From an uncultured beta proteobacterium (lineage in GTDB: Bacteria > Pseudomonadota > Gammaproteobacteria > Burkholderiales > Burkholderiaceae_C), in assembly GCA_963750665.1 (NCBI GenBank), contig CAVVRQ010000028.1:299101-363100 (forward strand): a stretch of 64,000 nucleotides of DNA, in the 5' to 3' direction. Positions 1 to 64,000 of this stretch are shown in pieces (within the stretch, counting starts at the first letter, position 1; each line of letters begins with the position of its first letter). Below the pieces are notes generated by a model, which had not been told where the DNA came from, ran no database searches, and saw nothing but the letters and a program-made list of their open reading frames with translations. Made by a program: the position numbers and the translations under genes.

Positions 1-5
1 CCCTG

Positions 6-2549
6 TTGGGCGACCGCATTCGCATGAATGCCATCAACCCATGGCGAGAGGGGCCGCGCGTCTTCATGCGCAGTCTCGCGACGCGTGACTTTGGCAGTGA
101 AATCAGCGCGTCGTTGCCCGACGTGATTGCCGCCTGCAAGGTGGCGGGTTTTGATTTGATCGTGGTCGAAACCTCGGGCATTGGCCAGGGCGACGCGGCG
201 ATCGTGCCGCATGTGGATGTGCCGCTGTATGTGATGACGCCCGAGTTTGGTGCCGCCAGCCAGCTTGAAAAGATCGACATGCTCGACTTTGCCGAATTCA
301 TCGCCATCAACAAGTTCGACCGCAAGGGCGCGCTCGACGCCTTGCGCGATGTTGCCAAACAGGTGCAGCGCAACAAGGAAGCCTTTGGCACACCGCTGGA
401 GCAGATGCCGGTGTTTGGCACCATGGCGGCACGCTTCAACGACGACGGCGTTACGGCGCTGTACCAGGCGCTGCGTACCCGCCTGGGCGAGCTCGGCTTG
501 CCACTGGCCGAGCCGCAGCTGCCGGCGGTTGCGACGCGTCACAGTACCAACCAGACCCCCGTGGTACCGGCCGGGCGCAGCCGCTACCTGGCTGAGATCA
601 GCGATACCGTGCGCTCTTTCAAGAAGAAGGCCCGCGCCCAGGCCGGCCTGGCGCGTGAAATTCAACAGCTCAAGGCCAGCGCGCAAATGCTGTTGGCCCA
701 TGATCCCTGCAAGGATGGTTCCGCCAAGCCCGGTGCGTATGGCACGGTGCTGGCGCTGGCCCAGGCGCGTAGTGAGCGCCAGGACCCGGCTTGCGCCAAG
801 CTGCTGGCGCAATGGCCGGCGATGCAAAGCGCCTATGCCGGTGATGAATATGTCGTCAAAATCCGCGACAAGGAAATCCGCACCGCGCTCACCACCAAGT
901 CGCTCAGCGGCACCACCATCCGCAAAGTGTGCCTGCCGCAATTTGAGGACCACGGCGAAATCCTGAAATGGCTGATGCTCGACAACGTGCCGGGCAGCTA
1001 TCCCTACACCGCTGGCACCTTCGCCTTCAAACGCGAGGGCGAAGACCCGACCCGCATGTTCGCCGGTGAAGGCGACGCCTTTCGCACCAACACGCGCTTC
1101 AAATTATTGAGTTCTGGCATGGCGGCCAAGCGTTTGAGCACCGCGTTTGACTCGGTCACGCTCTACGGCAACGACCCGGATCCGCGCCCGGATATTTACG
1201 GCAAGGTCGGCAACTCAGGCGTGTCGATCGCCACGCTTGACGACCTGAAAGTGCTCTACGGCGGCTTCGATTTGTGCAGCCCCACGACCAGCGTGAGCAT
1301 GACCATCAACGGCCCGGCGCCGAGCATCCTGGCGATGTTCATGAACACTGCCATTGACCAGAACATTGACAAGTTCAAGGCGGACAACGGCCGCGAACCG
1401 ACCGAGACTGAAACGGCCAAGATCAAGGAATGGGTGCAGGAGAACGTGCGCGGCACGGTGCAGGCCGACATCCTGAAAGAGGACCAGGGGCAAAACACCT
1501 GCATTTTCTCCACCGAATTCAGCCTGAAAGTGATGGGCGACATTGCCGAATATTTTGTGCACAACCGGGTGCGCAATTTCTACAGCGTGTCGATCAGCGG
1601 CTACCACATTGCCGAAGCCGGTGCCAATCCGATTTCGCAACTGGCATTTACCTTGTCCAACGGCTTCACCTTTGTCGAGGCTTATCTGGCGCGCGGCATG
1701 CACATCGACGACTTTGCGCCCAACCTCTCCTTCTTTTTCAGCAATGGCATGGACCCCGAATACACCGTAATGGGCCGCGTCGCGCGGCGCATCTGGGCGG
1801 TGGCGATGAAGGAGAAATACGGCGCCAATGAGCGCAGCCAGAAGCTCAAATACCACATCCAGACCAGTGGCCGCAGCCTGCACGCGCAGGAGATCCAGTT
1901 CAACGACATCCGCACCACGCTGCAAGCGCTGATCGCGATTTACGACAACTGCAACAGCCTGCACACCAACGCGTTTGACGAAGCCATCACCACGCCAACC
2001 GAAGACTCGGTGCGCCGCGCCATGGCAATCCAGCTCATCATCAACCGCGAGTGGGGCCTGGCCATGAACGAGAACCCGAACCAGGGTGCCTTCATCATCG
2101 AGGACCTGACTGAACTGGTGGAAGAAGCCGTACTGCTCGAATTTGAGCGCATCTCGGAGCGCGGCGGCGTGCTCGGGGCCATGGAAACCGGCTACCAGCG
2201 CGGGCGCATCCAGGACGAATCGATGCACTACGAAATGCTTAAACACACCGGCGAATTCCCGATCATCGGCGTCAACACCTTCCGCAACCCGCATGGCGAC
2301 GCGGTGCACGACACGCTGGAGCTGGCGCGCTCAACTGAGGAAGAAAAGAAAAGCCAGCTCAAACGCCTGGCCGATTTTCATGCGCGGCACGCCAAACAGT
2401 CACCAGCGATGCTCAAACGTCTGCAGCAAGCCGTGATTCACAACCAGAACGTCTTTGAAGTGCTGATGGACGCCGTGCGCGTCTGCTCCCTCGGCCAGAT
2501 CACCAATGCGCTGTTTGAGGTCGGCGGGCAGTACAGAAGAAACATGTAA
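6..2549 (+). CDS. icmF: Fused isobutyryl-CoA mutase/MeaB GTPase IcmF (5'-truncated by window edge)
   Basis: MeaB-type GTPase motifs ([13 protein letters not shown]) fused to an acyl-CoA mutase barrel ([27 protein letters not shown]). Phe in RMFAG matches the IcmF specificity residue. The frame is open to the window start. Confidence 0.92.
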
Positions 2550-2649
2550 ATTTGGAGTTGCCAAGTTATGCAATGACCGCCACTTGCGCCCGATAGCGCC
2601 GCAGCGGATACTTCGCACTGGAGGACCAATCGCCTTGTGAGGAGTTGCC

Positions 2650-3810
2650 ATGTTGTTCCGAAAGCTGGCTGTTAGCACTTGTCTGATCGCGCTTGCGGGC
2701 TGTGCTGGAGCTCCGCTGGCATCGATGCCCGAGGCACAAATCTGGCAGGACGAGGCCTTTGACTACCATCCACAGCGGATGCCCGAAACGCTGGCCACGC
2801 TTTTCTATCTGGATGAATCAGTGGTGCGCACTTTTAAGGCAACAGAGCGTCGGCACTATACGACGGAGAAACGACTCGATCAGCTCCTTTCGCAAATGTA
2901 CAGCCGGGACGGCATCCGGCTGTCGTATGCTGGCGGTCACTCCACCGGTGCCGCCCAGACCTGGACTGACAAACGCGGTGACTGCCTGTCGCTAACCATT
3001 CTGACATACGCTGCCGCCAAGGCGCTGGGCCTGGCGCCGCACATGCAGGAAGTCCGTGTTCCAATGGCCATAGACCGCCGCGATGGCGTGGACTTCATCA
3101 ACGGCCATGTCAATGTTTTCATCCGCACCCAGGCTCCAATAACGATTGATGGCCGTTCATTACAGTCCGGCGGCGTGGTCCTCGACTTTGATCCGCAGCC
3201 GGGATACCAGCGACCCGGCCAATGGCTCACCGAGGACGAAATTCTGGCCCGCTTTTACAACAACCGTGCCACCGAATACCTGGTGCGCAAGGACGACGCC
3301 AGCGCCTATGCCTATTACCGCTCGGCCATCACTGCGGACAAGCATTTCGGCCCGGCCTTTGCCAATCTCGCCCAGTTGTACCAACGACGTGGCCTGTTGC
3401 CACAGGCCGAAATGCTGTTGCGCCACGCAATCGCCCTTCAGGGGCCATCGTATGCGCCCTTGTGGTCGATGCAAAAACTATTGCAGGCGCAAGGGCGTGA
3501 CGCCGAAGCGGACCAGTTTGCGCAACTGTTGAAGAAGCGTCAGGATGAGGACCCCTACTACTGGTTGGGCCTCGGCCTGGAGGCCATGCAGAGTGGGCAT
3601 TTTGAGTCGGCCATTGCGGCCCTGGAGCGTGCCGCAGCGTTGACCAGCGGCTTTGAAGAAATTCACAGCAATCTGGCTGTTGCCTACTGGCGCAATGGCC
3701 AGCCCGACGAAGCCGGCAAGCAACTTAAGGTGCTTGCCGCGCTCAACAGCAAAGATCCGAACTTCGCGCTGCTGAGCCGCAAGTTGGGGGCGCCGCTGCC
3801 CGGGCCCTAA
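2650..3810 (+). CDS. Putative lipoprotein with transglutaminase-like domain and C-terminal TPR repeats
   Basis: Lipobox LAGC at residues 15-18; GDCLS...GHVN...LDFD (possible Cys-His-Asp triad); TPR-like helices ([24 protein letters not shown]); SD GAGGAG upstream. Confidence 0.7.
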
Positions 3811-4592
3811 TGAGGGCATGCAGCCGGTCGAGCCGCCAGCGCCAGTGCCAGTGCCACGTATTCGGCAACCGGCACTTCTTCTGCGCGTCGCTGGACATCA
3901 AAGGCATCGGCATAGCCCTTGGCTTGCAGCCAGTGACCCAAGCTATGGCGCAATAGCTTGCGCCGTTGGCTGAAAGCCACGCGGACCAGTTCGCTCAGCA
4001 GTTTGACATCCACCGTATTTGCCTGAGCGTGCGGCCGCATGCGAACCACGGCACTGTGGACGCGCGGCGGCGGCTCGAAACTCTCCGGTGCCACGGCCAA
4101 CATACGCTCCATGGCGTAGCGCCATTGCAGCATGACGCTCAAACGACCGTAATCTGCGGTGGCCGGACGCGCCAGCATGCGATCAACGACCTCCTTTTGC
4201 AGCATGAAGTGCTGGTCTTCAATGACCTCGACGCAGTCCAGCAAACGAAACAGAATCGGCGTCGAAATGTTATAGGGCAGGTTGCCAACTACTCTCAATT
4301 TAGTAGCACCCTGCGCCCGCGCAATCTGCGCAAAGTCCACTTTTAGCACATCCGATTGAATCACCGTGAGCTGCCGCTGCTGGCGCAGGCGCGCCACCAG
4401 GTCGCGGTCGAGCTCGATCACCGTCAACGCGCCCAATCGCTCCAGCAGCGGGCGCGTCAGGGCGGCCAGACCGGGGCCAATCTCCACCACGGTCTGCCCC
4501 GGCGCGGGCGCAATGGCGTTCACAATGGCGTCTATCACGCCGGCGTCGGTCAGAAAATGCTGACCAAAGCGTTTGCGCGCGATGTGCTTCAT
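3807..4592 (-). CDS. rsmA: 16S rRNA m6(2)A1518/1519 dimethyltransferase RsmA/KsgA
   Basis: [36 protein letters not shown] motifs; start reassigned to ATG at 4592. Confidence 0.97.
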
Positions 4593-4617
4593 AAGCTGCG
4601 CACGGCGCCAGCCACTT

Positions 4618-5997
4618 CTACTGCTGCGGCGGCTCGCGCAGCTCGACATAGGCCTTGCCGCGGATATCCTGCGCCCACACGGCATACGCCTCGTCGAGCT
4701 TCTTTTCGCGCAGCATGACACGGACCGCCTCGCGTTGCTGCTCGGGTGTCAAGGTGGCCTTGCGGCGCTCCAACAACTCGATCAAGTGCACGCCGAAACG
4801 TGACACCACGGGGTCGCTGACCTGACCCGCTGCAAGTCGGTTCATGGCGTCCTCGAATTCGGGCACAAACTGGCCTGGACTGACCCAGCCCAGGTCGCCG
4901 CCCTCGCTCGCGCTGGCGTCCTGCGAAAATTCGCGCGCCAAGGCCGCAAAATCGGCCTGTTTGGACAGGATTCGCTTTTTAAGGTCGATCAACCTGGCGC
5001 GTGCCGCAGCCTCGCTGAGCTGGGGGCTCAGGCGCAACAGGATATGGCGCGCGTGACTTTGCGTAACCGCCATGGTGGCCAGCGCCGCATTGACTTTTTC
5101 AAACACCTTGAGAATGTGAAAGCCCGCGCTGGAACGCACCAAGGCCGAAACTTCGCCGACGGCCAGATTTTTTGTGGCGTCAACAAAAAGTGCTGGGTAC
5201 CGGTCTGCCTTGCGCAAGCCCATCTGACCGCCATTGGCAAGGTCGGGTGCATCCGAGAATTCGCGCACCAGGGCGACAAAGTCTTCTCCGGCACGGGCAC
5301 GGTCGAGCGCGCGCTGCGCCCGCGCCTGCAAGGCGGCCAGTTGCACCGGGGTAGTCGAATCAGGGACCACCACCAAGATCTGCGCCAGGTTGATTTCCAG
5401 GTTGGCGGGGTCGTTATTGACTTGCTGCTCCTGCAGGTATTGATCGACCTCTGCATCCGAGACCCGCACGCGCATTTCAACTTCACGTTCACGCAGCCGC
5501 GTGAGCATGAGTTGGTCGCGCAGCTGCTCACGCAACTGAGTGTGTCCGGCCGCGTCGCGCGCCAGACGGCGTCGCAGCTCGGCGACATCCATCTGGTTTT
5601 GCCGCGCCACACCTTGTTCAGCCTGATCAATGGCGGCGCTGTCCACCTGAATGCCCGACTCTCGCGCCACCTGGAGCTGCGCCTTCTCGTTGATCAGTCG
5701 CTCCAGCACCTGGCGCGCGAGTTCCCTGACATCCGGTTGGGGGGGTCTGCTTTGCTGAGCGAGTTGCTGCAGCACCCGTCGCAGCGCGGAGCGCACTTCG
5801 TTGTTGGTGATCGGCTCGGCATTGACCACGGCGACGATGAAGTCTGCCGCCGGTTCAACCGAGGTGGGCACCCGAATCGGTGCGGCGACACCGACGCCGG
5901 CACCGCTCGTCGATGGGCGCAAACCCTGGGCTGACACAGTCAAGGAGGCAAGAACGGCAAGGCTGGCCGCGCACAGGGCCAAAAGGCGATGGGTCAT
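4618..5997 (-). CDS. surA: Periplasmic chaperone/peptidyl-prolyl isomerase SurA
   Basis: Signal peptide, SurA N-domain ([11 protein letters not shown]), two parvulin domains (GGQMG..., GGDLGW, GVHLI); located downstream of lptD. Confidence 0.95.
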
Positions 5998-6003
5998 GAT
6001 GGG

Positions 6004-8427
6004 TCAATCGTAGTTGCTGAAACGGCTGGGTGCGCTGCTTTGTTCGCGCAATAACTGGTAATTGGGAATATTGTCTCTCAAGCTCTTCAAGGGGTTGACG
6101 CCCAAACGCGTCAGGCCAACAAACTCAAGCTGGAACATGACGCGCTGATTGGCGGTCGCCGCACTCGTTTGCAGCCGCTCCAGCACGACGCGGCCCAGCC
6201 AGCAACCGGCGTCATACTCAAACCCAGCCACGGCATTGACCAGTTTGCCTTCATCCAGGCTGTAGTTGAGTCGCCCGACGCTATACCAGCGGCCCTCGCC
6301 CTGGCCACGGCCACGCCCCAGGTCCTGCCCGCGGTCGCCCCACAGATCGTTGATCGGCCACTGCCAGCCGATGTCAATCTGCTCGCTGACATTGCGTTGG
6401 TAGCGGTAAGTCCCGGTCAATACCCGGTAGTTGCCCGGGCTGTAGCGCGCGCCCAGCGTGGCCAATTCGGACTGCCGGATGGCCGGGCTGTACTGCACGG
6501 TCGCAGCCAACGACCAGGTCGGACTCCAGTTGACCGAGGTACCCAGCAACAGGTCACTGATCCCGCTGGGCACCGGGCTGCCCCCGGGCAAGACCACATT
6601 CTGGTCTTTGAAGCGCACGCGCTGCGCCACGCCAAGACGCACGGCCTCGGCACCACTTTCCGGATCAAGCAGACGCGTCGTCAGGCCCAGCGTGAGCAGG
6701 TTGCTGTCCGAAATGCGGTCATTGCCGACAAAGGCGTTTTCTGAATAGATTGATGCAAAGTTGAAGTCGCTGGCACCCGAATCGTAATTGGGCAGCAGGT
6801 TCTGCTCGCGATAGGGGGTGTTGACATAGAAGGCACGCGGTTCGAGCGTCTGCCGAAAATTGCGGCCAAAGTAGCGCGCGTCACGCTCAAACACCAGGCC
6901 GCTATCGAGGCTGATAGTCGGCACAACGACAGTCGCTGACGTACTGTCATTCAATGCACTGGACAATTGGTAGTTGGCCACATGCAGCTTGAGCTTGGGC
7001 GTAATGAAGCCGGCCGGCGCGATCCAGGGCCGACTCACCTGTAGCGACGAGAATACGCGTTGTGCATTGGGCTGTAGCGTCAAACCGCTGTCGGATTTAA
7101 ATTGGGTGTAATCAGCATCGATCGAGTAATCAAAGCCATTCACGTCGAGCCGGCCATAGTGCGAAGTCAATTGGGGCAGACGGTCGTAGGGTGGGATGAT
7201 GGGCGCTGTCACGTCCTGCAGGGTTTGCCAGCGCACGGTGCGCACACTGTTCGAAAAATTGCCGCTACTCCATGACAAGGCGGCGTCGTTGGCCAACAAG
7301 CGTTGCGTCAGCGAGCTGGAGGCACCCGAAAAATCGCTCCAGTAATTGTCATCACTGACCCGATTCAAATTCAGATTGAAGGCCATGCTACCGGTGTCAA
7401 AAATATTCTTGACGACCGCATGGTGGGCGTAGGACAGACCCCAGCGGCTGCTCTGGCGCAGTTGATCGGCGGGCATCCAGTCGAACTGAAGTCGGCCCGA
7501 ATAGTCCGCCTCCAGATAGCGAAATTCATTACTCAGATCAACGCCACGTTTGCTCATCAGTGTGGGTGTCAAGGTGGCATCGCGGTTGGGTGCAATGTTC
7601 CAGTAATACGGCACCGACAGCACCGCCCCATTGACATTGTCGAGCTCCAGCGTCGGCGGCATGAAGCCGGACTTGCGTTTGTCGCTGAGCGGAAAACTTA
7701 AATATGGCACCGGCAACAAAGGCACGCCCTTGAAGCTCAACAAGGCACCTTCGGCGGTGCCCACGTCCTCTTCGTTATCGACGCGAATGGTGTTGGCACG
7801 TAAAATCCAGTCGGGCAGCCAACTCGGCCCCGGCAGACGCCGACAGGTGGTCAGGCTGGCGTTGCGAATGATGGCCCGGTCTTCGTCAATGAAGTCCACC
7901 CGGCTCGCTTCGCCGTGCGCATCGTTTTTGAGAAAGTAGTAGCGCGGCTCGATAAAGAAACCCTCGAATGCATCAAGTTTAAGTTCCAGCAACGGACCTT
8001 GGTACACGTTGCCAGCCCGGTTGATGAGCACTTGACCGCGCGCTTTGGCCAAGTCAGTCGATTGGTCATACTCGAGATGGTTGGCCTTGATCACGGTGTC
8101 GCCCCGGCGCAGTTCGCCATTGCCTTCGACCACGGTCTCCAGATCGGGGCGACCGAACAGACGATCACCATAAATGAAAGTCGGCAGCCCAACGCCAGCG
8201 GCCTGGGGAACTTGCTCCTGCAACAAAGCGCTGCTGGTCAACCCCGGCAAGGCCTCGCCCTGAGCCCGGGCAGGTGTCGCCGACAGCAACGACAAGGCCA
8301 GCAGCAGCACTGTCGCTACAGCAGAACCGGCAAAAGGCAGCCGTTGCTTCAGGTCATGCATCAGAAGGCGCATCGGGCAGGGTCTGTGGCAGGCATGAGG
8401 GCAGTTAGTAAAGGAACGCGGGCGCAT
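6004..8427 (-). CDS. lptD: LPS-assembly protein LptD (true start probably 8373 or 8361)
   Basis: OstA-like N-domain, TTC motif, PYYWNIAPNRDAT, LEPRAFYV, EYDAGCW; lptD-surA-rsmA order. Confidence 0.95.
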   Translation of the reverse strand: MRPRSFTNCPHACHRPCPMRLLMHDLKQRLPFAGSAVATVLLLALSLLSATPARAQGEALPGLTSSALLQEQVPQAAGVGLPTFIYGDRLFGRPDLETVVEGNGELRRGDTVIKANHLEYDQSTDLAKARGQVLINRAGNVYQGPLLELKLDAFEGFFIEPRYYFLKNDAHGEASRVDFIDEDRAIIRNASLTTCRRLPGPSWLPDWILRANTIRVDNEEDVGTAEGALLSFKGVPLLPVPYLSFPLSDKRKSGFMPPTLELDNVNGAVLSVPYYWNIAPNRDATLTPTLMSKRGVDLSNEFRYLEADYSGRLQFDWMPADQLRQSSRWGLSYAHHAVVKNIFDTGSMAFNLNLNRVSDDNYWSDFSGASSSLTQRLLANDAALSWSSGNFSNSVRTVRWQTLQDVTAPIIPPYDRLPQLTSHYGRLDVNGFDYSIDADYTQFKSDSGLTLQPNAQRVFSSLQVSRPWIAPAGFITPKLKLHVANYQLSSALNDSTSATVVVPTISLDSGLVFERDARYFGRNFRQTLEPRAFYVNTPYREQNLLPNYDSGASDFNFASIYSENAFVGNDRISDSNLLTLGLTTRLLDPESGAEAVRLGVAQRVRFKDQNVVLPGGSPVPSGISDLLLGTSVNWSPTWSLAATVQYSPAIRQSELATLGARYSPGNYRVLTGTYRYQRNVSEQIDIGWQWPINDLWGDRGQDLGRGRGQGEGRWYSVGRLNYSLDEGKLVNAVAGFEYDAGCWLGRVVLERLQTSAATANQRVMFQLEFVGLTRLGVNPLKSLRDNIPNYQLLREQSSAPSRFSNYD

Positions 8428-8451
8428 CGGGCTTTGTAGAATGGATTATCC

Positions 8452-9540
8452 ATGACACCCGCCATTGCCCCCGCCGCCACGCTCAGCGCTGCCCCGACCT
8501 GGTCTGACACCCAACGCGCGCATGATTTCACTGCCTGGTTGGGCACGCTGGTAGAAGCCCACGGATTGAAAATCCAAACGCTGCGCATGGCCTCGGCCGA
8601 TGCCAGTTTTCGGCGCTACTTCCGCATCGACGCGTCCGCCAGCAGCTTTATCATCATGGACGCCCCGCCCGCCCAGGAAGACTGCCGTCCTTTCATCGCG
8701 GTAGCCCGGCTGATGGAACAGGCCGGTCTGCTGGTGCCACAGGTGCTGGCGTGGCAGCAGCAGCAGGGTTTTCTGCTGCTCAGCGACCTCGGGTCGCAGA
8801 CCATGCTGCAGGGCATTGTGAGCGAATCGGCCACGGCCAACCGGGCCTTGTACCTGAAAGCGGTTGATGCGCTGATTGCCTGGCAGAGCGCATCCCGCCC
8901 CGGCGTGTTGCCCGTTTATGACGAAGCCCTGCTGCGGCGCGAGCTGGAGCTGTTTCCAGACTGGTACCTGGCGCGCCATCGCAGTGTGGCTGTTGAGGGT
9001 GAGCTGCGCCGCACGCTCGATCAAAGCTTTGCGCAGATTGTTGCGAACAATCTGAGCTCGCCGAGTGTCTATGTGCACCGCGACTTCATGCCGCGCAACC
9101 TGATGATTGCAGGCAATGAAGCAGGGTCGCGCCTGGGTGTGCTGGACTTTCAGGACGCCGTTTATGGCCCCATCACCTATGACATTGCCAGCCTGATGCG
9201 CGACGCGTTCCTGAGTTGGGACGAAGATTTTTGTCTCGACATCACCATCCGTTACTGGGAACAGGCGCGCCAAGCGGGTTTGCCGGTGGGCGACGATTTT
9301 GGCGAGTTTTACCGTGGCGTGGAATGGATGGGTTTGCAGCGCCACCTTAAAGTGGCCGGTATTTTTGCGCGCCTCACGTTGCGCGACGGCAAGCCGCAGT
9401 ACCTGGCCGATACACCGCGTTTCATCGGCTACATTCACGCCACCTGTGCGCGTTACCGCGAACTCAAGCCCCTGCTACGGCTGATGGAAAAGGTCGAGGG
9501 GATCGAAACCGTTAGCGCCTTCGCCTTTGGCCGGACATAA
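8452..9540 (+). CDS. amgK: Aminoglycoside-phosphotransferase-family kinase, MurNAc/GlcNAc kinase AmgK
   Basis: DASFRRYFR, HRDFMPRNLM, LDFQDA, QRHLKVAGIFARL..RDGK; divergent from lptD as is typical. Confidence 0.85.
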   Translation: MTPAIAPAATLSAAPTWSDTQRAHDFTAWLGTLVEAHGLKIQTLRMASADASFRRYFRIDASASSFIIMDAPPAQEDCRPFIAVARLMEQAGLLVPQVLAWQQQQGFLLLSDLGSQTMLQGIVSESATANRALYLKAVDALIAWQSASRPGVLPVYDEALLRRELELFPDWYLARHRSVAVEGELRRTLDQSFAQIVANNLSSPSVYVHRDFMPRNLMIAGNEAGSRLGVLDFQDAVYGPITYDIASLMRDAFLSWDEDFCLDITIRYWEQARQAGLPVGDDFGEFYRGVEWMGLQRHLKVAGIFARLTLRDGKPQYLADTPRFIGYIHATCARYRELKPLLRLMEKVEGIETVSAFAFGRT

Positions 9541-9541
9541 C

Positions 9542-11032
9542 GTGAAACAACAATTTCGCAAATTGGCACCGGCACAAACAGCCCTGCTTGCGCTGCTCGC
9601 TGCGCTGGCGCTTGGCTGTCCGGCGCTAGCCCAAGCTGACGCGCCAAGCAAGCCCTGCCGCGTCCCGGGCATCAAAACCAGCGTGTTGTGCGGCTCCCTG
9701 ACGCGAGCGCTCAATCCGGACACAGCGACCGGGCCGCAAGTGGACATTCACTATGTGGTGCTGCCCGCGCTGGCACGGCGCAAGCTGCCCGACGCGGTGT
9801 TTTTTCTGGCCGGTGGTCCCGGTCAAAGTGCCATCCGCCTGGCCGGTCAGGTCAGCGCGCAAATGGTGCGCCTGAACAACCGGCGCGATCTGGTGTTCAT
9901 TGACCAGCGCGGCACGGGCCAGTCAGCCCCCCTGATGTGCGACGAAGACCGGCACAGCAGCCTGGCGCAACAACTCGACCGTCAGTGGCAGGACGGCCGC
10001 TTGCGCCAGTGCCTGCGTCAGCTCCAGCAACTGCCCTACGGCGATCTGCGTTACTTCACCACCACGATTGCAATGCAGGATGTCAACGCGGTGCGACAGG
10101 CGCTGGGGGCACAGCGCATCAATCTGGTCGGCGGCTCCTACGGCACGCGCGCCGCTTTGGAGTACCTGCGCCAGTTTCCCCAGACCGTGCGGCGCACGGT
10201 GATCGACGGCGTGGCGCCACCCGATATGGCACTGCCGGCCAGCGCTTCGGCTGACAACCAGCGCGCCCTCGACAGCCTGTTGGCCGCGTGCGAGCGCGAG
10301 GCTGTCTGCAGCAAGACCTACCCCCGGCTGCAAGCAAATTGGAAGGCCTTGCTGGCTGGCCTGCCCAGGACCGTGGCGGTGACCGACCCGCTTACTGGCA
10401 CGCACGAGCGCCTGAACCTCACGCGCGAGACGCTGCTGGGTGCCGTGCGCGCGCCCTTGTATGTCCCGGTAATGGCCTCGGCACTGCCGCAGGCCATCAC
10501 AGATGCCGCACAGGGTCGTTTCGGGGCGCTGCTGGGTTTGGGCAGCCTGTTCAATGCACACGGGCCTGATCGCCTCGCCATGGGCATGCACTTCTCGGTG
10601 CTGTGCGCTGAAGACATGCCACGCACGGCGAGCAGCCCGGACCAGGCGGGAGCCGACTTTGGCGCGGAGTTTGCCCAGATCTACAGCAGCACCTGTGACT
10701 ACTGGCCGCGTGGGGCCGTGCCGCCGGGCTTTTACAACATAGCGCCCAGCCCGACTGCTGCGCTGGTGCTCAGCGGCGGGCTCGACCCGGTCACGCCACC
10801 GCGGCACGGTGCGCGCGTGGCGCAGGCGCTGGGCAGCAAGGCGCGCCATGTGGTGGTGCCCCAGGCCGGACACGGCGTGCTGACCTTGGCCTGTCTGCGC
10901 GATGTGCTGTTTCGCTTTATCGACGCCGAGGATGACGCCGGCGCCAGCACGGTGGATGCCTCCTGTGCCAGCAAGGTTCCGCGACCGCCGGTGTTCGTGC
11001 CGGTGGCGCGCGCCCAGGAGTCGTCGTCATGA
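9542..11032 (+). CDS. Secreted alpha/beta hydrolase, tripeptidyl-aminopeptidase (TAP/S33)-like
   Basis: Signal peptide; AGGPG, DQRGTG, nucleophile GGSYG, C-terminal DPVTP and GHG; probable GTG start at 9542. Confidence 0.8.
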   Translation: MKQQFRKLAPAQTALLALLAALALGCPALAQADAPSKPCRVPGIKTSVLCGSLTRALNPDTATGPQVDIHYVVLPALARRKLPDAVFFLAGGPGQSAIRLAGQVSAQMVRLNNRRDLVFIDQRGTGQSAPLMCDEDRHSSLAQQLDRQWQDGRLRQCLRQLQQLPYGDLRYFTTTIAMQDVNAVRQALGAQRINLVGGSYGTRAALEYLRQFPQTVRRTVIDGVAPPDMALPASASADNQRALDSLLAACEREAVCSKTYPRLQANWKALLAGLPRTVAVTDPLTGTHERLNLTRETLLGAVRAPLYVPVMASALPQAITDAAQGRFGALLGLGSLFNAHGPDRLAMGMHFSVLCAEDMPRTASSPDQAGADFGAEFAQIYSSTCDYWPRGAVPPGFYNIAPSPTAALVLSGGLDPVTPPRHGARVAQALGSKARHVVVPQAGHGVLTLACLRDVLFRFIDAEDDAGASTVDASCASKVPRPPVFVPVARAQESSS

Positions 11033-11853
11033 TCGAAATTGAACACCTGGCACGCGCCTTTGCGGCACCGCGCCCGGCGCGCCAGGACTGGTCCTGGCGA
11101 TCAATTGAGTTCAAACGCAGCAGGGCCCCTTTGGTGCAGGCCGTGCGCGACGTGAGTTTGACGGCACCCAATGGCCAGATTACCGGTTTGCTGGGCCCCA
11201 ACGGCGCGGGCAAAACTACCACCTTGCGCATGCTGGCAGGCCTCATCACACCCGATGCCGGACGCATCAACGTCGATGGCATCGATGTAGTCACGCAGCC
11301 GCAGGCGGCGTTGGCGCGCATGGGGGTGCTCAGTGATGCGCGCGGCCTGTACCCGCGCCTGAGTGCGCGTGAAAACATTGTCTATTTCGGGCGCTTGCAG
11401 GGCATGCGCCGTGACGCGGCGCACGCGCGCGCCGAGACGCTGGCGCAGATGCTTGACCTGAGCGCCTTGCTGGAGCGCCGCACTGACGGCTTCAGTCAGG
11501 GTGAGCGCATGAAGACCGCACTGGCCCGCGCACTGGTGCACGACCCGGCCAACATCGTGCTCGACGAACCGACCAACGGCCTGGATGTTCTTGCCACACG
11601 CGCCTTGCGCGAATCGTTGCGCTTTCTGCGCACGCCCGCAGGCGGTGCCAAGTGCATCATTTTTTCAACCCACATCATGCAGGAGGTCGAGCGCTTGTGC
11701 GATAGCGTGGTGCTGGTGGCACACGGGCGCAGCGTGGCCAGCGGCAGCGTGAACGATTTGTTGCAGCGCACCGGCGAGCAGGATTTTGAGGAGGCGTTCG
11801 TCAAGCTGGCGTTTGCACCCATGGCAGGCACCGCCACCGGAGTTACAGCATGA
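11029..11853 (+). CDS. ABC exporter ATP-binding subunit (NatA-like)
   Basis: Walker A GPNGAGKT, signature FSQGE, Walker B VLDEP; 4-nt overlap with the upstream gene. Confidence 0.9.
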   Translation: MIEIEHLARAFAAPRPARQDWSWRSIEFKRSRAPLVQAVRDVSLTAPNGQITGLLGPNGAGKTTTLRMLAGLITPDAGRINVDGIDVVTQPQAALARMGVLSDARGLYPRLSARENIVYFGRLQGMRRDAAHARAETLAQMLDLSALLERRTDGFSQGERMKTALARALVHDPANIVLDEPTNGLDVLATRALRESLRFLRTPAGGAKCIIFSTHIMQEVERLCDSVVLVAHGRSVASGSVNDLLQRTGEQDFEEAFVKLAFAPMAGTATGVTA

Positions 11854-13022
11854 AACACTGGCAGCTTGCCTGGCAGGTGTTTGGCAAGGAACTACTGGAC
11901 GCCCTGCGCGACCGGCGCACCTTGGCGGTGGTGCTGGTCTCAAGTGTGCTGATGGGGCCGCTGCTGTTACTCGCCTTGTCGGGCTTGATTGCTTCACTCG
12001 AAGCCAAGGCCGAGCTGCGCCAAGTGGTCGTCGTTGGGATCGAGCAGGCACCGACCCTGAAGAATTTCTTTGAGCGTCAGACCTGGGTTGTGAAGACCGC
12101 ACCCAAGGACTATGAGCGCCAACTGCGCGATGCCAAACTGGGTGACCCGGTGCTGCTACTGCCCGCCGATTTTGAGTCCACTTTGCTGCGCGGCGAGCGC
12201 CCTGAGGTCGAGCTGGTGAGTGACAGCGCCAACAAGCAAAGCGAGTCCGGCGCGCGCCGCGTGCTGGACCTATTGCGTGCCTTCAATCAGGAGCGCGCCA
12301 GTCTGAGCCTGGCCGTGCGCGGCGTCTCGGCCGAGCTGCTCTCGCCCATCAAAGTGCAGGAGCGTGACCTGGCCAGCAACCAGACGCGGGCGGCGCAGTT
12401 TACCGGCATGTTGGCGTTCTTTGTCCTGCTGGCCGTGGTTTCCGGTGCGATGAACGCAGCGCTGGACAGCACAGCGGGCGAACGCGAGCGCGGTTCGCTT
12501 GAGCCCTTGTTGATGAACCCGGTGGCGGCGCTGGCGCTGGTGCTGGGCAAGTGGGGAGCGGTGGCCGCAGTGGCCATGTTGGTGGCGGTGCTGAGTTGCG
12601 TGAGTTTTCTACCTGGGCAATGGCTGTTGCGCAGCGACACCTTGCAGGCCATGTTTCAGTTTGGCTGGCGTGAAGTCGCCTTGTTTCTGGTCGTACTGCT
12701 GCCGTTTGCGGCGGCCGTCTCGGCGCTATTGATGGCAGTGGCCATTCGCTGCAAAAGCTTCAAGGAAGCGCAAGCCAACAGCACGGTTGTCATGCTGGCC
12801 GTGTCTTTGTTGCCCTTGATCTCGGTGTTCAATCAAAGCGGCGATGAGCCCTGGCACTTGTGGGTGCCGGCATTGGCGCAAAATGTATTGATGTTGCGGG
12901 TCTTGAAGGGCGAGAGTTTCACGACGTTGCAAGTGCTGGTGCCGCTACTGGTGTGCCTGCTGCTAACGGCGGCCGGTGTGCTGTTTGTGGCGCGACGCGT
13001 CCGTAGCGCCGCTGTCAAGTAA
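11850..13022 (+). CDS. ABC-2 type permease (NatB-like)
   Basis: KELLDALRDRRT, AGERERGSLEPLL, multiple TM helices. Confidence 0.88.
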   Translation: MKHWQLAWQVFGKELLDALRDRRTLAVVLVSSVLMGPLLLLALSGLIASLEAKAELRQVVVVGIEQAPTLKNFFERQTWVVKTAPKDYERQLRDAKLGDPVLLLPADFESTLLRGERPEVELVSDSANKQSESGARRVLDLLRAFNQERASLSLAVRGVSAELLSPIKVQERDLASNQTRAAQFTGMLAFFVLLAVVSGAMNAALDSTAGERERGSLEPLLMNPVAALALVLGKWGAVAAVAMLVAVLSCVSFLPGQWLLRSDTLQAMFQFGWREVALFLVVLLPFAAAVSALLMAVAIRCKSFKEAQANSTVVMLAVSLLPLISVFNQSGDEPWHLWVPALAQNVLMLRVLKGESFTTLQVLVPLLVCLLLTAAGVLFVARRVRSAAVK

Positions 13023-13050
13023 CTGGCGGGCTTGCGACATTTCAAACCTC

Positions 13051-13818
13051 ATGCCGCGCTTTTACTGCCCCACTTTACTGACGACCGGTCAACTGCTGGA
13101 GCTGCCCGCCAGCGCCGCACGGCACGTGCAGGTGTTGCGCCTGCAGCCCGGCGACCGCATCACTTTGTTCAATGGCGGGCCAGATTGGGACGCTGCGCAA
13201 AACAGTCCAGGTGCTGGAGTCGCGAGCGGCGAGTATGCAGCCACAGTGACCCGCATGGGTCGCAGCGTGGTGCAGGTGCGCGTCGATGCCTACTGCGCGG
13301 TAGATCGCGAAGCGCTGCGCCAGGTTCACCTGGCGCTGGGTGTGCCGGCCAACGAGCGCATGGACTGGCTAGTCGAAAAAGCCACCGAGCTGGGCGTGGC
13401 CAGCATCCAGCCGCTGATGAGCGAGCGCAGCGTGTTGCGCCTGGCCGATGGGCGCGCCCTGAGGAAACAAGCGCATTGGCAAGGCGTGGCGCTGGCCGCC
13501 TGTGAGCAGTGCGGCGGCAACCGGGTGCCGCAGATTCACCCGGTGCTGGGGTTGGGCGACTGGCTGAAGGTGCAAACGGCGCTGGCCCCTGCTCCAGCCC
13601 TGCAACTACTGCTTTCGTTGCAAGCGCAGTCACGGGATTTGCGTGCGACGGCTTCAGGCAACGCGCCCGTCATTATTTTGTCTGGCCCGGAAGGTGGTTT
13701 GAGTGCGCTCGAGGAAGCGGCTGCGCAGGCGGCTGGCTTTATGCCGGTGACGCTCGGAGCGCGCGTGCTGCGCGCCGAGACTGCGGCTCTGGCGACTCTG
13801 GCGGCGCTGCTGATTTAG
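13051..13818 (+). CDS. rsmE: 16S rRNA m3U1498 methyltransferase RsmE
   Basis: MPRFYCP start, HVQVLRL, EKATELGV, ACEQCG, GPEGG, LRAETA. Confidence 0.95.
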   Translation: MPRFYCPTLLTTGQLLELPASAARHVQVLRLQPGDRITLFNGGPDWDAAQNSPGAGVASGEYAATVTRMGRSVVQVRVDAYCAVDREALRQVHLALGVPANERMDWLVEKATELGVASIQPLMSERSVLRLADGRALRKQAHWQGVALAACEQCGGNRVPQIHPVLGLGDWLKVQTALAPAPALQLLLSLQAQSRDLRATASGNAPVIILSGPEGGLSALEEAAAQAAGFMPVTLGARVLRAETAALATLAALLI

Positions 13819-14755
13819 TGCTGCTCTCAACGTGCGCCTGGATTAAACAATCCTGCATGGCCCGCGTCACCCGCGACGGCTGGGGCGAGCCGCGCACGAT
13901 GCTGAAAAAACTGCACGCGTAGCGGAACAGTGCAGGAGCAATGGCCCGCATCTGCCCACTGTTAACAAATGGCTCGGCGTAATGGTCGGGCAAAAACCCC
14001 AGGTACTTGCCCGACAGTATCAGCGTGGCGATCGACTCCTGGTCGAAACCGGTGGCCTTGCGCGTCAGGCGCATCTGCTGGCTGATTTCCATATTCGGCG
14101 AGTGATAGCCCAGGCCGGCAAAGTCGTGCGCGCGCAAGGCACGCCAATCTCCAGGCTGCTGCGCCGCGCCAGCCTGAAACAGGGCATGTTGCGCACCGCA
14201 ATACAAAAACATGGTCTCGGCAAATAGTTCATCGTAGGTCAGCGTGTCGGAACTGCGATGCCCCGGAATGACACCGACCTGATATTGCCCATCGAGCACG
14301 CCGCGCTCGATGCTGTTGAGGGGTGCCACATGCAGGTGCAGGCTGACCTCGGGTGCCTGCGCAGCGAAGAGGGCAATCGCCGCCGCAATATGGGCCGCTG
14401 GGTTGCTGGCGGTCTTGTCGAAAACAGCAAGGTGCAACTCACCGCCCATACGCTGGTGAATCTCATCGACCCGGCTGCGAAAGGCTTCGACCCCGGCCAG
14501 CAGGCGCAGCGTTTCGGCATAAATCTGCTGGCCCTCGGCCGTCAACGCAAAGCCGGCGCGGCCGCGCCGACACAAGCTCAGTCCGAGACGCGTTTCCAGG
14601 TCGCTGATGTGGCGGCTGACCGTGGAAACACCGATGTTGAGCTCCAGTTCGGCGGCAGCCATGCCGCCACATTCGGCCACACTCTTGAAGACGCGCAGCA
14701 GGCGGATGTCCATATCGCTCAAGCGACCCAACGCAGAATGGCGCTTTACTTGCAT
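13739..14755 (-). CDS. LysR-family regulator (BauR-like), divergent from beta-alanine genes
   Basis: N-terminal HTH (LLRVFKSVAECGGMAAAELELN...LETRLG..LCRRGR); divergent from the aminotransferase. Confidence 0.88.
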   Translation of the reverse strand: MQVKRHSALGRLSDMDIRLLRVFKSVAECGGMAAAELELNIGVSTVSRHISDLETRLGLSLCRRGRAGFALTAEGQQIYAETLRLLAGVEAFRSRVDEIHQRMGGELHLAVFDKTASNPAAHIAAAIALFAAQAPEVSLHLHVAPLNSIERGVLDGQYQVGVIPGHRSSDTLTYDELFAETMFLYCGAQHALFQAGAAQQPGDWRALRAHDFAGLGYHSPNMEISQQMRLTRKATGFDQESIATLILSGKYLGFLPDHYAEPFVNSGQMRAIAPALFRYACSFFSIVRGSPQPSRVTRAMQDCLIQAHVESSTKSAAPPESPEPQSRRAARALRASPA

Positions 14756-14758
14756 AAA

Positions 14759-14787
14759 TTGACAACTTGAGTGTGATAGTTATATCT
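14759..14787 (+). promoter_or_regulatory. Possible sigma70 promoter for bauA-mmsA
   Basis: Perfect TTGACA at 14759-14764 with a weak -10-like TATATC at 14781-14786, in an AT-rich divergent spacer. Confidence 0.4.
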
Positions 14788-14846
14788 TTATAAGAGTAAC
14801 AGAAACGACCAGAATGGCAACTCTTCACTCTTTCAGGAGACCCAAC

Positions 14847-16196
14847 ATGAACATGAACGAAACCCAACACCTGGCCGCCTCGCGCACCGACGCGGCCTGG
14901 CTCGACGCGCACTGGATGCCTTTCAGCGGCAACCGCGAATTCAAGGCCAATCCGCGCATGATGGTCAGTGCCCAGGGCTGTTATTACACCGACAGCCACG
15001 GCAAACAGATTTTTGACGGGCTCTCGGGTCTTTGGTGTTGTGGTCTGGGCCACGGGCGCAGCGAAATCAGCGAGGCGGTGTCGCGTCAGGTCGCCAGCAT
15101 GGATTATTCGCCCGGCTTCCAGTTTGGCCACCCGCTGTCCTTTGCGCTGGCCAACAAGCTCAAGGAGCTGACGCCAGCCGGACTCGATTACGTCTTCTTT
15201 ACCGGCTCGGGTTCCGAATCAGCCGACACCTCGCTCAAGATGGCACGCGCTTACTGGCGCGCCAAGGGCCAGGCCACCAAAACGCGCCTGATCGGGCGCG
15301 AAAAAGGCTACCACGGCGTGAACTTCGGCGGCATCTCGGTCGGCGGCATCGGCGGCGTGCGCAAGATGTTTGGCCAGGGCATTGATGCCGATCACTTGCC
15401 GCACACCCAGCTTGCCAGCAACGCGTTTTCACGCGGCATGCCCGACAAAGGCGCTGAACTGGCCGACGATTTGCTGAACCTGATCGCACTGCACGATGCC
15501 AGCAACATTGCCGCGGTGATCGTCGAGCCATTCTCGGGCTCGGCCGGCGTCATCATTCCGCCCAAAGGCTATTTGCAGCGTCTGCGCGAGATCTGTACCG
15601 CCAACAACATCCTGTTGATATTTGATGAAGTCATCACCGGCTTTGGCCGCGCCGGCGCTTATACCGGCGCTGAAGCCTTTGGCGTCACGCCCGACATCAT
15701 GAATCTGGCCAAGCAGATCAGCAACGGCGCGCAGCCAATTGGCGCGGTGCTGGCCAAGAAGGAAATCTACGACACCTTCATGGCCGCTGGCGGGCCGGAC
15801 TACATGCTCGAATTTGCCCATGGCTACACCTACTCGGCGCATCCGGTGTGCTGCGCCGCAGCGCTGGCGACACTTGACATTCTGGTCAAAGAAAACATGA
15901 TTGACCGGGTCAAGGCGCTGGCACCGCATTTTGAAAATGCGGTGCACAGCCTCAAAGGTACCAAGCACGTCACCGACATCCGCAACTACGGCCTGGCAGC
16001 CGGTTTTAGCATCGCGGCTTTCCCGGGAGAACCGGCCAAGCGGCCCTTCGAGATTGCCATGGCGATGCTGAAAAAGGGCTTTTACGTGCGCTACGGCGGC
16101 GACACCATCCAACTCGCACCGCCCTTCATCAGCACGCCGGCGCAGCTTGACAGCCTGGTCAACGCGCTGGGCGAAACATTCAATCAAGCCGCCTGA
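14847..16196 (+). CDS. bauA: Omega-amino acid (beta-alanine):pyruvate aminotransferase, class III PLP
   Basis: HWMPFSGNREF, DGLSGLW, GSGSES, GYHG, FDEVITGFGR, AKQ; SD AGGAGA before ATG 14847. Confidence 0.88.
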   Translation: MNMNETQHLAASRTDAAWLDAHWMPFSGNREFKANPRMMVSAQGCYYTDSHGKQIFDGLSGLWCCGLGHGRSEISEAVSRQVASMDYSPGFQFGHPLSFALANKLKELTPAGLDYVFFTGSGSESADTSLKMARAYWRAKGQATKTRLIGREKGYHGVNFGGISVGGIGGVRKMFGQGIDADHLPHTQLASNAFSRGMPDKGAELADDLLNLIALHDASNIAAVIVEPFSGSAGVIIPPKGYLQRLREICTANNILLIFDEVITGFGRAGAYTGAEAFGVTPDIMNLAKQISNGAQPIGAVLAKKEIYDTFMAAGGPDYMLEFAHGYTYSAHPVCCAAALATLDILVKENMIDRVKALAPHFENAVHSLKGTKHVTDIRNYGLAAGFSIAAFPGEPAKRPFEIAMAMLKKGFYVRYGGDTIQLAPPFISTPAQLDSLVNALGETFNQAA

Positions 16197-16207
16197 GGTT
16201 TTTATCC

Positions 16208-17713
16208 ATGAAGAAACTCCCTCAAATCAAACACCTGATTGACGGTCAACTGGTGACCGGCGGCAGCCGCTCGCAAGACGTCTTCAACCCAGCCACCGGC
16301 AAGGCCGAAAAGCGCGTGCTTCTGGCCGATGTGGCCACCGTGCAAAGCGCCATCGCCTCGGCGCAGGCCGCATACCCGGCCTGGCGTGCGACGCCGCCGC
16401 TCAAGCGCGCGCGCGTCATGAGCCAGCTCAAAAACCTGCTTGAAGCCAATGCCGAACAACTCTGCGCCCTGCTCACGGCCGAACATGGCAAGGTGCTTAG
16501 CGACTCGGCGGGCGAACTGCAACGTGGCATCGAAAACGTCGAGTACGCGAGTTATGCGCCCGAGCTGCTCAAAGGCGAACACTGCAAGAATGTCGGCCCG
16601 GCGATGGACTCGTGGAGCGAGTTTCAGCCGATCGGCGTCACGGCGGGCATCACGCCCTTCAACTTTCCGGTCATGGTGCCACTGTGGATGTGGCCGATGG
16701 CGATTGCCTGCGGCAACACCTTCGTGCTCAAACCCTCGGAGCGCGACCCCAGCAGCGCCCTCTTGGTGGCCGAGCTGGCCTTGCAAGCGGGCCTGCCACC
16801 GGGTGTGCTTAACGTGGTCAATGGCGACAAGGAAGCAGTCGATGCCTTGCTTGCCGACAAGCGCGTGCAGGCGGTGAGCTTTGTCGGCTCAACGCCGATT
16901 GCCGAGTACATCTACGCCACCGGCTGTGCCCACGGCAAGCGTGTGCAGGCGCTGGGTGGCGCCAAGAACCACGCCATCGTGATGCCCGACGCGGACATCG
17001 CCAATGCGGTGAATGCCTTGATGGGCGCGGCTTTTGGCTCCTGCGGCGAGCGCTGCATGGCGATTCCGCTGGTGGTCGCCGTGGGCGATGCAACGGCCGA
17101 TGCCGTGCTGGCCGGCTTGAAGACCGAGATTGCCAAAATGAAGGTGGGTCCCGGCACCGACTCAAGCAACGACATGGGTCCGCTGGTGACCAAACAGCAT
17201 TTCGACAAGGTGACCGGCTATGTCGAACAAGGCGTCAAGGAAGGCGCCAAACTGGTGGTTGATGGCCGCGCGGTCAAGGTCAAGGGCCATAAAGATGGTT
17301 ATTTCCTGGGGGCCTGCCTGTTTGACAAGGTCAAACCCGGTATGAAGATTTACCAGGATGAGATTTTTGGCCCGGTGCTCGGCGTCATGCGCGTGAAAAC
17401 CCTGCAAGAAGGCATGGACCTGATCAACGCCAACGAGTACGGCAACGGCACCTGCATCTTTACCCGCGACGGCGAAGCCGCGCGCTACTTCAGCGAGCAC
17501 ATTCTGGTCGGCATGGTCGGCATCAACGTGCCGCTGCCGGTGCCCGTGGCCTACCACTCGTTTGGCGGCTGGAAGCGCAGCCTGTTTGGTGACTTGAGCG
17601 CCTACGGGCCGGACGCCGTGCGCTTCTACACCAAGCGCAAGACCATCACGCAGCGCTGGCCTTCAGCCGGTGTGCGCGAAGGGGCGGTGTTCAGCTTTCC
17701 GACCAATCGTTGA
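16208..17713 (+). CDS. mmsA: CoA-acylating (methyl)malonate-semialdehyde dehydrogenase (BauC/MmsA)
   Basis: GITPFNFP, LKPSERDP, FVGST, GGAKNH, GERCMA, YGNG, GMVGINVPLPVP, SLFGD. Confidence 0.93.
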   Translation: MKKLPQIKHLIDGQLVTGGSRSQDVFNPATGKAEKRVLLADVATVQSAIASAQAAYPAWRATPPLKRARVMSQLKNLLEANAEQLCALLTAEHGKVLSDSAGELQRGIENVEYASYAPELLKGEHCKNVGPAMDSWSEFQPIGVTAGITPFNFPVMVPLWMWPMAIACGNTFVLKPSERDPSSALLVAELALQAGLPPGVLNVVNGDKEAVDALLADKRVQAVSFVGSTPIAEYIYATGCAHGKRVQALGGAKNHAIVMPDADIANAVNALMGAAFGSCGERCMAIPLVVAVGDATADAVLAGLKTEIAKMKVGPGTDSSNDMGPLVTKQHFDKVTGYVEQGVKEGAKLVVDGRAVKVKGHKDGYFLGACLFDKVKPGMKIYQDEIFGPVLGVMRVKTLQEGMDLINANEYGNGTCIFTRDGEAARYFSEHILVGMVGINVPLPVPVAYHSFGGWKRSLFGDLSAYGPDAVRFYTKRKTITQRWPSAGVREGAVFSFPTNR

Positions 17714-17735
17714 ACTGGGGTCGGACCCCAATTCA
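17711..17735. repeat. Short palindrome (REP-like) overlapping the mmsA stop codon; related copy at 52367-52389
   Basis: TGAACTGGGGT-CGG-ACCCCAATTCA; core is 17/21 identical to AATTGGGGTCAGATTCCAATT at 52368-52388. Confidence 0.7.
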
Positions 17736-17778
17736 GCGGGGTGAACCTGTATCGCCTGTTCTTGTGGCGCTTCATTTC

Positions 17779-17837
17779 GCTACCATGTTTATAGCTACTT
17801 ACGCACGTAATACGGGGGCTGGAGGGCTAAATGGCTT
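17779..17837 (+). repeat. Fixed-spacer block repeat, copy A
   Basis: GCTAC-N7-ATAGCTACTTACGCA-N6-ACGGGGGCT. Confidence 0.8.
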
Positions 17838-17884
17838 GTAACTTTGGCCAGTCCCTGGATTGTATTGCGTCCGGGTCGCCTTTC

Positions 17885-17940
17885 ACTACAAACTTCATAG
17901 CTGCTTGCGCAGATGCAACGGGGGCTAGCGCCTAAATTTC
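17885..17940 (+). repeat. Fixed-spacer block repeat, copy B
   Basis: ACTAC-N7-ATAGCTGCTTGCGCA-N6-ACGGGGGCT. Confidence 0.8.
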
Positions 17941-18061
17941 CCCTTGGTAAAAGTTTACGAGGGTGGCAGCCAAATGTTACGGGTATTCACCGATTGAAGC
18001 CAAGCCTAAGTCCGGCAGAATTGCCCAGGCTTGAGGTTTCATCAATACTGGAGACAAATAC

Positions 18062-19078
18062 ATGCAAAGACGCCAACTTATTCAATCGGCAGGGGGACTT
18101 GTTTGCGGCGCTTTGCCATTCGCATCCGCTTTGGCGCAAAGCACGGCGCTCAAGATTTCGCACCAGTTTCCCGGCGGCACGATCCAGGTTGGTGATTTTC
18201 GGGATCGCCTGGTACGCAACTTTGCAGCCGAAGTCGAAAAGCGTAGCAATGGGGCGATGAAATTCGAGATTTATCCAGGCTCTTCTCTCATGAAGACCAA
18301 TGCGCAGTTTTCCGCCATGCGCAAGGGCGCGCTGGATCTGTCGCTGTTTCCGGTGTCTTATGCCGGCGGCGAAGTGCCCGAGCTCAATATCGGTCTGATG
18401 CCGGCACTGGTTGTCTCGTACGAACAGGCCTACAGTTGGAAAAGCAAGCCGGTTGGACAGGAGCTGAGCCGCGTGTTGCTCGACAAGGGCATCGTCATGG
18501 TGAGCTGGATCTGGCAGGCCGGTGGCGTGGCTTCACGCGGCAAGCCGGTGGTGGAACCCGAGGACGCCAAGGGTCTGAAGATTCGCGGCGGCTCGCGCGA
18601 GATGGACATGATTCTGAAAGACGCCGGTGCCGCCGTCGTGACGCTGCCGTCCAACGAGATTTATGCCGCCATGCAAACCGGTGCCATGGATGCGGCCATG
18701 ACCTCATCGACCTCCTTTATTTCATTCCGCCTGGAAGAAGTGGCCAAGTCGCTCACGACCGGTCGCAACGGCGCCTATTGGTTCATGCTGGAGCCGCTGC
18801 TGATGTCCAAAGCGGTGTTTGACAAGCTGCCCAAGGCGCAACGTGATCTCATCATGACGGTTGGTGCCGAGATGGAAGCGTTTGCGCTGGAGGCCGCGAA
18901 AAAGGACGATGTGGAAGTGGCCAACGTCTATCAAAAAGCGGGTGCCAAAGTGGTGGATCTGTCGCCCGCCACCATCAAAAAATGGCAGGAGATTGCGCGC
19001 AAGACTGCGTGGAAAGACTATGGCGCCAAGAATGAAGGCTGCGCCAAACTGCTGACCCTTGCACAGCAGACCCTGTGA
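18062..19078 (+). CDS. dctP: TRAP transporter substrate-binding protein DctP
   Basis: Tat-like signal (QRRQLI), KGLKIRG, EIYAAMQTGAMDA; upstream of DctQ/DctM. Confidence 0.9.
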   Translation: MQRRQLIQSAGGLVCGALPFASALAQSTALKISHQFPGGTIQVGDFRDRLVRNFAAEVEKRSNGAMKFEIYPGSSLMKTNAQFSAMRKGALDLSLFPVSYAGGEVPELNIGLMPALVVSYEQAYSWKSKPVGQELSRVLLDKGIVMVSWIWQAGGVASRGKPVVEPEDAKGLKIRGGSREMDMILKDAGAAVVTLPSNEIYAAMQTGAMDAAMTSSTSFISFRLEEVAKSLTTGRNGAYWFMLEPLLMSKAVFDKLPKAQRDLIMTVGAEMEAFALEAAKKDDVEVANVYQKAGAKVVDLSPATIKKWQEIARKTAWKDYGAKNEGCAKLLTLAQQTL

Positions 19079-19644
19079 GCCACGATTTTGAGCTTGAGCC
19101 GGGCGTGCGTCCCGGTGTCGATTTACCCCTGAATGCAACGCTGCGCCGTTTGACCAAGAGCCTGAACTGGTTGAATCGGCAAATGCTGCGGGTGTCGATG
19201 CTGGCGCTGGTGTTGACCTCTCTGGTGCTCACCTACTCGGTGCTGACGCGTTATTTTTTCAAGACCGCGACCGACTGGCAGGACGAAGCTTCGGTGTTCA
19301 TGCTGGTGGGTGCCATCTTCATCTGCACTGCCTATGTGCAGTCCCAGCGCGGGCATGTTGGCATTGAGGCGTTGGCCGCCCTGTTGCCGGCGCGGGTGAA
19401 CCGCCTGCGCCAGCTGCTGGTGGATTTGACGTCAACCCTGTTTTGCGGCTTTTTTAGCTGGAAGTCCTGGACGCTTTTTTATGAAGCCTGGTCCGAAGGG
19501 CAAACCACCTCGAGCAGTTTTGCCCCGCCACTGTGGATACCCTACAGCCTGATGGCAGTAGGCATGAGTTTGCTGGCATTGCAGTTACTGCTGCAAACCG
19601 CCATTGAAGTCAGCACACCCAAAGACGGGGAGTCCCCAGCATGA
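19075..19644 (+). CDS. dctQ: TRAP small permease DctQ
   Basis: 4 TM helices, RYFF...W.DE, GHVGIE; GTG start overlaps the dctP stop. Confidence 0.88.
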   Translation: MSHDFELEPGVRPGVDLPLNATLRRLTKSLNWLNRQMLRVSMLALVLTSLVLTYSVLTRYFFKTATDWQDEASVFMLVGAIFICTAYVQSQRGHVGIEALAALLPARVNRLRQLLVDLTSTLFCGFFSWKSWTLFYEAWSEGQTTSSSFAPPLWIPYSLMAVGMSLLALQLLLQTAIEVSTPKDGESPA

Positions 19645-20990
19645 GCGAGTTGGCCATTGGTCTGTCGTATGGCGCAGCCACCTTGCTGGTGATGTTCTCG
19701 GGCATGCCGATTGCCTTTTCACTGGGCACGGTGGCGGTCGTCTTCATGTATTTTTTCATGCCGGCGGCCTCGCTCGACACAGTGACGCAAAACGTCTATG
19801 AGGAAATGGCATCGATCACGCTGCTGTCGATCCCGCTGTTTATCATGAAAGGCGCGGCAATCGGCAAGTCGCGCGCCGGGCAGGACCTGTATGGTGCCAT
19901 TCATGTCTGGCTGCACAAAGTGCCCGGCGGTCTGGGCATCGCCAACGTCATCGCCTGCGCCCTGTTTGCCGCCATGGCCGGCTCTTCACCCGCAACCTGC
20001 TCGGCGATTGGCTCGGCCGGTATTCCCGAGATGCGCAAACGCGGCTATTCCAATGGTTTCGCGGCCGGCCTGATTGCCGCCGGTGGCACCCTGGGCATCT
20101 TGCTGCCACCGTCGATCGTCATGATTTTGTACGCCGTCGCAGCAGAACAATCCCTCGGACGCTTATTTTTGGCCGGCATTGGCCCGGGCCTGCTGCTGGT
20201 GGCCCTGTTTGCGGCTTACGCGGTGGCGCGGGCACGCAAGGAATACAAGGCGGCGCTCACTGTTTTTGAGAACGGCGGCGTCAAATCAGCTTACCTTGAA
20301 GACGAGCACTTCAGCTTGACGCAAAAAGTGGAAATGCTGCCGCGTGTGCTGCCTTTTGTGCTGCTGCTCACGGGCGTCATGATTGCACTTTACGGCGGCT
20401 TTGCCACGCCGACCGAAACGGCCGGGCTGGGCGGCCTGCTGGCGCTGCTGTTGATCGCCTCCATTTACGGCATCTGGCGGCCCAAAGACCTGGCGCCGAT
20501 TTTGACTTCGACCTTGAAGGAATCGACCATGCTGATGCTGATCATCGGCATGTCGCTGCTCTACAGCTACGTCATGAGTCACCTGCACATCAGTCAGGGC
20601 GCGGCGCAGTGGATTGTTGATTTGCATCTGTCCAAATGGCTGTTGCTGGCAATGATCCTGCTGATGGTGATCGTGCTCGGTTTCTTCCTGCCACCGGTGT
20701 CAATCATCCTGATGACGGCGCCGATCTTGCTGCCCCCGCTTAAGGCCGCAGGTTTTGATCTGATCTGGTTTGGTGTCGTCATGACGATCGTCATGGAGAT
20801 GGGGCTGATCCATCCGCCCGTTGGCTTGAATATTTTTGTCATCAAGAATGTAGCGCCCGATATTCCACTCAAAGAGGTGATCTGGGGCGTGCTGCCCTTT
20901 GTCGGCTTGATGTTTGGCGCTGTTTTCCTGCTCTGTTTCTTCCCGGGCATTGCGACCGGTCTGCCCAACCTGGTGATGGGAGTCAAGTGA
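19641..20990 (+). CDS. dctM: TRAP large permease DctM
   Basis: SIPLFI, GGTLGILLPPS, HPPVGLNIFV. Confidence 0.92.
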   Translation: MSELAIGLSYGAATLLVMFSGMPIAFSLGTVAVVFMYFFMPAASLDTVTQNVYEEMASITLLSIPLFIMKGAAIGKSRAGQDLYGAIHVWLHKVPGGLGIANVIACALFAAMAGSSPATCSAIGSAGIPEMRKRGYSNGFAAGLIAAGGTLGILLPPSIVMILYAVAAEQSLGRLFLAGIGPGLLLVALFAAYAVARARKEYKAALTVFENGGVKSAYLEDEHFSLTQKVEMLPRVLPFVLLLTGVMIALYGGFATPTETAGLGGLLALLLIASIYGIWRPKDLAPILTSTLKESTMLMLIIGMSLLYSYVMSHLHISQGAAQWIVDLHLSKWLLLAMILLMVIVLGFFLPPVSIILMTAPILLPPLKAAGFDLIWFGVVMTIVMEMGLIHPPVGLNIFVIKNVAPDIPLKEVIWGVLPFVGLMFGAVFLLCFFPGIATGLPNLVMGVK

Positions 20991-21045
20991 CACACGGCCT
21001 GGGGCACGGGTGTCGGCCGTCAGCGCCTGATCACAGTCGTTTTCA

Positions 21046-21897
21046 ATGAATCCGTCGGTGCTGTTGCTGCTCGGTGTCACGGCCGTCTGGGGCACCACCT
21101 TCCCGTTGCTCAAGTCCTTGCTGACAAGCCTGAGTGGCGTGGAGATTTCGGCCTTGCGCTTCCTCATTGCGGCGCTGTGTCTGGCACCATTTTTGTGGCG
21201 GGTACCGCGCCATACCTGGCTGGATGGCCTGCTGCTCGGTGCGCTGGCGCTGGTGTCTTACGTGGCGCAGGCGATCGGCCTTGAATTCATTTCCAGCAAC
21301 CGCAGCGCGTTTCTGACCAGTCTCAATGTGCTGATGGTGCCCTTGATCGGCGTGGCAATGGGTGCGCACCTGTCGGCGCGGGTGCTGTTCTGCGCCGCGC
21401 TGGCGTGTGCCGGCATCGGTCTGATGTCCTGGGATGGTGGGGCCCATCTGTTTGGTGACCTGGCCACGGGCGTTTGCGCGCTGGCCTATGCCTTGTATGT
21501 CATCGTGCTGTCGGCGCGCGCCAATCGCCACAACCTGCGCCAATTGGCCGCCACCCAAATTCTGGTGATGGCGCTGCTGGCCGCTGCCTGGTTGCTCGGC
21601 GCGGCGTTGCTGGCGTCCAGGCCTTCAGATTTGTTGGCGCGGGCCGCGCCGCACTGGCTCGCCCTGAGCTATCTTGGCGTGATTGCCACGGCGGCGGTGC
21701 TGTTTTTGCAGGCACTCGGTCAGCGTGCGGTGACGGCCGACAAATCGGCCGTCATCTTTGCCATGGAACCGGTGTTTGCCGCCCTGGCGGCCTGGCTCTG
21801 GCTGGGTGAGTCGCTCACCGGCCGCGCCGCGCTCGGTGGCGCACTGGTGCTGGCAGCCGTGATCCTGAGCGAGCTCAAGTCAGTGCCTTCGCATTGA
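21046..21897 (+). CDS. DMT/EamA-family transporter
   Basis: VWGTTF, two EamA repeats, FAMEPVFAA. Confidence 0.88.
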   Translation: MNPSVLLLLGVTAVWGTTFPLLKSLLTSLSGVEISALRFLIAALCLAPFLWRVPRHTWLDGLLLGALALVSYVAQAIGLEFISSNRSAFLTSLNVLMVPLIGVAMGAHLSARVLFCAALACAGIGLMSWDGGAHLFGDLATGVCALAYALYVIVLSARANRHNLRQLAATQILVMALLAAAWLLGAALLASRPSDLLARAAPHWLALSYLGVIATAAVLFLQALGQRAVTADKSAVIFAMEPVFAALAAWLWLGESLTGRAALGGALVLAAVILSELKSVPSH

Positions 21898-22006
21898 TCG
21901 GGTGCGGTCTCGCGCGCGCACCCGAGCCTGATGGCAGCGTGGCCGGTTTAGGCGTGGCTGGGCTGGACAGGTCCGCCGGGTAGCCCCGGCCTGCTATTCT
22001 CAAGCC

Positions 22007-22930
22007 ATGAACTTTGCCCAACTGCTGTTCCCCGATTTTTCATTGATCTTGATCGGCTACCTGGTCTGCCGCTTCACACCCCTGAACCGCCCGGTGTGGA
22101 CGCAGGTGGAGCAACTGGTGTACTTTCTTTTTTTCCCGGTGCTGCTGTTTCACTCAATCCTGAAAAGCCCGCTGGACATCAGTGCAGCAAGCAACCTGGT
22201 GGGAGCCGGCTGGGCCTTGGGTTTGGGCGGTATTGCGCTGGCCTACTCGGTGCCTTACTGGCCCGGGTTCAAGCACCACTTTGCCGCCCGTCAGCACGCG
22301 GGCAGCGCCCAGATTGCCTTTCGCTTCAACTCCTTCATTGGTCTGGCGCTGGCCGACAAATTGGCTGGCGCACCGGGGCTGGCCGTGGTGGCGCTGCTGA
22401 TTGGCGTGAGCGTGCCGCTGATGAACATCGGCGCGGTGTGGCCGATGGCACGCCACGGCCAGCGCGGTTTTATGGCTGAGCTGGTGCGCAACCCGCTGAT
22501 CATCGGCACCGCAGCCGGGCTGCTGGCCAACCTGGCCGGGTTTCACATTCCGCCCTGGCTGGAGCCCACCGTCAGTCGCATTGGTGGTGCATCGCTGGCG
22601 CTGGGTTTGATGGCCGCCGGTGCTGGCATGCAGCTCGGTGCCTTGAATCATGCCAAATTGCTGGGCGTGGCGCTGCTGCTGATCCGCCACCTGCTGATGC
22701 CGCTGCTGGCGCTCGGGCTGTCGCAACTGTTTGGCCTGAACCCGCTGCAAACCACTGTGCTGCTGATGTTTTCTGCCCTGCCCACGGCATCGAGCTGCTA
22801 TGTATTGGCGGCACGCATGGGCTACGACGGCGCTTATGTGGCCGCGCTGGTCACGTTGTCCACCGTGCTCGGCATGCTCAGCCTGCCGCTGGCGCTGGGG
22901 CTGTTGCGCAGCCTGGTTAGCCCACTCTGA
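22007..22930 (+). CDS. AEC (auxin efflux carrier)-family transporter
   Basis: LVYFLFFPVLLF, RFNSFIG, RNPLI, ALPTASSCYVLARM-like motif. Confidence 0.85.
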   Translation: MNFAQLLFPDFSLILIGYLVCRFTPLNRPVWTQVEQLVYFLFFPVLLFHSILKSPLDISAASNLVGAGWALGLGGIALAYSVPYWPGFKHHFAARQHAGSAQIAFRFNSFIGLALADKLAGAPGLAVVALLIGVSVPLMNIGAVWPMARHGQRGFMAELVRNPLIIGTAAGLLANLAGFHIPPWLEPTVSRIGGASLALGLMAAGAGMQLGALNHAKLLGVALLLIRHLLMPLLALGLSQLFGLNPLQTTVLLMFSALPTASSCYVLAARMGYDGAYVAALVTLSTVLGMLSLPLALGLLRSLVSPL

Positions 22931-23000
22931 TGGTGTCGGCGCCGTTGCCATCCCGTGTGTTTTTGTCTTCAATCGCCAACTCCAACACATTTAAATTACC

Positions 23001-23434
23001 ATGACTGCACAAGCGACCGTCGCTAGATTGTTAAGTTTTTCCAGGCCTTGTCCCCGGCAACGGTAGGTCAGCTCAGTGCCCTTTACGCCGCCGATGCGCG
23101 TTTCAAGGACCCATTTAACGACGTGCGGGGCCTGCCAGCCATCACGACGATTTTTGAGCACATGTTCGAGGCGCTGGAGCAGCCACGCTTTGTCGTCACC
23201 CAGCGCGTGGAGCAGGGCACGCAATGCTTTTTGACCTGGGAATTCCACTTCTGTTTCAAGCGCTTCCGGCCGGGACAGGCGCAGTGCATTCTGGGCAGCT
23301 CGCACCTGGTGCTTGATGCCACCGGCCGCATCACGCTGCACCGCGACTACTGGGACGCGGCTGAAGAGCTGTATGAAAAACTGCCGCTGCTGGGCGGGCT
23401 GATGCGTTGGTTGAAACGCCGGGCCAGGACGTAA
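23001..23434 (+). pseudogene. NTF2/SnoaL-like protein with an apparent 1-bp deletion near 23027 (or a sequencing error)
   Basis: ATG 23001 frame gives MTAQATVAR; the adjacent frame continues IVKFFQALSPATV...YAADARFKDPFNDVRG. Adding 1 base gives a 144-aa protein. Confidence 0.6.
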
Positions 23435-23479
23435 AGCGACGGCCCCGGCAGAGGCCAGTCTGCCGACGACAATCGCCCC

Positions 23480-24709
23480 ATGAACTCACCCGCCGCTCTC
23501 TGGTTTCGTCTGGTACCCGCCTATGCGTTGGGCTACTTCTTGTCTTACGCGCTGCGCAGCGTCAACGCGGTGATTGCCCCCGAGCTGATGCGCGAACTCA
23601 ATATGAGTGCCGCCGGGCTTGGGCTGCTCACTTCAACTTATTTTCTGGCCTTTGGCCTGTTCCAGTTGCCGCTGGGTCTGCTGCTGGACCGCTTTGGCCC
23701 GCGCCGTGTCGAAGCGGCTTTATTGCTGGTGGCAGCCAGCGGCTGCACCCTGTTTGGTTTGGGGCAAAGCACCGCCAGCCTGGTGTTGGCGCGCGCGCTG
23801 ATCGGTTTGGGCGTATCAGCCTGCCTGATGGCCAGCTTCAAGGCCTTTAGCCAATGGTTCCGTTCCGAGCAACTGCCATCGCTCACCGCCACCATCATGG
23901 TCGCCGGGGGCTTGGGCGCGCTCTCAGCCAGTGTGCCGGTAGAGGCCGCACTGCCGCTGCTGGGCTGGCGCGGCCTGTTTTTTATGTGTGCCGGCTTGCT
24001 CGTGGCCTGTGCCGCCTACCTGATGACAGTGCCAGACCAACCAGTGCATGCGCAGCGCGAATCCATCGCCCAGCAGCTGCAGAACTTGCGCCAGATTTAT
24101 ACCGACCGCCGCTTCTGGCGTTTTGCCCCGCAGGGCTGTCTGGCCGTAGGCGGCTTCATGGCGATTCAAGGCCTGTGGGCGGTTCCGTGGCTGATGCAAG
24201 TTAACGGCCTGGACCGAAGCGCGGCCGCCAATGTGCTGCTGAGTTTGGCGATGGCCATGCTGGCCGGATTTTTGTTTGTGGCCACCTGCTCATTGTGGCT
24301 GGCGCGCCGTGGCGTATCACCGATGGCATTATTCAGCGCGGGCATGGGGCTGGGGCTGGTGGCTGGGCTGGCGATCATTCTGGACGCAGCACCACCAATG
24401 TGGCTGTGGCCACTGCTGGGCATCTCGTTCAGCCTGAGTAACATCGCCTATTCGCAGTTGACGGCGGCGTTTCCGGTGGCGCTGTCCGGGCGCGTCAACA
24501 CCGCCTTGAACCTGTTGGTGTTTGTAGGCGCTTTTGGCTTGCAGTGGGGCATTGGTGCGGCGCTTGACCTGGGCAACAACTTGGGCTTGACACGCACCGA
24601 TGCGTTCAGGCTAACTTTGACCGCGCTGCTGGCGGCGCAGGCGCTGGCCTATGTGTGGTTTTTGATACCGACCAAGGCGACGGGCCTTGCAGGCGCTGCC
24701 AACTGTTAG
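23480..24709 (+). CDS. MFS transporter
   Basis: 12 TM pattern; MFS motif A GLLLDRFGPRR. Confidence 0.9.
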   Translation: MNSPAALWFRLVPAYALGYFLSYALRSVNAVIAPELMRELNMSAAGLGLLTSTYFLAFGLFQLPLGLLLDRFGPRRVEAALLLVAASGCTLFGLGQSTASLVLARALIGLGVSACLMASFKAFSQWFRSEQLPSLTATIMVAGGLGALSASVPVEAALPLLGWRGLFFMCAGLLVACAAYLMTVPDQPVHAQRESIAQQLQNLRQIYTDRRFWRFAPQGCLAVGGFMAIQGLWAVPWLMQVNGLDRSAAANVLLSLAMAMLAGFLFVATCSLWLARRGVSPMALFSAGMGLGLVAGLAIILDAAPPMWLWPLLGISFSLSNIAYSQLTAAFPVALSGRVNTALNLLVFVGAFGLQWGIGAALDLGNNLGLTRTDAFRLTLTALLAAQALAYVWFLIPTKATGLAGAANC

Positions 24710-25542
24710 CCCTTGACCGCCCCAGCCGTCAGACCGGTAATGATCTGCCGCGCCGCGATAAAGGTGAAAATCAGCGGCGGTATCGCAATCAGGCTGCCCA
24801 AGGCCATGATCTTGCCCCAATCGACGCCGATATCGGTAATATAGAGCGAGGCGGCTACCGGTAGCGTGCGGGTGGCACGGTCGGTCAGCACCAAGGCCAG
24901 GATAAACTCGTTCCAGGCGATGCGGAAAGTAAAGATGGAAGCCGCCGCGATGCCGGGTTTGATCAGCGGCAGCACGACTTTGTAAAAGACCTTGATCGGG
25001 CCACAGCCGTCAATCGCAGCGGCTTCTTCCAGCTCTGGCGGCACTTGCAGGATAAAGCCGTAGAGCAGCCAGATGGCAAACGGCAGGTTGACCGCCACGT
25101 AAAGCAGGATAAGCCCCCAGAGCGAATTGATCAGCCCGGCCTGACTCCAGATCATGAACACCGGCACCGCCAACACAGCCAGCGGCACGGTGCGCAACAG
25201 CAAGGTGACATAGGCCAGCGACTTGCGACCGGGGAAGCGAAAGCGCGCCAGCCCATAGGCGGCCATGCAGGCCAGTACCAGCGTGATGACGGTCGAAACA
25301 ACCCCGACCATCAGGCTGTTGCCCAGGTAGCGCTGGAAGCTGCCCTCGCCCAGCACCTCGCGGTAGTTCTCCAGCGTTGGCGTAAACAGGAAACTGATTC
25401 CGGTATTGAAGATTTGCGTCTGCACTTTCAGGGACGTGGCAAACATCAAAATGATCGGCGCGACACAGGCTGCGGCCAGCACAATCAGCGCACCATAGTG
25501 GGCGGCGACCAGGGCTGGATGGCGCTTGATGCCGCTGCTCAT
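24706..25542 (-). CDS. CUT1 carbohydrate ABC permease (MalG-like)
   Basis: EAA loop ELEEAAAIDGC; AWNEF, TLPV. Confidence 0.92.
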   Translation of the reverse strand: MSSGIKRHPALVAAHYGALIVLAAACVAPIILMFATSLKVQTQIFNTGISFLFTPTLENYREVLGEGSFQRYLGNSLMVGVVSTVITLVLACMAAYGLARFRFPGRKSLAYVTLLLRTVPLAVLAVPVFMIWSQAGLINSLWGLILLYVAVNLPFAIWLLYGFILQVPPELEEAAAIDGCGPIKVFYKVVLPLIKPGIAAASIFTFRIAWNEFILALVLTDRATRTLPVAASLYITDIGVDWGKIMALGSLIAIPPLIFTFIAARQIITGLTAGAVKG

Positions 25543-26420
25543 GCGCGCTCCTCATCTTTGAGAGGGTTCGACAGGCGCAGGGCAAACCAGGACAGGCCGG
25601 CCACCACGATCAATAACAACACCGAAATGGCGGCGGCACTGCCCAGGCGCTGACTGACAAAAGCCGTCTTGTAGATGTGCAACGACAAAATCTCGGTGCT
25701 GTCACCGGGGCCGCCAAAAGTCAAAATGTAGATCACTTCGAGCACCCTGAAGGCATCGATCAGGCGCATCAACAAGGTAATGGCGATGACGTTCATCACC
25801 ATCGGCAGCTTGACCCGGAATGTGGTTTGCCACCAGTTGGCCCCGTCGACCCGAGCGGCCTCGAGCACCGCGCCATCGACGTTGGCCAGGGCGGCAATCA
25901 TCATGATGAAGACGAACGGCGTCCACTGCCAGATGTCGGCAATGATGATCGCGATGAAGGCTGTACTTTCTTGCGCCAGCCAACCAATGGGTGCCGCGCC
26001 AAAGACGGCCAGGATGGCGTTGAGCAAGCCGAATTGCGCGTCAAACAGGTAGCGCCAGGTCAGGCCGACAGCAATCGGCGCAATCATCATCGGCAGGATG
26101 AACAGCGTGCGAAAGAAGGCCATGCCGCGCACCTGGCCCTCCAGCGCCAGCGCCAGGGCGATGCCCAGCACCATCTCGGCGGCAACGCAGACAAAGGCAA
26201 ACAGCAAGGTGGTGGTCAGTGAACGCCACACGGCGGCGTCCTGAAAGGCCCGGCTAAAGGCCTCCACGCCGACCCACTTGGCCTCAGCCCAGGGCGTTCC
26301 CATGCTCCAGTCGTAAAACCCCAGTTGCAGGGCCGCCAGCAAAGGGTAGAGACACGCCACCGCCATGACGGCAGCGGCGGGGCCCAGATAGACCCAGGGA
26401 ACCCAGGCGGGCGGGCGCAT
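25539..26420 (-). CDS. CUT1 carbohydrate ABC permease (MalF-like)
   Basis: WQWTPF, EAARVDGA, DAFRVLE, TFGGPG. Confidence 0.92.
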   Translation of the reverse strand: MRPPAWVPWVYLGPAAAVMAVACLYPLLAALQLGFYDWSMGTPWAEAKWVGVEAFSRAFQDAAVWRSLTTTLLFAFVCVAAEMVLGIALALALEGQVRGMAFFRTLFILPMMIAPIAVGLTWRYLFDAQFGLLNAILAVFGAAPIGWLAQESTAFIAIIIADIWQWTPFVFIMMIAALANVDGAVLEAARVDGANWWQTTFRVKLPMVMNVIAITLLMRLIDAFRVLEVIYILTFGGPGDSTEILSLHIYKTAFVSQRLGSAAAISVLLLIVVAGLSWFALRLSNPLKDEERA

Positions 26421-26423
26421 GGC

Positions 26424-27770
26424 TCAGGCCTTTAGATAGCCGCCACGCTTCATGATGTCGGTCACCTTTGGCACCATGCCGTCCAGCGCTTCCCTGGCCT
26501 TCTTCTTGCCTGTCAGCGCCTCGGACACCGCAACACCCAGGGCCTGGATATTGATTTCGTCCCACTCGGCAATGATCGGGCGCCAATCGGGGTCAGAGTA
26601 CTGAAGCTGCTGACGCAAGGTGATGTACTCCGGGTACTGGCGCACCATCTCCTGGTCTGCCATGGTGGAGTTACGGCTGGGTACGCCACCGAGCTTGCAA
26701 ACGGCCTTGTCCTGCGCCTTGGAAGTGAGCCACTGCATTAACAGGAAAGCGGCATCGGCATTCTTGGCGTTCTTTGGAATCGCCAGGCCCAGCCCGCCCG
26801 ACTGCGACGAGTAGCGCGTGCCCTTGGGATGCAAGGCATAGCTCACTTGACCAGCAATCTTGGATTTCGCCGGGTCGTTGACCTGGCCAAAAATCAGCGA
26901 CGAATCGAGGTACATCGCGGCTTGCCCTTGCAGGAACGAAGTGATCATCTCGCCTTGCCCGTAGCCGGGAATGCCGACCGGGCCAGTGTCGGAAATCAGC
27001 TTCAGGGTGTCGAGGGCCTTGACGCCGATGTCGTTGTTGAAAATTGGTTTCCACTTGTCGTCAAACACCTTGCCACCGAGCGGATTCAAATGCAGCAACC
27101 AGGCATGCACGCATTGGTGACCGGCCTGGCCGCGCGAGGTCAGGGCGCCCAGGCCGGACTTTTCTTTCAGCACTGGCAGCAGTTTTTCCAGATCCGCATA
27201 GTTCTCCGGCGCCTTCAAATTGAGCTTGGCAAACACGTCACGCCGGTAGGCCAGCACTGACGTCTCGGCGCCGTAAGGCATACCGTACAGTTTGGCACCG
27301 GGGCCTGCCAGATAACCTTTGGGACCACCGACCAGGCCCATGTTTTCGACATAGCGCGGCACCACGTCCTTGAAATCGTAGTTTGGATCCGCCAGTGCGG
27401 CATTCTTGAAGAAGGGTTCGAGTTCGCGGATCAGGTTCTTCTTGACATATTCACCCTTCCACATCACAACATAACAGACCAGGTCATAGTCGCCGGAGGG
27501 CTTGGCCATCTCCAGCAACTGCTTGTCCTTCATGCGCGCCATGGCCAGCTTGTCAAGCTCGACCTTGATGCCGGTCTGCTTGGTGAACTCGGGCAGCAGC
27601 TTGACCATGGCATCGTAATGTGGGTGCGCCGGAATGCTCAACACCACGGTTTGCCCCTTGTACTTGGCAAAGCGGTCTTGCGCGTACCCAAACAGGGGTA
27701 GTCCCGCACCGAGCAGGCCCAGGGCACTGCCACCAGCGGTTTGAATCAGGGTTCTTCTCTTCATTTGCAT
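26424..27770 (-). CDS. CUT1 ABC substrate-binding protein
   Basis: Tat-like signal (KRRTLI); SBP_bac_1-type motifs (YGMPYGAETSVLAYRRD, FLQGQAAM). Confidence 0.88.
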   Translation of the reverse strand: MQMKRRTLIQTAGGSALGLLGAGLPLFGYAQDRFAKYKGQTVVLSIPAHPHYDAMVKLLPEFTKQTGIKVELDKLAMARMKDKQLLEMAKPSGDYDLVCYVVMWKGEYVKKNLIRELEPFFKNAALADPNYDFKDVVPRYVENMGLVGGPKGYLAGPGAKLYGMPYGAETSVLAYRRDVFAKLNLKAPENYADLEKLLPVLKEKSGLGALTSRGQAGHQCVHAWLLHLNPLGGKVFDDKWKPIFNNDIGVKALDTLKLISDTGPVGIPGYGQGEMITSFLQGQAAMYLDSSLIFGQVNDPAKSKIAGQVSYALHPKGTRYSSQSGGLGLAIPKNAKNADAAFLLMQWLTSKAQDKAVCKLGGVPSRNSTMADQEMVRQYPEYITLRQQLQYSDPDWRPIIAEWDEINIQALGVAVSEALTGKKKAREALDGMVPKVTDIMKRGGYLKA

Positions 27771-27790
27771 CTCCTATTGCTTGTTGAAAA

Positions 27791-28879
27791 TCATTTGTCA
27801 AGGCGTTGACCACTGGCTGCATCAAACGCATGCAGGGCCGCCGGATCGAACGCCAAATCCACGGTCTGGTGCAACAAATCGGTTCGGTGGCCAGGCACCA
27901 CGGCAGTGATGCGCGCGCTCTGGCTGCCCACCAACTTGCCGACCAGAACCGATTCGGTGCCCAGATACTCGACCACATCGACTTGCAATTGCAGCAGACC
28001 CGGCGCTTGTGCCAAACGCAGCGCTTGCGGTCGCACGCCAAGCACCATTTGCTTGACGCTTTGCGGCGCATGGGGCACTGACACGCTGAAGCCCGCGCCT
28101 TCAAGCCGCGTTTGACCGCCTACGCATGTCACCGTGCCTGCCAGCAAATTCATGCTCGGCATGCCGATGAAGGCGGCGACAAACAGATTGGCCGGCTGGT
28201 TGAACACTTCGGACGGGCTACCCACCTGTTGAATCAGCCCCTTGTGAAAGATCACGATGCGTGAGGCCAGCGTCATGGCCTCGATCTGGTCATGCGTGAC
28301 ATACACCGTGGTCTTGCCCAGGCGCTCATGCAACATGGCCAACTCGGTGCGCATGTGGCCGCGCAGCTTGGCGTCCAGATTGGACAGCGGTTCATCAAAC
28401 AAGAATAGTGCCGGTTCGCGCACGATGCAGCGACCAATTGCCACCCGTTGGCGCTGCCCGCCAGAAAGTTCTTTGGGCTTGCGCTGTAACAGGTGCGCGA
28501 TGTTCAATATCTCGGCGGCAGCAGCAACGCGACGGTTAATTTCATCCCTGGACGTGCCCGCCAGATCCAGCGCAAAGCTCATGTTCTGCGCTACATCCAT
28601 GTGCGGGTACAGAGCGTAGTTCTGAAACACCATGGCAATGTCGCGCGCCTTGGGTGCCAGATTCGTCACATCCCGGCCTTTGATGAAAATGCGCCCTTCA
28701 CTCACCTCTTCGAGCCCGGCAATCATGCGCAGCACGGTTGATTTGCCGCAACCTGACTCGCCCAGCAACACCACAAATTCGCCTTGCCTGACGCTCAGGT
28801 TGAGCTCCTGCACGACGCGCACCTCGCCAAAGCGCTTGGCCACGTTCTGAAGTTGTAAACCGTCGAGCTCGGATGTCAT
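27791..28879 (-). CDS. CUT1 ABC ATP-binding protein (MalK/UgpC-like)
   Basis: GESGCGKST, AMVFQNYALYPHM, LSGGQRQR, DEPLSNLDAKLR; ATG at 28879. Confidence 0.95.
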   Translation of the reverse strand: MTSELDGLQLQNVAKRFGEVRVVQELNLSVRQGEFVVLLGESGCGKSTVLRMIAGLEEVSEGRIFIKGRDVTNLAPKARDIAMVFQNYALYPHMDVAQNMSFALDLAGTSRDEINRRVAAAAEILNIAHLLQRKPKELSGGQRQRVAIGRCIVREPALFLFDEPLSNLDAKLRGHMRTELAMLHERLGKTTVYVTHDQIEAMTLASRIVIFHKGLIQQVGSPSEVFNQPANLFVAAFIGMPSMNLLAGTVTCVGGQTRLEGAGFSVSVPHAPQSVKQMVLGVRPQALRLAQAPGLLQLQVDVVEYLGTESVLVGKLVGSQSARITAVVPGHRTDLLHQTVDLAFDPAALHAFDAASGQRLDK

Positions 28880-28969
28880 TGTGCAGCCCTGGATAATCAA
28901 ACTCTCGTCGGGAGAAATGATCTGAACCCGTCTCAGTCTGAAGCGCGCATATTGTCCGCTGCCACAAGT

Positions 28970-30034
28970 CTAAAGAAAAGAGGGGAAGGGCAGATCCGTG
29001 TCTTTGCTGAAGACATCATCAAAGCCGCGTGGAAAGTGGTATTCCATGTCATCCTTGTTGTCGGGGAAAACAAATTTGCCGCCGACCTGCCAGATGTAGG
29101 GTTTGAACTGGTAGCGCAGACGATCTTTCTTCATGTTCCAGAGCACGGTGATTTCCATCGGATCGGCCATGAAGTTGGACCAGATGTCATGGTGGAAAGG
29201 AATGACTACCTTGGCGTTGAGCGCCTCAGCCATGCGCAGGATGTCGGATGAGGTCATTTTGTCGGTGATGCCGCGCGGGTTTTCGCCGTAGGAGGCCAAC
29301 GCGACGTCGATGGTGTGCTGATTGCCATGCCGGGCGTAGCCGTTGGCGTAGTGCGAATCGCCGCTGTGATAGAGGTTGCCGCCAGGTGTCTTGAGCAGGT
29401 AGTTGACTGCCACTTGGTCCATGTCAATGGGCATCTTGTCCCTGGCGATCTGATCTTTTGGCAGGGTGATCATCATGGTGCGGTCAAAGGATTCAAGCAC
29501 CACAATTTCCACGTCGCCGACCTTGACGCTGTCACCGGGCTTGACCTGAATGATGCGATCATCCGGAACGCCCCAACCCTTCCACACATCAGCCGAAGAT
29601 TTGGGCCCGATGAAAGGCACTTTTGGGTCGCAGTTTTTCAGCACGGCGGCGGCCACATTGATATCGATGTGGTCGTTGTGCGTGTGGGTTGACAGGACGG
29701 CGTCAATCTGCCGGATCGCAAACGGATCAATGACAAACGGCGAGACGCGCAGGTTTGGCTGCAGTTTGACGCAACCGCTCATGCGTGCCATCTGATGCTG
29801 CGGATCCATCAGCGGGTTCTTCATGGAGCGCTTACCGGTGCCACACCACAGGTCGATGCACAGATTGGTGCTGCCTTCGGTCTTGAGCCAGATGCCGGTA
29901 CAGGCCAACCACCACATGGCAAAACTGCCGGGTGCGACCACCTCACGCTCGATTTCTTCATTGAGCCAGGTGCCCCATTGCGGAAAGGTGCTCAGAACCC
30001 ACGATTCCTTGGTGATTTCGTTTACTTTTGCCAT
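28970..30034 (-). CDS. ulaG: L-ascorbate-6-phosphate lactonase UlaG (metallo-beta-lactamase fold)
   Basis: End-to-end resemblance to enterobacterial UlaG as recalled: [69 protein letters not shown]. Confidence 0.93.
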
Positions 30035-30118
30035 GTCTTGCTCCGATCAACTCTGAAGTCCGTACAAAATTGCACCGGCCAGCGCCGAAATACCAGCGCC
30101 GCCAGCAAAGCCTCTCTA

Positions 30119-30197
30119 AACGATCAAATAGATACAAATTAGTGATCTGACCGCGATGGTATGGTAGCTTTCAAATCATCAATGAATCATTTTGATC
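30119..30197. promoter_or_regulatory. Putative DeoR operator half-sites upstream of ulaG
   Basis: AACGATCAAATAG at 30119 and CATTTTGAT (reverse complement of ATCAAAATG) at 30188-30196. Confidence 0.5.
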
Positions 30198-30283
30198 TTT
30201 TTATGCTGATTTGTTGTCCGGGATCAAACTCGGCGTAAAACCGGGCTGACAGGGACTCCGGGTTTACCCGCAGGCCAACCCCG

Positions 30284-31321
30284 TCAACTGACAAAATAAA
30301 GCGCGACTTCTGCCTTTTCCCGGTTTGCGGCAACGATGATGTCCCGGTTTTCCTCATGCCGGACGTAGATATTGCTGGGGCCAACGCCTTCCTCAATCAG
30401 TTCAGCCCTCAGTTCAAGCGGTCGCGTGCGGCTGGCTCGGACGTAGAAGAGTTGCTGTTTGCCACGGCGGCAGCCGCCAATGAAAACCGGCAATCCGGCC
30501 AGCGTTGTTCCGAGCACGACGTGGTAAAAGTCCGAAACCTCGGGGTGTTCAAAGACTTTTTCGAATTCACCATTGATTTTCTTGTACACCCTGAAATAGT
30601 TGCCATGAAACGGCTCGATGGTGGCAAATTCGAGTTCACCATCGCCATCAATATCGACCGCCGAGATGTCGCTGATGGGCCAATCCATGAATTGTTCCAT
30701 GCGCCACGCGCCGCCCGGTTGCTGCGGCGGCGTCACTTCGAACGCGCCTTGCTCACACGTCACCAGACTGGACATGGCACCCTGGCGCGTGAGTCGGCTG
30801 TAGCCGTGATTCTTGCTTAATCCGTCTTTAAGCACGGTGAGTTCCAGCGGGCCCCGGCCAGTGAACTCGCCGACCCAAATCTTGCCTGGATCCGACCAAT
30901 CGTCTTTTGATTGCTTGCTGGTGGCCAGCGTGCAGCCGATGAAATAGTTCCGGTTCCCCACTGTCAATAGATCAAAACGGTGAATGTAGGGCAGGTGCAG
31001 CACGTCGCTGACGGCATAGCTGTGGTTGACCAGTGGGCGCACATGAACGATTTTTGCTTCTTCCCACTGGAACATTCTGAAAAATTCTTGCACCGCCAGG
31101 AATTCGCCATTGGTGCCCGCAATCGGAACCATCGACATGGTTCCGCCGGGTCCCTCCCAGACGGTGTGCTGCTCAGTGAAGTCGGTCCCGCTCCAGGCCA
31201 GGCAGCGGCCCTCGCCTTCGGTGGCCACCAAAATCCGTGGCTCCTTGTCAACCAGCAGGCAGGTGGCTGAGTAGCAACGGTTGAGCTCAGTCAAAAAGCG
31301 CTTTTCCAATTTCATGGGCAT
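30284..31321 (-). CDS. Hypothetical protein, probable beta-propeller with an FG-GAP-like motif
   Basis: 345 aa, beta-strand rich, no signal peptide; DIDGDGELE motif, VWEGPGG, PYIHRFD, NHGY, EPFHG; GC3-biased codon use. Confidence 0.7.
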   Translation of the reverse strand: MPMKLEKRFLTELNRCYSATCLLVDKEPRILVATEGEGRCLAWSGTDFTEQHTVWEGPGGTMSMVPIAGTNGEFLAVQEFFRMFQWEEAKIVHVRPLVNHSYAVSDVLHLPYIHRFDLLTVGNRNYFIGCTLATSKQSKDDWSDPGKIWVGEFTGRGPLELTVLKDGLSKNHGYSRLTRQGAMSSLVTCEQGAFEVTPPQQPGGAWRMEQFMDWPISDISAVDIDGDGELEFATIEPFHGNYFRVYKKINGEFEKVFEHPEVSDFYHVVLGTTLAGLPVFIGGCRRGKQQLFYVRASRTRPLELRAELIEEGVGPSNIYVRHEENRDIIVAANREKAEVALYFVS

Positions 31322-31329
31322 CCATCCTG

Positions 31330-31471
31330 AACGATCAAAATGATCGTTAATGATTCAAATAGGCCTGATTTTATTGCATCAAATCCCGGCCATGGCGTAG
31401 TTCTGATCAAAATGCAGAGATTGGAAGGCGCTGACGGTGAGGATTCCCCCTACAATGAAAGCATCAAAATG
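31330..31471. promoter_or_regulatory. Putative DeoR operators in the divergent promoter between the propeller gene and the kinase
   Basis: Perfect palindrome AACGATCA-AAA-TGATCGTT at 31330-31348; ATCAAAATG at 31334, 31406 and 31463. Confidence 0.6.
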
Positions 31472-31486
31472 TTCGCATTGTGGCGC

Positions 31487-32995
31487 ATGAAGGCAATCAT
31501 TACTGTCGATATAGGCACGACCAGCACGCGCGCCATTCTGTACGACGACGCGGGCCAGGTCCGCTATATGGATCAGCGCGACAACGGCCCGACATCTTTT
31601 GAGGATGGCCGGGTGGAGCAAGACCCGCTGACGTGGCACAGCGTATTGCGCTCAGTTCTAAAAAATTGCGCCGAAGTGGCGACCAGCAAGGGCTTCACGC
31701 CGACCTGCATCGCCGTGACAGCACAGCGTTCCTCGCTGATAGCGGTGGATCGGCTTGGCGCTGCCCTGCACCCGGCCATCATGTGGCAGGATCTTCGCAG
31801 CGCAGCGCTGGCCCAAGCCATGCGCGCTGACGACGCGCTGGTCTATGGCAAGACCGGCCTCAAGATTTCGCCCGTTTTCTCGGCCATCAAGATGACCTGG
31901 CTGCGCCGCACGCGCCCCGAGCTCTGGGCCAAAACGCACAAACTGCTCGGCGTGCAGGACTGGGTGCTCTACTTGCTGACCGGGCGCTTCGTGACCGATC
32001 ACACCTTTGCCAGTCGCACCAATTTGCTCGATCTGCAAAGCCGGGCCTGGGACCCCGATTTGCTGGCCTTGTTCCAGGTCGAGCCCGCGCTGCTTTGCGA
32101 GCTGCTGGCACCCGGATCGGTGGTTGGCGGCCTGACGCCGGAGCTGGGCCGCCTGACTGGCTTGACCGCCGGACTGCCGGTGGTTTCGGCGGGCGGCGAT
32201 CAGCAGTGTGCCGCGCTCGGCCTTGGACTGTTCTCAGGTGAGCGGGCGGTCGCCAACACCGGCACCGGTTCCTACCTCATTGGCCACAGCCAGCGGCCGG
32301 TGTTCGACGCGCAAATGCGCATGTCGTGCAACGTGTCTGCCGTGCCCGACGCGTATATCGTCGAGGCTGCCGTGCTGACCTCTGGGTCGGTTTATCACTG
32401 GTTTACCCAATCCCTTTTGGGCGCCAAAGACGCGACGCAGGATCCTTTTGAGACCCTCAACGCGGAAGCTGCGCGCGTGCCACCCGGTGCCAACGGTCTG
32501 TTGATGCTGCCGCATTTCAAAGGTTGCGGCTCGCCTTATTGGGACCCGCAGGCCAAGGGCGTTTTCTTCAACCTGAGCTTGACTACCACGCGCGGCGACA
32601 TGGCGCGCGCCATTCTTGAGAGCATTGCCCTTGAATTGACGGCCAACCTGCAGTTGGTGGAACAGCTCTGCGGGCCGGTCAAGGCGGTCAGCGTGGGCGG
32701 TGGCATGACGAAGCTGGACCTGTTCAATCAAATTCAAAGCGATGTGTTTGAGCGGCCGGTGCAGCGTTTCCCGAGTGCCGAGGCCACTTCCCTGGGCGCC
32801 TGGATGGCAGGCGCTGTGGCCGTGGGGCTTGCCACCAGCTACGCGACGGCGTTTGAGCGTGCGACCGGCCTGGGCTCCAGCGTCACCTTTCGGCCAAATG
32901 CGGCCAACCGGGACGTGTATGCACGCCAGGGTCGTCAGTCGCGCGCGCTCTATCAGGCTTTGTCGGGTACCGCCTTTCGCACGTCGATGCAGTAA
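31487..32995 (+). CDS. FGGY-family carbohydrate kinase (xylulokinase/LyxK-like)
   Basis: DIGTTSTRA, AIMWQDLR, GGDQQCA, NTGTGS, GGGM, ATSLGA; start reassigned to ATG 31487. Confidence 0.92.
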   Translation: MKAIITVDIGTTSTRAILYDDAGQVRYMDQRDNGPTSFEDGRVEQDPLTWHSVLRSVLKNCAEVATSKGFTPTCIAVTAQRSSLIAVDRLGAALHPAIMWQDLRSAALAQAMRADDALVYGKTGLKISPVFSAIKMTWLRRTRPELWAKTHKLLGVQDWVLYLLTGRFVTDHTFASRTNLLDLQSRAWDPDLLALFQVEPALLCELLAPGSVVGGLTPELGRLTGLTAGLPVVSAGGDQQCAALGLGLFSGERAVANTGTGSYLIGHSQRPVFDAQMRMSCNVSAVPDAYIVEAAVLTSGSVYHWFTQSLLGAKDATQDPFETLNAEAARVPPGANGLLMLPHFKGCGSPYWDPQAKGVFFNLSLTTTRGDMARAILESIALELTANLQLVEQLCGPVKAVSVGGGMTKLDLFNQIQSDVFERPVQRFPSAEATSLGAWMAGAVAVGLATSYATAFERATGLGSSVTFRPNAANRDVYARQGRQSRALYQALSGTAFRTSMQ

Positions 32996-33010
32996 TCTGG
33001 GCACCAAGCC

Positions 33011-33811
33011 ATGACAGAGTCCACCAAACCCCCAGCGCTGAAGCTATCGAACTACCGGCACAAGAAGATTCTGGAGATGCTGTCTTTGCGCCAGTCGGTT
33101 TCGGCTGACGAATTGGCCACTGAATTTGGCGTGTCCAAGATTACCGTGCGGCGCGATCTCGATGCGCTGGCCGGGCACAAGTTGCTGGAGCGTACCCGGG
33201 GTGGGGCGATTTCGATTGCAGGCCTGCGCCTGGAGGCCTTCTTTGCCGAAAAGGACCACACCGCCAAGCGTGAAAAAAGCCTGATTGGCCGCTATGTTGC
33301 CACCTTGATCGCGGAAAACGCGACCGTCTTTGTCAATGGTGGCTCGACCACGCTGGAAGTCGTTCGCCATTTGCGCGGCAAAAAGGCCCGGGTCGTCACC
33401 AACAACACGGCCTGCCTGGCGCTCGACCTCGATCCCCAGCAGGAGCTGATCCTGCTCGGCGGCGACTACCGCCTGCAATCCAAGTCGCTGGTTGGCGACC
33501 TGTGTCTGGCCGGGCTGCACGGCATTTTTTCCAGCGTGACGGTGCTCGGCATCAATGGCGTGAGCCTCAAGAAGGGCTGCACCAGCGCGGTCAGTCAGGA
33601 AACCAGCGTCAACAAGGCCATGATCGAGAATTCCAGCGGCAAAGTGATCATCGTGGCAGATCACACCAAATTGAATTGCGTATCGAGTTTTTTGACTTGT
33701 CCGCTCAGCCGCATCGACCTGATCGTTACCGACTGGCTGGCGCCGCTGCCCTTTTGCGATGAAATTCAGGCCGGTGGCGTGCAAGTGATCCGCGTACCCG
33801 ACGCGGCTTGA
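33011..33811 (+). CDS. DeoR/GlpR-family regulator (UlaR-like)
   Basis: VSKITVRRDLDAL HTH, RTRGGA, NGGSTT, VVTNN, IVADHTK. Confidence 0.93.
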   Translation: MTESTKPPALKLSNYRHKKILEMLSLRQSVSADELATEFGVSKITVRRDLDALAGHKLLERTRGGAISIAGLRLEAFFAEKDHTAKREKSLIGRYVATLIAENATVFVNGGSTTLEVVRHLRGKKARVVTNNTACLALDLDPQQELILLGGDYRLQSKSLVGDLCLAGLHGIFSSVTVLGINGVSLKKGCTSAVSQETSVNKAMIENSSGKVIIVADHTKLNCVSSFLTCPLSRIDLIVTDWLAPLPFCDEIQAGGVQVIRVPDAA

Positions 33812-33831
33812 TCAGCGCCAACGCCGGCGGG

Positions 33832-34527
33832 TCAACCCTGCCCGTAGTAGGCACCGGGGCCATGCTTGCGAAAAAAGTGTTTCTCCAGCAGGTGCTGCGG
33901 CATGGCCGACAGATTCGGGGCCAGTTGCAGGCTCAGCAGCGCCATGCGCGCCGTCAGTTCCAGCACGGCGGCATTGTGCACCGCCTCGTGGGCATCAGCG
34001 CCCCAGGTGAACGGGCCATGATTGGCCACCAACACCGCTGGCATTTGCACCGGATCGATAGCCCCGTGGCGAAAACGCTCGATGATGGCCAGGCCGGTTT
34101 CGGCTTCGTATTGGCCTGCAGTTTGCTGCGCCGTCAACACCCCCGTGCAAGGAATTTCGCCAAAGAAGTAGTCGGCGTGGGTGGTGCCCAGTGCCGGGAT
34201 GCCACGGCAAGCCTGCGCCCAGACTGTGGCCCAGCTTGAATGGGTGTGCACAATGCCACCGAGCGAGGCAAAGTGCCGGTAGAGTACCAGGTGCGTCGGC
34301 AGATCGGACGACGGTTTGAGATTGCCCTCAAGCACCCGGCCATCGGCATCGACGACCACCATGTCGGCCTGTTTCATGCTTTCATAGGGCACGCCACTGG
34401 GCTTGATGACAATCGCGCCGCTGGCAGCATCGCGCGCGCTAACGTTGCCCCAGGTAAAGTCCACCAGGCCGAGCCGCGGCAGTTCCAGATTGGCGGCGAG
34501 CACTTGGCTCTTCAGGTCTTCCAGCAT
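33832..34527 (-). CDS. araD: L-ribulose-5-phosphate 4-epimerase (AraD/UlaF/SgbE)
   Basis: LVDFTWGNVS, IKPSGV, KPSSDLPTH, HTHS, GTTHADYF, NHGPFTWG, HGPGAYYGQ. Confidence 0.95.
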   Translation of the reverse strand: MLEDLKSQVLAANLELPRLGLVDFTWGNVSARDAASGAIVIKPSGVPYESMKQADMVVVDADGRVLEGNLKPSSDLPTHLVLYRHFASLGGIVHTHSSWATVWAQACRGIPALGTTHADYFFGEIPCTGVLTAQQTAGQYEAETGLAIIERFRHGAIDPVQMPAVLVANHGPFTWGADAHEAVHNAAVLELTARMALLSLQLAPNLSAMPQHLLEKHFFRKHGPGAYYGQG

Positions 34528-35381
34528 CACGCATAACCTCCTTGTGTCAGACGTTCACCCACCCATTGCCGCGCTTGCGCAATCTCCGCCAGCGGGTCGG
34601 AGGCTTTCTCGGTCCACATCTCGACCAGAAAAGGTCCGGCGTAGCCCAGGGCATGTAGCGTCTTGAAGCAGTGAACAAAATCGACTGTTCCCTGGCCGAA
34701 AGGCACGTCGCGAAACGCGCCCGCAAAGCCCGGGCCGACCGGCTTGGATTCCTTGACATGCACACCGACGATATGGTGAATACCAGCATGGAGCTCGCGC
34801 TCGATGTCGTTACCCCAGGCCGTGAGATTGCCCAGGTCGGGATAAACCTGAAACCAGGGCGACGGCAGCTGCTGCTTGAGCAGCAGGTATTTGGAAATCG
34901 AATTCAGGAATGGGGTGTCCATGATTTCCAGCGCCAGCATGACCTGGTGCTGCGCGGCAATTTCCAGCGCGCGTGCCATGCCCTCGACATAACGCTCGCG
35001 CGAAGCGCGGCTGCCCGGTTCGTAATAAACGTCGTAACCGGCCAGTTGAATTACCCGGATGCCGGTGTCGCAAGCAAAGCCGATGGCTTTTGCCATGAAT
35101 TCGTCGGCCTGGGCCCGAACCGCCGCATCGGCGCTACCAAACGGAATTCTTCTGTGCCCCGAGAGGCACATCGATGGCACCGGAACACCGTGCTCGCGCG
35201 AGGCCCGAAAGAATGTCAGTCGTTCTTGCACAGACCAGTCCAGCCGCGCCATGCGCTGCGGCGTTTCATCCACCGAGAGTTCCAGAAAGTCATAGCCCGC
35301 CTTGCGGGCGGCATCAAATCGCTCGGCCCAACTCAGGTCGCTCGGCAACGCCTTTTCGTAGATACCAATCGGGTTCTTCAT
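34527..35381 (-). CDS. ulaE: L-ribulose-5-phosphate 3-epimerase (UlaE/SgbU)
   Basis: IGIYEKAL, ELSVDET, SMCLSGHRR, IQLAGYDVYY, EIMDT, YPDLGN, EMW. Confidence 0.95.
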   Translation of the reverse strand: MKNPIGIYEKALPSDLSWAERFDAARKAGYDFLELSVDETPQRMARLDWSVQERLTFFRASREHGVPVPSMCLSGHRRIPFGSADAAVRAQADEFMAKAIGFACDTGIRVIQLAGYDVYYEPGSRASRERYVEGMARALEIAAQHQVMLALEIMDTPFLNSISKYLLLKQQLPSPWFQVYPDLGNLTAWGNDIERELHAGIHHIVGVHVKESKPVGPGFAGAFRDVPFGQGTVDFVHCFKTLHALGYAGPFLVEMWTEKASDPLAEIAQARQWVGERLTQGGYA

Positions 35382-35456
35382 CCATTGCGCCTTGGGAAGT
35401 TAGTATTCGATCCTTGTCGGCGCTCATCGCCGGGTCCCGATTTTAGAGAAACTGCA

Positions 35457-36146
35457 ATGTCCGGAATTGAAGCTGTCGTTTTCGACATGGATGGTGTTCT
35501 GATTGACTCGGAGGTTTTGTGGCGCCAGGTGCGCCTGGAATTCGCCGCCGACCATGGCCTGAGGTGGGGCGAGCAGGAGCAAGCCGCCACCATGGGCTGC
35601 AGCACCGCCATGTGGTCAAGCCTGATGGTGGAGCGCCTGCAACTGCACACCCGGCTGGGCATGGATGCGCCCGCTTTGGCGAGCGAAATCAAGCGCCGCC
35701 TGATTGCCAAGTACCAGCTGCATTTGCCACTGCGCGCGGGTGCCATCGACGCGGTGCACTGTGCCGCCAGCCACTACAAAGTCGCGCTGGCCACCGGCTC
35801 GCCGACCGAACTGGCCGACTACGTACTGCGTGCCACCGGTCTGGACCAGGTTTTTCTGGCCACAATGTACGGCGATGACGTGGCACATGGCAAGCCGGCG
35901 CCCGACATCTATCTGCAGGTTTTGACAAAGATCGGCGTCAAGCCCGAGCACGCCGTTGGTGTCGAAGACTCGGGCAACGGCATTCGCTCCCTCAAAGCGG
36001 CCGGCATGCGCATCATTGCCGCGCCAGGCCCGGAGTTTCCCCTGGCCCCCGATGTGCTGGCCCTGGCAGATGCGCAGATTGACTCGATGACCGAATTTAA
36101 CGTCGCACTGGTGGAACAAGTTGGTTCCCGCTCTGCAGGATTTTGA
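35457..36146 (+). CDS. HAD-superfamily sugar phosphatase (HxpB/YniC-like)
   Basis: Motif I FDMDGVLIDSE, GKPAPDIY, VEDSGNG; start reassigned to ATG 35457. Confidence 0.9.
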   Translation: MSGIEAVVFDMDGVLIDSEVLWRQVRLEFAADHGLRWGEQEQAATMGCSTAMWSSLMVERLQLHTRLGMDAPALASEIKRRLIAKYQLHLPLRAGAIDAVHCAASHYKVALATGSPTELADYVLRATGLDQVFLATMYGDDVAHGKPAPDIYLQVLTKIGVKPEHAVGVEDSGNGIRSLKAAGMRIIAAPGPEFPLAPDVLALADAQIDSMTEFNVALVEQVGSRSAGF

Positions 36147-36184
36147 TCCATGCCGCCGGCGGGTCAGGTTTGGCAAACCACCAC

Positions 36185-36214
36185 TTTTTCGGCATCTGAT
36201 CGAAAGCCGAAAAA
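36185..36214. terminator. Bidirectional hairpin between the convergent HAD and LysR genes
   Basis: TTTTTCGGC...GCCGAAAAA inverted repeat. Confidence 0.55.
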
Positions 36215-36277
36215 GACTCGACGAGGTATGACGAACCGGGCTAGATTCAAGGATAAAAGTGTTACCGCAACCATCGT

Positions 36278-37201
36278 TCAGCGATGCAAAAAGCTGTGAG
36301 GATTCTGCGGATCTAAGTAGCGCTGCTTAAAGTACTGACGCACGGTTTTCATTGCAGGACTCATCACTGCGTCTGCGCGCCACGCCAAGCCTACGTTCAT
36401 ACTCGGAATATTCTCAACAGGCTTGATCGTTTCGATTCGTTTACCCTCCAACGACCATGGGCGATAAACCATGTCAGACAAAATTGCCACACCCAGATCG
36501 TTGGCCACCAGGCTGCGCACCGCTTCGATTGACTTGGTGTTCAAGGTGACGTTAGGCTCACAGCCATGCAGGTGCCAATAGCGAAGTGCCGAATCGGCGG
36601 CCTCATCGACCGTCAGCATAATGAATGGCTCTTGTGCGATTTCAGCAAAGCTAACCTGTCGTTTCGCTAAGAAGTGATGTTGCGGCGAAACCCATAACCG
36701 ACGTTGCGAGCTAAACAAGGTCTCTGTCTGAAGGGCAGGGTTACGGACGTTGGATGTCAGCAGCATTGCCATGTCGTAGTGTTGCGCGAGTAAACCCGAT
36801 TCAATCGTGTCGCGGTCAAGCTCCAGCATTCGGATGTGAAGTGCTGGATAAAGCAGCGACAAGCGCTGCAAATGATCCGGTAAAAAATAACCCATCACAG
36901 TGTAGGTGGCAGCCAGTGTCAGTTCCCCAGTAACTGGCGTAATTTGTTGCGGCATGTTTCGCGCATCGTCTACAGCCGCCAAAATTGCGTAGGCGCGGGT
37001 CAAAAAATGTCTGCCGTTGTCGGTCAGCTCCATGCCGTGGGATTGGCGGCTAAAAAGCCTGTACCCCAAACCGTCCTCCAACTCTCGGATCGAAATAGTC
37101 ACTGCTGACTGCGAAACCGACAACTCAACTGCAGCACGGGAGATTTGCCCCAGTTCAGCCGTTGCCGCAAAGTACTTAATTTGTCGCAGTGAAAAACGCA
37201 T
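36278..37201 (-). CDS. LysR-family regulator of the lam/pxp-like operon
   Basis: LRQIKYFAATAELGQISRAA..LSVSQSAVT..IRELE HTH; divergent from pxpA. Confidence 0.93.
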   Translation of the reverse strand: MRFSLRQIKYFAATAELGQISRAAVELSVSQSAVTISIRELEDGLGYRLFSRQSHGMELTDNGRHFLTRAYAILAAVDDARNMPQQITPVTGELTLAATYTVMGYFLPDHLQRLSLLYPALHIRMLELDRDTIESGLLAQHYDMAMLLTSNVRNPALQTETLFSSQRRLWVSPQHHFLAKRQVSFAEIAQEPFIMLTVDEAADSALRYWHLHGCEPNVTLNTKSIEAVRSLVANDLGVAILSDMVYRPWSLEGKRIETIKPVENIPSMNVGLAWRADAVMSPAMKTVRQYFKQRYLDPQNPHSFLHR

Positions 37202-37366
37202 TTCAAGACATCCCTCACGCTGAGGGGGATGAAAAAAATCAAGATATTTAGAAAACTAATACTAGCACCTTAAAAAATAGAATTATCTTTCCCTGCGCCA
37301 AACTTTTAATCTTCGGCAACTAGACGGTTTCTTAAGTGGCATCGCAACCAAGACAGCTGAACAAAA

Positions 37367-38155
37367 ATGGGCAAAGCAATGAAAAATGTGGTGGATTTGA
37401 ATTCTGACCTGGGGGAGGGATTTGGCCCATGGAGCATCGGAGATGGTGCGGACGAAGCTATCATGAGTCAGATCAGCTCCGCCAATATTGCAACTGGCTT
37501 TCACGCCGGCGATCCGAACATCATGCAGCGAATGGTGTCCTTGGCCAAGCATCATAACGTGGGCATTGGTGCGCACCCAGGCTTTCGCGACTTGGTTGGA
37601 TTTGGTCGGCGCGACATGAAAGCCTCCAGCCGTGAATTGCTGAACGACATCATTTATCAAACTGGCGCATTACGCGAATTTGCGCACTGGCAAGGCCTGA
37701 GTTTGCAGCACCTCAAATTGCATGGCGCACTCTACATGCGCGCAGCGATAGATGAAGAGTTGTCAATCGCTTTGATCAAGGCCCTGCAAGAGATTGAACC
37801 CAACTTGTATCTCTATTGCATGGAAGCATCTGTTACTTACAAGGTGGCCAAACAAATGGGGCATCCGGTAGTGCGAGAGTTTTATGGTGATCGCAGCTAC
37901 GACAAGACAGGGTCAATTGTATTTACACGCCAGGTTGGACAACTTGACCCGGCCATCGTCGCCGCCAGGGCCCTGCGCGCCTGTACCCACGGCGTAGTTC
38001 AAACGGTTGAAGGCGCAGACATCGCAATAGAATTTGATTCAATCTGCATCCACAGTGACACACCGGGTGCGCTGGCTCTGATCAAGGCCACAAGAACCGC
38101 GTTGACCAGCAACGGCATACAAATTGCCCCGTTGTCAGAAGTCATGCCGCGTTGA
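37367..38155 (+). CDS. pxpA: LamB/YcsF-family protein (PxpA-like)
   Basis: [51 protein letters not shown]. Confidence 0.92.
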
Positions 38156-38232
38156 ATCAGCCGGCACCCGACGGCCTATTGACCAGGTTTTGATTTGTTT
38201 GAACTGCACAGTACAACTTAGGAGCGCACAGC

Positions 38233-38466
38233 ATGGCTGAAATTCTTTCCCCTCTCCCCGGCACGTTCTATAGGCGACCCGCCCCGGATGCACCCAACTA
38301 CAAACAAGTCGGAGACCCTGTTGCGATCGACGAGGTGATCGGCTTGGTTGAAGTGATGAAGATGTTCAACGAAGTTCGCGCAGAAGTCAGCGGCAAGGTG
38401 GTGCGCTACACGATTGACAACGAAGCCCCGGTTGAAGCCGGACAAGTCTTGATGATCCTTGAATAA
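38233..38466 (+). CDS. Stand-alone biotin carboxyl carrier domain
   Basis: SPLPGTFYRRP, biotinylation motif EVMKMF; 77 aa. Confidence 0.92.
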   Translation: MAEILSPLPGTFYRRPAPDAPNYKQVGDPVAIDEVIGLVEVMKMFNEVRAEVSGKVVRYTIDNEAPVEAGQVLMILE

Positions 38467-38512
38467 CTGATCAAAATTGGGCCTCCCCACACCTCATAGC
38501 AAAGTCCATTTG

Positions 38513-39919
38513 ATGACAACCACGCACAAAGTACTGATAGCCAATCGCGGTGAAATTGCCGTTCGCATTGCTCGAGCCGCGCAGGAACTTGGACTGCAGA
38601 CCGTTGCGGTGGTAAGTGACGCCGACACCACCAGTCTGGTCGCACAGATGGCCGATCAGGTGGTCAATATTGGCCCCGCGCATCCAGCCAAAAGTTATTT
38701 GAATGCCGATGCCATTTTGCAGGCGGCGCGGTCAACCGGCGCCACTATGGTGCATCCTGGGTATGGTTTCCTGTCCGAGAACGCTGCATTTGCTCGCAAG
38801 GTCACTCAAGCCGGACTCATTTTCGTCGGGCCCAGCGCAGAGACCATCGAGTGCATGGGTAACAAATCCGTGGCACGCGAGACTGCTCAAAGAGCTGGGG
38901 TACCCACAGTTCCTGGAAGCAAAGGCACAGTCAAGGACGTGGAAACGGCGGCCAGGGTCGCCTCCGAGATTGGTTATCCCGTGATGATTAAGGCGTCAGC
39001 CGGAGGCGGTGGCCGTGGTATTCGTGTAGCACACAGTGAGCCTGAACTTCGTCATCACTTGCCGCTTGCGCAGAGTGAGGCACGTGCGGCATTTGGTGAC
39101 GACGCCGTCTATTTGGAACGCTTCATCGCCACGGCCCGGCATATCGAGGTTCAAATTCTGGGTGATGGGAAACGGGTTGTCCATTGTTATGAGCGAGAGT
39201 GCTCGTTGCAGAGAAGGCGGCAAAAGATCGTCGAGGAAGCGCCGTCACCGGCTTTATCGCAGATTAAACGCGATGCCCTGTGTGAATCAGCTGTTCGCCT
39301 GGCGAGCGCTGTCGGCTATAGCGGCGCTGGGACACTGGAGTTTTTATACGACGACGACAGTGGTGAGTTCTTCTTTATTGAAATGAATACCCGCATCCAG
39401 GTTGAACACCCGGTCAGCGAACTGGTGACTGGAGTTGATCTGGTGCGCGAAATGCTGCGCATTGGGATGGGAGAACCGCTAAGGTTTACGCAGGAACAGA
39501 TCGTCCTCAAAGGAGCCGCGATCGAATGCCGCTTGAACGCCGAAGATCCAGAGCGCAACTTCATGCCCAGCCCGGGAAGGTTGAGCTCCCTGCGCTGGCC
39601 AGATGGACCGGGTGTGCGGGTCGATACGCATGTGTACGCCGGCTACACCATCCCGCCTTTTTACGATTCCCTGCTGGCAAAATTGGCCGTATGGGATGAG
39701 GACAGGCCTGCCGCCTTGCGACGCATGCAACGAGCCTTGGCCGAAACCAGTATTGAGGGTGTCCACAGCACGGTTGCACTGCATCAGCAGTTGTTGGCTG
39801 ATCCTTCTGTCAAGAAAGGGCACTTTCACACTGGCTACCTTGAGCAATGGATGGCTGAACGAGCAGCCGCCAAAGCTCAAGCCCTGGCATTCCAGCCATC
39901 AGTCGAACAAGCTGTCTAG
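38513..39919 (+). CDS. Biotin carboxylase
   Basis: ANRGEIA, HPGYGFLSEN, GGGGRG, ECSLQRR.QK, EMNTRIQVEHPV, PFYDSLLAK; ATG 38513. Confidence 0.95.
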   Translation: MTTTHKVLIANRGEIAVRIARAAQELGLQTVAVVSDADTTSLVAQMADQVVNIGPAHPAKSYLNADAILQAARSTGATMVHPGYGFLSENAAFARKVTQAGLIFVGPSAETIECMGNKSVARETAQRAGVPTVPGSKGTVKDVETAARVASEIGYPVMIKASAGGGGRGIRVAHSEPELRHHLPLAQSEARAAFGDDAVYLERFIATARHIEVQILGDGKRVVHCYERECSLQRRRQKIVEEAPSPALSQIKRDALCESAVRLASAVGYSGAGTLEFLYDDDSGEFFFIEMNTRIQVEHPVSELVTGVDLVREMLRIGMGEPLRFTQEQIVLKGAAIECRLNAEDPERNFMPSPGRLSSLRWPDGPGVRVDTHVYAGYTIPPFYDSLLAKLAVWDEDRPAALRRMQRALAETSIEGVHSTVALHQQLLADPSVKKGHFHTGYLEQWMAERAAAKAQALAFQPSVEQAV

Positions 39920-39949
39920 CTGCCTTCGAGCCTTTCTATAGGAAAATTC

Positions 39950-40834
39950 ATGTCACTCCCACCAGCACGATATTCATTTGGCGGCGACGAACATATTTTC
40001 GTGGAACTCAACCACGACATGTCGCTGGAAGCTTTCTTTAAAGGCATGTCAATAACCAATGCCATCGCGCAGCGAAGGATTGCCGGCGTGACTGAAATTT
40101 GTCCGGCCAATGCTTCCTATCAAATCCGTTTTGACCCCGATCTGATGGCACCAGACAAGTTAATGGAGATTTTGAAATCGATTGAAATCGAGTTGGGCGA
40201 CGGTGCACTGGAACTCAACACACGCATCATCGAGATTCCCGTCTTCTACAACGACCCCTGGACTAACGAAACGCAACGGCGTTTTCGTGAGCGGCATCAG
40301 GACCCCACTTCAACTGACCTCGAATATGGCGCACGCGTCAATGGCTATGCGAATGTAGACGCGTTCATTGCTGCGCATGCTGCGTCGCCCTGGTTTGTGT
40401 CGATGGTTGGCTTTGTTGCGGGTCTGCCGTTCATGTTTCAGATGGTTGAGCGTGCCAAGCAGATTCAGGTTCCAAAATATCTCAGGCCACGCACGGATAC
40501 ACCCAAACTCACGATTGGGCACGGCGGCTGCTTCGGCTGCATCTATTCTGTGCGCGGTGCGGGTGGCTATCAAATGTTTGGCATCACGCCGGCGCCCATT
40601 TTTGATCCGCAACAAAGCCTGCCGTATGTCAAAGACTTCATGGTGTTTTTCCGCCCTGGAGACATTGTCAAATTCAAGCCAATAAACCGGTCCGAGTATG
40701 ACGCTGCACTGGCGAAAGTACAGGATGGAAGCTTCGACTTGCGCATCCGCGAGGTGAAGTTTTCACTGCAGGACTTTATTAAAGATCCGAGCGCTTACAA
40801 CCAACAATTGACGGAGACTTTGTATGGCAATTAA
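39950..40834 (+). CDS. Allophanate hydrolase subunit 1/carboxyltransferase domain (PxpB-like, long urea-carboxylase type)
   Basis: YSFGGDEHIFVE, IEIPVFY, GFVAGLPF, PRTDTP, GAGGYQMFGITP, FRPGDIVKF. Confidence 0.85.
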   Translation: MSLPPARYSFGGDEHIFVELNHDMSLEAFFKGMSITNAIAQRRIAGVTEICPANASYQIRFDPDLMAPDKLMEILKSIEIELGDGALELNTRIIEIPVFYNDPWTNETQRRFRERHQDPTSTDLEYGARVNGYANVDAFIAAHAASPWFVSMVGFVAGLPFMFQMVERAKQIQVPKYLRPRTDTPKLTIGHGGCFGCIYSVRGAGGYQMFGITPAPIFDPQQSLPYVKDFMVFFRPGDIVKFKPINRSEYDAALAKVQDGSFDLRIREVKFSLQDFIKDPSAYNQQLTETLYGN

Positions 40835-41801
40835 GGTACTACAAGCTGGACTTGCAACCACCGTACAGGATGCCGGTCGAATTGGTTATTACCACTTGGG
40901 CATTCCGCTTTCAGGCGCGCTTGATCAGTACTCCTTCCGTGCTGCCAATCTGCTGGTCGGCAACCCTGAAGTTTCCGCCACGCTCGAGATGACGATGCTC
41001 GGCCCGAAGCTGGAATTCACGCATGATTCTGTCATCGCGCTGACTGGCGCGAACTTGCCAGCCAGACTTGACGGCGTTCCCATGCCCGGCAACCAGGCGG
41101 TCGCGGTCAAGGCGGGTAGCGTGCTGAGTTTTGACTTTCTGAAAGAGGGAGTGCGCGCCTACCTCGCCGTGGCGGGAGGCATTGATGTGCCTGAGGTGCT
41201 TGGCAGTCGTTCAACTTACACCTTGGGGGCCATCGGTGGTTTTTGCGGAAGAAAGCTCCAAGCCGGTGATGTGTTGCCCGTGGGGGGTTTTCAGGGGCCA
41301 TCGCACGCAGGAAAAAAGCTGCCAGATCATTTGAAGCAAACCTTGCCCAAGAAGGTTCAGGTTCGCGTTCTTCCCGGCTTGTATTTTCATTGGCTGACCC
41401 AGGCCTCTGGAGAGTCGTTTTTTGAGGATACTTGGCGAGTTGGCCCGGAGGCAGACCGCATCGGCTATCGATTCAAGTATGGTCGACCGATGGAATTTGA
41501 GCCTCGGGAACGCCCTTTTGGCGCTGGTTCCGACCCATCGAACATTGTGGATGCCGGCTATCCCATTGGTTCGATACAAGTTCCTGGCGGTTTGGAACCC
41601 ATCGTCTTGCACCGCGATGCCGTATCCGGCGGTGGCTACGCCATGATTGGCACGGTCATCAGCGCAGATATGGATGTTGTGGCGCAACTACAGCCAAATT
41701 TTGAAACTCAATTTGTCGCGGTTGACATGGCGCAAGCCTTGAGTGCGCGCGCCCAACGCAGTCAACGCCTGGTTGATTTGCGACGGGCCCTATTGAGTTA
41801 G
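40824..41801 (+). CDS. Biotin-dependent carboxyltransferase/allophanate hydrolase subunit 2 (PxpC-like)
   Basis: GLATTVQDAGR, NLLVGN, LEMTMLGP, GVRAYLAVAGG, DRIGYR, GSIQVP, GGGY. Confidence 0.88.
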   Translation: MAIKVLQAGLATTVQDAGRIGYYHLGIPLSGALDQYSFRAANLLVGNPEVSATLEMTMLGPKLEFTHDSVIALTGANLPARLDGVPMPGNQAVAVKAGSVLSFDFLKEGVRAYLAVAGGIDVPEVLGSRSTYTLGAIGGFCGRKLQAGDVLPVGGFQGPSHAGKKLPDHLKQTLPKKVQVRVLPGLYFHWLTQASGESFFEDTWRVGPEADRIGYRFKYGRPMEFEPRERPFGAGSDPSNIVDAGYPIGSIQVPGGLEPIVLHRDAVSGGGYAMIGTVISADMDVVAQLQPNFETQFVAVDMAQALSARAQRSQRLVDLRRALLS

Positions 41802-41848
41802 GTTTCCTAGATATTTCGGCGAGTAATGACCTTACTTGTCTTCCCCAC

Positions 41849-41872
41849 CTTCGCACTGGTGCGAAGTTTTTT
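41849..41872 (+). terminator. Intrinsic terminator between the enzyme genes and the transporter genes
   Basis: CTTCGCAC-TG-GTGCGAAG followed by TTTTTT. Confidence 0.6.
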
Positions 41873-41902
41873 CAACCTTGACTTTTACTTATTGGAGATT
41901 TC

Positions 41903-42973
41903 ATGAAAAAAATATCCGCACCCACCTTGCTCGCCGGTGTCTTGTTGTCTGCCTCATTGACAGCACAAGCGGCGAATTGGTACCCCTACGCGGCCGAGCA
42001 GACTGAGCCTGCATTTTCTGACACCGGTGTGAAGAAACCCATCAACTACGCCCCACTGGCCAAAGCTGCCAAGAAGTGGAAGCTCTGCGTATCATTTCCC
42101 CATATGAAAGATGCCTACTGGCTGGGTGTTGACTATGGCGTGGTTGAGGAAGCGAAGCGTCTTGGCGTGTCGGCCCAGATACTCGAAGCCGGTGGTTACA
42201 CCAACTTGAACAAGCAGATTTCACAGATTGAAGACTGCGTCGCAGGCGGCGGCCAGGCTGTGGTTATTGGTGGCATTTCTGCCGATGGCTTGGCCAACCT
42301 GGTCAAGTCACTCAAAGCCAAAAATATTCCGGCAATTGATGTTATCAATGGTATCAATTCTCCCGACCTGACGGCCAAGTCGCTGGTCTCGTTCTATACG
42401 ATGGGGCAAGAAGCGGGTGCTTATTTGGCGAAAAAACACCCCGCAGGCAGCCCCAAGGCCGTAGTTGCGTGGTTTCCGGGCCCGGCGGGCGCTGGCTGGG
42501 TTGAGGCCGCTAACAAAGGTTTTGCTGAAGCTGTAAAGGGAAGCTCGCTGGAAGTGATGGCACCAATATATGGCGACACCGGCAAAGAAGTCCAGGCCAA
42601 GTTGGTTGAGGACTCTTTGCAATCGAACCCCGCCATACGCTATATCGCGGGCACCGCCGTCACCGCCGAAGTAAGCCAAGGTATTGTGCGCGCACGCAAC
42701 CTGAAGGACAAAGTACAAGTGATTTCGTTTTATTTGACTCCAGACGTCTACGCCGGCATTGAAAAGGGCACGATCATGGCTTCTCCCGCTGATGCGATGG
42801 TGATTCAAGGGCGCATAGCGATCGATCAAGCGGTGCGTGCTTTGGAAGGTAAAGACCTGATCAAGCATGTGGGGCCCAAGATTGTCACGATCGACAAAGC
42901 CAACTTGAAGAAGATTCGCCGTGATGATGTCCTGCCACCAGCATCATTCAAGCCATTGTTCGAAGTCAAGTAA
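41903..42973 (+). CDS. TorT-like periplasmic binding protein of a CUT2 ABC importer
   Basis: Signal peptide; WKLCVSFPHMKDAYWLGVDYG..EEAKRLGV, EAGGY resemble TorT; periplasmic binding protein type 1. Confidence 0.8.
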   Translation: MKKISAPTLLAGVLLSASLTAQAANWYPYAAEQTEPAFSDTGVKKPINYAPLAKAAKKWKLCVSFPHMKDAYWLGVDYGVVEEAKRLGVSAQILEAGGYTNLNKQISQIEDCVAGGGQAVVIGGISADGLANLVKSLKAKNIPAIDVINGINSPDLTAKSLVSFYTMGQEAGAYLAKKHPAGSPKAVVAWFPGPAGAGWVEAANKGFAEAVKGSSLEVMAPIYGDTGKEVQAKLVEDSLQSNPAIRYIAGTAVTAEVSQGIVRARNLKDKVQVISFYLTPDVYAGIEKGTIMASPADAMVIQGRIAIDQAVRALEGKDLIKHVGPKIVTIDKANLKKIRRDDVLPPASFKPLFEVK

Positions 42974-43064
42974 TGGAAACCTGCGGTTTGGGCGAAGTAC
43001 TTTTTGAATTTACTGTTTTGGTGACATCAAGAATGGCTTTGTTCAGGCGGCAGGTTAGCGTGCG

Positions 43065-44558
43065 ATGAGCAATGTTTTATTGTCCATCCAAGGCCTGTCA
43101 AAGGAGTTTCCGGGTGTACGCGCGCTCGATGGCGTGGATTTTGAACTGCTTGCCGGCGAGGTGCATGCACTATTTGGCGAGAATGGTGCAGGCAAGTCCA
43201 CCCTTATTTCCATTATTGCAGGGGCCCAACAGCAAGATAGCGGAACAATTCGCATGCACGGCGAGGAGCTTCGATTTTCGTCTGTCGCGGATGCCAGGCG
43301 ACAAGGCATCAGTGCTGTTTTCCAAGAGTTTTCTTTGGCACCGCACCTCACGGTTGAAGAAAATCTATGCTTGGGCGAAGAGCAACTTCATCAACGCTTG
43401 GGCCTGCTGCAATTGTCAGCCATGTCGCGCCATGCCAGGGCGCTCTTGCAGCGATTGAATTTCAAGATTGATCCCAAGAGAGTGGTTGCAACTCTGTCGC
43501 GCGCGGAGCAGCAAATGGTCGAGATTGCAAAGGCTTTACGCGCAAAGCTTTCGGTGCTGATTCTCGACGAGCCGACAGCCTCACTGACGGACAGAGAAAG
43601 CGAACAGTTGTTTTCAACTGTGCAAAGTTTGAAGCAACAAGGCGTAGGCATTATTTACATCACCCATCGGATTCAGGAGATCAAGCGCTTGGCTGATCGT
43701 GTGACCGTATTGCGTGATGGAAAACATATTGGCGTTGTGGATGCTGCGGCCACAACAGAAGCCAAACTCATTGAAATGATGGCGGGACGCAAAGTTGAAA
43801 AGATATATCCCACCATCGCAGCAGATCCGGGACGCAGCATCCTGGAACTTTCTGACATGCATGGCAGTGCCGACATTGAGGTTGAACACTTTGTCGTGCG
43901 GGAACGTGAAGTCGTTGGCGTTGCCGGTTTGGTCGGTTGTGGAAAATCGGAGCTACTACGCATGGCTTTTGGTATTGAGCCAATCGAATCTGGCATCGTC
44001 AAATTGGATGGACAGATCATCAAGAAGCCAACACCAAGACGCATGCTTGACGCTGGTGTTTTTTATCTTCCACCCGATCGTCGAGAAGAGGGTTTGATGC
44101 TTTCGGCCAGCACTTCCGACAACATTTCACTCAATGCATTGACTCAGCACCCCATTCGTTTTCGTTCCGGCTTTTTGTCTCTGTCTGCAGAGAGGACGGT
44201 AACGCGCGACATCAGCAGGCGGGTAGACATTCATGCAGCAAATTTGCCTCGTGCTACGGCACTTTTGTCGGGCGGAAACCAGCAAAAAGTCTTGTTCGGC
44301 CGAGGCTTGACGCGTTCCATCAAACTGTACATCTTTGATGAACCAACCGTGGGTGTGGATGTTGGTACACGCAGTGCAATCTATTACCTGATCAAGGAGT
44401 TGTGCGAAAGCGGCGCTGCCGTGATCCTGATTTCATCTGATTTACCTGAAATATTACACATGTCTCACCGCGTTTACGTCATGCGCTCTGGTCGTATAGC
44501 CGCTGAGATCGATCACAGCCGCCTCACCGAAGCGGTCCTATTGCAGCACTTTTTTTAG
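43065..44558 (+). CDS. CUT2 ABC ATP-binding protein (RbsA-like, two ATPase domains)
   Basis: GENGAGKST, LILDEPT, LSGGNQQKV, DEPTVGVDVG. Confidence 0.95.
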   Translation: MSNVLLSIQGLSKEFPGVRALDGVDFELLAGEVHALFGENGAGKSTLISIIAGAQQQDSGTIRMHGEELRFSSVADARRQGISAVFQEFSLAPHLTVEENLCLGEEQLHQRLGLLQLSAMSRHARALLQRLNFKIDPKRVVATLSRAEQQMVEIAKALRAKLSVLILDEPTASLTDRESEQLFSTVQSLKQQGVGIIYITHRIQEIKRLADRVTVLRDGKHIGVVDAAATTEAKLIEMMAGRKVEKIYPTIAADPGRSILELSDMHGSADIEVEHFVVREREVVGVAGLVGCGKSELLRMAFGIEPIESGIVKLDGQIIKKPTPRRMLDAGVFYLPPDRREEGLMLSASTSDNISLNALTQHPIRFRSGFLSLSAERTVTRDISRRVDIHAANLPRATALLSGGNQQKVLFGRGLTRSIKLYIFDEPTVGVDVGTRSAIYYLIKELCESGAAVILISSDLPEILHMSHRVYVMRSGRIAAEIDHSRLTEAVLLQHFF

Positions 44559-44586
44559 CCGACCACGTCAATGAAGGCAAACCAGA

Positions 44587-45618
44587 ATGAGTTCAATTGA
44601 TTCTGAGAACAATCCAGGTTCAAAGCACAAGCTCTCGGTGCGTGACTGGATGCTGAGGATATTTTTGCATTGGGGTGTCATGCCCTTCTTGCTTGTGATT
44701 GCAGTGGTTATTTTCAGTCTGATGTCGTCGCGTTTTCTGACGACCGAAAACTTGATCAATTTATTTCGCCAGTCGGTATATCTTGTACTGGTCTCGCTGG
44801 GTCAAATGTTGGCGCTAATTTCTGGGGGTTTTGACCTGTCGGTCGGCACCATTGTTGCTGTCGCATCCGTGGTGTCCGCCTTGACCATGGGTGCTCTGGC
44901 CCTCAGTTTTCCTGATGCAATTTGGCTGGTTATTGCTTTGGGTTGCTTGGCAGGTCTGGGTGCGGCAATGTTGATTGGAGTGGTCAACGGGGCAGGCGTC
45001 GCCATATTCGGGGTATCCCCGTTCATCATGACGCTTGGAATGCAATCGATTGGTTTTGGCATTGCCCTGTTTTTGACGGCCGGCGTTCCTGTCTCAGGCC
45101 TGCCCGACGCACTAGGAGATCTTTTCGGCTTTGGCGTGTTGTTTGGCGTTCCTGTGCCAATTCTGGTCATGTTGTTGATTCTGGCGCTTATGTTCGTCTT
45201 GTTGAACTACTCTGCCTGGGGCAGACACTTGTATGCAGTCGGTAGTAATCCAAAGGCCGCCTTGCTTTCGGGTATTCGAGTCAAACCAGTCCTTATCGGC
45301 GCCTACGTTTTGTGTGCATTGATCGCCGGCATATCGGGCCTGTTGCTCACAGCAAGAACTGCATCTGGAGATGCAAACTTGGGTGGCTCGATGGCACTTG
45401 AATCTATCGCTGCTTGTGTTATCGGTGGAGTGTCACTTCGTGGTGGCATCGGACGACTGGAAAACGTCGTATTAGGTGCGATATTTATCGGGCTCGTACA
45501 AAACGGAATGAATCTGGCACAAATCGGCTCGTACCTGCAGATTGTCGTACTCGGTGTGCTGCTAATTATTGCCGTCGTCTTTGATCGCATTCGCCAAAAG
45601 CGTTTGTACCGGCTTTAG
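44587..45618 (+). CDS. CUT2 ABC permease (RbsC-like)
   Basis: GGFDLSVG, PFIMTLG, GRHLYAVGSN..AA.LSGI, IGGVSLRGG.G. Confidence 0.95.
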   Translation: MSSIDSENNPGSKHKLSVRDWMLRIFLHWGVMPFLLVIAVVIFSLMSSRFLTTENLINLFRQSVYLVLVSLGQMLALISGGFDLSVGTIVAVASVVSALTMGALALSFPDAIWLVIALGCLAGLGAAMLIGVVNGAGVAIFGVSPFIMTLGMQSIGFGIALFLTAGVPVSGLPDALGDLFGFGVLFGVPVPILVMLLILALMFVLLNYSAWGRHLYAVGSNPKAALLSGIRVKPVLIGAYVLCALIAGISGLLLTARTASGDANLGGSMALESIAACVIGGVSLRGGIGRLENVVLGAIFIGLVQNGMNLAQIGSYLQIVVLGVLLIIAVVFDRIRQKRLYRL

Positions 45619-45695
45619 GTCGGCGCGCCACAAACCGTCAAGCGCGCAAGTTCACTTTTCTTCTTGATTTCGACTCACCAACACACTGAACTGAT

Positions 45696-46997
45696 ATGCA
45701 ACACAAACCTCAACTCACCAATGCGTCCCTGATGGCGCGGCGTCGGGCCGCCATTCCGCGCGGTGTCGGCCAAAGCCACGAAGTCTTCATCGCGCGCGGC
45801 GAGAACGCCGAAATCTGGGACGTCGAGGGCAAGCGCTACATCGACTTCGCAGGCGGCATCGCGGTACTCAATACCGGGCATTGCAACCCGAGCGTGATTG
45901 CCGCCGTCAAGGCCCAACTTGATCATTACACCCACACCTGCTTTCAGGTGCTGGCTTACGAACCCTACGTTGAGTTGGCCGAACGCATCAACGCGCTTGC
46001 TCCCGGTGACTTTGCCAAGAAGACGCTGTTTCTGAGCACTGGTGCCGAAGCCATTGAGAATGCGGTCAAGATCGCCCGCGCCTACACCAAGCGTGCCGCC
46101 ATCATCGCCTTCACCAGCGGCTACCACGGGCGCACGCTGCTGACGCTGGGTTTGACCGGCAAGGTGGCACCCTACAAAACCGGTTTTGGCCCGTTCCCGC
46201 CCGAGATCTTCCATGCCCAGTTTCCCAACGCGCTGCACGGAGTCAGCGTCGATGACGCCATCGCCTCAATCGAGTCGATCTTCAAAAATGACGTGGAAGC
46301 CAGTCGCGTGGCCGCCATCCTGGTGGAGCCGGTACAAGGCGAAGGCGGCTTCAACGTGGCACCGCCCGAATTCCTGCAACGCCTGCGCGTGCTGTGCGAC
46401 CAGCACGGCATTTTGCTCATCGCCGACGAGATCCAGACCGGCGCCGGACGCACCGGCACCTGGTTCGCGGTGGAGCAAAGCGGCGTTGAGCCCGACCTGA
46501 TCACGCTGGCCAAGTCGATGGCAGGGGGTTTCCCGATCTCCGCCGTGGTCGGTCGTGCCGAGGTCATGGACGCCCCCGCCCCCGGTGGCCTGGGCGGCAC
46601 CTATGCCGGCAGCCCGATGGCATGCGCGGCGGCTTTGGCGGTACTGAAGGTCTTTGAGAAAGAGAATCTGCTCGAGCGCAGCCGCAAGCTGGGTGTGCGT
46701 TTGACCGCCAGTTTGAAAAAAATGGCAGCCAGGAATTCCTGTATCGCCGACGTGCGCGGTCTGGGTGCCATGGTGGCGATGGAGCTCTGCAAGGGCGGCG
46801 ACATCCATCAGCCTGATGCCGATATGGCCAAACGGCTGGTCGCAGAAGCTACCCAACGCGGGCTCATTTTGTTGTCCTGCGGCACTTATGGCAACGTCAT
46901 CCGCATCCTGGTGCCGCTCACCGCCAGCGACGCGCTGGTGGATGAAGGTCTGGCCATCATCGACGCTGCGCTGACGGCCATTCAGGCCGACCAGTAA
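45696..46997 (+). CDS. gabT: 4-aminobutyrate/5-aminovalerate aminotransferase (GabT/DavT)
   Basis: DFAGGIAVLNTGH, HTCFQV, TGAEAIENAVKIAR, EPVQGEGGF, DEIQTG, AKS, GGTYAG. Confidence 0.93.
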   Translation: MQHKPQLTNASLMARRRAAIPRGVGQSHEVFIARGENAEIWDVEGKRYIDFAGGIAVLNTGHCNPSVIAAVKAQLDHYTHTCFQVLAYEPYVELAERINALAPGDFAKKTLFLSTGAEAIENAVKIARAYTKRAAIIAFTSGYHGRTLLTLGLTGKVAPYKTGFGPFPPEIFHAQFPNALHGVSVDDAIASIESIFKNDVEASRVAAILVEPVQGEGGFNVAPPEFLQRLRVLCDQHGILLIADEIQTGAGRTGTWFAVEQSGVEPDLITLAKSMAGGFPISAVVGRAEVMDAPAPGGLGGTYAGSPMACAAALAVLKVFEKENLLERSRKLGVRLTASLKKMAARNSCIADVRGLGAMVAMELCKGGDIHQPDADMAKRLVAEATQRGLILLSCGTYGNVIRILVPLTASDALVDEGLAIIDAALTAIQADQ

Positions 46998-47057
46998 CTT
47001 TACATCCTAAGCCATCTGACCGACGACAGGTCGGCGCATCAACCCTTGAGCCCTTAT

Positions 47058-47372
47058 ATGACATTTTCAAATCCAAGCAGCAGGAAGATCAAACGCCCCC
47101 AGGCAGTTCCTAGCGTGCAGGTGTCAAACGAACATGTCATCGTAACTGAATGGCGATTTGCGCCTGGTGCCGAAACTGGCTGGCACACTCATGGCCACAA
47201 CTATGTCGTGGTACCTCAAACCAACGGTGACCTTCTGCTTGAAACCCCAGAGGGACAAATGACGGCGATTTTGGTAGCGGGTCAATCGTACGCGCGGGCT
47301 ACCGGGGTTCAACATAATGTTGTCAACTCATCCTCTCATGAACTGGTTTTCATTGAAATTGAAGTTCTGTGA
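47058..47372 (+). CDS. bauB: Small cupin, BauB-like
   Basis: RPQAVPSVQV..EHVIVTEWRFAPGAETGWHTH..YVVVP...LLLETPEG...GVQHNVVN closely matches Pseudomonas BauB as recalled. Confidence 0.72.
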   Translation: MTFSNPSSRKIKRPQAVPSVQVSNEHVIVTEWRFAPGAETGWHTHGHNYVVVPQTNGDLLLETPEGQMTAILVAGQSYARATGVQHNVVNSSSHELVFIEIEVL

Positions 47373-47423
47373 CCGGCATTTTGGAAAATCTCAATACTTC
47401 AACCTTAACCCGGAGTAACTACC

Positions 47424-48884
47424 ATGCTGCAACTCAAAGACCCAACCCTGTTGCGCCAGCAAGCCTATATCAACGGCCAATGGTGCAATGCCGATAGCGG
47501 CGAAACCTGTGCCGTGACCAACCCGGCTACCGGTGAAACCATCGGAACTGTGCCAAAAATGGGCGCAGCAGAAACCCGCCGTGCGATCGCTGCGGCAAAC
47601 GCAGCCTGGCCTGCCTGGCGTGCCAAGACCGGCAAAGAACGCAGCGCCGTGATACGCAAATGGAATGACCTGATGCTCGCCAATGCCGACGATCTGGGCA
47701 TGATCATGACCGTTGAGCAGGGTAAACCGCTGGCTGAAGCCAAGGGCGAAATCGCTTACGCGGCATCCTTTGTCGAGTGGTTCGCTGAAGAAGCCAAACG
47801 CGTCAGCGGCGACACACTGGCCTCACCCTGGACCGATCGCCGAATCGTTGTCATCAAACAACCTATCGGTGTCTGCGCGGCCATCACGCCCTGGAATTTC
47901 CCCTCCTCGATGATTACCCGCAAAGCTGGCCCGGCGCTGGCTGCAGGCTGCCCGATGGTCCTGAAACCGGCGTCAGCGACACCCTATTCAGCACTGGCGC
48001 TGGCCGTGCTGGCCGAGCGCGCCGGCGTATCACCGGGCATCTTCAGTGTTTTGACCGGGTCTGCCGGCGCCATTGGTGGCGAGATGAGCGCCAACCCCAC
48101 GGTGCGAAAGCTCTCTTTCACCGGTTCCACCTCAGTCGGCAGTATGCTGATGCAGCAATGCGCCAAGACCATCAAGAAGCTGTCATTGGAGTTGGGCGGC
48201 AACGCCCCCTTCATCGTGTTTGACGATGCCAATCTGGACGCAGCAGTCGAGGGCGCCATGATGTCGAAATACCGCAATGCGGGTCAGACTTGCGTCTGCG
48301 CCAACCGCTTGTATGTGCAAGACGGTGTCTATGATGCGTTTGCCAAGAAGCTGGTCGCGGCGGTGGAGAAGCTCAAGGTCGGCAATGGGGTCGAAGCAGG
48401 TGTCACACAGGGCCCACTGATTGACGACGCGGCGATTAAAAAAGTGGAAGAGCATGTTGCCGATGCATTGGCCAAGGGCGGGCGACTTCTCACTGGCGGC
48501 AAACGCCATGCACTCGGACACAGCTTCTTCGAACCGACCGTGATCGCTGATGCCACGCCTGACATGCTGGTCGCACGCGAGGAAACCTTTGGTCCCCTGG
48601 CGCCGCTGTTTCGCTTCAAGACCGACGCTGAGGCGATTGCCATGGCCAACGATACCGAGTTTGGTCTGGCCAGCTACTTCTATTCACGCGACATTGGGCG
48701 CATCTGGCGCGTTGGGGAGGCAATCGAGAGCGGCATGGTCGGCATCAACACTGGGATAATTTCCAACGAAGTTGCGCCCTTTGGCGGCGTCAAGCAGTCC
48801 GGACTGGGCCGCGAAGGCTCCAAGTACGGGATCGAGGAATATCTGGTGATCAAGTACTTGTGCATGGGCGGCCTGGATAAGTGA
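47424..48884 (+). CDS. gabD: NAD(P)-dependent succinate/glutarate-semialdehyde dehydrogenase (GabD/DavD)
   Basis: AITPWNFP, FTGST.VG, LELGGNAP, GQTCVC, EETFGP, PFGGVKQSG.GREGS. Confidence 0.95.
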   Translation: MLQLKDPTLLRQQAYINGQWCNADSGETCAVTNPATGETIGTVPKMGAAETRRAIAAANAAWPAWRAKTGKERSAVIRKWNDLMLANADDLGMIMTVEQGKPLAEAKGEIAYAASFVEWFAEEAKRVSGDTLASPWTDRRIVVIKQPIGVCAAITPWNFPSSMITRKAGPALAAGCPMVLKPASATPYSALALAVLAERAGVSPGIFSVLTGSAGAIGGEMSANPTVRKLSFTGSTSVGSMLMQQCAKTIKKLSLELGGNAPFIVFDDANLDAAVEGAMMSKYRNAGQTCVCANRLYVQDGVYDAFAKKLVAAVEKLKVGNGVEAGVTQGPLIDDAAIKKVEEHVADALAKGGRLLTGGKRHALGHSFFEPTVIADATPDMLVAREETFGPLAPLFRFKTDAEAIAMANDTEFGLASYFYSRDIGRIWRVGEAIESGMVGINTGIISNEVAPFGGVKQSGLGREGSKYGIEEYLVIKYLCMGGLDK

Positions 48885-48930
48885 GTCGCGGTGAGAGTGA
48901 TTTCTGCCACGCCATGCCGCCAGGGTTTCG

Positions 48931-49518
48931 TCAGGTCAATAGGTCGGCTTTACCCACCCACTTTGGTATCGCAGGCGCTTTATAGCTGGCGAAGCGCTCC
49001 AGCAGCACCTGGGGTTTCTGCTCGACGATCAACAAGGAGCGGTGTGGTGGCTTGACGAACTGCTCCGCTGCGGCGTGATCCAGAAAAGTCGTCAGCGAGT
49101 CAAAGTAGCCCGCCACGTTCAGGACGCCGCAGGGTTTGGCATGGATGCCCAATTGCGCCCAGGTCCAGATCTCGAATAATTCTTCCAGCGTGCCAATTCC
49201 GCCAGGCAGGGCAATGAAGCCGTCGGAGAGTTCCGCCATCAGCGTTTTGCGCTCGTGCATCGACTCGGTGATATGCAACTCGGTCAGGTGCTGGTGCGCG
49301 ATTTCCTTGCGTGCCAGCGCCTGCGGGATGACCCCCACCGCCTGGCCGCCGAGCTGCAGCACGGCATCGGCCAGCACGCCCATGATGCCAACGCTGGCGC
49401 CGCCATAGACCAGCCCCAGCTTGCGCTCAACCAGCGCCCGGGCCAACTCGCGCGCGGCGCTGGCATAGGCTTGGCGGCGGCCGATGCCGGAGCCGCAATA
49501 GATGCAGATATTTTTCAT
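48931..49518 (-). CDS. LOG-family (TIGR00730-like) nucleotide phosphoribohydrolase
   Basis: ICIYCGS, LVYGG..VGIMG, MHERK, PGGIGTLEE. Confidence 0.92.
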   Translation of the reverse strand: MKNICIYCGSGIGRRQAYASAARELARALVERKLGLVYGGASVGIMGVLADAVLQLGGQAVGVIPQALARKEIAHQHLTELHITESMHERKTLMAELSDGFIALPGGIGTLEELFEIWTWAQLGIHAKPCGVLNVAGYFDSLTTFLDHAAAEQFVKPPHRSLLIVEQKPQVLLERFASYKAPAIPKWVGKADLLT

Positions 49519-49533
49519 GTCAACCTTGTCCTG

Positions 49534-50439
49534 TTACGGGTTGGATGCTGCGGCCTGCTGCAGCCAGCGCACAAAAGTCTTGATCACCGGCCGCTCGTCG
49601 GCGCGCTCGGGTTGTACCAAATAATAGGCGCGATCGCTGGGCAAGGGCTGCTGGCAGGCCACCACCAGCTCACCGCGCGTCAGTTCGGCCTCGATCAGCA
49701 AACGCGGCACCAGCGCCAGCCCCAGACCGCAGGCAGCCGCCGCGGCGGTCATCGAAAAGAGCTCGAAGCGCGCGCCAGACAGCGCTTTGGGAGCAGCCAC
49801 CCCCTGCGCGTCAAACCAACGCCGCCAGCCGTCCATGCGGGTGCTTTGTTGCAGCAGCGACAACTCGGCCATCGCCTCGGGCGTGAGCGCGCCTTGCGGG
49901 CCCAGAAATTGTGGGCTGCAGACCGGCACCACTTCTTCGCTCAACAGCCGCAAGGCGCGCGTGCCAGCCCAGTTGCCCACCTGCTCGGGCGTGCCGGCAT
50001 AGAGCGCGGCGTCGAACCCGGCGTCGGCAAACATGAAGGGCCGGGTGCGAGTCTCGATGTGGACCGCGATCTCCGGCTGCAGCGCCTTCAGGGCGGGCAG
50101 GCGCGGGATCAGCCAGCGCGTAGCAAAGGTCGGCACCGCTGCCAGGTGGAGGGCTCCGCTCTGGCCCTGCGCCGACATCACATCAAGCGTGTCCTGCTCC
50201 AGCGCTTGCAGGCGCGGCGCCACCTGATGCGCGTACTCGGCACCGCGCTCGGTCAGCACCACGCCATGGCGCGTGCGGCGAAAGAGGGCAACGCCGACAA
50301 ACTCCTCCAGCCCGGCAATTTGCCGCGACACCGCACCCTGCGTGAGCGAGAGTTCTTGCGCGGCGCGGCTGTAGCTCTCATGGCGGGCGGCGGCTTCAAG
50401 ACAGGCCAGGGCTTGCAGCGAAGGGATTTTTCGGCGCAT
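49534..50439 (-). CDS. gcdR: GcvA-type LysR regulator, probably GcdR
   Basis: MRRKIPSLQAL, LTQGAVSRQI, VPTFATRWLIPRL; divergent from gcdH. Confidence 0.75.
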   Translation of the reverse strand: MRRKIPSLQALACLEAAARHESYSRAAQELSLTQGAVSRQIAGLEEFVGVALFRRTRHGVVLTERGAEYAHQVAPRLQALEQDTLDVMSAQGQSGALHLAAVPTFATRWLIPRLPALKALQPEIAVHIETRTRPFMFADAGFDAALYAGTPEQVGNWAGTRALRLLSEEVVPVCSPQFLGPQGALTPEAMAELSLLQQSTRMDGWRRWFDAQGVAAPKALSGARFELFSMTAAAAACGLGLALVPRLLIEAELTRGELVVACQQPLPSDRAYYLVQPERADERPVIKTFVRWLQQAAASNP

Positions 50440-50464
50440 CAATGACCCACAGTGAAGACTCGGG

Positions 50465-50893
50465 TCATGCAGTGACTGGCATGCTGTGCCACCAGAGCTG
50501 GCATTGGCGGCACAAGCCTGCTGTGTCGAACTCGGCGCTCAGCACGCCGTCAAGCACCATGCGGGGCAGTGGATCACCGGGTTTGCGCGCAACGAGATTG
50601 GTGCCGGTGGACTTGGCCCAGATCTGGAACAGCTCTTCCGAGGCGACCTGGTACGTGACGTGCCAATGCGCGATGCCGCTGCTGGCGCTGGACGCCAGCA
50701 CCTCATAGACGACCTGAACGTCTTGCTGAAGTTTGACGCGACGCCAATACTCGGCCAGTTGTGTCGGCCCGCGCTGCACGGCAAAAGGCGTGTTGTGGTA
50801 TTCGCCGTCCGGCGCAAACAGCGCGACGAACTTGGTTTCGTCGCGTGCCTCCCAAGCGGCTTTGTAGCCATGCATGAATTGCGTGATGTGCAT
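50465..50893 (-). CDS. NTF2/SnoaL-like protein
   Basis: YKAAWEARD....LFAPDGEY...PF.....G...LAEYW, AHW, EF...WW; ATG 50893. Confidence 0.7.
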   Translation of the reverse strand: MHITQFMHGYKAAWEARDETKFVALFAPDGEYHNTPFAVQRGPTQLAEYWRRVKLQQDVQVVYEVLASSASSGIAHWHVTYQVASEELFQIWAKSTGTNLVARKPGDPLPRMVLDGVLSAEFDTAGLCRQCQLWWHSMPVTA

Positions 50894-50967
50894 TTTGCTG
50901 ATCTCCAATGTTTGATTTGATAATATGCAGATTTTGGATATTAATTTAATTTAGAACCAATCAAAAC

Positions 50968-51009
50968 GCTATCTACTTTGTAGCTGTTTGCGCAATCTGA
51001 TATAAGGAC
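50968..51009 (+). repeat. Fixed-spacer block repeat, copy C (degenerate 3' block)
   Basis: GCTAT-N7-GTAGCTGTTTGCGCA-N6-TATAAGGAC. Confidence 0.6.
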
Positions 51010-51175
51010 CAGATGCCAAAAATGATGATCAAATTGAAAATTGACGGTTACGCCATTTGTCATCATGATATATCAAATTGGAATACCATTATGAAAACAA
51101 TTCGCGTACCACGCGTGCGCACGAGCCCCCGCCCTGGATTAGGATTGCATCCATTCATTTACCTGGAGACTCCCC

Positions 51176-52369
51176 ATGGCGCACGCCGCATTCAACTGGC
51201 AAGACCCCTTTTTGCTGAGCAGCCAGCTCAGCGACGACGAACGCATGGTGCAGGCCGCTGCCAGCGCCTATTGCCAGGACAAGCTGCTGCCGCGCGTGTT
51301 GGAAGCCTTTCGCGCCGAAAAAACCGATGTCTCGATTTTTCGCGAGATGGGCGCGCTCGGCCTGCTCGGGCCCACCATTCCGGAAGCCTACGGTGGCCCG
51401 GGTTTAAGCTACGTGGCCTACGGCCTGATTGCGCGCGAAGTCGAGCGCGTTGACTCCGGCTATCGCTCGATGATGAGCGTGCAAAGCTCGCTCGTAATGC
51501 TGCCGATATTTGACTTTGGCACCGAAGCGCAAAAGCAAAAGTATCTGCCCAAACTCGCCACCGGCGAGTGGATCGGCTGCTTTGGCCTGACCGAGCCCGA
51601 CCATGGCTCCGATCCCGGCTCGATGGCCACACGCGCGCACAAGGTGGCGGGTGGCTACAAGCTCAGTGGCAGCAAGATGTGGATTTCCAACTCGCCCATC
51701 GCCGACGTGTTTGTGGTCTGGGCCAAGGAGGTGTCTGAGTCCGGCCAGGTGGGACCAATTCGCGGCTTTGTGCTGGACAAAGGCGCCAAGGGTTTGAGCG
51801 CCCCGGCGATTCACGGCAAGGTTGGTCTGCGCGCTTCCATCACCGGCGAGATCGTCATGGACAGCGTGTTCTGCCCGGAAGAAAACGCCTTCCCTGAGAT
51901 CCGTGGCCTCAAAGGCCCGTTCACCTGCCTGGACTCGGCGCGCTACGGCATCGCCTGGGGCACGCTGGGTGCGGCCGAAGACTGCTGGCTGCGCGCGCAC
52001 CGCTACGTGATGGAGCGCAAGCAGTTTGGCCGCCCGCTCGCCGCCAACCAGTTGATCCAGAAGAAACTGGCCGACATGCAGACCGAGATTGCGCTGGGCC
52101 TGCAGGGCTGCCTGCGCCTGGGGCGCATGAAAGACGAAGGCACAGCGTCGGTTGAAATCACTTCGATCCTGAAACGCAACTCCTGCGGCAAGTCGCTCGA
52201 CATTGCCCGCCTGGCGCGCGACATGATGGGCGGCAACGGCATCAGCGACGAGTTCGGTGTGGCGCGCCATTTGGTGAATCTGGAAGTGGTTAACACCTAC
52301 GAAGGCACGCACGACATCCACGCGCTGATTCTGGGCCGCGCGCAGACCGGGATTCAGGCGTTTAATTAA
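51176..52369 (+). CDS. gcdH: Glutaryl-CoA dehydrogenase
   Basis: [61 protein letters not shown]; SD GGAG. Confidence 0.96.
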
Positions 52370-52395
52370 TTGGGGTCAGATTCCAATTATTTTTT
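52367..52395 (+). terminator. Palindrome overlapping the gcdH stop, followed by a T-tract
   Basis: TAATTGGGGTCAGATTCCAATTA then TTTTTT. Confidence 0.65.
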
Positions 52396-52437
52396 CCTTC
52401 TCAGTGACCAGGGATATTGATGCGACAGTCTGTGGAG

Positions 52438-52669
52438 GCAGCGGGTGGGGTATTGGGGCCCGCCTCATACGCGCTTCGCTTTGCGAAATCGGCGGACCCC
52501 AATACCCCACCCGCTGCTGCGCGCGCCTTGGTGTGCCAACTTTGAAAACCCGGCTTCTGGCATTCATCGTCGCAAACTCATATGCCGTTCGGGCCGTGGG
52601 TGCTAAGGCAGGGGGTCGATTTCGCAAAGCGAAGCGCGTATGAGGCCCACTGCCTTAGCACCCGCGGCC
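52438..52669. repeat. Twin-hairpin element: two unrelated long stems carrying the same 26-nt loop in opposite orientation
   Basis: Stem 1 52438-52464/52491-52517 (26/27 paired); stem 2 52592-52617/52644-52669. Loop TCATACGCGCTTCGCTTTGCGAAATC (52465-52490) is the exact reverse complement of 52618-52643. Confidence 0.9.
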
Positions 52670-52745
52670 AGCCACAACCACTTGCCCAACAACGATAACA
52701 AGCCCCGGACTTCAACCCCACCACGCTAACCGATTCACTCGCACC

Positions 52746-54005
52746 ATGACCACACCCCCTGCCGCCCTGTCCCACCTCAAAGTTCTCGATCTGTCGCGCG
52801 TGCTGGCGGGCCCGTGGTGCACCCAGATGCTGGCGGACCTGGGCGCTGATGTGATCAAGGTCGAGCGCCCGGGCTTGGGCGACGACACGCGCCACTGGGG
52901 CCCGCCCTTCATGCAGGACGTGGACGGTCACGACACTTCCGAGGCCAGCTATTTCACCGCCTGCAACCGCAACAAGCGCTCGATCACGCTCGACATGGGC
53001 AAGCCAGAAGGCCAGGCGCTGATCCGCAAGATGGCCGCGCAAAGCGACGTGCTGGTGGAAAACTTCAAGGTCGGCGGCTTGAAGCAATACGGGCTTGATT
53101 ACGAGAGCCTCAAAGCGCTCAACCCGCGCCTGATATATTGCTCCATCACCGGCTTCGGGCAAACCGGCCCGTATGCCGAGCGCGCTGGCTACGACCTGAT
53201 GATCCAGGCCACGAGCGGCCTGATGAGCATTACCGGCGCGGCCGATGGCACGCCCGGCGGCGGCCCGATGCGGGTCGGCGTGGCGGTGATCGACATCTTC
53301 ACCGGGGTCTATGCCACCAGCGCGATTCTGGCGGCGCTCGAAGTACGCCACCGCAGCGGCGCGGGCCAGCACATCGACATGGCCCTGCTCGACGTTGGCA
53401 TGGCGGTTCTGGGCAATCAGGCGGCGGGTTTTCTCAACACCGGCCAGGTGCCACAACGCCAGGGCAACACCCACCCCAGTCTGGCCCCCTACCAGACCTT
53501 TGACACCGCCGACGGTGCCATGCTGCTGGCGATTGGCAACGACGGCCAGTTTGCCCGCTTCTGTGCGGCGGCCGCTCGCCCGGAGTGGTCCGCCGACCCG
53601 CGCTTTGCCAGCAACAGCTTGCGCGTCAAGCATCGTGACGCCCTGGTGGCGGCCATGCTGCCGGTCACGCGCAGCCGCTGCACCGCCGACTGGATTGCGC
53701 TGCTGGAAGACAAAGCCGTGCCATGCGGCGCCATCAACGACCTCGGGCAGGCCTTTGCCGACGCCCAGGTGCAGGCCCGGGGTTTGGTAATAAATCAGAC
53801 TTTAGCCCCCGTCAATCATGCGCTAGCAGCTAGTAAATCAATAGCAAATATCAAAACGGTGGCGAGCCCGCTGCGACTGCTGGGCACACCCGCGGTGCTG
53901 CGCCGCGCGCCGCCGGCGCTGGGCCAGCACAGCGACGAGGTGCTCCTTGAACTCGGGCTCGATGCCGCGCAGGTGGCGGCGCTGCGTCAGGCGGGCGTGG
54001 TCTAG
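52746..54005 (+). CDS. CaiB/BaiF family III CoA-transferase (probable succinyl-CoA:glutarate CoA-transferase)
   Basis: VLDLSRVLAGP, LGADVIKVE, NRNKRS, DVLVENF, AGYDLMIQA, PALGQHS; adjacent to gcdH. Confidence 0.9.
   Translation: MTTPPAALSHLKVLDLSRVLAGPWCTQMLADLGADVIKVERPGLGDDTRHWGPPFMQDVDGHDTSEASYFTACNRNKRSITLDMGKPEGQALIRKMAAQSDVLVENFKVGGLKQYGLDYESLKALNPRLIYCSITGFGQTGPYAERAGYDLMIQATSGLMSITGAADGTPGGGPMRVGVAVIDIFTGVYATSAILAALEVRHRSGAGQHIDMALLDVGMAVLGNQAAGFLNTGQVPQRQGNTHPSLAPYQTFDTADGAMLLAIGNDGQFARFCAAAARPEWSADPRFASNSLRVKHRDALVAAMLPVTRSRCTADWIALLEDKAVPCGAINDLGQAFADAQVQARGLVINQTLAPVNHALAASKSIANIKTVASPLRLLGTPAVLRRAPPALGQHSDEVLLELGLDAAQVAALRQAGVV
53792..53849 (-). repeat. Fixed-spacer block repeat, copy D, in-frame inside the CoA-transferase CDS
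   Basis: Minus strand GCTAT-N7-CTAGCTGCTAGCGCA-N6-ACGGGGGCT; plus strand encodes NQTLAPVNHALAASKSIAN. Confidence 0.8.
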
Positions 54006-54050
54006 TCGTCGCGGCGCAAGGTGCTTGCTGCGCCAGCGTCTATGCGGGTG

Positions 54051-57000
54051 TCAAGCCTGCAGCGCAAACGCCTCAAATTCGGCCAGCGGCAGCGGCCGGC
54101 TGAACAGGTAGCCCTGATAGGCATGGCAGCCCAGGCTCGCCAGCAGCGCACATTGCGGCTCGGTCTCCACGCCCTCGGCGATGGCGTTCAGGCCCATGCT
54201 GTTGGCCAGCGCCACCACCATCTTGGCAATCGCGGCGTCATTCGCGTCGAGCAGGATATTTCGCACAAAACCCTGGTCGATCTTGAGTTGATCAAGCGGC
54301 AGGCGTTTGAGGTAGGAAAGCGACGAATAACCGGTGCCGAAGTCGTCCAGCGAGAAGCCAACACCCTGGTCCTTGAGGGCGTTCATCTTGGCCACCACAT
54401 CTTCAATGTTGCTCACCAGCATGCTCTCGGTCAGTTCCAGCTTGAGCCGGCTCGGGTTGGCACCGGTGCGCGCCAGCGTATCGAACACCTGGCGCACCAG
54501 GTTGCTCTGGTGGAACTGACGCGCGCTCACATTGACGGCCATCGTGAGATGCGCCAGCTTGGGGCGCCTGGCCCACTGCGCCAGTTGTTGGCAGGCTGCA
54601 TCGAGCACCCAGTTGCCCAGTGGCAGGATCAGGCCGGTTTCTTCCGCCAACCCGATAAACTCGCCCGGCGACACCAGCCCGCGCTTGGGATCAAGCCAGC
54701 GCACCAGCGCCTCGACCCCGGTAATCTGACGCTCGGCGTTGACCTGCGCCTGGTAGTGCAGCACAAACTGCTGACGCTCCAGCGCCTCGCGCAAGCCCGC
54801 TTCCAGGGCAACCCGGGAGGTAACGGCGTCTTGCATCTGGGGATCAAAAAAACGCAGTGTGTTGCGGCCGGCGGCCTTGGCCTGGTACATCGCCAGCTCG
54901 GCCCGTTTGAGCGGCTCTTCAAGGTTCTCCTCGGCTTGACCGAGCACCGTGATGCCGATGCTGGCGCTGCAGTGATGCATATATTCGTCCAGCGGGTAGG
55001 CCTGGTTGAGGGCCAGCAGTATCTTGCGGCCCACGCTTTCGGCGTGTAGCGCAGCCTCGTGCGGGTTCGCGGCCGGGTCCTGCAGCAGCACCACGAATTC
55101 ATCTCCGCTGAGCCGGGCCACGGTGTCAAGCTCGCGCACGCAAGCGTTCAAACGCCGGGCCACCTCTTGCAGCAGTGCGTTTCCCGCTTCATGCCCGCGT
55201 GTGTCGTTCAGCGCTTTGAAGTTGTCCAGGTCGACAAACAACAGTGCCCCGGTGTTCTGGTGAGCGGCTGCGCCAGCCTGTGTTTTCCTGAGCTGATCGT
55301 GCAATAGCTGGCGGTTGGGCAGGCCGGTCAGCGGGTCATAGAAGGCCAGATTGTAGATTTGGCTTTTGGCTTCCTGGTGCTGGGTGATGTCTTGCACCGT
55401 GCCGCGTGTTCGCAGCGCCTTGCCGCTGGCGTCAAATTCAGACAGACAGCGCTGCTGCACCCACTTGATGCGCCCATCGGGCATCAGCAGCCGGTGCACG
55501 AGGTCGCAAGGCTTGCGCTGGGCCAGGGCTTCGTTGTAGGCCTGCTTCACGGCGTCGCGGTCGAGTGGGTGGGTGGCATCCAGCAAGCCTTGATAGTTGG
55601 GTGAGAATTGTGCTGGGTCGAGTTCGAAGATGCGGTAGATCTCGTCGCTCCAGATCAACTTGCCGCTCGGCTGCTCAAGCGTCCAGTTGCCGAGCTGGGC
55701 GATACGCTGGGCCTCGCTCAAGCTGGACTCGCTGGCGCGCAAGCGTTGCTCGGCCTGTTTGCGCTCGGTGATGTCCTGAATTGTGCCCTGCATCTTGAGC
55801 GGCTCGCCGTGCGCGTCGAATTCGAGTTCGCCCAGGCCGTGCACCCAGCGCTGGGTCTGGTCATCGTGGCGGCGGATGCGGTATTCCTTGTTGAAGGCCT
55901 GGCCTTGTCCCAGCACGTCGTCCCGAAAGTAATTTGCCATCAGCGCCTGATCGTCAGGCTCGATCAGGGCGGTCCAGCCCAGCACCGAGCGGTCGTAGCC
56001 TGCGTCGATGCCGAACAGGCGGTCGAGCATCTCCGAGCTGTCCCAATGCCCGCTGTGGATATCGAGCACATAGCTGCCCAGCCCGGCCATGCGTTGTGAT
56101 TCCTTGAGCGAGCGTTCGCTTTGGCGCAGTCGCTCGTCGGCTTGCTGGCGCGCTGCCTCATGCGCAAAATTATCCAGTGCAAAACTGATGTCCGAGCTCA
56201 TTTCAATCAGCAGCTGGCGAATCGCTTCATCGAACGCATTCACTTCAGCCGCATACAGAACGAGCGCGCCCACTGCCACGCCGGCGCGCCGGATCGGCAG
56301 CGATGCCGCGCCCGCCCAGCCCGCACGTGCGCCGCGCTCATGCCAGGCTGCGGTGCGCGCATCGTTGGCGAAATCCTGGCACCAGTTCGGCTGATCCTGC
56401 CGAATCGCGCTGCCGGTAAGGCCTTGACCCGAGGGTTTGCCCGCATCCACCGACAAGTCGAGCTGCGCTACATAGCCCAGGTTGTCGCCAAACGACGCCA
56501 CCCTGACGACTTGCTGGTTGTGCTGATCGACCAGTCCGATCCAGGCCGCCTGCATGCCACCGAAAGTCACCGCCACGCGGCAAACTTCGGCGAACAACTC
56601 GGCCTCGCTGTGGCAACGCACAATGGCCTGGTTGCATTGGCTCAATGCGGCATAAAGCTGGCTCAGGCGCAGTGTTTTGGCTTCGGCTTTTCTGCGCGCC
56701 GTGATGTCGCGTGTGACACCCAGGATGCCGATGAACTGACCGCTGCCATCGCGCATGCCGCTGGTCGTGACCTCGGTCCAGACGCTGCCCCCGTTCTTGC
56801 AGGGCTGCTCGAGCTCACCGCGAAACTCGATAAACGGCAAACCCGCCGCCATGGCCGCGATCGATTGGCCCAGGCTCCTGGTGGCCAGCTCAATCGACCC
56901 GGGCACAGAGACTGCTCCAGCGACTGCTGCAGCACTTCTGCGCCGGAGTAGCCGCGCAGCTTCTCGACCGACGGGCTGACGTAAGTGAAACGCCCTTGCA

Positions 57001-57655
57001 GGTTCATGGTCCAGATCACATCGCTGGCATTGTCGGCCAGCAGGCGGTGACGCCGCTCGCTCTCACTCAGCGCGGTGGCCGCCTCCAACGCCGTTTGCTG
57101 GCTCGACAGTACCTTGCCAATCAGCAGCGTGACCAGGGGGTAGGCCAGCAAAATTGGCAGGCCAAGGTGTTGCAGGGTGTCGAGCGCCATTGCGGCCGGC
57201 AAGGCCAGCATCAGCAACAGCATGCTCAGGTGGACCGCCAGGCCGACCAGCAGCAGGCGCTTGGCCGTGAGCGTCAGCCCGCGCCGACGCCAGCGGCGAT
57301 GGAAATACAGGCCCCAGAGCGCCGAGGCGAGGATCACCAGCACGCCCACATAGACGCCGATACCGCCCAGGTAGATGCGGTACAGAAGCGCCATGGCGGC
57401 GGCAATAGTGACGGCCAGCGGGCCAAAATACAGGCCACACAGGCTGATCATCACCGAGCGACCATCAAAGATCAGCCCCGGCCCCAGCGCCAGCGGATGC
57501 AGCATGCCGATCAATGCGGCGGCGCCAAACAGCATGCCCTGCACAATAGCCTGCCGACCTGGCGCTTCTTCGGGTTGGCGCACGAAGCCCGAGATCAGGC
57601 TCATGGCCACCAGCATGGCCAGGTTGAAGAGGAGTTCGATTGCGCTTGTAACCAC
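54051..57655 (-). pseudogene. 5TMR-LYT/PAS/GAF/PAS/PAS/GGDEF/EAL c-di-GMP enzyme split by a 1-bp frameshift at about 56900
   Basis: ORF 57655-56663 encodes 5TMR-LYT plus the start of a PAS domain. ORF 56906-54051 continues the same PAS domain, then GAF, PAS, SGDEF and GVEAL. Adding one G at CCCGGG gives 1201 aa. Confidence 0.8.
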
Positions 57656-57793
57656 ATTTCATTTTAGCTTGAGGGCGCACCGAGGTGACAGCCAAAAGGC
57701 GCCAACTTGGGCAAACTGCACGCCGATAAGCTTGAAGCTTGCGCCAGCTGGTGGGCGGCGGCTTCAGGCGTTTCTTTACCGGAAAGGCAGTCC

Positions 57794-59086
57794 ATGGAAT
57801 TTGACTATTCGCCCGAAGTGCAGACTTTGCGTCGTCGGCTGGAAGACTTTATCGATCGCTATGTCTTGCCCTATAACGCGGCCTGGCATCGCTCGGTGGC
57901 GGAGGGAATTTTCCCGCCGCCGTTCATGTCCGACCTGAAGGCGCTGGCCAAATCCGAGGGCTTGTGGAATCTGTTCCTGCCGGGTTTGCGTGACGATGAG
58001 CCGGGCCTGCGCCTGAGCAATGTGGCGTATGCGCCGCTGGCCGAAGTCATGGGCCGCTTGCCCTGGGCATCGGAGGTCTTCAATTGCAGCGCGCCCGACA
58101 CCGGCAATATGGAACTGCTGCACCTGTTTGCCACACCGCAGCAGAATCAGCAATGGCTGCGCCCCTTGCTCGAGGGTGACATCCGCTCGGCCTTTGCCAT
58201 GTCGGAGCCGGACGTGGCCTCGTCCGATCCAACCAACCTGCAGACCTGCGTGCGCCATGAGGGTGAGCAGTTAGTCCTGAACGGTCGCAAATGGTTTGTA
58301 ACCGGTGCCGCGCACCCCGACTGTAAATTGCTCATTGTGATGTGTCGCAGTGGCAACGAGGGCGCCGACAAACATGCGTCCCACAGCATGCTGCTGGTGC
58401 CCCTGGACACGCCCGGTGTCAAGCTGGTGCGCAACATGGCCATCATGCAGCACCACTCGCCCGAAGGGCATTGTGAGATTGTCTTTGCGGACGTGCGCCT
58501 GCCGGCTGCCAACCTGCTGGGCCGCGAAGGTGCCGGTTTTGCCATGGCGCAGGCACGCCTGGGGCCGGGTCGCATCCATCACTGCATGCGCACCATCGGC
58601 CAGTGCGAACTGGCGCTCTCCTTGATGTGCGAGCGCACGCTGGAGCGCCACGTTTTTGGCAAGTACCTGTCTGATTTCGCCAACATTCAGGAGTGGATTG
58701 CGGATTCGCGTCTGGAGATCGATCAGGCGCGCCTGTTGGTGCTGCGCGCCGCCTGGCGTCTCGATCAGAAGGGGTTGGTGCCGACTGCTGAACGGACGCA
58801 AAGCCGGGTTGATGTGGCCGCCATCAAGGTGGTGGCCGCGCGGCTACAAACGCGTGTGGTCAATCGCGCCATGCAGGTCTTTGGTGCCATGGGTCTTTCA
58901 CCCGACACGCCGCTGGCCTACTTCTGGACCTGGGGCCGTGCCATGCAACTGCTCGATGGTCCGGATGAAGTCCATTTGCGCAGCGTGGCGCGCCATGAAC
59001 TTGCGCTGGCGAGCCAGCATCGGGGTGCCAGCGCCGCTTACTTTACGTTGCCGGAGCAAATGCTGGCCGAGCCGCACATCCGATAG
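57794..59086 (+). CDS. Acyl-CoA dehydrogenase (ACAD10/11/FadE2-like)
   Basis: AKSEGLWNLFLP, FNCSAPDTGNME, AMSEPDVASSD, RLGPGRIHHCMR, DGPDEVH; ATG 57794 after GAAAGG. Confidence 0.92.
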   Translation: MEFDYSPEVQTLRRRLEDFIDRYVLPYNAAWHRSVAEGIFPPPFMSDLKALAKSEGLWNLFLPGLRDDEPGLRLSNVAYAPLAEVMGRLPWASEVFNCSAPDTGNMELLHLFATPQQNQQWLRPLLEGDIRSAFAMSEPDVASSDPTNLQTCVRHEGEQLVLNGRKWFVTGAAHPDCKLLIVMCRSGNEGADKHASHSMLLVPLDTPGVKLVRNMAIMQHHSPEGHCEIVFADVRLPAANLLGREGAGFAMAQARLGPGRIHHCMRTIGQCELALSLMCERTLERHVFGKYLSDFANIQEWIADSRLEIDQARLLVLRAAWRLDQKGLVPTAERTQSRVDVAAIKVVAARLQTRVVNRAMQVFGAMGLSPDTPLAYFWTWGRAMQLLDGPDEVHLRSVARHELALASQHRGASAAYFTLPEQMLAEPHIR

Positions 59087-59115
59087 CCATCATCGCACGG
59101 CTGCGCTGCTGCGGG

Positions 59116-59703
59116 TCAACGTTCTTCCTGCCAATGACGCACGCTGTAACGCTGCAGCCGCACGTCTTTGGACCAAAAATCAGACGCCAGTCCCGCCTTG
59201 CGCTTGAGCTGCGCCATGAATTCACGTGCGCTTGGCAACTGCTCCCAGACTTGCGGCAAGAAGGTACTGCGGTAACGGCCGCATTCAAATACCACCCCGT
59301 CCACGCCAGGTCGCAATTGCGCCAACGCCTGTACTTCACTTTCAAACCGCATCGCCTGCAGCGGCGACAGCAATGAGACTTCAATTACGGTGCTGGCCAG
59401 TTCTGTCAGAGTCAGAGGCAAAAAGCGCGGATCGTGCAAGGCAGCCGCGACGGCATTGGACTTGACATCGGCCAGCAACGGGCGGCTGGCCTGCAGCGAC
59501 CCAATGCAGCCTCGCAACTGCCCGTGCTGGGTCAGCGTGACAAAGCAGGCACCCGGCTCTTGCAGCCAGGCGGCACCTTCCGGGGTCACAGCCGATTCCT
59601 GACCCAAAGCCTTGGCGATGGTCGCGCGCGCGATCGGCAGCAAGATGTCCCCGGCATCCTCGGGTGCCGCCTGTTGCCCGCCATCGCTGGCATCAATGCT
59701 CAT
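59116..59703 (-). CDS. amrA: AmmeMemoRadiSam system protein A (AMMECR1 domain)
   Basis: GACFVTL...GQLRGCIGS, AALHDPRF, EVSLLS, TFLPQVWEQLP, LKRKAG. Confidence 0.93.
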   Translation of the reverse strand: MSIDASDGGQQAAPEDAGDILLPIARATIAKALGQESAVTPEGAAWLQEPGACFVTLTQHGQLRGCIGSLQASRPLLADVKSNAVAAALHDPRFLPLTLTELASTVIEVSLLSPLQAMRFESEVQALAQLRPGVDGVVFECGRYRSTFLPQVWEQLPSAREFMAQLKRKAGLASDFWSKDVRLQRYSVRHWQEER

Positions 59704-60514
59704 TTTGCTGCTCCGGCATCAAGGCAAACGCCGCGTAGCCGACGACACGCGCTTTGTCGCCTGCCGTGTCGCCCGAGTTGCAAAGCCCGAGCAGTTGCGG
59801 CTGCAAATGATGCTGCCGGGCGGCCAGCAACAAGCCGTTAAGCGGCGTCGCTCCGCAAGCCTGCTCGTGCGTGAGCGAGTTGTCCAGGTGCAGGATGTCC
59901 TGCACCGTTGCGCCATCTCTGGTCTGGGCGCTGCGATAAGGCAAAAAGTGCGACAAGTCGGAGCTGATGACAATCAGGGTTTCTGACCCGCCCCAAAGCA
60001 GGTCCAACACCTCGGCCACCTCAGACGGCGTGGCGTCGCCAACCGCCAGCGGCACCAGTTTGAAGTCGTCCAGGACAGTTTGCAGAAACGGCAACTGCAC
60101 CTCCAGCGCGTGCTCCAAAGCGTGCGCCGCCGCACTCACCACGACCTGGCGCAGTGACGCAATCCTGGCAACGGCCGCCTGATCGACTTCGATATTGCCC
60201 AGCGGTGTCGCAAAAATTGCAGCGCCAGGCAGCGCCAAACCGCGCACTGGTACCCGGTGCACCGGACCGAGCAAAATCACGCGCCGGATGGTGTTGCGAG
60301 CAACGGCCAGCCGCGCATAGGCCAGCGCGGCGGTTGCGCCGGAATAGACGTAGCCAGCATGGGGCACGATCAGGGCCTTTGGGACTTGGGGTTGGGGCAC
60401 CGCCACAGCCGACTTGACAGCGCTTGCCAGCATGGACAATACCTCCGCAGACAATGCTGCGGCTGGCCCAGGATAGAAAGCACCCGCGACGGCGGCTTGA
60501 CGGATTTGCGACAC
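59693..60514 (-). CDS. amrB: AmmeMemoRadiSam system protein B (MEMO1 homologue)
   Basis: RQAAVAGAFYP, PHAGYVYSG, EHALEVQLPFLQ, ISSDLSHF, ACG, NSGD..G...RVVGY; GTG 60514 after SD GGAGG. Confidence 0.93.
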   Translation of the reverse strand: MSQIRQAAVAGAFYPGPAAALSAEVLSMLASAVKSAVAVPQPQVPKALIVPHAGYVYSGATAALAYARLAVARNTIRRVILLGPVHRVPVRGLALPGAAIFATPLGNIEVDQAAVARIASLRQVVVSAAAHALEHALEVQLPFLQTVLDDFKLVPLAVGDATPSEVAEVLDLLWGGSETLIVISSDLSHFLPYRSAQTRDGATVQDILHLDNSLTHEQACGATPLNGLLLAARQHHLQPQLLGLCNSGDTAGDKARVVGYAAFALMPEQQNEH

Positions 60515-60561
60515 GATCACCTCCAACTGCCACCGAGCTTATCCCCAGCGCTAAACGGCGC

Positions 60562-61461
60562 TCAATCGTTTTGAAACACGTAGCCGCTCACGTCGATACC
60601 GGCGTGCCGCGCGGCATCAAACACCGGCTTGTAATCTTCAACCCGCGTTTCAATGAAACGCTTGGCACGCAGCGTCTCCAGCACCTTGAGACCCTGTGGA
60701 TTTTCATGCAGATGCAGCAGGACCGTCTTGAGCCGGGCCACCAGGGCCGGATCCATGTCCTTCCGCAGCCCCAATCCATTGGAGGGGAATTCCTCGGACC
60801 GGGCCAGCACCTGCAGGTCCCGGTTGATCGCCGGATCGCGCGAGGCGACCCACTCATAGACCGAATCCTTGGCCGCGCCAACGCCGGCCTTGCGCTGCAG
60901 CACGGCATACATGGCGGCATCGTGGCTGCCGGTAAAGAATGTTTCACCCATGAATTCCGTGACGTTCTTCACCCCGTGATCGGCCAGGTAGGCCAGCGGG
61001 AAGATGTAGCCGGCCGATGTTGCCCTTTCGACGAACGCGAAGCGCTTGCCGCGCATGTCCTGTACCGTCTTGATTCCGCTGTCCTTGCGCACGAAAATCA
61101 TGCCGGAATAGGTGGATTTGCCGTTGAGGTTCACCGGCCGTGCGATCGGCACGATGCCGAGTTTTTGAATAGCCAGGGCGCCCGTGAAGGACCCAAAAAA
61201 TGCGCCGTCGAGATGGTGCTGCTGGAAGTTCTCAATCAGGTTGCCATAGCGCGTGAGAACGGAGAATTTGATATTCGTCCCGGTTTGCTCGGAGAGATAT
61301 TTTCCCAGCGGCTTGAAACGCTCCATCTGCTGGAAGATGTTGGTCTCGGGAATCAGGCCGATCACGAGTTCCTTGCTTTCGGTTGCGGCGTGGGCCGAGC
61401 CGACATGCAGCAGCGAAGCGAGCAGAAAACCGGCACTAAAGAACCTGCGAAATGCTTGCAT
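60562..61461 (-). CDS. PhnD-like (phosphate/phosphite/phosphonate-type) periplasmic binding protein, orphan
   Basis: Signal peptide; LVIGLIPE, YLSEQTG, TYSGMIFVR, FVERATSAGYIFP, FTGSHDAA; no permease or ATPase adjacent. Confidence 0.85.
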   Translation of the reverse strand: MQAFRRFFSAGFLLASLLHVGSAHAATESKELVIGLIPETNIFQQMERFKPLGKYLSEQTGTNIKFSVLTRYGNLIENFQQHHLDGAFFGSFTGALAIQKLGIVPIARPVNLNGKSTYSGMIFVRKDSGIKTVQDMRGKRFAFVERATSAGYIFPLAYLADHGVKNVTEFMGETFFTGSHDAAMYAVLQRKAGVGAAKDSVYEWVASRDPAINRDLQVLARSEEFPSNGLGLRKDMDPALVARLKTVLLHLHENPQGLKVLETLRAKRFIETRVEDYKPVFDAARHAGIDVSGYVFQND

Positions 61462-63973
61462 GAAAGTCTCCTTTGGCGGAATCGCCTTTACTGACCAGCG
61501 TGAAGGCGCATTTTGTATCAAGAATTTTCAGCATTTCGGCGGGTTTGGATATCAGGAAACCCTGAATATAGCGACAGCCGAGGTCCTGCAGCATTTTCAT
61601 CTGCTCTTGCGATTCGACGCCTTCGGCGATCACTTCCATGTTCAGCGCCTTGGCAAGACCAAGAATGGTCTTGATGATTTCCAGGTTTTCCTTGCTCGTG
61701 CCTGCGGTGCCGACAAAGCTTTGGTCGATCTTGAGCAAGTCCACCGGATAGCGGTGCAGGTAACTCAGCGACGAGTAGCCGGTACCGAAATCGTCAATGT
61801 GGATGCCCACACCCAGTGCCCTGAGCTCCTGTAGCAAGGACTCGTTGGAGTCGGTGTCTGACATCACGATGCTTTCGGTGATCTCCAGCCCAAGACTTTT
61901 CGGATTGACACCGGTGTCGCGCAGCACCGCCTTGACTTCTTCAATCAGATGCGGGGTCAATTGCCGGCTCGAGATATTGACGTTCATCGTCAGCGCCGCC
62001 GTTGACCCTTGTTGCGCCGTGTAATGGCTGAGTTTCTCGCAGGCCTCCCGCAACACCCAGGCACCGATGCGCCCGATCAGCCCGCATTCTTCGGCTACCG
62101 GGATGAACTCCTGCGGCGGGATCAGGCCGCGCACCGGGTGCTGCCAGCGTAGCAGGGCTTCGAAACCCGTAATCAGGTTCTGCTGAAGATCAAAAATAGG
62201 CTGGTAATAGACGCGCAATTCTTTGCGATCCAGTGCGCCGCGCAAGTCGGTTTCAAGGTGCAACTGATCGAGCGTGCGGGACCGCATGAAGGTATCAAAC
62301 ACTTCGTAGCGTGCCTTGCCGTTGGCCTTGGCCTGGTACAGCGCCAGGTCGGCGTCGCGCAGCAGTTGGTCGGGCGCTTCGCAGTGCGGCGAGACCAGCG
62401 CAATGCCAATGCTGGCGCTGGCGTAGATGTCCTGCGCACTGACGGTAAAAGGCTGCCTGGTTGTCTCGAGCACGCGCTCAGCCACCAGGATTGCGTCCGA
62501 GACGTCGCCCACCTGGCCAAGCAGGATCGCGAATTCATCGCCGCCAAAGCGTGCCGCCGTGTCGCCCGGGCGCAGTGTCTCGACCAGACGCGCGGCAAAC
62601 GCGCGTAACAGCTCGTCACCCGCCGCATGGCCGAAGCTGTCGTTGACAAACTTGAATCGATCGAGGTCAAGGAACAGCACGGCAAAGGAGTTGGCCCGCC
62701 CGCGCGGTGCGGCGCTGAAGGCATGCTCCAGACGGTTGACGAACAGCGCGCGATTGGGCAAATTTGTCAGCGGGTCATGAAACGCGCCGTGGAACAACTG
62801 CTGCTCGGCCACTTTGCGATCGGTGATATCGGTCTGAGAGCCAGCGATCCGTATCGCTTTCCCAGCGGCATCGAAGACCGCAATGCCGCGCGTCAAGACC
62901 CAGCGCTCGCTGCCATCGCGGTGTCGCACGCGGTGCTCCGCGCTGAACTGGTCGGCTTCACCGCTGAAATGGGCGGCCAGCCGGCCCTTCAGGCCGGGCA
63001 GATCCTCCGCATGGACCAGATCGAACCAGTCCGCCGGCCGGCTGCCAAGCTCCTCACTAGCGTAGCCGAGCATGGCTTTCCAGCGCGGAGAGAAGTAGAT
63101 CATGTCCGAGCTCAGATCCCAATCCCACAAGCCATCATTGGCACCGCGCTCGGCCAGCGCATAGCGCTCTTCGCTGCTGCGCAATTCCGACTCAATTCGT
63201 CGCCGCTCCACCATGTCCTGCAGCAGCTTGTCCTGATCGGCTTGCAGCGACAAGCTCATGGCGTTAAAGGCCGTGGCCAGTTCACCAAATTCGGCCGGGT
63301 ACGAGCGCGCCAGCGTATGGCCCAATTTTCCGTCGGCGACTACTCTGGTCGCCGCAACGATGTCGTGCACCGGTCTGGAAATGGCGTTTGTCAGATTGAC
63401 CGCGATGAAAATGCCGACCAGGCAAGTTAGCAGAAACGTAATGGCCAGCAGGGTGCGCCCGCGACTGGCCTCGACTTCGGCCTGCGCGCTGACGACCGAA
63501 AGTTTGGCTGATGCCGCAGCGGACATGGCCTCAATGTTCGCCATCAACGAGTTTCCGATCAGTGCCACATCGTGTTTGAGCTGAATCGTGCGGGCCTGGT
63601 TGGCCGCGGCAGTCATGTAGAAGCTCAAGCCGTTTTGATACTCGTCAACGTCGCGCTGCAGAGCCTCAAGGCGTTTGGCGATGGCCGGTTCGTGGTGGCA
63701 GCCCAGGCAGCGACCGGCAATCGACTCCAAAGCGATCGCGTCCTCAACGGTGGCCGTCAAATCGGTCTGATTGGCGGTGGCAAAGGTGAACAAGCTGGCC
63801 TCAACCTTGAGCAGCTTGGCCAGCAGTTGCCCGCGCAGATCCTCGATTTGATGGAGCTTGACGACGCGTCCATAGAGTTCGGTCGCGCTGCCAAAGGTGA
63901 ACAATGCGGTGGCCGAGCCGGCCGTGAACAGCACGAACAGCAAAACTAGCGAAACGATGATTCGTGTTCTCAT
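61436..63973 (-). CDS. Membrane sensor diguanylate cyclase/phosphodiesterase: periplasmic CxxCH domain-HAMP-PAS-GGDEF-EAL
   Basis: Two TM helices flank a periplasmic region with CLGCH (63695-63709); HAMP, PAS (DGLWDWDL), intact GGDEF and FEAL. Confidence 0.9.
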   Translation of the reverse strand: MRTRIIVSLVLLFVLFTAGSATALFTFGSATELYGRVVKLHQIEDLRGQLLAKLLKVEASLFTFATANQTDLTATVEDAIALESIAGRCLGCHHEPAIAKRLEALQRDVDEYQNGLSFYMTAAANQARTIQLKHDVALIGNSLMANIEAMSAAASAKLSVVSAQAEVEASRGRTLLAITFLLTCLVGIFIAVNLTNAISRPVHDIVAATRVVADGKLGHTLARSYPAEFGELATAFNAMSLSLQADQDKLLQDMVERRRIESELRSSEERYALAERGANDGLWDWDLSSDMIYFSPRWKAMLGYASEELGSRPADWFDLVHAEDLPGLKGRLAAHFSGEADQFSAEHRVRHRDGSERWVLTRGIAVFDAAGKAIRIAGSQTDITDRKVAEQQLFHGAFHDPLTNLPNRALFVNRLEHAFSAAPRGRANSFAVLFLDLDRFKFVNDSFGHAAGDELLRAFAARLVETLRPGDTAARFGGDEFAILLGQVGDVSDAILVAERVLETTRQPFTVSAQDIYASASIGIALVSPHCEAPDQLLRDADLALYQAKANGKARYEVFDTFMRSRTLDQLHLETDLRGALDRKELRVYYQPIFDLQQNLITGFEALLRWQHPVRGLIPPQEFIPVAEECGLIGRIGAWVLREACEKLSHYTAQQGSTAALTMNVNISSRQLTPHLIEEVKAVLRDTGVNPKSLGLEITESIVMSDTDSNESLLQELRALGVGIHIDDFGTGYSSLSYLHRYPVDLLKIDQSFVGTAGTSKENLEIIKTILGLAKALNMEVIAEGVESQEQMKMLQDLGCRYIQGFLISKPAEMLKILDTKCAFTLVSKGDSAKGDFHASISQVL

Positions 63974-64000
63974 GGGCTCAAGTTATCACGCTGGCACCAT

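Follow-up and report, generated by a model that had tools for sequence, protein, structure and literature searches.

A beta-propeller as candidate replacement for UlaD in a PTS-free L-ascorbate locus of a betaproteobacterium

The L-ascorbate locus in the window, a 64,000-nucleotide stretch of a betaproteobacterial genome, encodes UlaG, UlaE and UlaF and lacks the decarboxylase UlaD/SgbH. We propose, with a probability of about 0.77, that the locus is a complete L-ascorbate pathway without a PTS, in which an ABC importer and an FGGY kinase replace UlaABC and a beta-propeller protein replaces UlaD/SgbH. Genome context points to this 343-aa propeller as the protein most likely to perform the missing step.

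The ascorbate locus and its missing decarboxylase

The features of the locus are as follows.

24706..25542, minus strand: sugar ABC permease, MalG-type (NCBIfam CUT1 permease matches below cut-offs; kept beside ulaG in related loci)
25539..26420, minus strand: sugar ABC permease, MalF/UgpA-type (from NCBIfam comparison and related loci)
26424..27770, minus strand: ABC substrate-binding protein (PF01547, 132 bits)
27791..28900, minus strand: ABC ATPase, UgpC/MalK-type (NF008653, 463 bits, cut-off 432); the start is likely the ATG at 28879
28970..30034, minus strand: ulaG, L-ascorbate-6-phosphate lactonase (NF008688, 647 bits, cut-off 306; 73% identity to E. coli UlaG)
30185..30197, minus strand: operator-like site, GATC-N5-GATY, upstream of ulaG; one of two exact genome copies
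30284..31315, minus strand: 343-aa seven-bladed propeller, candidate decarboxylase, adjoining ulaG (unannotated; model pLDDT 89)
31333..31345, plus strand: operator-like site separating the propeller gene from the divergently oriented kinase gene; the second exact genome copy
31487..32995, plus strand: FGGY sugar kinase of a ulaG-linked clade (PF00370, PF02782; below every named equivalog cut-off)
33011..33811, plus strand: DeoR-family regulator, functional counterpart of UlaR (PF00455, PF08220; 26% identical to UlaR)
33832..34530, minus strand: ulaF/sgbE, L-ribulose-5-phosphate 4-epimerase (NF006047, 354 bits, cut-off 257; 60-61% to E. coli UlaF/SgbE)
34527..35381, minus strand: ulaE/sgbU, L-xylulose-5-phosphate 3-epimerase (TIGR00542, 390 bits, cut-off 272; 56-58% to E. 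coli UlaE/SgbU)
35457..36146, plus strand: HAD phosphatase, accessory (PF00702; close relatives in some related loci only)

As the original prediction had stated, the UlaG, UlaE and UlaF steps are encoded, each gene scoring above its NCBIfam cut-off in profile searches, and no OMP-decarboxylase-fold gene was found within the locus. It had called for a genome-wide search for UlaD, SgbH and HPS. In the host genome, a 98.95% complete assembly of 3.71 Mb in 30 contigs, the best scores were 19 bits for the UlaD model NF009832 (cut-off 250) and 27 bits for the HPS model TIGR03128 (cut-off 200). PF00215 found a single protein above cut-off, a 274-aa PyrF-type ORF, plus a weak match to a ribulose-phosphate epimerase, both named from sequence. 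A tblastn search with E. coli UlaD and SgbH gave no match in the genome better than E = 0.67. Three HMMs and tblastn thus detected no ulaD elsewhere in the genome. UlaA, UlaB and YiaK had zero tblastn matches in the genome, and the ascorbate PTS was not found. A 1.02-Mb contig carries the locus well inside its ends, so no assembly break runs through it. The original prediction also asked about other genomes with this cluster; 84 of 147 ulaG genomes shared the absence of UlaD, which is therefore not a chance loss. These results demonstrate that the decarboxylase hole in the ula pathway is real here. Because over half the ulaG genomes in this uneven sample, many Clostridia among them, lack UlaD, metabolic reconstructions would score their vitamin C pathway as broken.

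Just two exact copies of the operator-like site occur genome-wide, both in the ascorbate locus and common to ulaG and the propeller, and no ulaD/sgbH orthologue under the same operator was found elsewhere. Of 41 related loci, 34 carried the site with at most one mismatch; most of these sites preceded either ulaG (32) or the propeller (18). Nine one-mismatch sites lie elsewhere in the genome; none flanks a decarboxylase-like gene, and no regulon members outside the locus were found through the site. A scan for sigma-70 promoters and terminators gave a result at chance level. The HAD phosphatase may relieve sugar-phosphate build-up. Neither it nor any other shared gene was retained as the missing enzyme, as conservation across UlaD-less loci was lacking.

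Distribution of the propeller and UlaD

Canonical UlaD/SgbH was recognised by the E112/R139/T169 signature. The taxonomically uneven sample of 147 ulaG genomes divided into 84 that carried the propeller without canonical UlaD, 61 whose ula operon included UlaD, and 2 with neither. Among 79 ulaG genomes the corresponding counts were 65 in which the propeller stood without a canonical KGPDC, 12 with canonical UlaD/SgbH and no propeller, and 2 with neither. The two ulaG genomes with neither were a MAG and a genome with an HPS-like gene in the locus. UlaD-like matches in propeller genomes were not counted as KGPDC: those checked had the HPS signature (D112/A169) or were divergent genes elsewhere, and the one in L100 was too distant to align. 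The divergent genes (L099, L157) lay in a separate phosphotriesterase-like/transketolase locus.

At the level of loci, the exclusion was complete (81 with the propeller, 47 with UlaD, 0 with both); four Fusobacteriota genomes had both genes, though in separate loci. On the UlaG tree each state switched 9 times, and independent pairs never went in the same direction; this phylogenetically independent test was small, with a median sign-test p of 0.06 from the 6 pairs whose branches were well supported. In an unselected set of 399 Clostridia, the propeller was present in the ulaG locus of 8/8 new ulaG genomes and UlaD in 0/8, and ulaG was absent from only one propeller genome. A prospective test on 59 further Fusobacteriota and Spirochaetota ulaG genomes found the propeller in the ulaG locus of all nine that were UlaD-less.

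Minimal operons of the order ulaG-C-A-B-propeller-F-E held no other candidate gene, and no gene family other than the propeller was common to the UlaD-less loci. In yiaL-lyxK loci without ulaG or ulaABC, the propeller held the sgbH slot (L119, L123, L152-L155). This ties it to decarboxylation rather than to lactone opening by UlaG or to uptake, and a role as lactonase helper of UlaG was therefore rejected. Paralogues of the propeller adjoin D-erythronate dehydrogenase DenD and DhaK/DhaL, where CO2 loss from an oxo-tetronate would give dihydroxyacetone. The betaproteobacterial loci, the prospective test, the yia-type loci and the paralogues beside DenD/DhaKL are new here. The original prediction had offered three explanations and chosen none. 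Genome context strongly supports its non-orthologous decarboxylase, with the propeller as candidate; the other two, discussed below, fared less well.

Fold, conserved residues and proposed chemistry of the propeller

The propeller protein belonged to no NCBIfam family, had no Pfam match above cut-off and did not match PF00215. Its predicted structure was all-beta, with 28 strands in seven blades, and the (beta/alpha)8 barrel with D-x-K-x-x-D and E112/R139/T169 was found neither in the model nor by profile search. The top structural match was 4a7k, the N-terminal catalytic propeller of aldos-2-ulose dehydratase (AUDH; PF22301, VCBS superfamily), at Z 34.1 (next match 29.2), with an rmsd of 2.7 Å over 334 residues and a sequence identity of about 10%. 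Atlas models of PF22301 gave a TM of 0.87-0.89. The model is thus a seven-bladed propeller of the VCBS/FG-GAP type. PF22301 did not match the 343-aa sequence itself and weakly matched 18 of 123 members of its family (best E 2.7e-5). Unlike AUDH, the protein has no cupin or lectin domains and stands in a bacterial ascorbate context, and the reaction proposed for it is decarboxylation, not dehydration. No AUDH-type propeller was found among 301 Pseudomonadota genomes. As AUDH is a dehydratase, the fold suggests enolisation chemistry rather than decarboxylation as such.

Four histidines, H112, H170, H237 and H265, are invariant in the propeller family and lie on one face of the model. We take the histidine metal/catalytic site of AUDH to be H155, H215, H295 and H337. 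H112 and H237 aligned with H155 and H295 (HR and FHG motifs) in a weak HMM alignment (E = 0.77), and H170 and H265 fit the site by spacing and blade position only. The unnamed family comprises 506 50%-identity clusters at E<=1e-10; no relatives were found on plasmids.

We propose the following route. The ABC system would import ascorbate, which the FGGY kinase, in place of UlaABC, would phosphorylate at C6. UlaG would open the lactone to 3-keto-L-gulonate-6-phosphate, and the propeller, in place of UlaD/SgbH, would convert this to L-xylulose-5-phosphate and CO2; UlaE and then UlaF would lead to D-xylulose-5-phosphate. A divalent metal at the mouth of the propeller may be held by H170, H237 and H265 and bind the C3 carbonyl, stabilising the enediolate after CO2 leaves. 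H112, or Y15/E33 via water, could then protonate the enediolate, while R13 and R283 may hold the phosphate or carboxylate.

KGPDC works through a metal-stabilised enediolate, as is proposed for the propeller. The propeller occupies the same pathway slot as UlaD/SgbH, and often the same operon slot, with the same reaction proposed. However, UlaD/SgbH is a (beta/alpha)8 barrel of ~216 aa with an Asp/Lys/Glu set, whereas the propeller has seven all-beta blades, 343 aa and proposed histidine ligands. We know of no decarboxylase of this kind with a propeller fold. OtnC is an existing second fold that decarboxylates 3-keto-aldonate phosphates, but its fold differs from the propeller and the locus does not encode it. 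Should the propeller prove to be the decarboxylase, the hole is closed, an unnamed family of several hundred clusters gains a function, and the two folds so far seen in sugar-acid beta-keto-acid decarboxylation, the OMP-decarboxylase barrel and the class II aldolase fold, are joined by a third. It is an even bet that the family comprises undescribed histidine/metal-dependent 3-keto-aldonate decarboxylases that serve the breakdown of ascorbate, diketogulonate and tetronate across four or more phyla, some members needing a phosphate and others not, and that its FGGY partner is an undescribed L-ascorbate 6-kinase giving a ula pathway without PTS. A literature search found no published work on a propeller with ulaD/ulaG, a non-orthologous 3-keto-L-gulonate decarboxylase or an ascorbate kinase; a duplicated hypothetical gene has been noted downstream of ulaF in Catonella morbi (PMC3219644).

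Uptake, phosphorylation and alternative readings

The locus resembles the E. coli ula regulon (ulaG, ulaABCDEF, ulaR) and yiaKLMNO-lyxK-sgbHUE in its UlaG (73%), UlaE (56%), UlaF (60%) and DeoR-type regulator, and its intermediates and end product are probably the same. In contrast to E. coli, it lacks the PTS, UlaD/SgbH and YiaK; encodes in their place an ABC importer, the beta-propeller and an FGGY kinase that shares only 23% identity with LyxK; and carries its own GATC-N5-GATC operator-like site. In ulaG loci, neither the FGGY kinase alone nor the ABC importer with the kinase ever occurred together with the PTS. The kinase was rejected as LyxK because ulaG-linked kinases and LyxK form separate supported clades. 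It is a putative L-ascorbate (or 3-keto-L-gulonate) 6-kinase that would replace PTS phosphorylation. The putative ligand of the substrate-binding protein is L-ascorbate; its relatives beside ulaG have 69-96% identity in Betaproteobacteria and 46-48% in two spirochaetes. With the PTS-free form, freshwater and soil Betaproteobacteria would join the ascorbate users, and a kinase acting on ascorbate is predicted.

It is unlikely that CO2 is lost spontaneously or by a side activity of UlaF, UlaE or an OtnC encoded elsewhere, with the propeller an accessory enzyme (tautomerase, C2-epimerase or side-product repair) on the 3-keto acid. Such acids can decarboxylate without an enzyme (PMC12994016, PMC13753588), OtnC accepts C5/C6 3-oxo-acid phosphates in vitro (PMC12994016) and shares the class II aldolase fold with UlaF, and an OtnC-like gene (222 bits, cut-off 250) adjoins an otnK-like gene outside the locus; the nearest solved fold to the propeller is moreover a dehydratase. 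However, an accessory enzyme would be expected in UlaD loci too, where the propeller was found in 0/47. UlaF here is of the ordinary AraD type, with 354 bits against 61 for OtnC (NF043034, cut-off 250), and OtnC was absent from five propeller-type genomes tested (best 123 bits). Three findings speak against the original prediction's option of spontaneous decarboxylation and subsequent phosphorylation of L-xylulose: 38 UlaD-less PTS loci have no such kinase, the kinase here is only 23% identical to LyxK and belongs to a different clade, and in one locus this kinase type accompanies SgbH.

We regard as improbable a different order of steps, in which UlaG opens free ascorbate, the propeller makes L-xylulose from 3-keto-L-gulonate and the FGGY protein is an L-xylulokinase. 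Xylulokinase was indeed the top family score of the kinase (284 bits, cut-off 380), and TRAP-transporter loci with DenD or DhaKL, whose substrate is probably unphosphorylated, hold propeller paralogues of 63-73% identity. But propellers and UlaG proteins of these same clades are also found in PTS loci that lack the kinase (L010; the 38 loci above), where the substrate must be phosphorylated, and the kinase, exclusive with the PTS and once paired with SgbH (L075), is thereby placed upstream of decarboxylation. Residue 13 is R/K in 38/38 betaproteobacterial ula copies, this one included, but S/N in 7/8 TRAP-locus paralogues.

Still more remote is the degradation of a different substrate (an ascorbate analogue, a glycoside or another sugar lactone) that needs no UlaD-type step. 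No close relative of the ABC binding protein has been characterised, and specificity may differ among UlaG homologues that are less than 80% identical (PMC3219644). Against this, UlaG, UlaE and UlaF all exceed their family cut-offs, a C6 lactone feeding pentulose-phosphate epimerases would still require a C6-to-C5 step, and two spirochaetes (L075, L170) combine this type of ABC system with ulaG, ulaD/sgbH, ulaE and ulaF. The different entry substrate of the original prediction is not needed, because the UlaG of this locus shares 87% identity with a PTS-linked UlaG from its own clade.

The ula locus and its missing step

The source genome (3.71 Mb, 98.95% complete) encodes ulaG, ulaE and ulaF, as originally predicted. 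All three scored over their NCBIfam cut-offs, and their products were 73%, 56% and 60% identical, respectively, to the E. coli counterparts. Its nearest ulaG relatives are in Betaproteobacteria. The window takes in C28:299101-363100.

Genes of the ula locus in the window
24706-28900, - strand: ABC permeases, binding protein and ATPase
28970-30034, - strand: ulaG
30284-31315, - strand: unknown 343-aa gene (the propeller)
31487-32995, + strand: FGGY kinase, divergent from the 343-aa gene
33011-33811, + strand: DeoR regulator, downstream of the kinase and converging on ulaF/ulaE
33832-35381, - strand: ulaF and ulaE
35457-36146, + strand: HAD phosphatase, divergent from ulaE

The reported lack of a decarboxylase for 3-keto-L-gulonate-6-phosphate (KGPDC; UlaD/SgbH) was borne out over the whole genome, which also had no HPS. 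PF00215 matched nothing but a PyrF-type protein and, weakly, a ribulose-phosphate epimerase, the best scores were 19 bits for the UlaD model NF009832 (cut-off 250) and 27 bits for the HPS model TIGR03128 (cut-off 200), and tblastn with E. coli UlaD and SgbH gave no match. UlaA, UlaB and YiaK were likewise missing. The ula pathway is already known, and the hole at its decarboxylation step is real.

The adjoining stretch (36278-45618) is lower in GC (about 0.52-0.55 vs about 0.60) and carries LysR, pxpA/pxpB/pxpC-like genes, a biotin carboxylase and a sugar-type ABC system; it is apparently a separate locus.

Distribution of the propeller gene and UlaD

The genes of 80 ulaG loci, picked by similarity, were mapped, and 79 genomes were then searched whole. 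The 343-aa gene was seen in ulaD-less loci, including PTS-type Clostridium operons (ulaG-C-A-B-X-F-E, X being the gene), and in no mapped locus with ulaD or sgbH. Other ulaG genomes shared the gap: of the 79, 65 carried the gene but lacked a canonical KGPDC, 12 had canonical UlaD/SgbH and no gene, and 2 had neither. Those of the weaker matches to the UlaD model that were checked carried an HPS signature or a degenerate one. A Clostridium ulaG locus without UlaD or propeller (L063:9343-11062; L109) has its UlaD slot filled by a gene with the HPS signature, possibly encoding an HPS-family enzyme that works as KGPDC.

Because this set was chosen by similarity, two further tests were made. Among 399 evenly drawn Clostridia, all eight new ulaG genomes lacked UlaD and carried the 343-aa gene in the ulaG locus. 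The gene turned up without ulaG in one further genome, where no sugar locus surrounds it and the protein has N in place of E at residue 33 (L146:9420-10451). In 59 more ulaG genomes of Fusobacteriota and Spirochaetota, the gene was predicted beforehand wherever UlaD was missing, and it was found in 9/9 such genomes, always in the ulaG locus. Both models matched in five genomes. One (G925) has a propeller-type ula operon; its UlaD-like gene, 34% identical, belongs to another locus. In the other four, ulaD lies in the ula operon (checked for two, L169 and L201) or within about 4 kb of ulaG (the other two), and the propeller lies far from ula, beside yiaL, a 2-hydroxyacid dehydrogenase-like gene and a LyxK-like kinase, in loci without sgbH.

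With the source genome, 84 genomes were propeller-type, 61 UlaD-type and 2 neither. A few short-contig MAGs have ulaG and propeller on separate contigs. Counted by locus, 81 were of propeller type and 47 of UlaD type, and none had both. Since kin are not independent, changes were scored along a UlaG tree of the 112 rows left after 27 near-identical ones were removed, which showed 9 changes for each state. In six independent pairs on well-supported branches, UlaD and propeller never shifted the same way and were opposite in 5.3 on average (sign test, median p=0.06, range 0.03-0.125). The tree test agrees with mutual exclusion and is formally borderline. No other real gene family was common to the UlaD-less loci.

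Several loci had unusual arrangements. In one PTS-type ula operon (L087:10001-11875, P0129), the propeller and a Cof-type HAD phosphatase form a natural fusion. In L148:8001-13219 and L138, ulaG and propeller occur alongside a tripartite tricarboxylate (TctABC-type) transporter, and neither PTS nor FGGY kinase was seen within the stretch fetched. L124:8287-19886 and L157:3360-7556, one from a Rubrivivax and one from a Fusobacteriota genome, each have a divergent UlaD-like gene near a phosphotriesterase-like gene, a split transketolase and ulaE or ulaF. The divergent UlaD-like gene of L099 shows K64R, D67R, R139A and T169A relative to E. coli UlaD.

Fold, proposed step and alternative explanations

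The 343-aa protein belongs to no NCBIfam family and shows only a faint FG-GAP repeat. Its AlphaFold2 model (pLDDT 89, pTM 0.89) has 28 strands, forming seven blades. The top solved structure was the propeller of aldos-2-ulose dehydratase (AUDH, 4a7k; Z 34.1, rmsd 2.7 A over 334 residues; runner-up Z 29.2), which shares the fold but only 10% identity; the nearest named atlas clusters were PF22301 (TM 0.87-0.89). Across 123 diverse members, with column identity averaging 31%, Y15, G58, H112, G144, H170, H237, G238 and H265 were invariant, and E33, R113, D139, W140, N169, R283 and N331 nearly so. In the model, these would lie at A-strand starts and B-C loops on one propeller face. A weak profile alignment (E=0.77) placed H112 with AUDH H155 and H237 with H295. 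In AUDH, H155 is reportedly catalytic, and H215, H295 and H337 are said to bind zinc. A beta-keto-acid decarboxylase would need a metal, held by histidines, to stabilise an enediolate; the AUDH-like fold thus agrees with the predicted role without proving it.

In yiaL operons of Propionispira and a relative, the propeller lies between lyxK and sgbE/sgbU (L119:5116-12116, L123:4817-11903; yiaL-MFS-309-aa protein-lyxK-propeller-sgbE-sgbU). Both loci lack ulaG and ulaABC. Decarboxylation is the sole step common to the ula and yia-sgb routes and missing from these loci, and the propeller is therefore neither a lactonase helper nor part of transport. They also lack yiaK; the 309-aa protein, with no NCBIfam match at E 1e-15, may supply 3-keto-L-gulonate by another route.

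The genome contains an operator-like site, GATCAAAATGATY, in exactly two perfect copies, at 30185 (upstream of ulaG) and 31333 (between the propeller and kinase genes). Near-copies occur in 34/41 related loci, mainly upstream of the same genes; the pattern was derived from the window locus, so this conservation is independent evidence and the window count is not. The propeller is probably co-regulated with ulaG. Elsewhere in the genome, no one-mismatch site lies beside a decarboxylase-like gene.

Among ulaG loci, PTS occurred in 85 and the ulaG-linked kinase type in 41, never together. These kinases group in a clade separate from LyxK, and solved structures included no close relative. A spirochaete locus (L075) combines the same ABC and kinase types with sgbH, which puts phosphorylation ahead of decarboxylation and makes a changed order of steps less likely. 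A different substrate is also less likely: a PTS-linked UlaG (L010) with 87% identity falls among those linked to the kinase, which suggests that ascorbate-6-phosphate is still the substrate. From the exclusion, the L075 order and this nesting, we infer a candidate L-ascorbate 6-kinase, or else a kinase of 3-keto-L-gulonate. The genome's sole other FGGY kinase (L206:1433-11629, contig C23) sits in a glycerol-type locus (dehydrogenase, ABC, DeoR) and does not belong to the ula system.

Spontaneous CO2 loss, or loss via a moonlighting enzyme, is chemically feasible (PMC12994016), and a separate TRAP locus of the source genome (L211:8516-10488; C28:160515-162487) holds OtnK-like and OtnC-like genes, a possible promiscuous backup decarboxylase. 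The OtnC-like gene scored 222 bits against a cut-off of 250, and the OtnK-like gene was named from sequence. However, OtnC is missing from five other propeller-type genomes, and this explanation does not account for the propeller being kept only where UlaD is absent. Of the three explanations originally offered, a non-orthologous decarboxylase is the most likely. We put the probability that a beta-propeller decarboxylase fills the hole, with the 343-aa gene as candidate, at roughly three in four (0.77). The literature searched, mostly outside subscription journals, contained no description of such a family.

The wider propeller family

Propionivibrio and Accumulibacter carry extra propeller copies, 63-73% identical (L111, L112, L113, L114, L115, L116, L118 and L120). 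Their neighbours include TRAP transporters, D-erythronate dehydrogenase (DenD; over cut-off in L113), DhaK/DhaL and a tartronate-semialdehyde-reductase-type enzyme, and also GntR/LysR and a tartrate-dehydrogenase-like gene. CO2 loss from an oxo-tetronate yields dihydroxyacetone, the substrate of DhaKL (PMC13753588), so these contexts also point to decarboxylation, here of unphosphorylated acids. The loci are possibly undescribed tetronate or sugar-acid routes via dihydroxyacetone. Residue 13 is R/K in 38/38 betaproteobacterial ula copies and 45/53 other ula/yia copies, and S/N in 7/8 TRAP-locus paralogues, a hint that it may contact phosphate and, the eight paralogues being related, a lead only.

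Follow-up and report, generated by a model that had tools for sequence, protein, structure and literature searches.

What does a bacterium do with the subunits of a PxpABC-type enzyme when they are encoded together with a biotin carboxylase, a biotin carrier, an ABC importer, GabT and GabD? In the 64,000-nucleotide stretch of DNA analysed here (the window), from an uncultured beta proteobacterium, we consider it rather probable that these genes form a catabolic operon, under the control of the LysR regulator, whose substrate is a small lactam. The most probable one is 2-pyrrolidinone (gamma-butyrolactam), and its biotin-driven opening would lead to GABA and then to succinate. The first-pass annotation had described one co-directional run with a divergent LysR gene, and profile searches found all the named genes with strong family matches. 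The eleven-gene operon was confirmed as real, with its plus-strand genes at the coordinates given by that annotation and intergenic distances of -11 to 101 bp (pxpC overlaps pxpB by 11 bp). The gene order is divergent LysR, PxpA/LamB, BCCP, biotin carboxylase (BC), long PxpB, PxpC, TorT-like CUT2 importer, GabT, cupin and GabD. A convergent gene lies 46 bp past gabD, which is the final gene of the operon. The features are as follows.

36278-37201, minus strand: divergent LysR-type regulator (HTH_1 and LysR_substrate)
37243-37290, no strand: AT-rich block in the LysR-pxpA intergenic region, near-invariant in 7 loci
37367-38155, plus strand: PxpA/LamB-type metal hydrolase (LamB_YcsF, 295 bits; NF003814)
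38233-38466, plus strand: minimal BCCP, 77 aa (Biotin_lipoyl, 54 bits; NF005457)
38477-39919, plus strand: dedicated biotin carboxylase (NF009471)
39950-40834, plus strand: long PxpB-like protein, 294 aa (CT_C_D, 124 bits; TIGR02712)
40824-41801, plus strand: PxpC-like subunit (CT_A_B, 309 bits; TIGR00724)
41849-41876, plus strand: terminator-like hairpin and T run (consensus match)
41903-42973, plus strand: TorT-like periplasmic binding protein (NF008185)
43065-44558, plus strand: CUT2-type tandem ABC ATPase (two ABC_tran domains)
44587-45618, plus strand: CUT2 permease (BPD_transp_2)
45696-46997, plus strand: GabT, 4-aminobutyrate aminotransferase (TIGR00700)
47046-47372, plus strand: small cupin (Cupin_2, 24.7 bits, below cut-off)
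47424-48884, plus strand: GabD, NADP-dependent succinate-semialdehyde dehydrogenase (NF008415)

The LamB_YcsF, CT_A_B, CT_C_D and biotin carboxylase models, for which a search had been suggested in the first-pass annotation, were all matched. PxpA, the proposed ring-opening subunit and the product of the only LamB gene of the genome, scored 297 bits with NF003814 (cut-off 226). The 77-aa BCCP, which carries the biotinylation motif EVMKMF, scored 122 bits with NF005457 (cut-off 87). The loop GGGGRG and the motifs EMNTRIQVEHP and ECRLNAEDP of BC (NF009471, 798 bits against 686) are intact in an alignment to solved biotin carboxylases, and none of the genome's other four BC paralogues is more than 52% identical to this protein. 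The long PxpB scored higher with the urea carboxylase model TIGR02712 (104 bits, model positions 804-1078) than with the PxpB model TIGR00370 (70 bits against a cut-off of 146), and it aligns to residues 836-1113 of the K. lactis urea carboxylase (3VA7). It is the equivalent of subdomains C/D of the urea carboxylase carboxyltransferase; the PxpC-like subunit, which passed the cut-off of TIGR00724 (283 bits against 230) and not that of the PxpC equivalog (235 bits against 500), is the equivalent of subdomains A/B.

Several known systems share this architecture in part. In Aspergillus nidulans, lamA (urea carboxylase-like) and lamB are required for growth on 2-pyrrolidinone, on evidence that is only genetic. 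Like the window, LamA/LamB combines BC, CT_A_B, CT_C_D and BCCP with a LamB hydrolase and a proposed GABA route, but LamA is a single fused protein whereas the window enzyme is split; the best fused proteins found were only 30-36% identical to the window PxpC and PxpB, and none was identifiable as LamA. In the urea carboxylase/amidolyase (K. lactis, PDB 3VA7 and 5I8I; TIGR02712), BC, carboxyltransferase A/B and C/D and BCCP align with the window proteins, and the proposed logic is the same, N-carboxylation followed by hydrolysis. The window enzyme differs in its four split proteins, each far under the TIGR02712 cut-off, and in its pairing with PxpA/LamB, whereas urea amidolyase is paired with an amidase-family allophanate hydrolase. 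The canonical PxpABC (E. coli YbgJKL, B. subtilis, C. glutamicum pxpTABC) has the same PxpA/B/C core and LamB-type hydrolase, to which the window adds a dedicated BC and BCCP and a PxpB that is about 50-80 aa longer than the canonical one and nearer to urea carboxylase than to TIGR00370.

The closest studied relative of the cassette is very probably PP_2919-2922 of P. putida. The cassette is orthologous to a Pseudomonas LysR-PxpA-PxpB-PxpC locus, with identities of 55, 62, 68 and 65% for LysR, PxpA, PxpB and PxpC, respectively; 62-68% identity is no guarantee of a substrate shared with the Pseudomonas enzyme. A P. putida-group locus agrees with PP_2919-2922 in gene order and annotation, and the assignment of PP_2921 to the long-PxpB family draws on gene order, on annotation and on homologues from the P. 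putida group, and not on the KT2440 sequence itself. PP_2920-2922 was found by RB-TnSeq to be the butyrolactam hydrolase of P. putida KT2440, and PP_2919 is a butyrolactam-responsive activator; deletion of the locus abolished growth on butyrolactam, PP_2920-2 alone complemented the deletion, and the enzyme and regulator were reported to be butyrolactam-specific among four lactams tested (bioRxiv 10.1101/2021.12.09.472016). Mutant fitness for PP_2919-2922 was about -4 to -5 in a single condition pair, which we take to be growth with butyrolactam as the source of nitrogen, since PP_2920-2 is what the paper's text names for this substrate (bioRxiv 10.1101/2021.12.09.472016). The first-pass annotation placed the characterised bacterial lactamases (CapAB, OplBA) in the hydantoinase type; as a statement about all of them this is out of date, since PP_2920-2 is of the PxpABC type. 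PP_2919-2922 shares with the window a divergent LysR and, after it, the order PxpA, long PxpB, PxpC, and substrate and product are likely the same (2-pyrrolidinone to GABA); unlike the window, it is without BCCP, BC, importer and linked gabT or gabD. The evidence on PP_2919-2922 is genetic.

By analogy with this Pseudomonas relative, the role of the operon is predictable. The TorT-like binding protein and CUT2 ABC transporter would bring the lactam in, and BC, using ATP and bicarbonate, would carboxylate biotin on the 77-aa carrier protein. PxpC and long PxpB, as a split equivalent of the urea carboxylase carboxyltransferase, would then transfer the carboxyl group to the nitrogen of the ring amide, so that N-carboxylation would be the activating step. 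PxpA/LamB would hydrolyse the activated ring, the carbamate product would lose CO2 to give GABA, and GabT and GabD would convert GABA to succinate. The first-pass proposal of a lactam in, an omega-amino acid out and its removal by GabT/GabD is backed by the Pseudomonas orthology, the PP_2919-2922 genetics and the recurrence of GabT; 2-pyrrolidinone as the substrate in the host organism is what we infer. As for the importer, the binding protein scored 419 bits with NF008185 (cut-off 200); it shares 67% identity with PDB 4YHS (BBta_2440) and 33% with TorT, and its AF2 model has a pLDDT of 85.5 with a disordered, signal-peptide-like N-terminus. The best matches of the CUT2 ATPase were AraG and RbsA, both under their cut-offs.

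The LysR-to-permease core (36277-45618) is a discrete, low-GC3 module that has moved horizontally. The cassette was found in only six of the 49 species of the genus, the surroundings of the core are unrelated among its closest relatives, and DNA homology to three other loci (L002, L003 and L005) ends at 45616-45618; the permease stop codon is the end of the transferred module. The five-gene enzyme set (PxpA, BCCP, BC, PxpB, PxpC) is very widespread, in agreement with the first-pass caveat that the cassette itself is not unique, and the cassette is recurrently linked to transporters, GabT, cupin and biotin-supply genes. Adjacency was counted in 61 well-flanked loci, outside the genus-level loss of BC/BCCP in Pseudomonas; 48 of them have either the TorT-type ABC system or a distant permease of the NCS1 type, which favours uptake of a cyclic amide.

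Downstream of the core, positions 45719-46985 (gabT) are 100% identical to positions 174917-176183 of contig C29, and gabT has a host-like GC3 of 0.77: it is a recent, near-perfect copy of the second, housekeeping gabT of the genome. GabT itself scored 592 bits with TIGR00700 (cut-off 507). GabD (NF008415, 857 bits against 828) is 65% identical to the product of a second gabD on C29. The small cupin, a member of the family of PDB 2FQP and 3LAG, has a cassette-like GC3 of 0.48, lies directly after the permease in L003 and adjoins the cassette in 14 of the 61 loci; it travels with the cassette, and its role in the operon we can only infer. The gabT linkage noted in the first-pass annotation recurs, with six or more gene orders, in Beta- and Alphaproteobacteria and in MAGs of the Myxococcota type (cassette-adjacent GabT proteins are 56-74% identical, and those tested exceed the GABA-aminotransferase cut-off), and one locus (L050) shares the window's order permease-gabT-cupin-gabD. 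Because 11 of the 61 loci have an adjacent gabT, in several gene orders, the GABA link recurs, but in a minority; gabT and gabD are both adjacent in only three, and in the three closest relatives no gabT linkage was found.

The sharp borders and foreign GC3 of the module, the lack of gabT and gabD in its closest relatives and the copying of GabT from a host gene would fit a cassette that is the host's 5-oxoprolinase, or a split urea/guanidine carboxylase, with gabT-cupin-gabD as a landing accident. NCBIfam and RefSeq also name PxpA a 5-oxoprolinase subunit, its LamB gene is single in the genome, and the domain set is that of urea carboxylase. We nevertheless regard this as highly improbable. 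The cassette is not the housekeeping enzyme: a separate open frame of about 1260 aa, a hydantoinase A/B fusion of the 5-oxoprolinase type, is present in the genome, and the cassette is patchy in the genus. Unlike canonical PxpABC, the P. putida orthologue is inactive on 5-oxoproline, the use of which needs PP_4575-7 and not PP_2920-2 (bioRxiv 10.1101/2021.12.09.472016). PxpB and PxpC fall under the urea carboxylase and the PxpB/PxpC equivalog cut-offs, and the first-pass observation that allophanate amidase and carboxyguanidine deiminase genes are absent stands, with no amidase in the window and no DUF1989 gene in the genome. The independent gene orders of the GabT linkage and the cassette-type cupin between gabT and gabD also argue against an accident.

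Biotin dependence is supported by adjacency, since BC adjoins the cassette in 60 of the 61 loci and BCCP in 59, by natural fusions (BC-PxpB, PxpC-PxpB-BCCP and LamB-BC-PxpB) and by bioA, bioB or bioY as neighbours of the cassette, in three configurations; it is weakened by losses in Pseudomonas. There, 15 of 30 sampled loci lack BC and BCCP with PxpABC intact, although they share more than 90% PxpB identity with BC-bearing loci, and one locus retains a 1143-bp deletion remnant. No dedicated BC orthologue was found in a genome with the three-gene form, so the dedicated module is not essential there, and it is to this three-gene form that the proven butyrolactam enzyme belongs. PxpABC might therefore open the lactam alone, with BC/BCCP accessory (rate, regulation) or a relic being lost; complementation by PP_2920-2 only points the same way, as does the ATP hydrolysis without biotin that a passage of a review attributes to canonical PxpBC. 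We think this unlikely: besides the retention outside that genus, the fusions and the bio genes, no P. putida experiment was free of housekeeping AccB/AccC, which could act in trans as a source of carboxybiotin. A solved complex also speaks against it. A mycobacterial PxpC/PxpB-type pair, MSMEG_0435-0436 (Rv0263c-0264c), bound to long-chain acyl-CoA carboxylase, uses the BCCP of another carboxylase and binds its biotin in a complex solved by cryo-EM; a regulatory role is proposed for this pair, urea carboxylase activity was not detected, and it has no known lactam role (PMC13012033).

The genes directly downstream of the operon encode a GcvA-type LysR, an acyl-CoA dehydrogenase and a CaiB-type CoA-transferase, whose best match, below cut-off, is succinate-glutarate CoA-transferase; this would fit glutarate formed from 5-aminovalerate. 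The substrate could then be another cyclic amide or ureide (2-piperidone, a substituted pyrrolidinone, succinimide or a hydantoin-like compound), with GabT/GabD serving, for example, 5-aminovalerate. Hydantoinase A/B pairs adjoin the cassette in 8 loci and isochorismatase-type amidohydrolases in 3, the cupin is unexplained, and the alternative NCS1-like transporter belongs to a family carrying hydantoins and pyrimidines. Such a substrate seems quite improbable, given the reported butyrolactam specificity of the P. putida orthologue and its regulator, the position of the glutarate-type genes outside the transferred module with host-like GC3, and a GabD that exceeds the succinate-semialdehyde dehydrogenase equivalog cut-off. 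The downstream glutarate-type cluster would also fit a route from 2-piperidone to 5-aminovalerate.

The window LysR is 55-56% identical to the LysR adjoining Pseudomonas three-gene loci and is likely a lactam sensor and activator. About 47 bp of the LysR-pxpA intergenic region are near-invariant across the 7 loci and the rest is poorly conserved; the AT-rich block at 37243-37290, with a promoter-like site on the minus strand (37309-37282), is a candidate operator and promoter. Terminator-like sites in the region are no more numerous than in shuffled sequence, and the hairpin at 41849-41876, although intergenic, therefore counts only as a consensus match. It separates the enzyme genes from the importer genes and is a possible attenuation point.

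Pfam and NCBIfam scans recovered all the genes named in the first-pass annotation, each where it had been placed. The operon is transcribed away from a divergent regulator, identified by the same scans:

36278-37201, minus strand, LysR regulator

Eleven plus-strand genes follow it, encoding PxpA/LamB, the biotin carrier (BCCP), biotin carboxylase (BC), a long PxpB and PxpC (together the cassette), then the TorT-like binding protein, tandem CUT2 ATPase and permease of an ABC importer, and GabT, a cupin and GabD. These co-directional genes are spaced by -11 to 101 bp, and a convergent gene 46 bp past gabD ends the unit. The carrier (77 aa) holds the sequence EVMKMF, corresponding to the biotinylated-lysine motif (A/V)MKM, and the BC scores above the NF009471 cut-off and keeps the ATP-grasp catalytic motifs when aligned to solved BC structures. 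Both GabT (TIGR00700, 592 against a cut-off of 507) and GabD (NF008415, 857 against 828) pass their curated equivalog models; the cupin has 108 aa. The closest solved structure to the TorT-like binding protein is 4YHS (67% identity), and a literature search for its ligand found no paper citing the entry. With importer, ring opening, transamination and oxidation, this is the most complete single-operon version of the pathway, and the complete import-to-succinate operon is new in this analysis.

The carboxyltransferase-like subunits differ from those of the canonical PxpABC 5-oxoprolinase: PxpB scores 70 against a cut-off of 146 (TIGR00370) and PxpC 235 against 500 (NF045499), while PxpA passes a subfamily model only. 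The 294-aa PxpB is matched better by the urea-carboxylase model (positions 804-1078) than by the PxpB model, and its alignment to the K. lactis urea carboxylase spans residues 836-1113 of that protein. A urea or guanidine carboxylase is nevertheless unlikely. The pieces score 24-537 bits against the cut-off of 1304 for urea carboxylase proper (TIGR02712), far below equivalog level; the window has no amidase, in line with the first-pass annotation, and the genome no DUF1989 gene. Presumably the operon is a split bacterial counterpart of lamA/lamB of Aspergillus nidulans. When BC, PxpC, PxpB and BCCP were concatenated as a query, the best fused relatives were 30-36% identical.

Functionally, the best reading of the operon is as an enlarged form of the butyrolactam (2-pyrrolidinone) system of Pseudomonas putida. 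In P. putida KT2440 the PxpABC paralogue PP_2920-2 was found by RB-TnSeq to be required for growth when butyrolactam is the nitrogen source, a role upheld by deletion and complementation, and it does not stand in for the enzymes that act on 5-oxoproline or valerolactam (bioRxiv 10.1101/2021.12.09.472016). The adjoining LysR gene, PP_2919, gave reporter activation specific to butyrolactam (bioRxiv 10.1101/2021.12.09.472016). PP_2919 through PP_2922 had fitness values of about -4 to -5 in one condition pair, taken from the paper's text to be butyrolactam (bioRxiv 10.1101/2021.12.09.472016). In the window, PxpA, the long PxpB and PxpC are encoded side by side with a divergent LysR, a layout shared with P. 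putida-group loci, where the order is LysR (305 aa), LamB (252 aa), CT_C_D (295 aa) and CT_A_B (323 aa). Matched by gene order and annotation, this three-gene locus is very probably PP_2919-2922. Against Pseudomonas homologues, one of them a protein shared by P. putida S16 and HB3267, the window proteins show 62-68% identity. At one Pseudomonas sp. locus that lacks BC and BCCP (L072), LysR, PxpA, PxpB and PxpC are 56, 62, 68 and 65% identical, respectively, to the window proteins. Apart from the P. putida study, a literature search for a described biotin-dependent lactamase, or for a study of the five-gene set, turned up nothing but mentions of PA0492-0496 in transcriptome work.

The long PxpB was present in 68 of the 201 Pseudomonas species sampled. 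Among the best 30 Pseudomonas loci, 15 have the three-gene form, 14 carry BC immediately upstream of PxpB, and one is a deletion remnant. The remnant (L116; genome G140, C1:3064278-3068141) has a 1143-bp deletion relative to the five-gene locus L081, which took away most of BCCP together with residues 1-309 of BC and left PxpA, PxpB and PxpC intact; judged by its sequence, it is a deletion intermediate. PxpB is more than 90% identical between the three-gene and BC-bearing forms, and P. putida-group genomes, S16 for example, encode the three-gene PxpB in identical form. In one three-gene genome no dedicated BC orthologue was found elsewhere. This evidence for the loss of BC and BCCP in Pseudomonas is new here.

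That the cassette is instead the housekeeping 5-oxoprolinase, as the RefSeq name of its PxpA might suggest, is unlikely. The genome probably has its housekeeping 5-oxoprolinase elsewhere, in a separate open frame of about 1260 aa (C19:139066-142851) in which hydantoinase A and B are fused, as in the eukaryote-like type of 5-oxoprolinase. In the genus the cassette is an accessory trait, and in P. putida 5-oxoproline is handled by enzymes other than the orthologue. It is possible that the substrate is a lactam of another ring size, or a substituted one. The region next to gabD looks like a glutarate/glutaryl-CoA catabolic cluster (49534-54005), which would suit 5-aminovalerate derived from 2-piperidone:

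49534-50442, minus strand, GcvA-type LysR regulator
51176-52369, acyl-CoA dehydrogenase
52746-54005, CaiB-family CoA-transferase (best match succinate-glutarate CoA-transferase, 493 bits against a cut-off of 750)

Against this substrate, these genes lie outside the mobile module described below and have a host-like composition.

The long PxpB is widespread, with more than 7500 proteins at E<=1e-20, many of them about 70% identical across classes. Its carriers include a third of the sampled Pseudomonas species, Burkholderia and Rhizobium megaplasmids, and in all 90 plasmid records encode it. One of these, the conjugative megaplasmid pRL12 of the well-studied laboratory strain R. johnstonii 3841 (NC_008378.1, 150205-155620, L127), carries LysR and the five-gene cassette with no linked transporter or gabT. 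RefSeq names for the parts include acetyl-CoA carboxylase, allophanate hydrolase subunit 1, biotin-dependent carboxyltransferase and 5-oxoprolinase subunit A; a correct assignment would mend thousands of annotations and supply a route of lactam use. Nylon-monomer and pyrrolidone biotechnology can make use of lactam hydrolases and of the LysR sensors that accompany them. Neighbouring genes were surveyed at 80 species-level loci, with genes called by a GC3-weighted ORF caller, and the 61 loci with adequate flanks are the basis of the counts.

Genes neighbouring the long PxpB at 61 species-level loci
BC: 60/61
BCCP: 59/61
PxpA: 60/61
TorT-type ABC importer: 31/61
Distant NCS1-type permease: 17/61
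Cupin: 14/61
GabT (56-74% identical): 11/61
GabD: 3/61
bioB: 10/61
bioA: 7/61
bioY: 5/61
Hydantoinase A: 8/61
Hydantoinase B: 6/61

The position of the ABC importer varies by lineage, upstream in some and downstream in others. Wherever it is absent, a conserved membrane protein of 450 aa follows PxpC (L009:8475-9827 and 19 further loci, in Burkholderia, Paraburkholderia, Caballeronia, Neisseria-type taxa and one Pseudomonas five-gene locus). No NCBIfam model matched this protein, and its full-length match to Transp_cyt_pur reached 23.2 bits against a cut-off of 23.5, as for a very distant relative of the NCS1 family, which comprises the cytosine/uracil/allantoin/hydantoin permeases. Hydantoinase A/B pairs of the OplA/B or CapA/B type also adjoin the cassette (L011, L052, L059-L062, L065, L069 and L074), so that two kinds of ATP-dependent lactam-opening enzyme are co-located in several lineages. 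Biotin genes were seen as bioA and bioB beside the cassette in Burkholderia (L018, L051, L055, L056, L058 and L067), as bioB after gabT in some Burkholderiales MAGs (L012, L020 and L038), and as bioY in Beijerinckiaceae-type and other Hyphomicrobiales loci (L052, L060, L061 and L065).

The first-pass annotation had made its lactam reading depend on linkage of the cassette to gabT and gabD in other genomes, and this linkage recurs. It holds for gabT, which adjoins 11 of the 61 loci; the full gabT and gabD combination is rare, GabD being found at 3 of 61. The loci with an adjoining gabT belong to Variovorax, Rhodoferax, other Burkholderiales, Xanthobacteraceae, Hoeflea and Anaeromyxobacter-type MAGs, and at least six gene orders occur, including gabT after the permease, after PxpC, in the permease-cupin gap and after the cupin. 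The GabT homologues tested from other loci score above the GABA-aminotransferase cut-off. By a rough estimate, the chance of gabT lying within 10 kb of a random gene is below 1%; as the observed adjacency exceeds this expectation, the link is real but facultative.

The gabT of the operon has a near-duplicate in the same genome. Contig C29 carries a second gabT (C29:174882-176183, against window 45684-46985), and the two agree at 100% identity over the 1267 bp of positions 45719-46985; all seven differences between the copies fall within the first 35 bp. The borders of the tract are sharp, one lying 12 bp 5' of the ATG and the other 12 bp short of the stop codon, and the two gabD genes of the genome are only 65% identical. 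This pattern indicates that the cassette-linked gabT and the housekeeping one recently underwent gene conversion or duplication, with the housekeeping gabT-gabD pair as the likely source, an event that is new here. An assembly artefact was rejected as the origin of the duplicate, both copies lying inside long contigs with different flanks and differing at the seven positions in the first 35 bp; homogenisation of the copies by assembly polishing is not fully excluded.

The role of biotin is less clear-cut. The carboxyltransferase component is tied to BC and BCCP by adjacency (60/61 and 59/61) and by natural fusions, namely BC-PxpB of about 770 aa (PxpB part 63-71% identical), PxpC-PxpB-BCCP of about 670 aa and LamB-BC-PxpB of 990 aa, the Pseudomonas losses being the counter-example. 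The near-universal presence of BC and BCCP outside those losses, together with the fusions, would argue for biotin in the chemistry, as would genes for biotin synthesis or uptake, which adjoin the cassette in three independent arrangements. Against it stands the repeated loss of BC and BCCP in Pseudomonas with PxpABC intact; the proven enzyme has that form. A stand-alone PxpBC drawing carboxybiotin from the cell's own BCCP would fit both sets of facts. In urea amidolyase, urea is N-carboxylated and then hydrolysed. By analogy, the five proteins might form a biotin-dependent lactam amidolyase, with N-carboxylation of the ring amide followed by hydrolysis; this would be a biochemically undescribed enzyme class and by extension would make the stand-alone PxpABC biotin-dependent as well, a proposal that we regard as tentative and less likely than not. 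If it were true, the cell's own BCCP would supply carboxybiotin in trans to the P. putida three-gene butyrolactamase and perhaps to the housekeeping 5-oxoprolinase as well. Such a supply would explain why these PxpABC enzymes require ATP and why the mycobacterial PxpBC pair sits on a BCCP. In a 2026 cryo-EM study, a mycobacterial PxpC/PxpB-like pair grips the biotin of a BCCP and has no urea carboxylase activity (PMC13012033), a further point in favour of biotin. The canonical PxpBC is said in a review to hydrolyse ATP by itself, which counts against it. Assigning the cassette correctly would also open a direct route to asking if PxpBC-type proteins, including 5-oxoprolinase and mycobacterial Rv0263c/Rv0264c, are carboxyltransferases. 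The interpretation of the first-pass annotation, in which the five proteins carboxylate and open a lactam whose product GabT and GabD remove, is partly supported overall: lactam opening is the probable role, the link to gabT recurs in a minority of loci, and the biotin-dependent carboxylation is the tentative part.

The core of the operon has moved as a unit. The three closest relatives (L002, L003 and L005, all in Rhodoferax-type MAGs) share exactly the stretch 36277-45618 with the window, at 79-87% DNA identity; homology ends at both borders, and the flanks are unrelated. Among 49 species in the genus, only 6 have the cassette. The 9.3 kb from LysR to the permease therefore form a discrete module that has moved horizontally. 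Its GC3 is 0.53-0.63, compared with 0.48 for the cupin, 0.77 for GabT, 0.69 for GabD and 0.68-0.82 for the flanks. In L003 the cupin gene lies directly 3' of the permease, and a more distant Rhodoferax locus (L050) has the permease-gabT-cupin-gabD order of the window; the exact module borders and the cupin as a companion of the cassette are new here. Between LysR and pxpA lies an AT-rich block of 47 bp that is nearly invariant across seven loci and is a candidate operator. Elsewhere in the window, AT skew is strongly negative (-0.24 to -0.30) at 20001-24000, over a plus-strand ORF run (18062-22930) guessed to consist of membrane-transporter genes.
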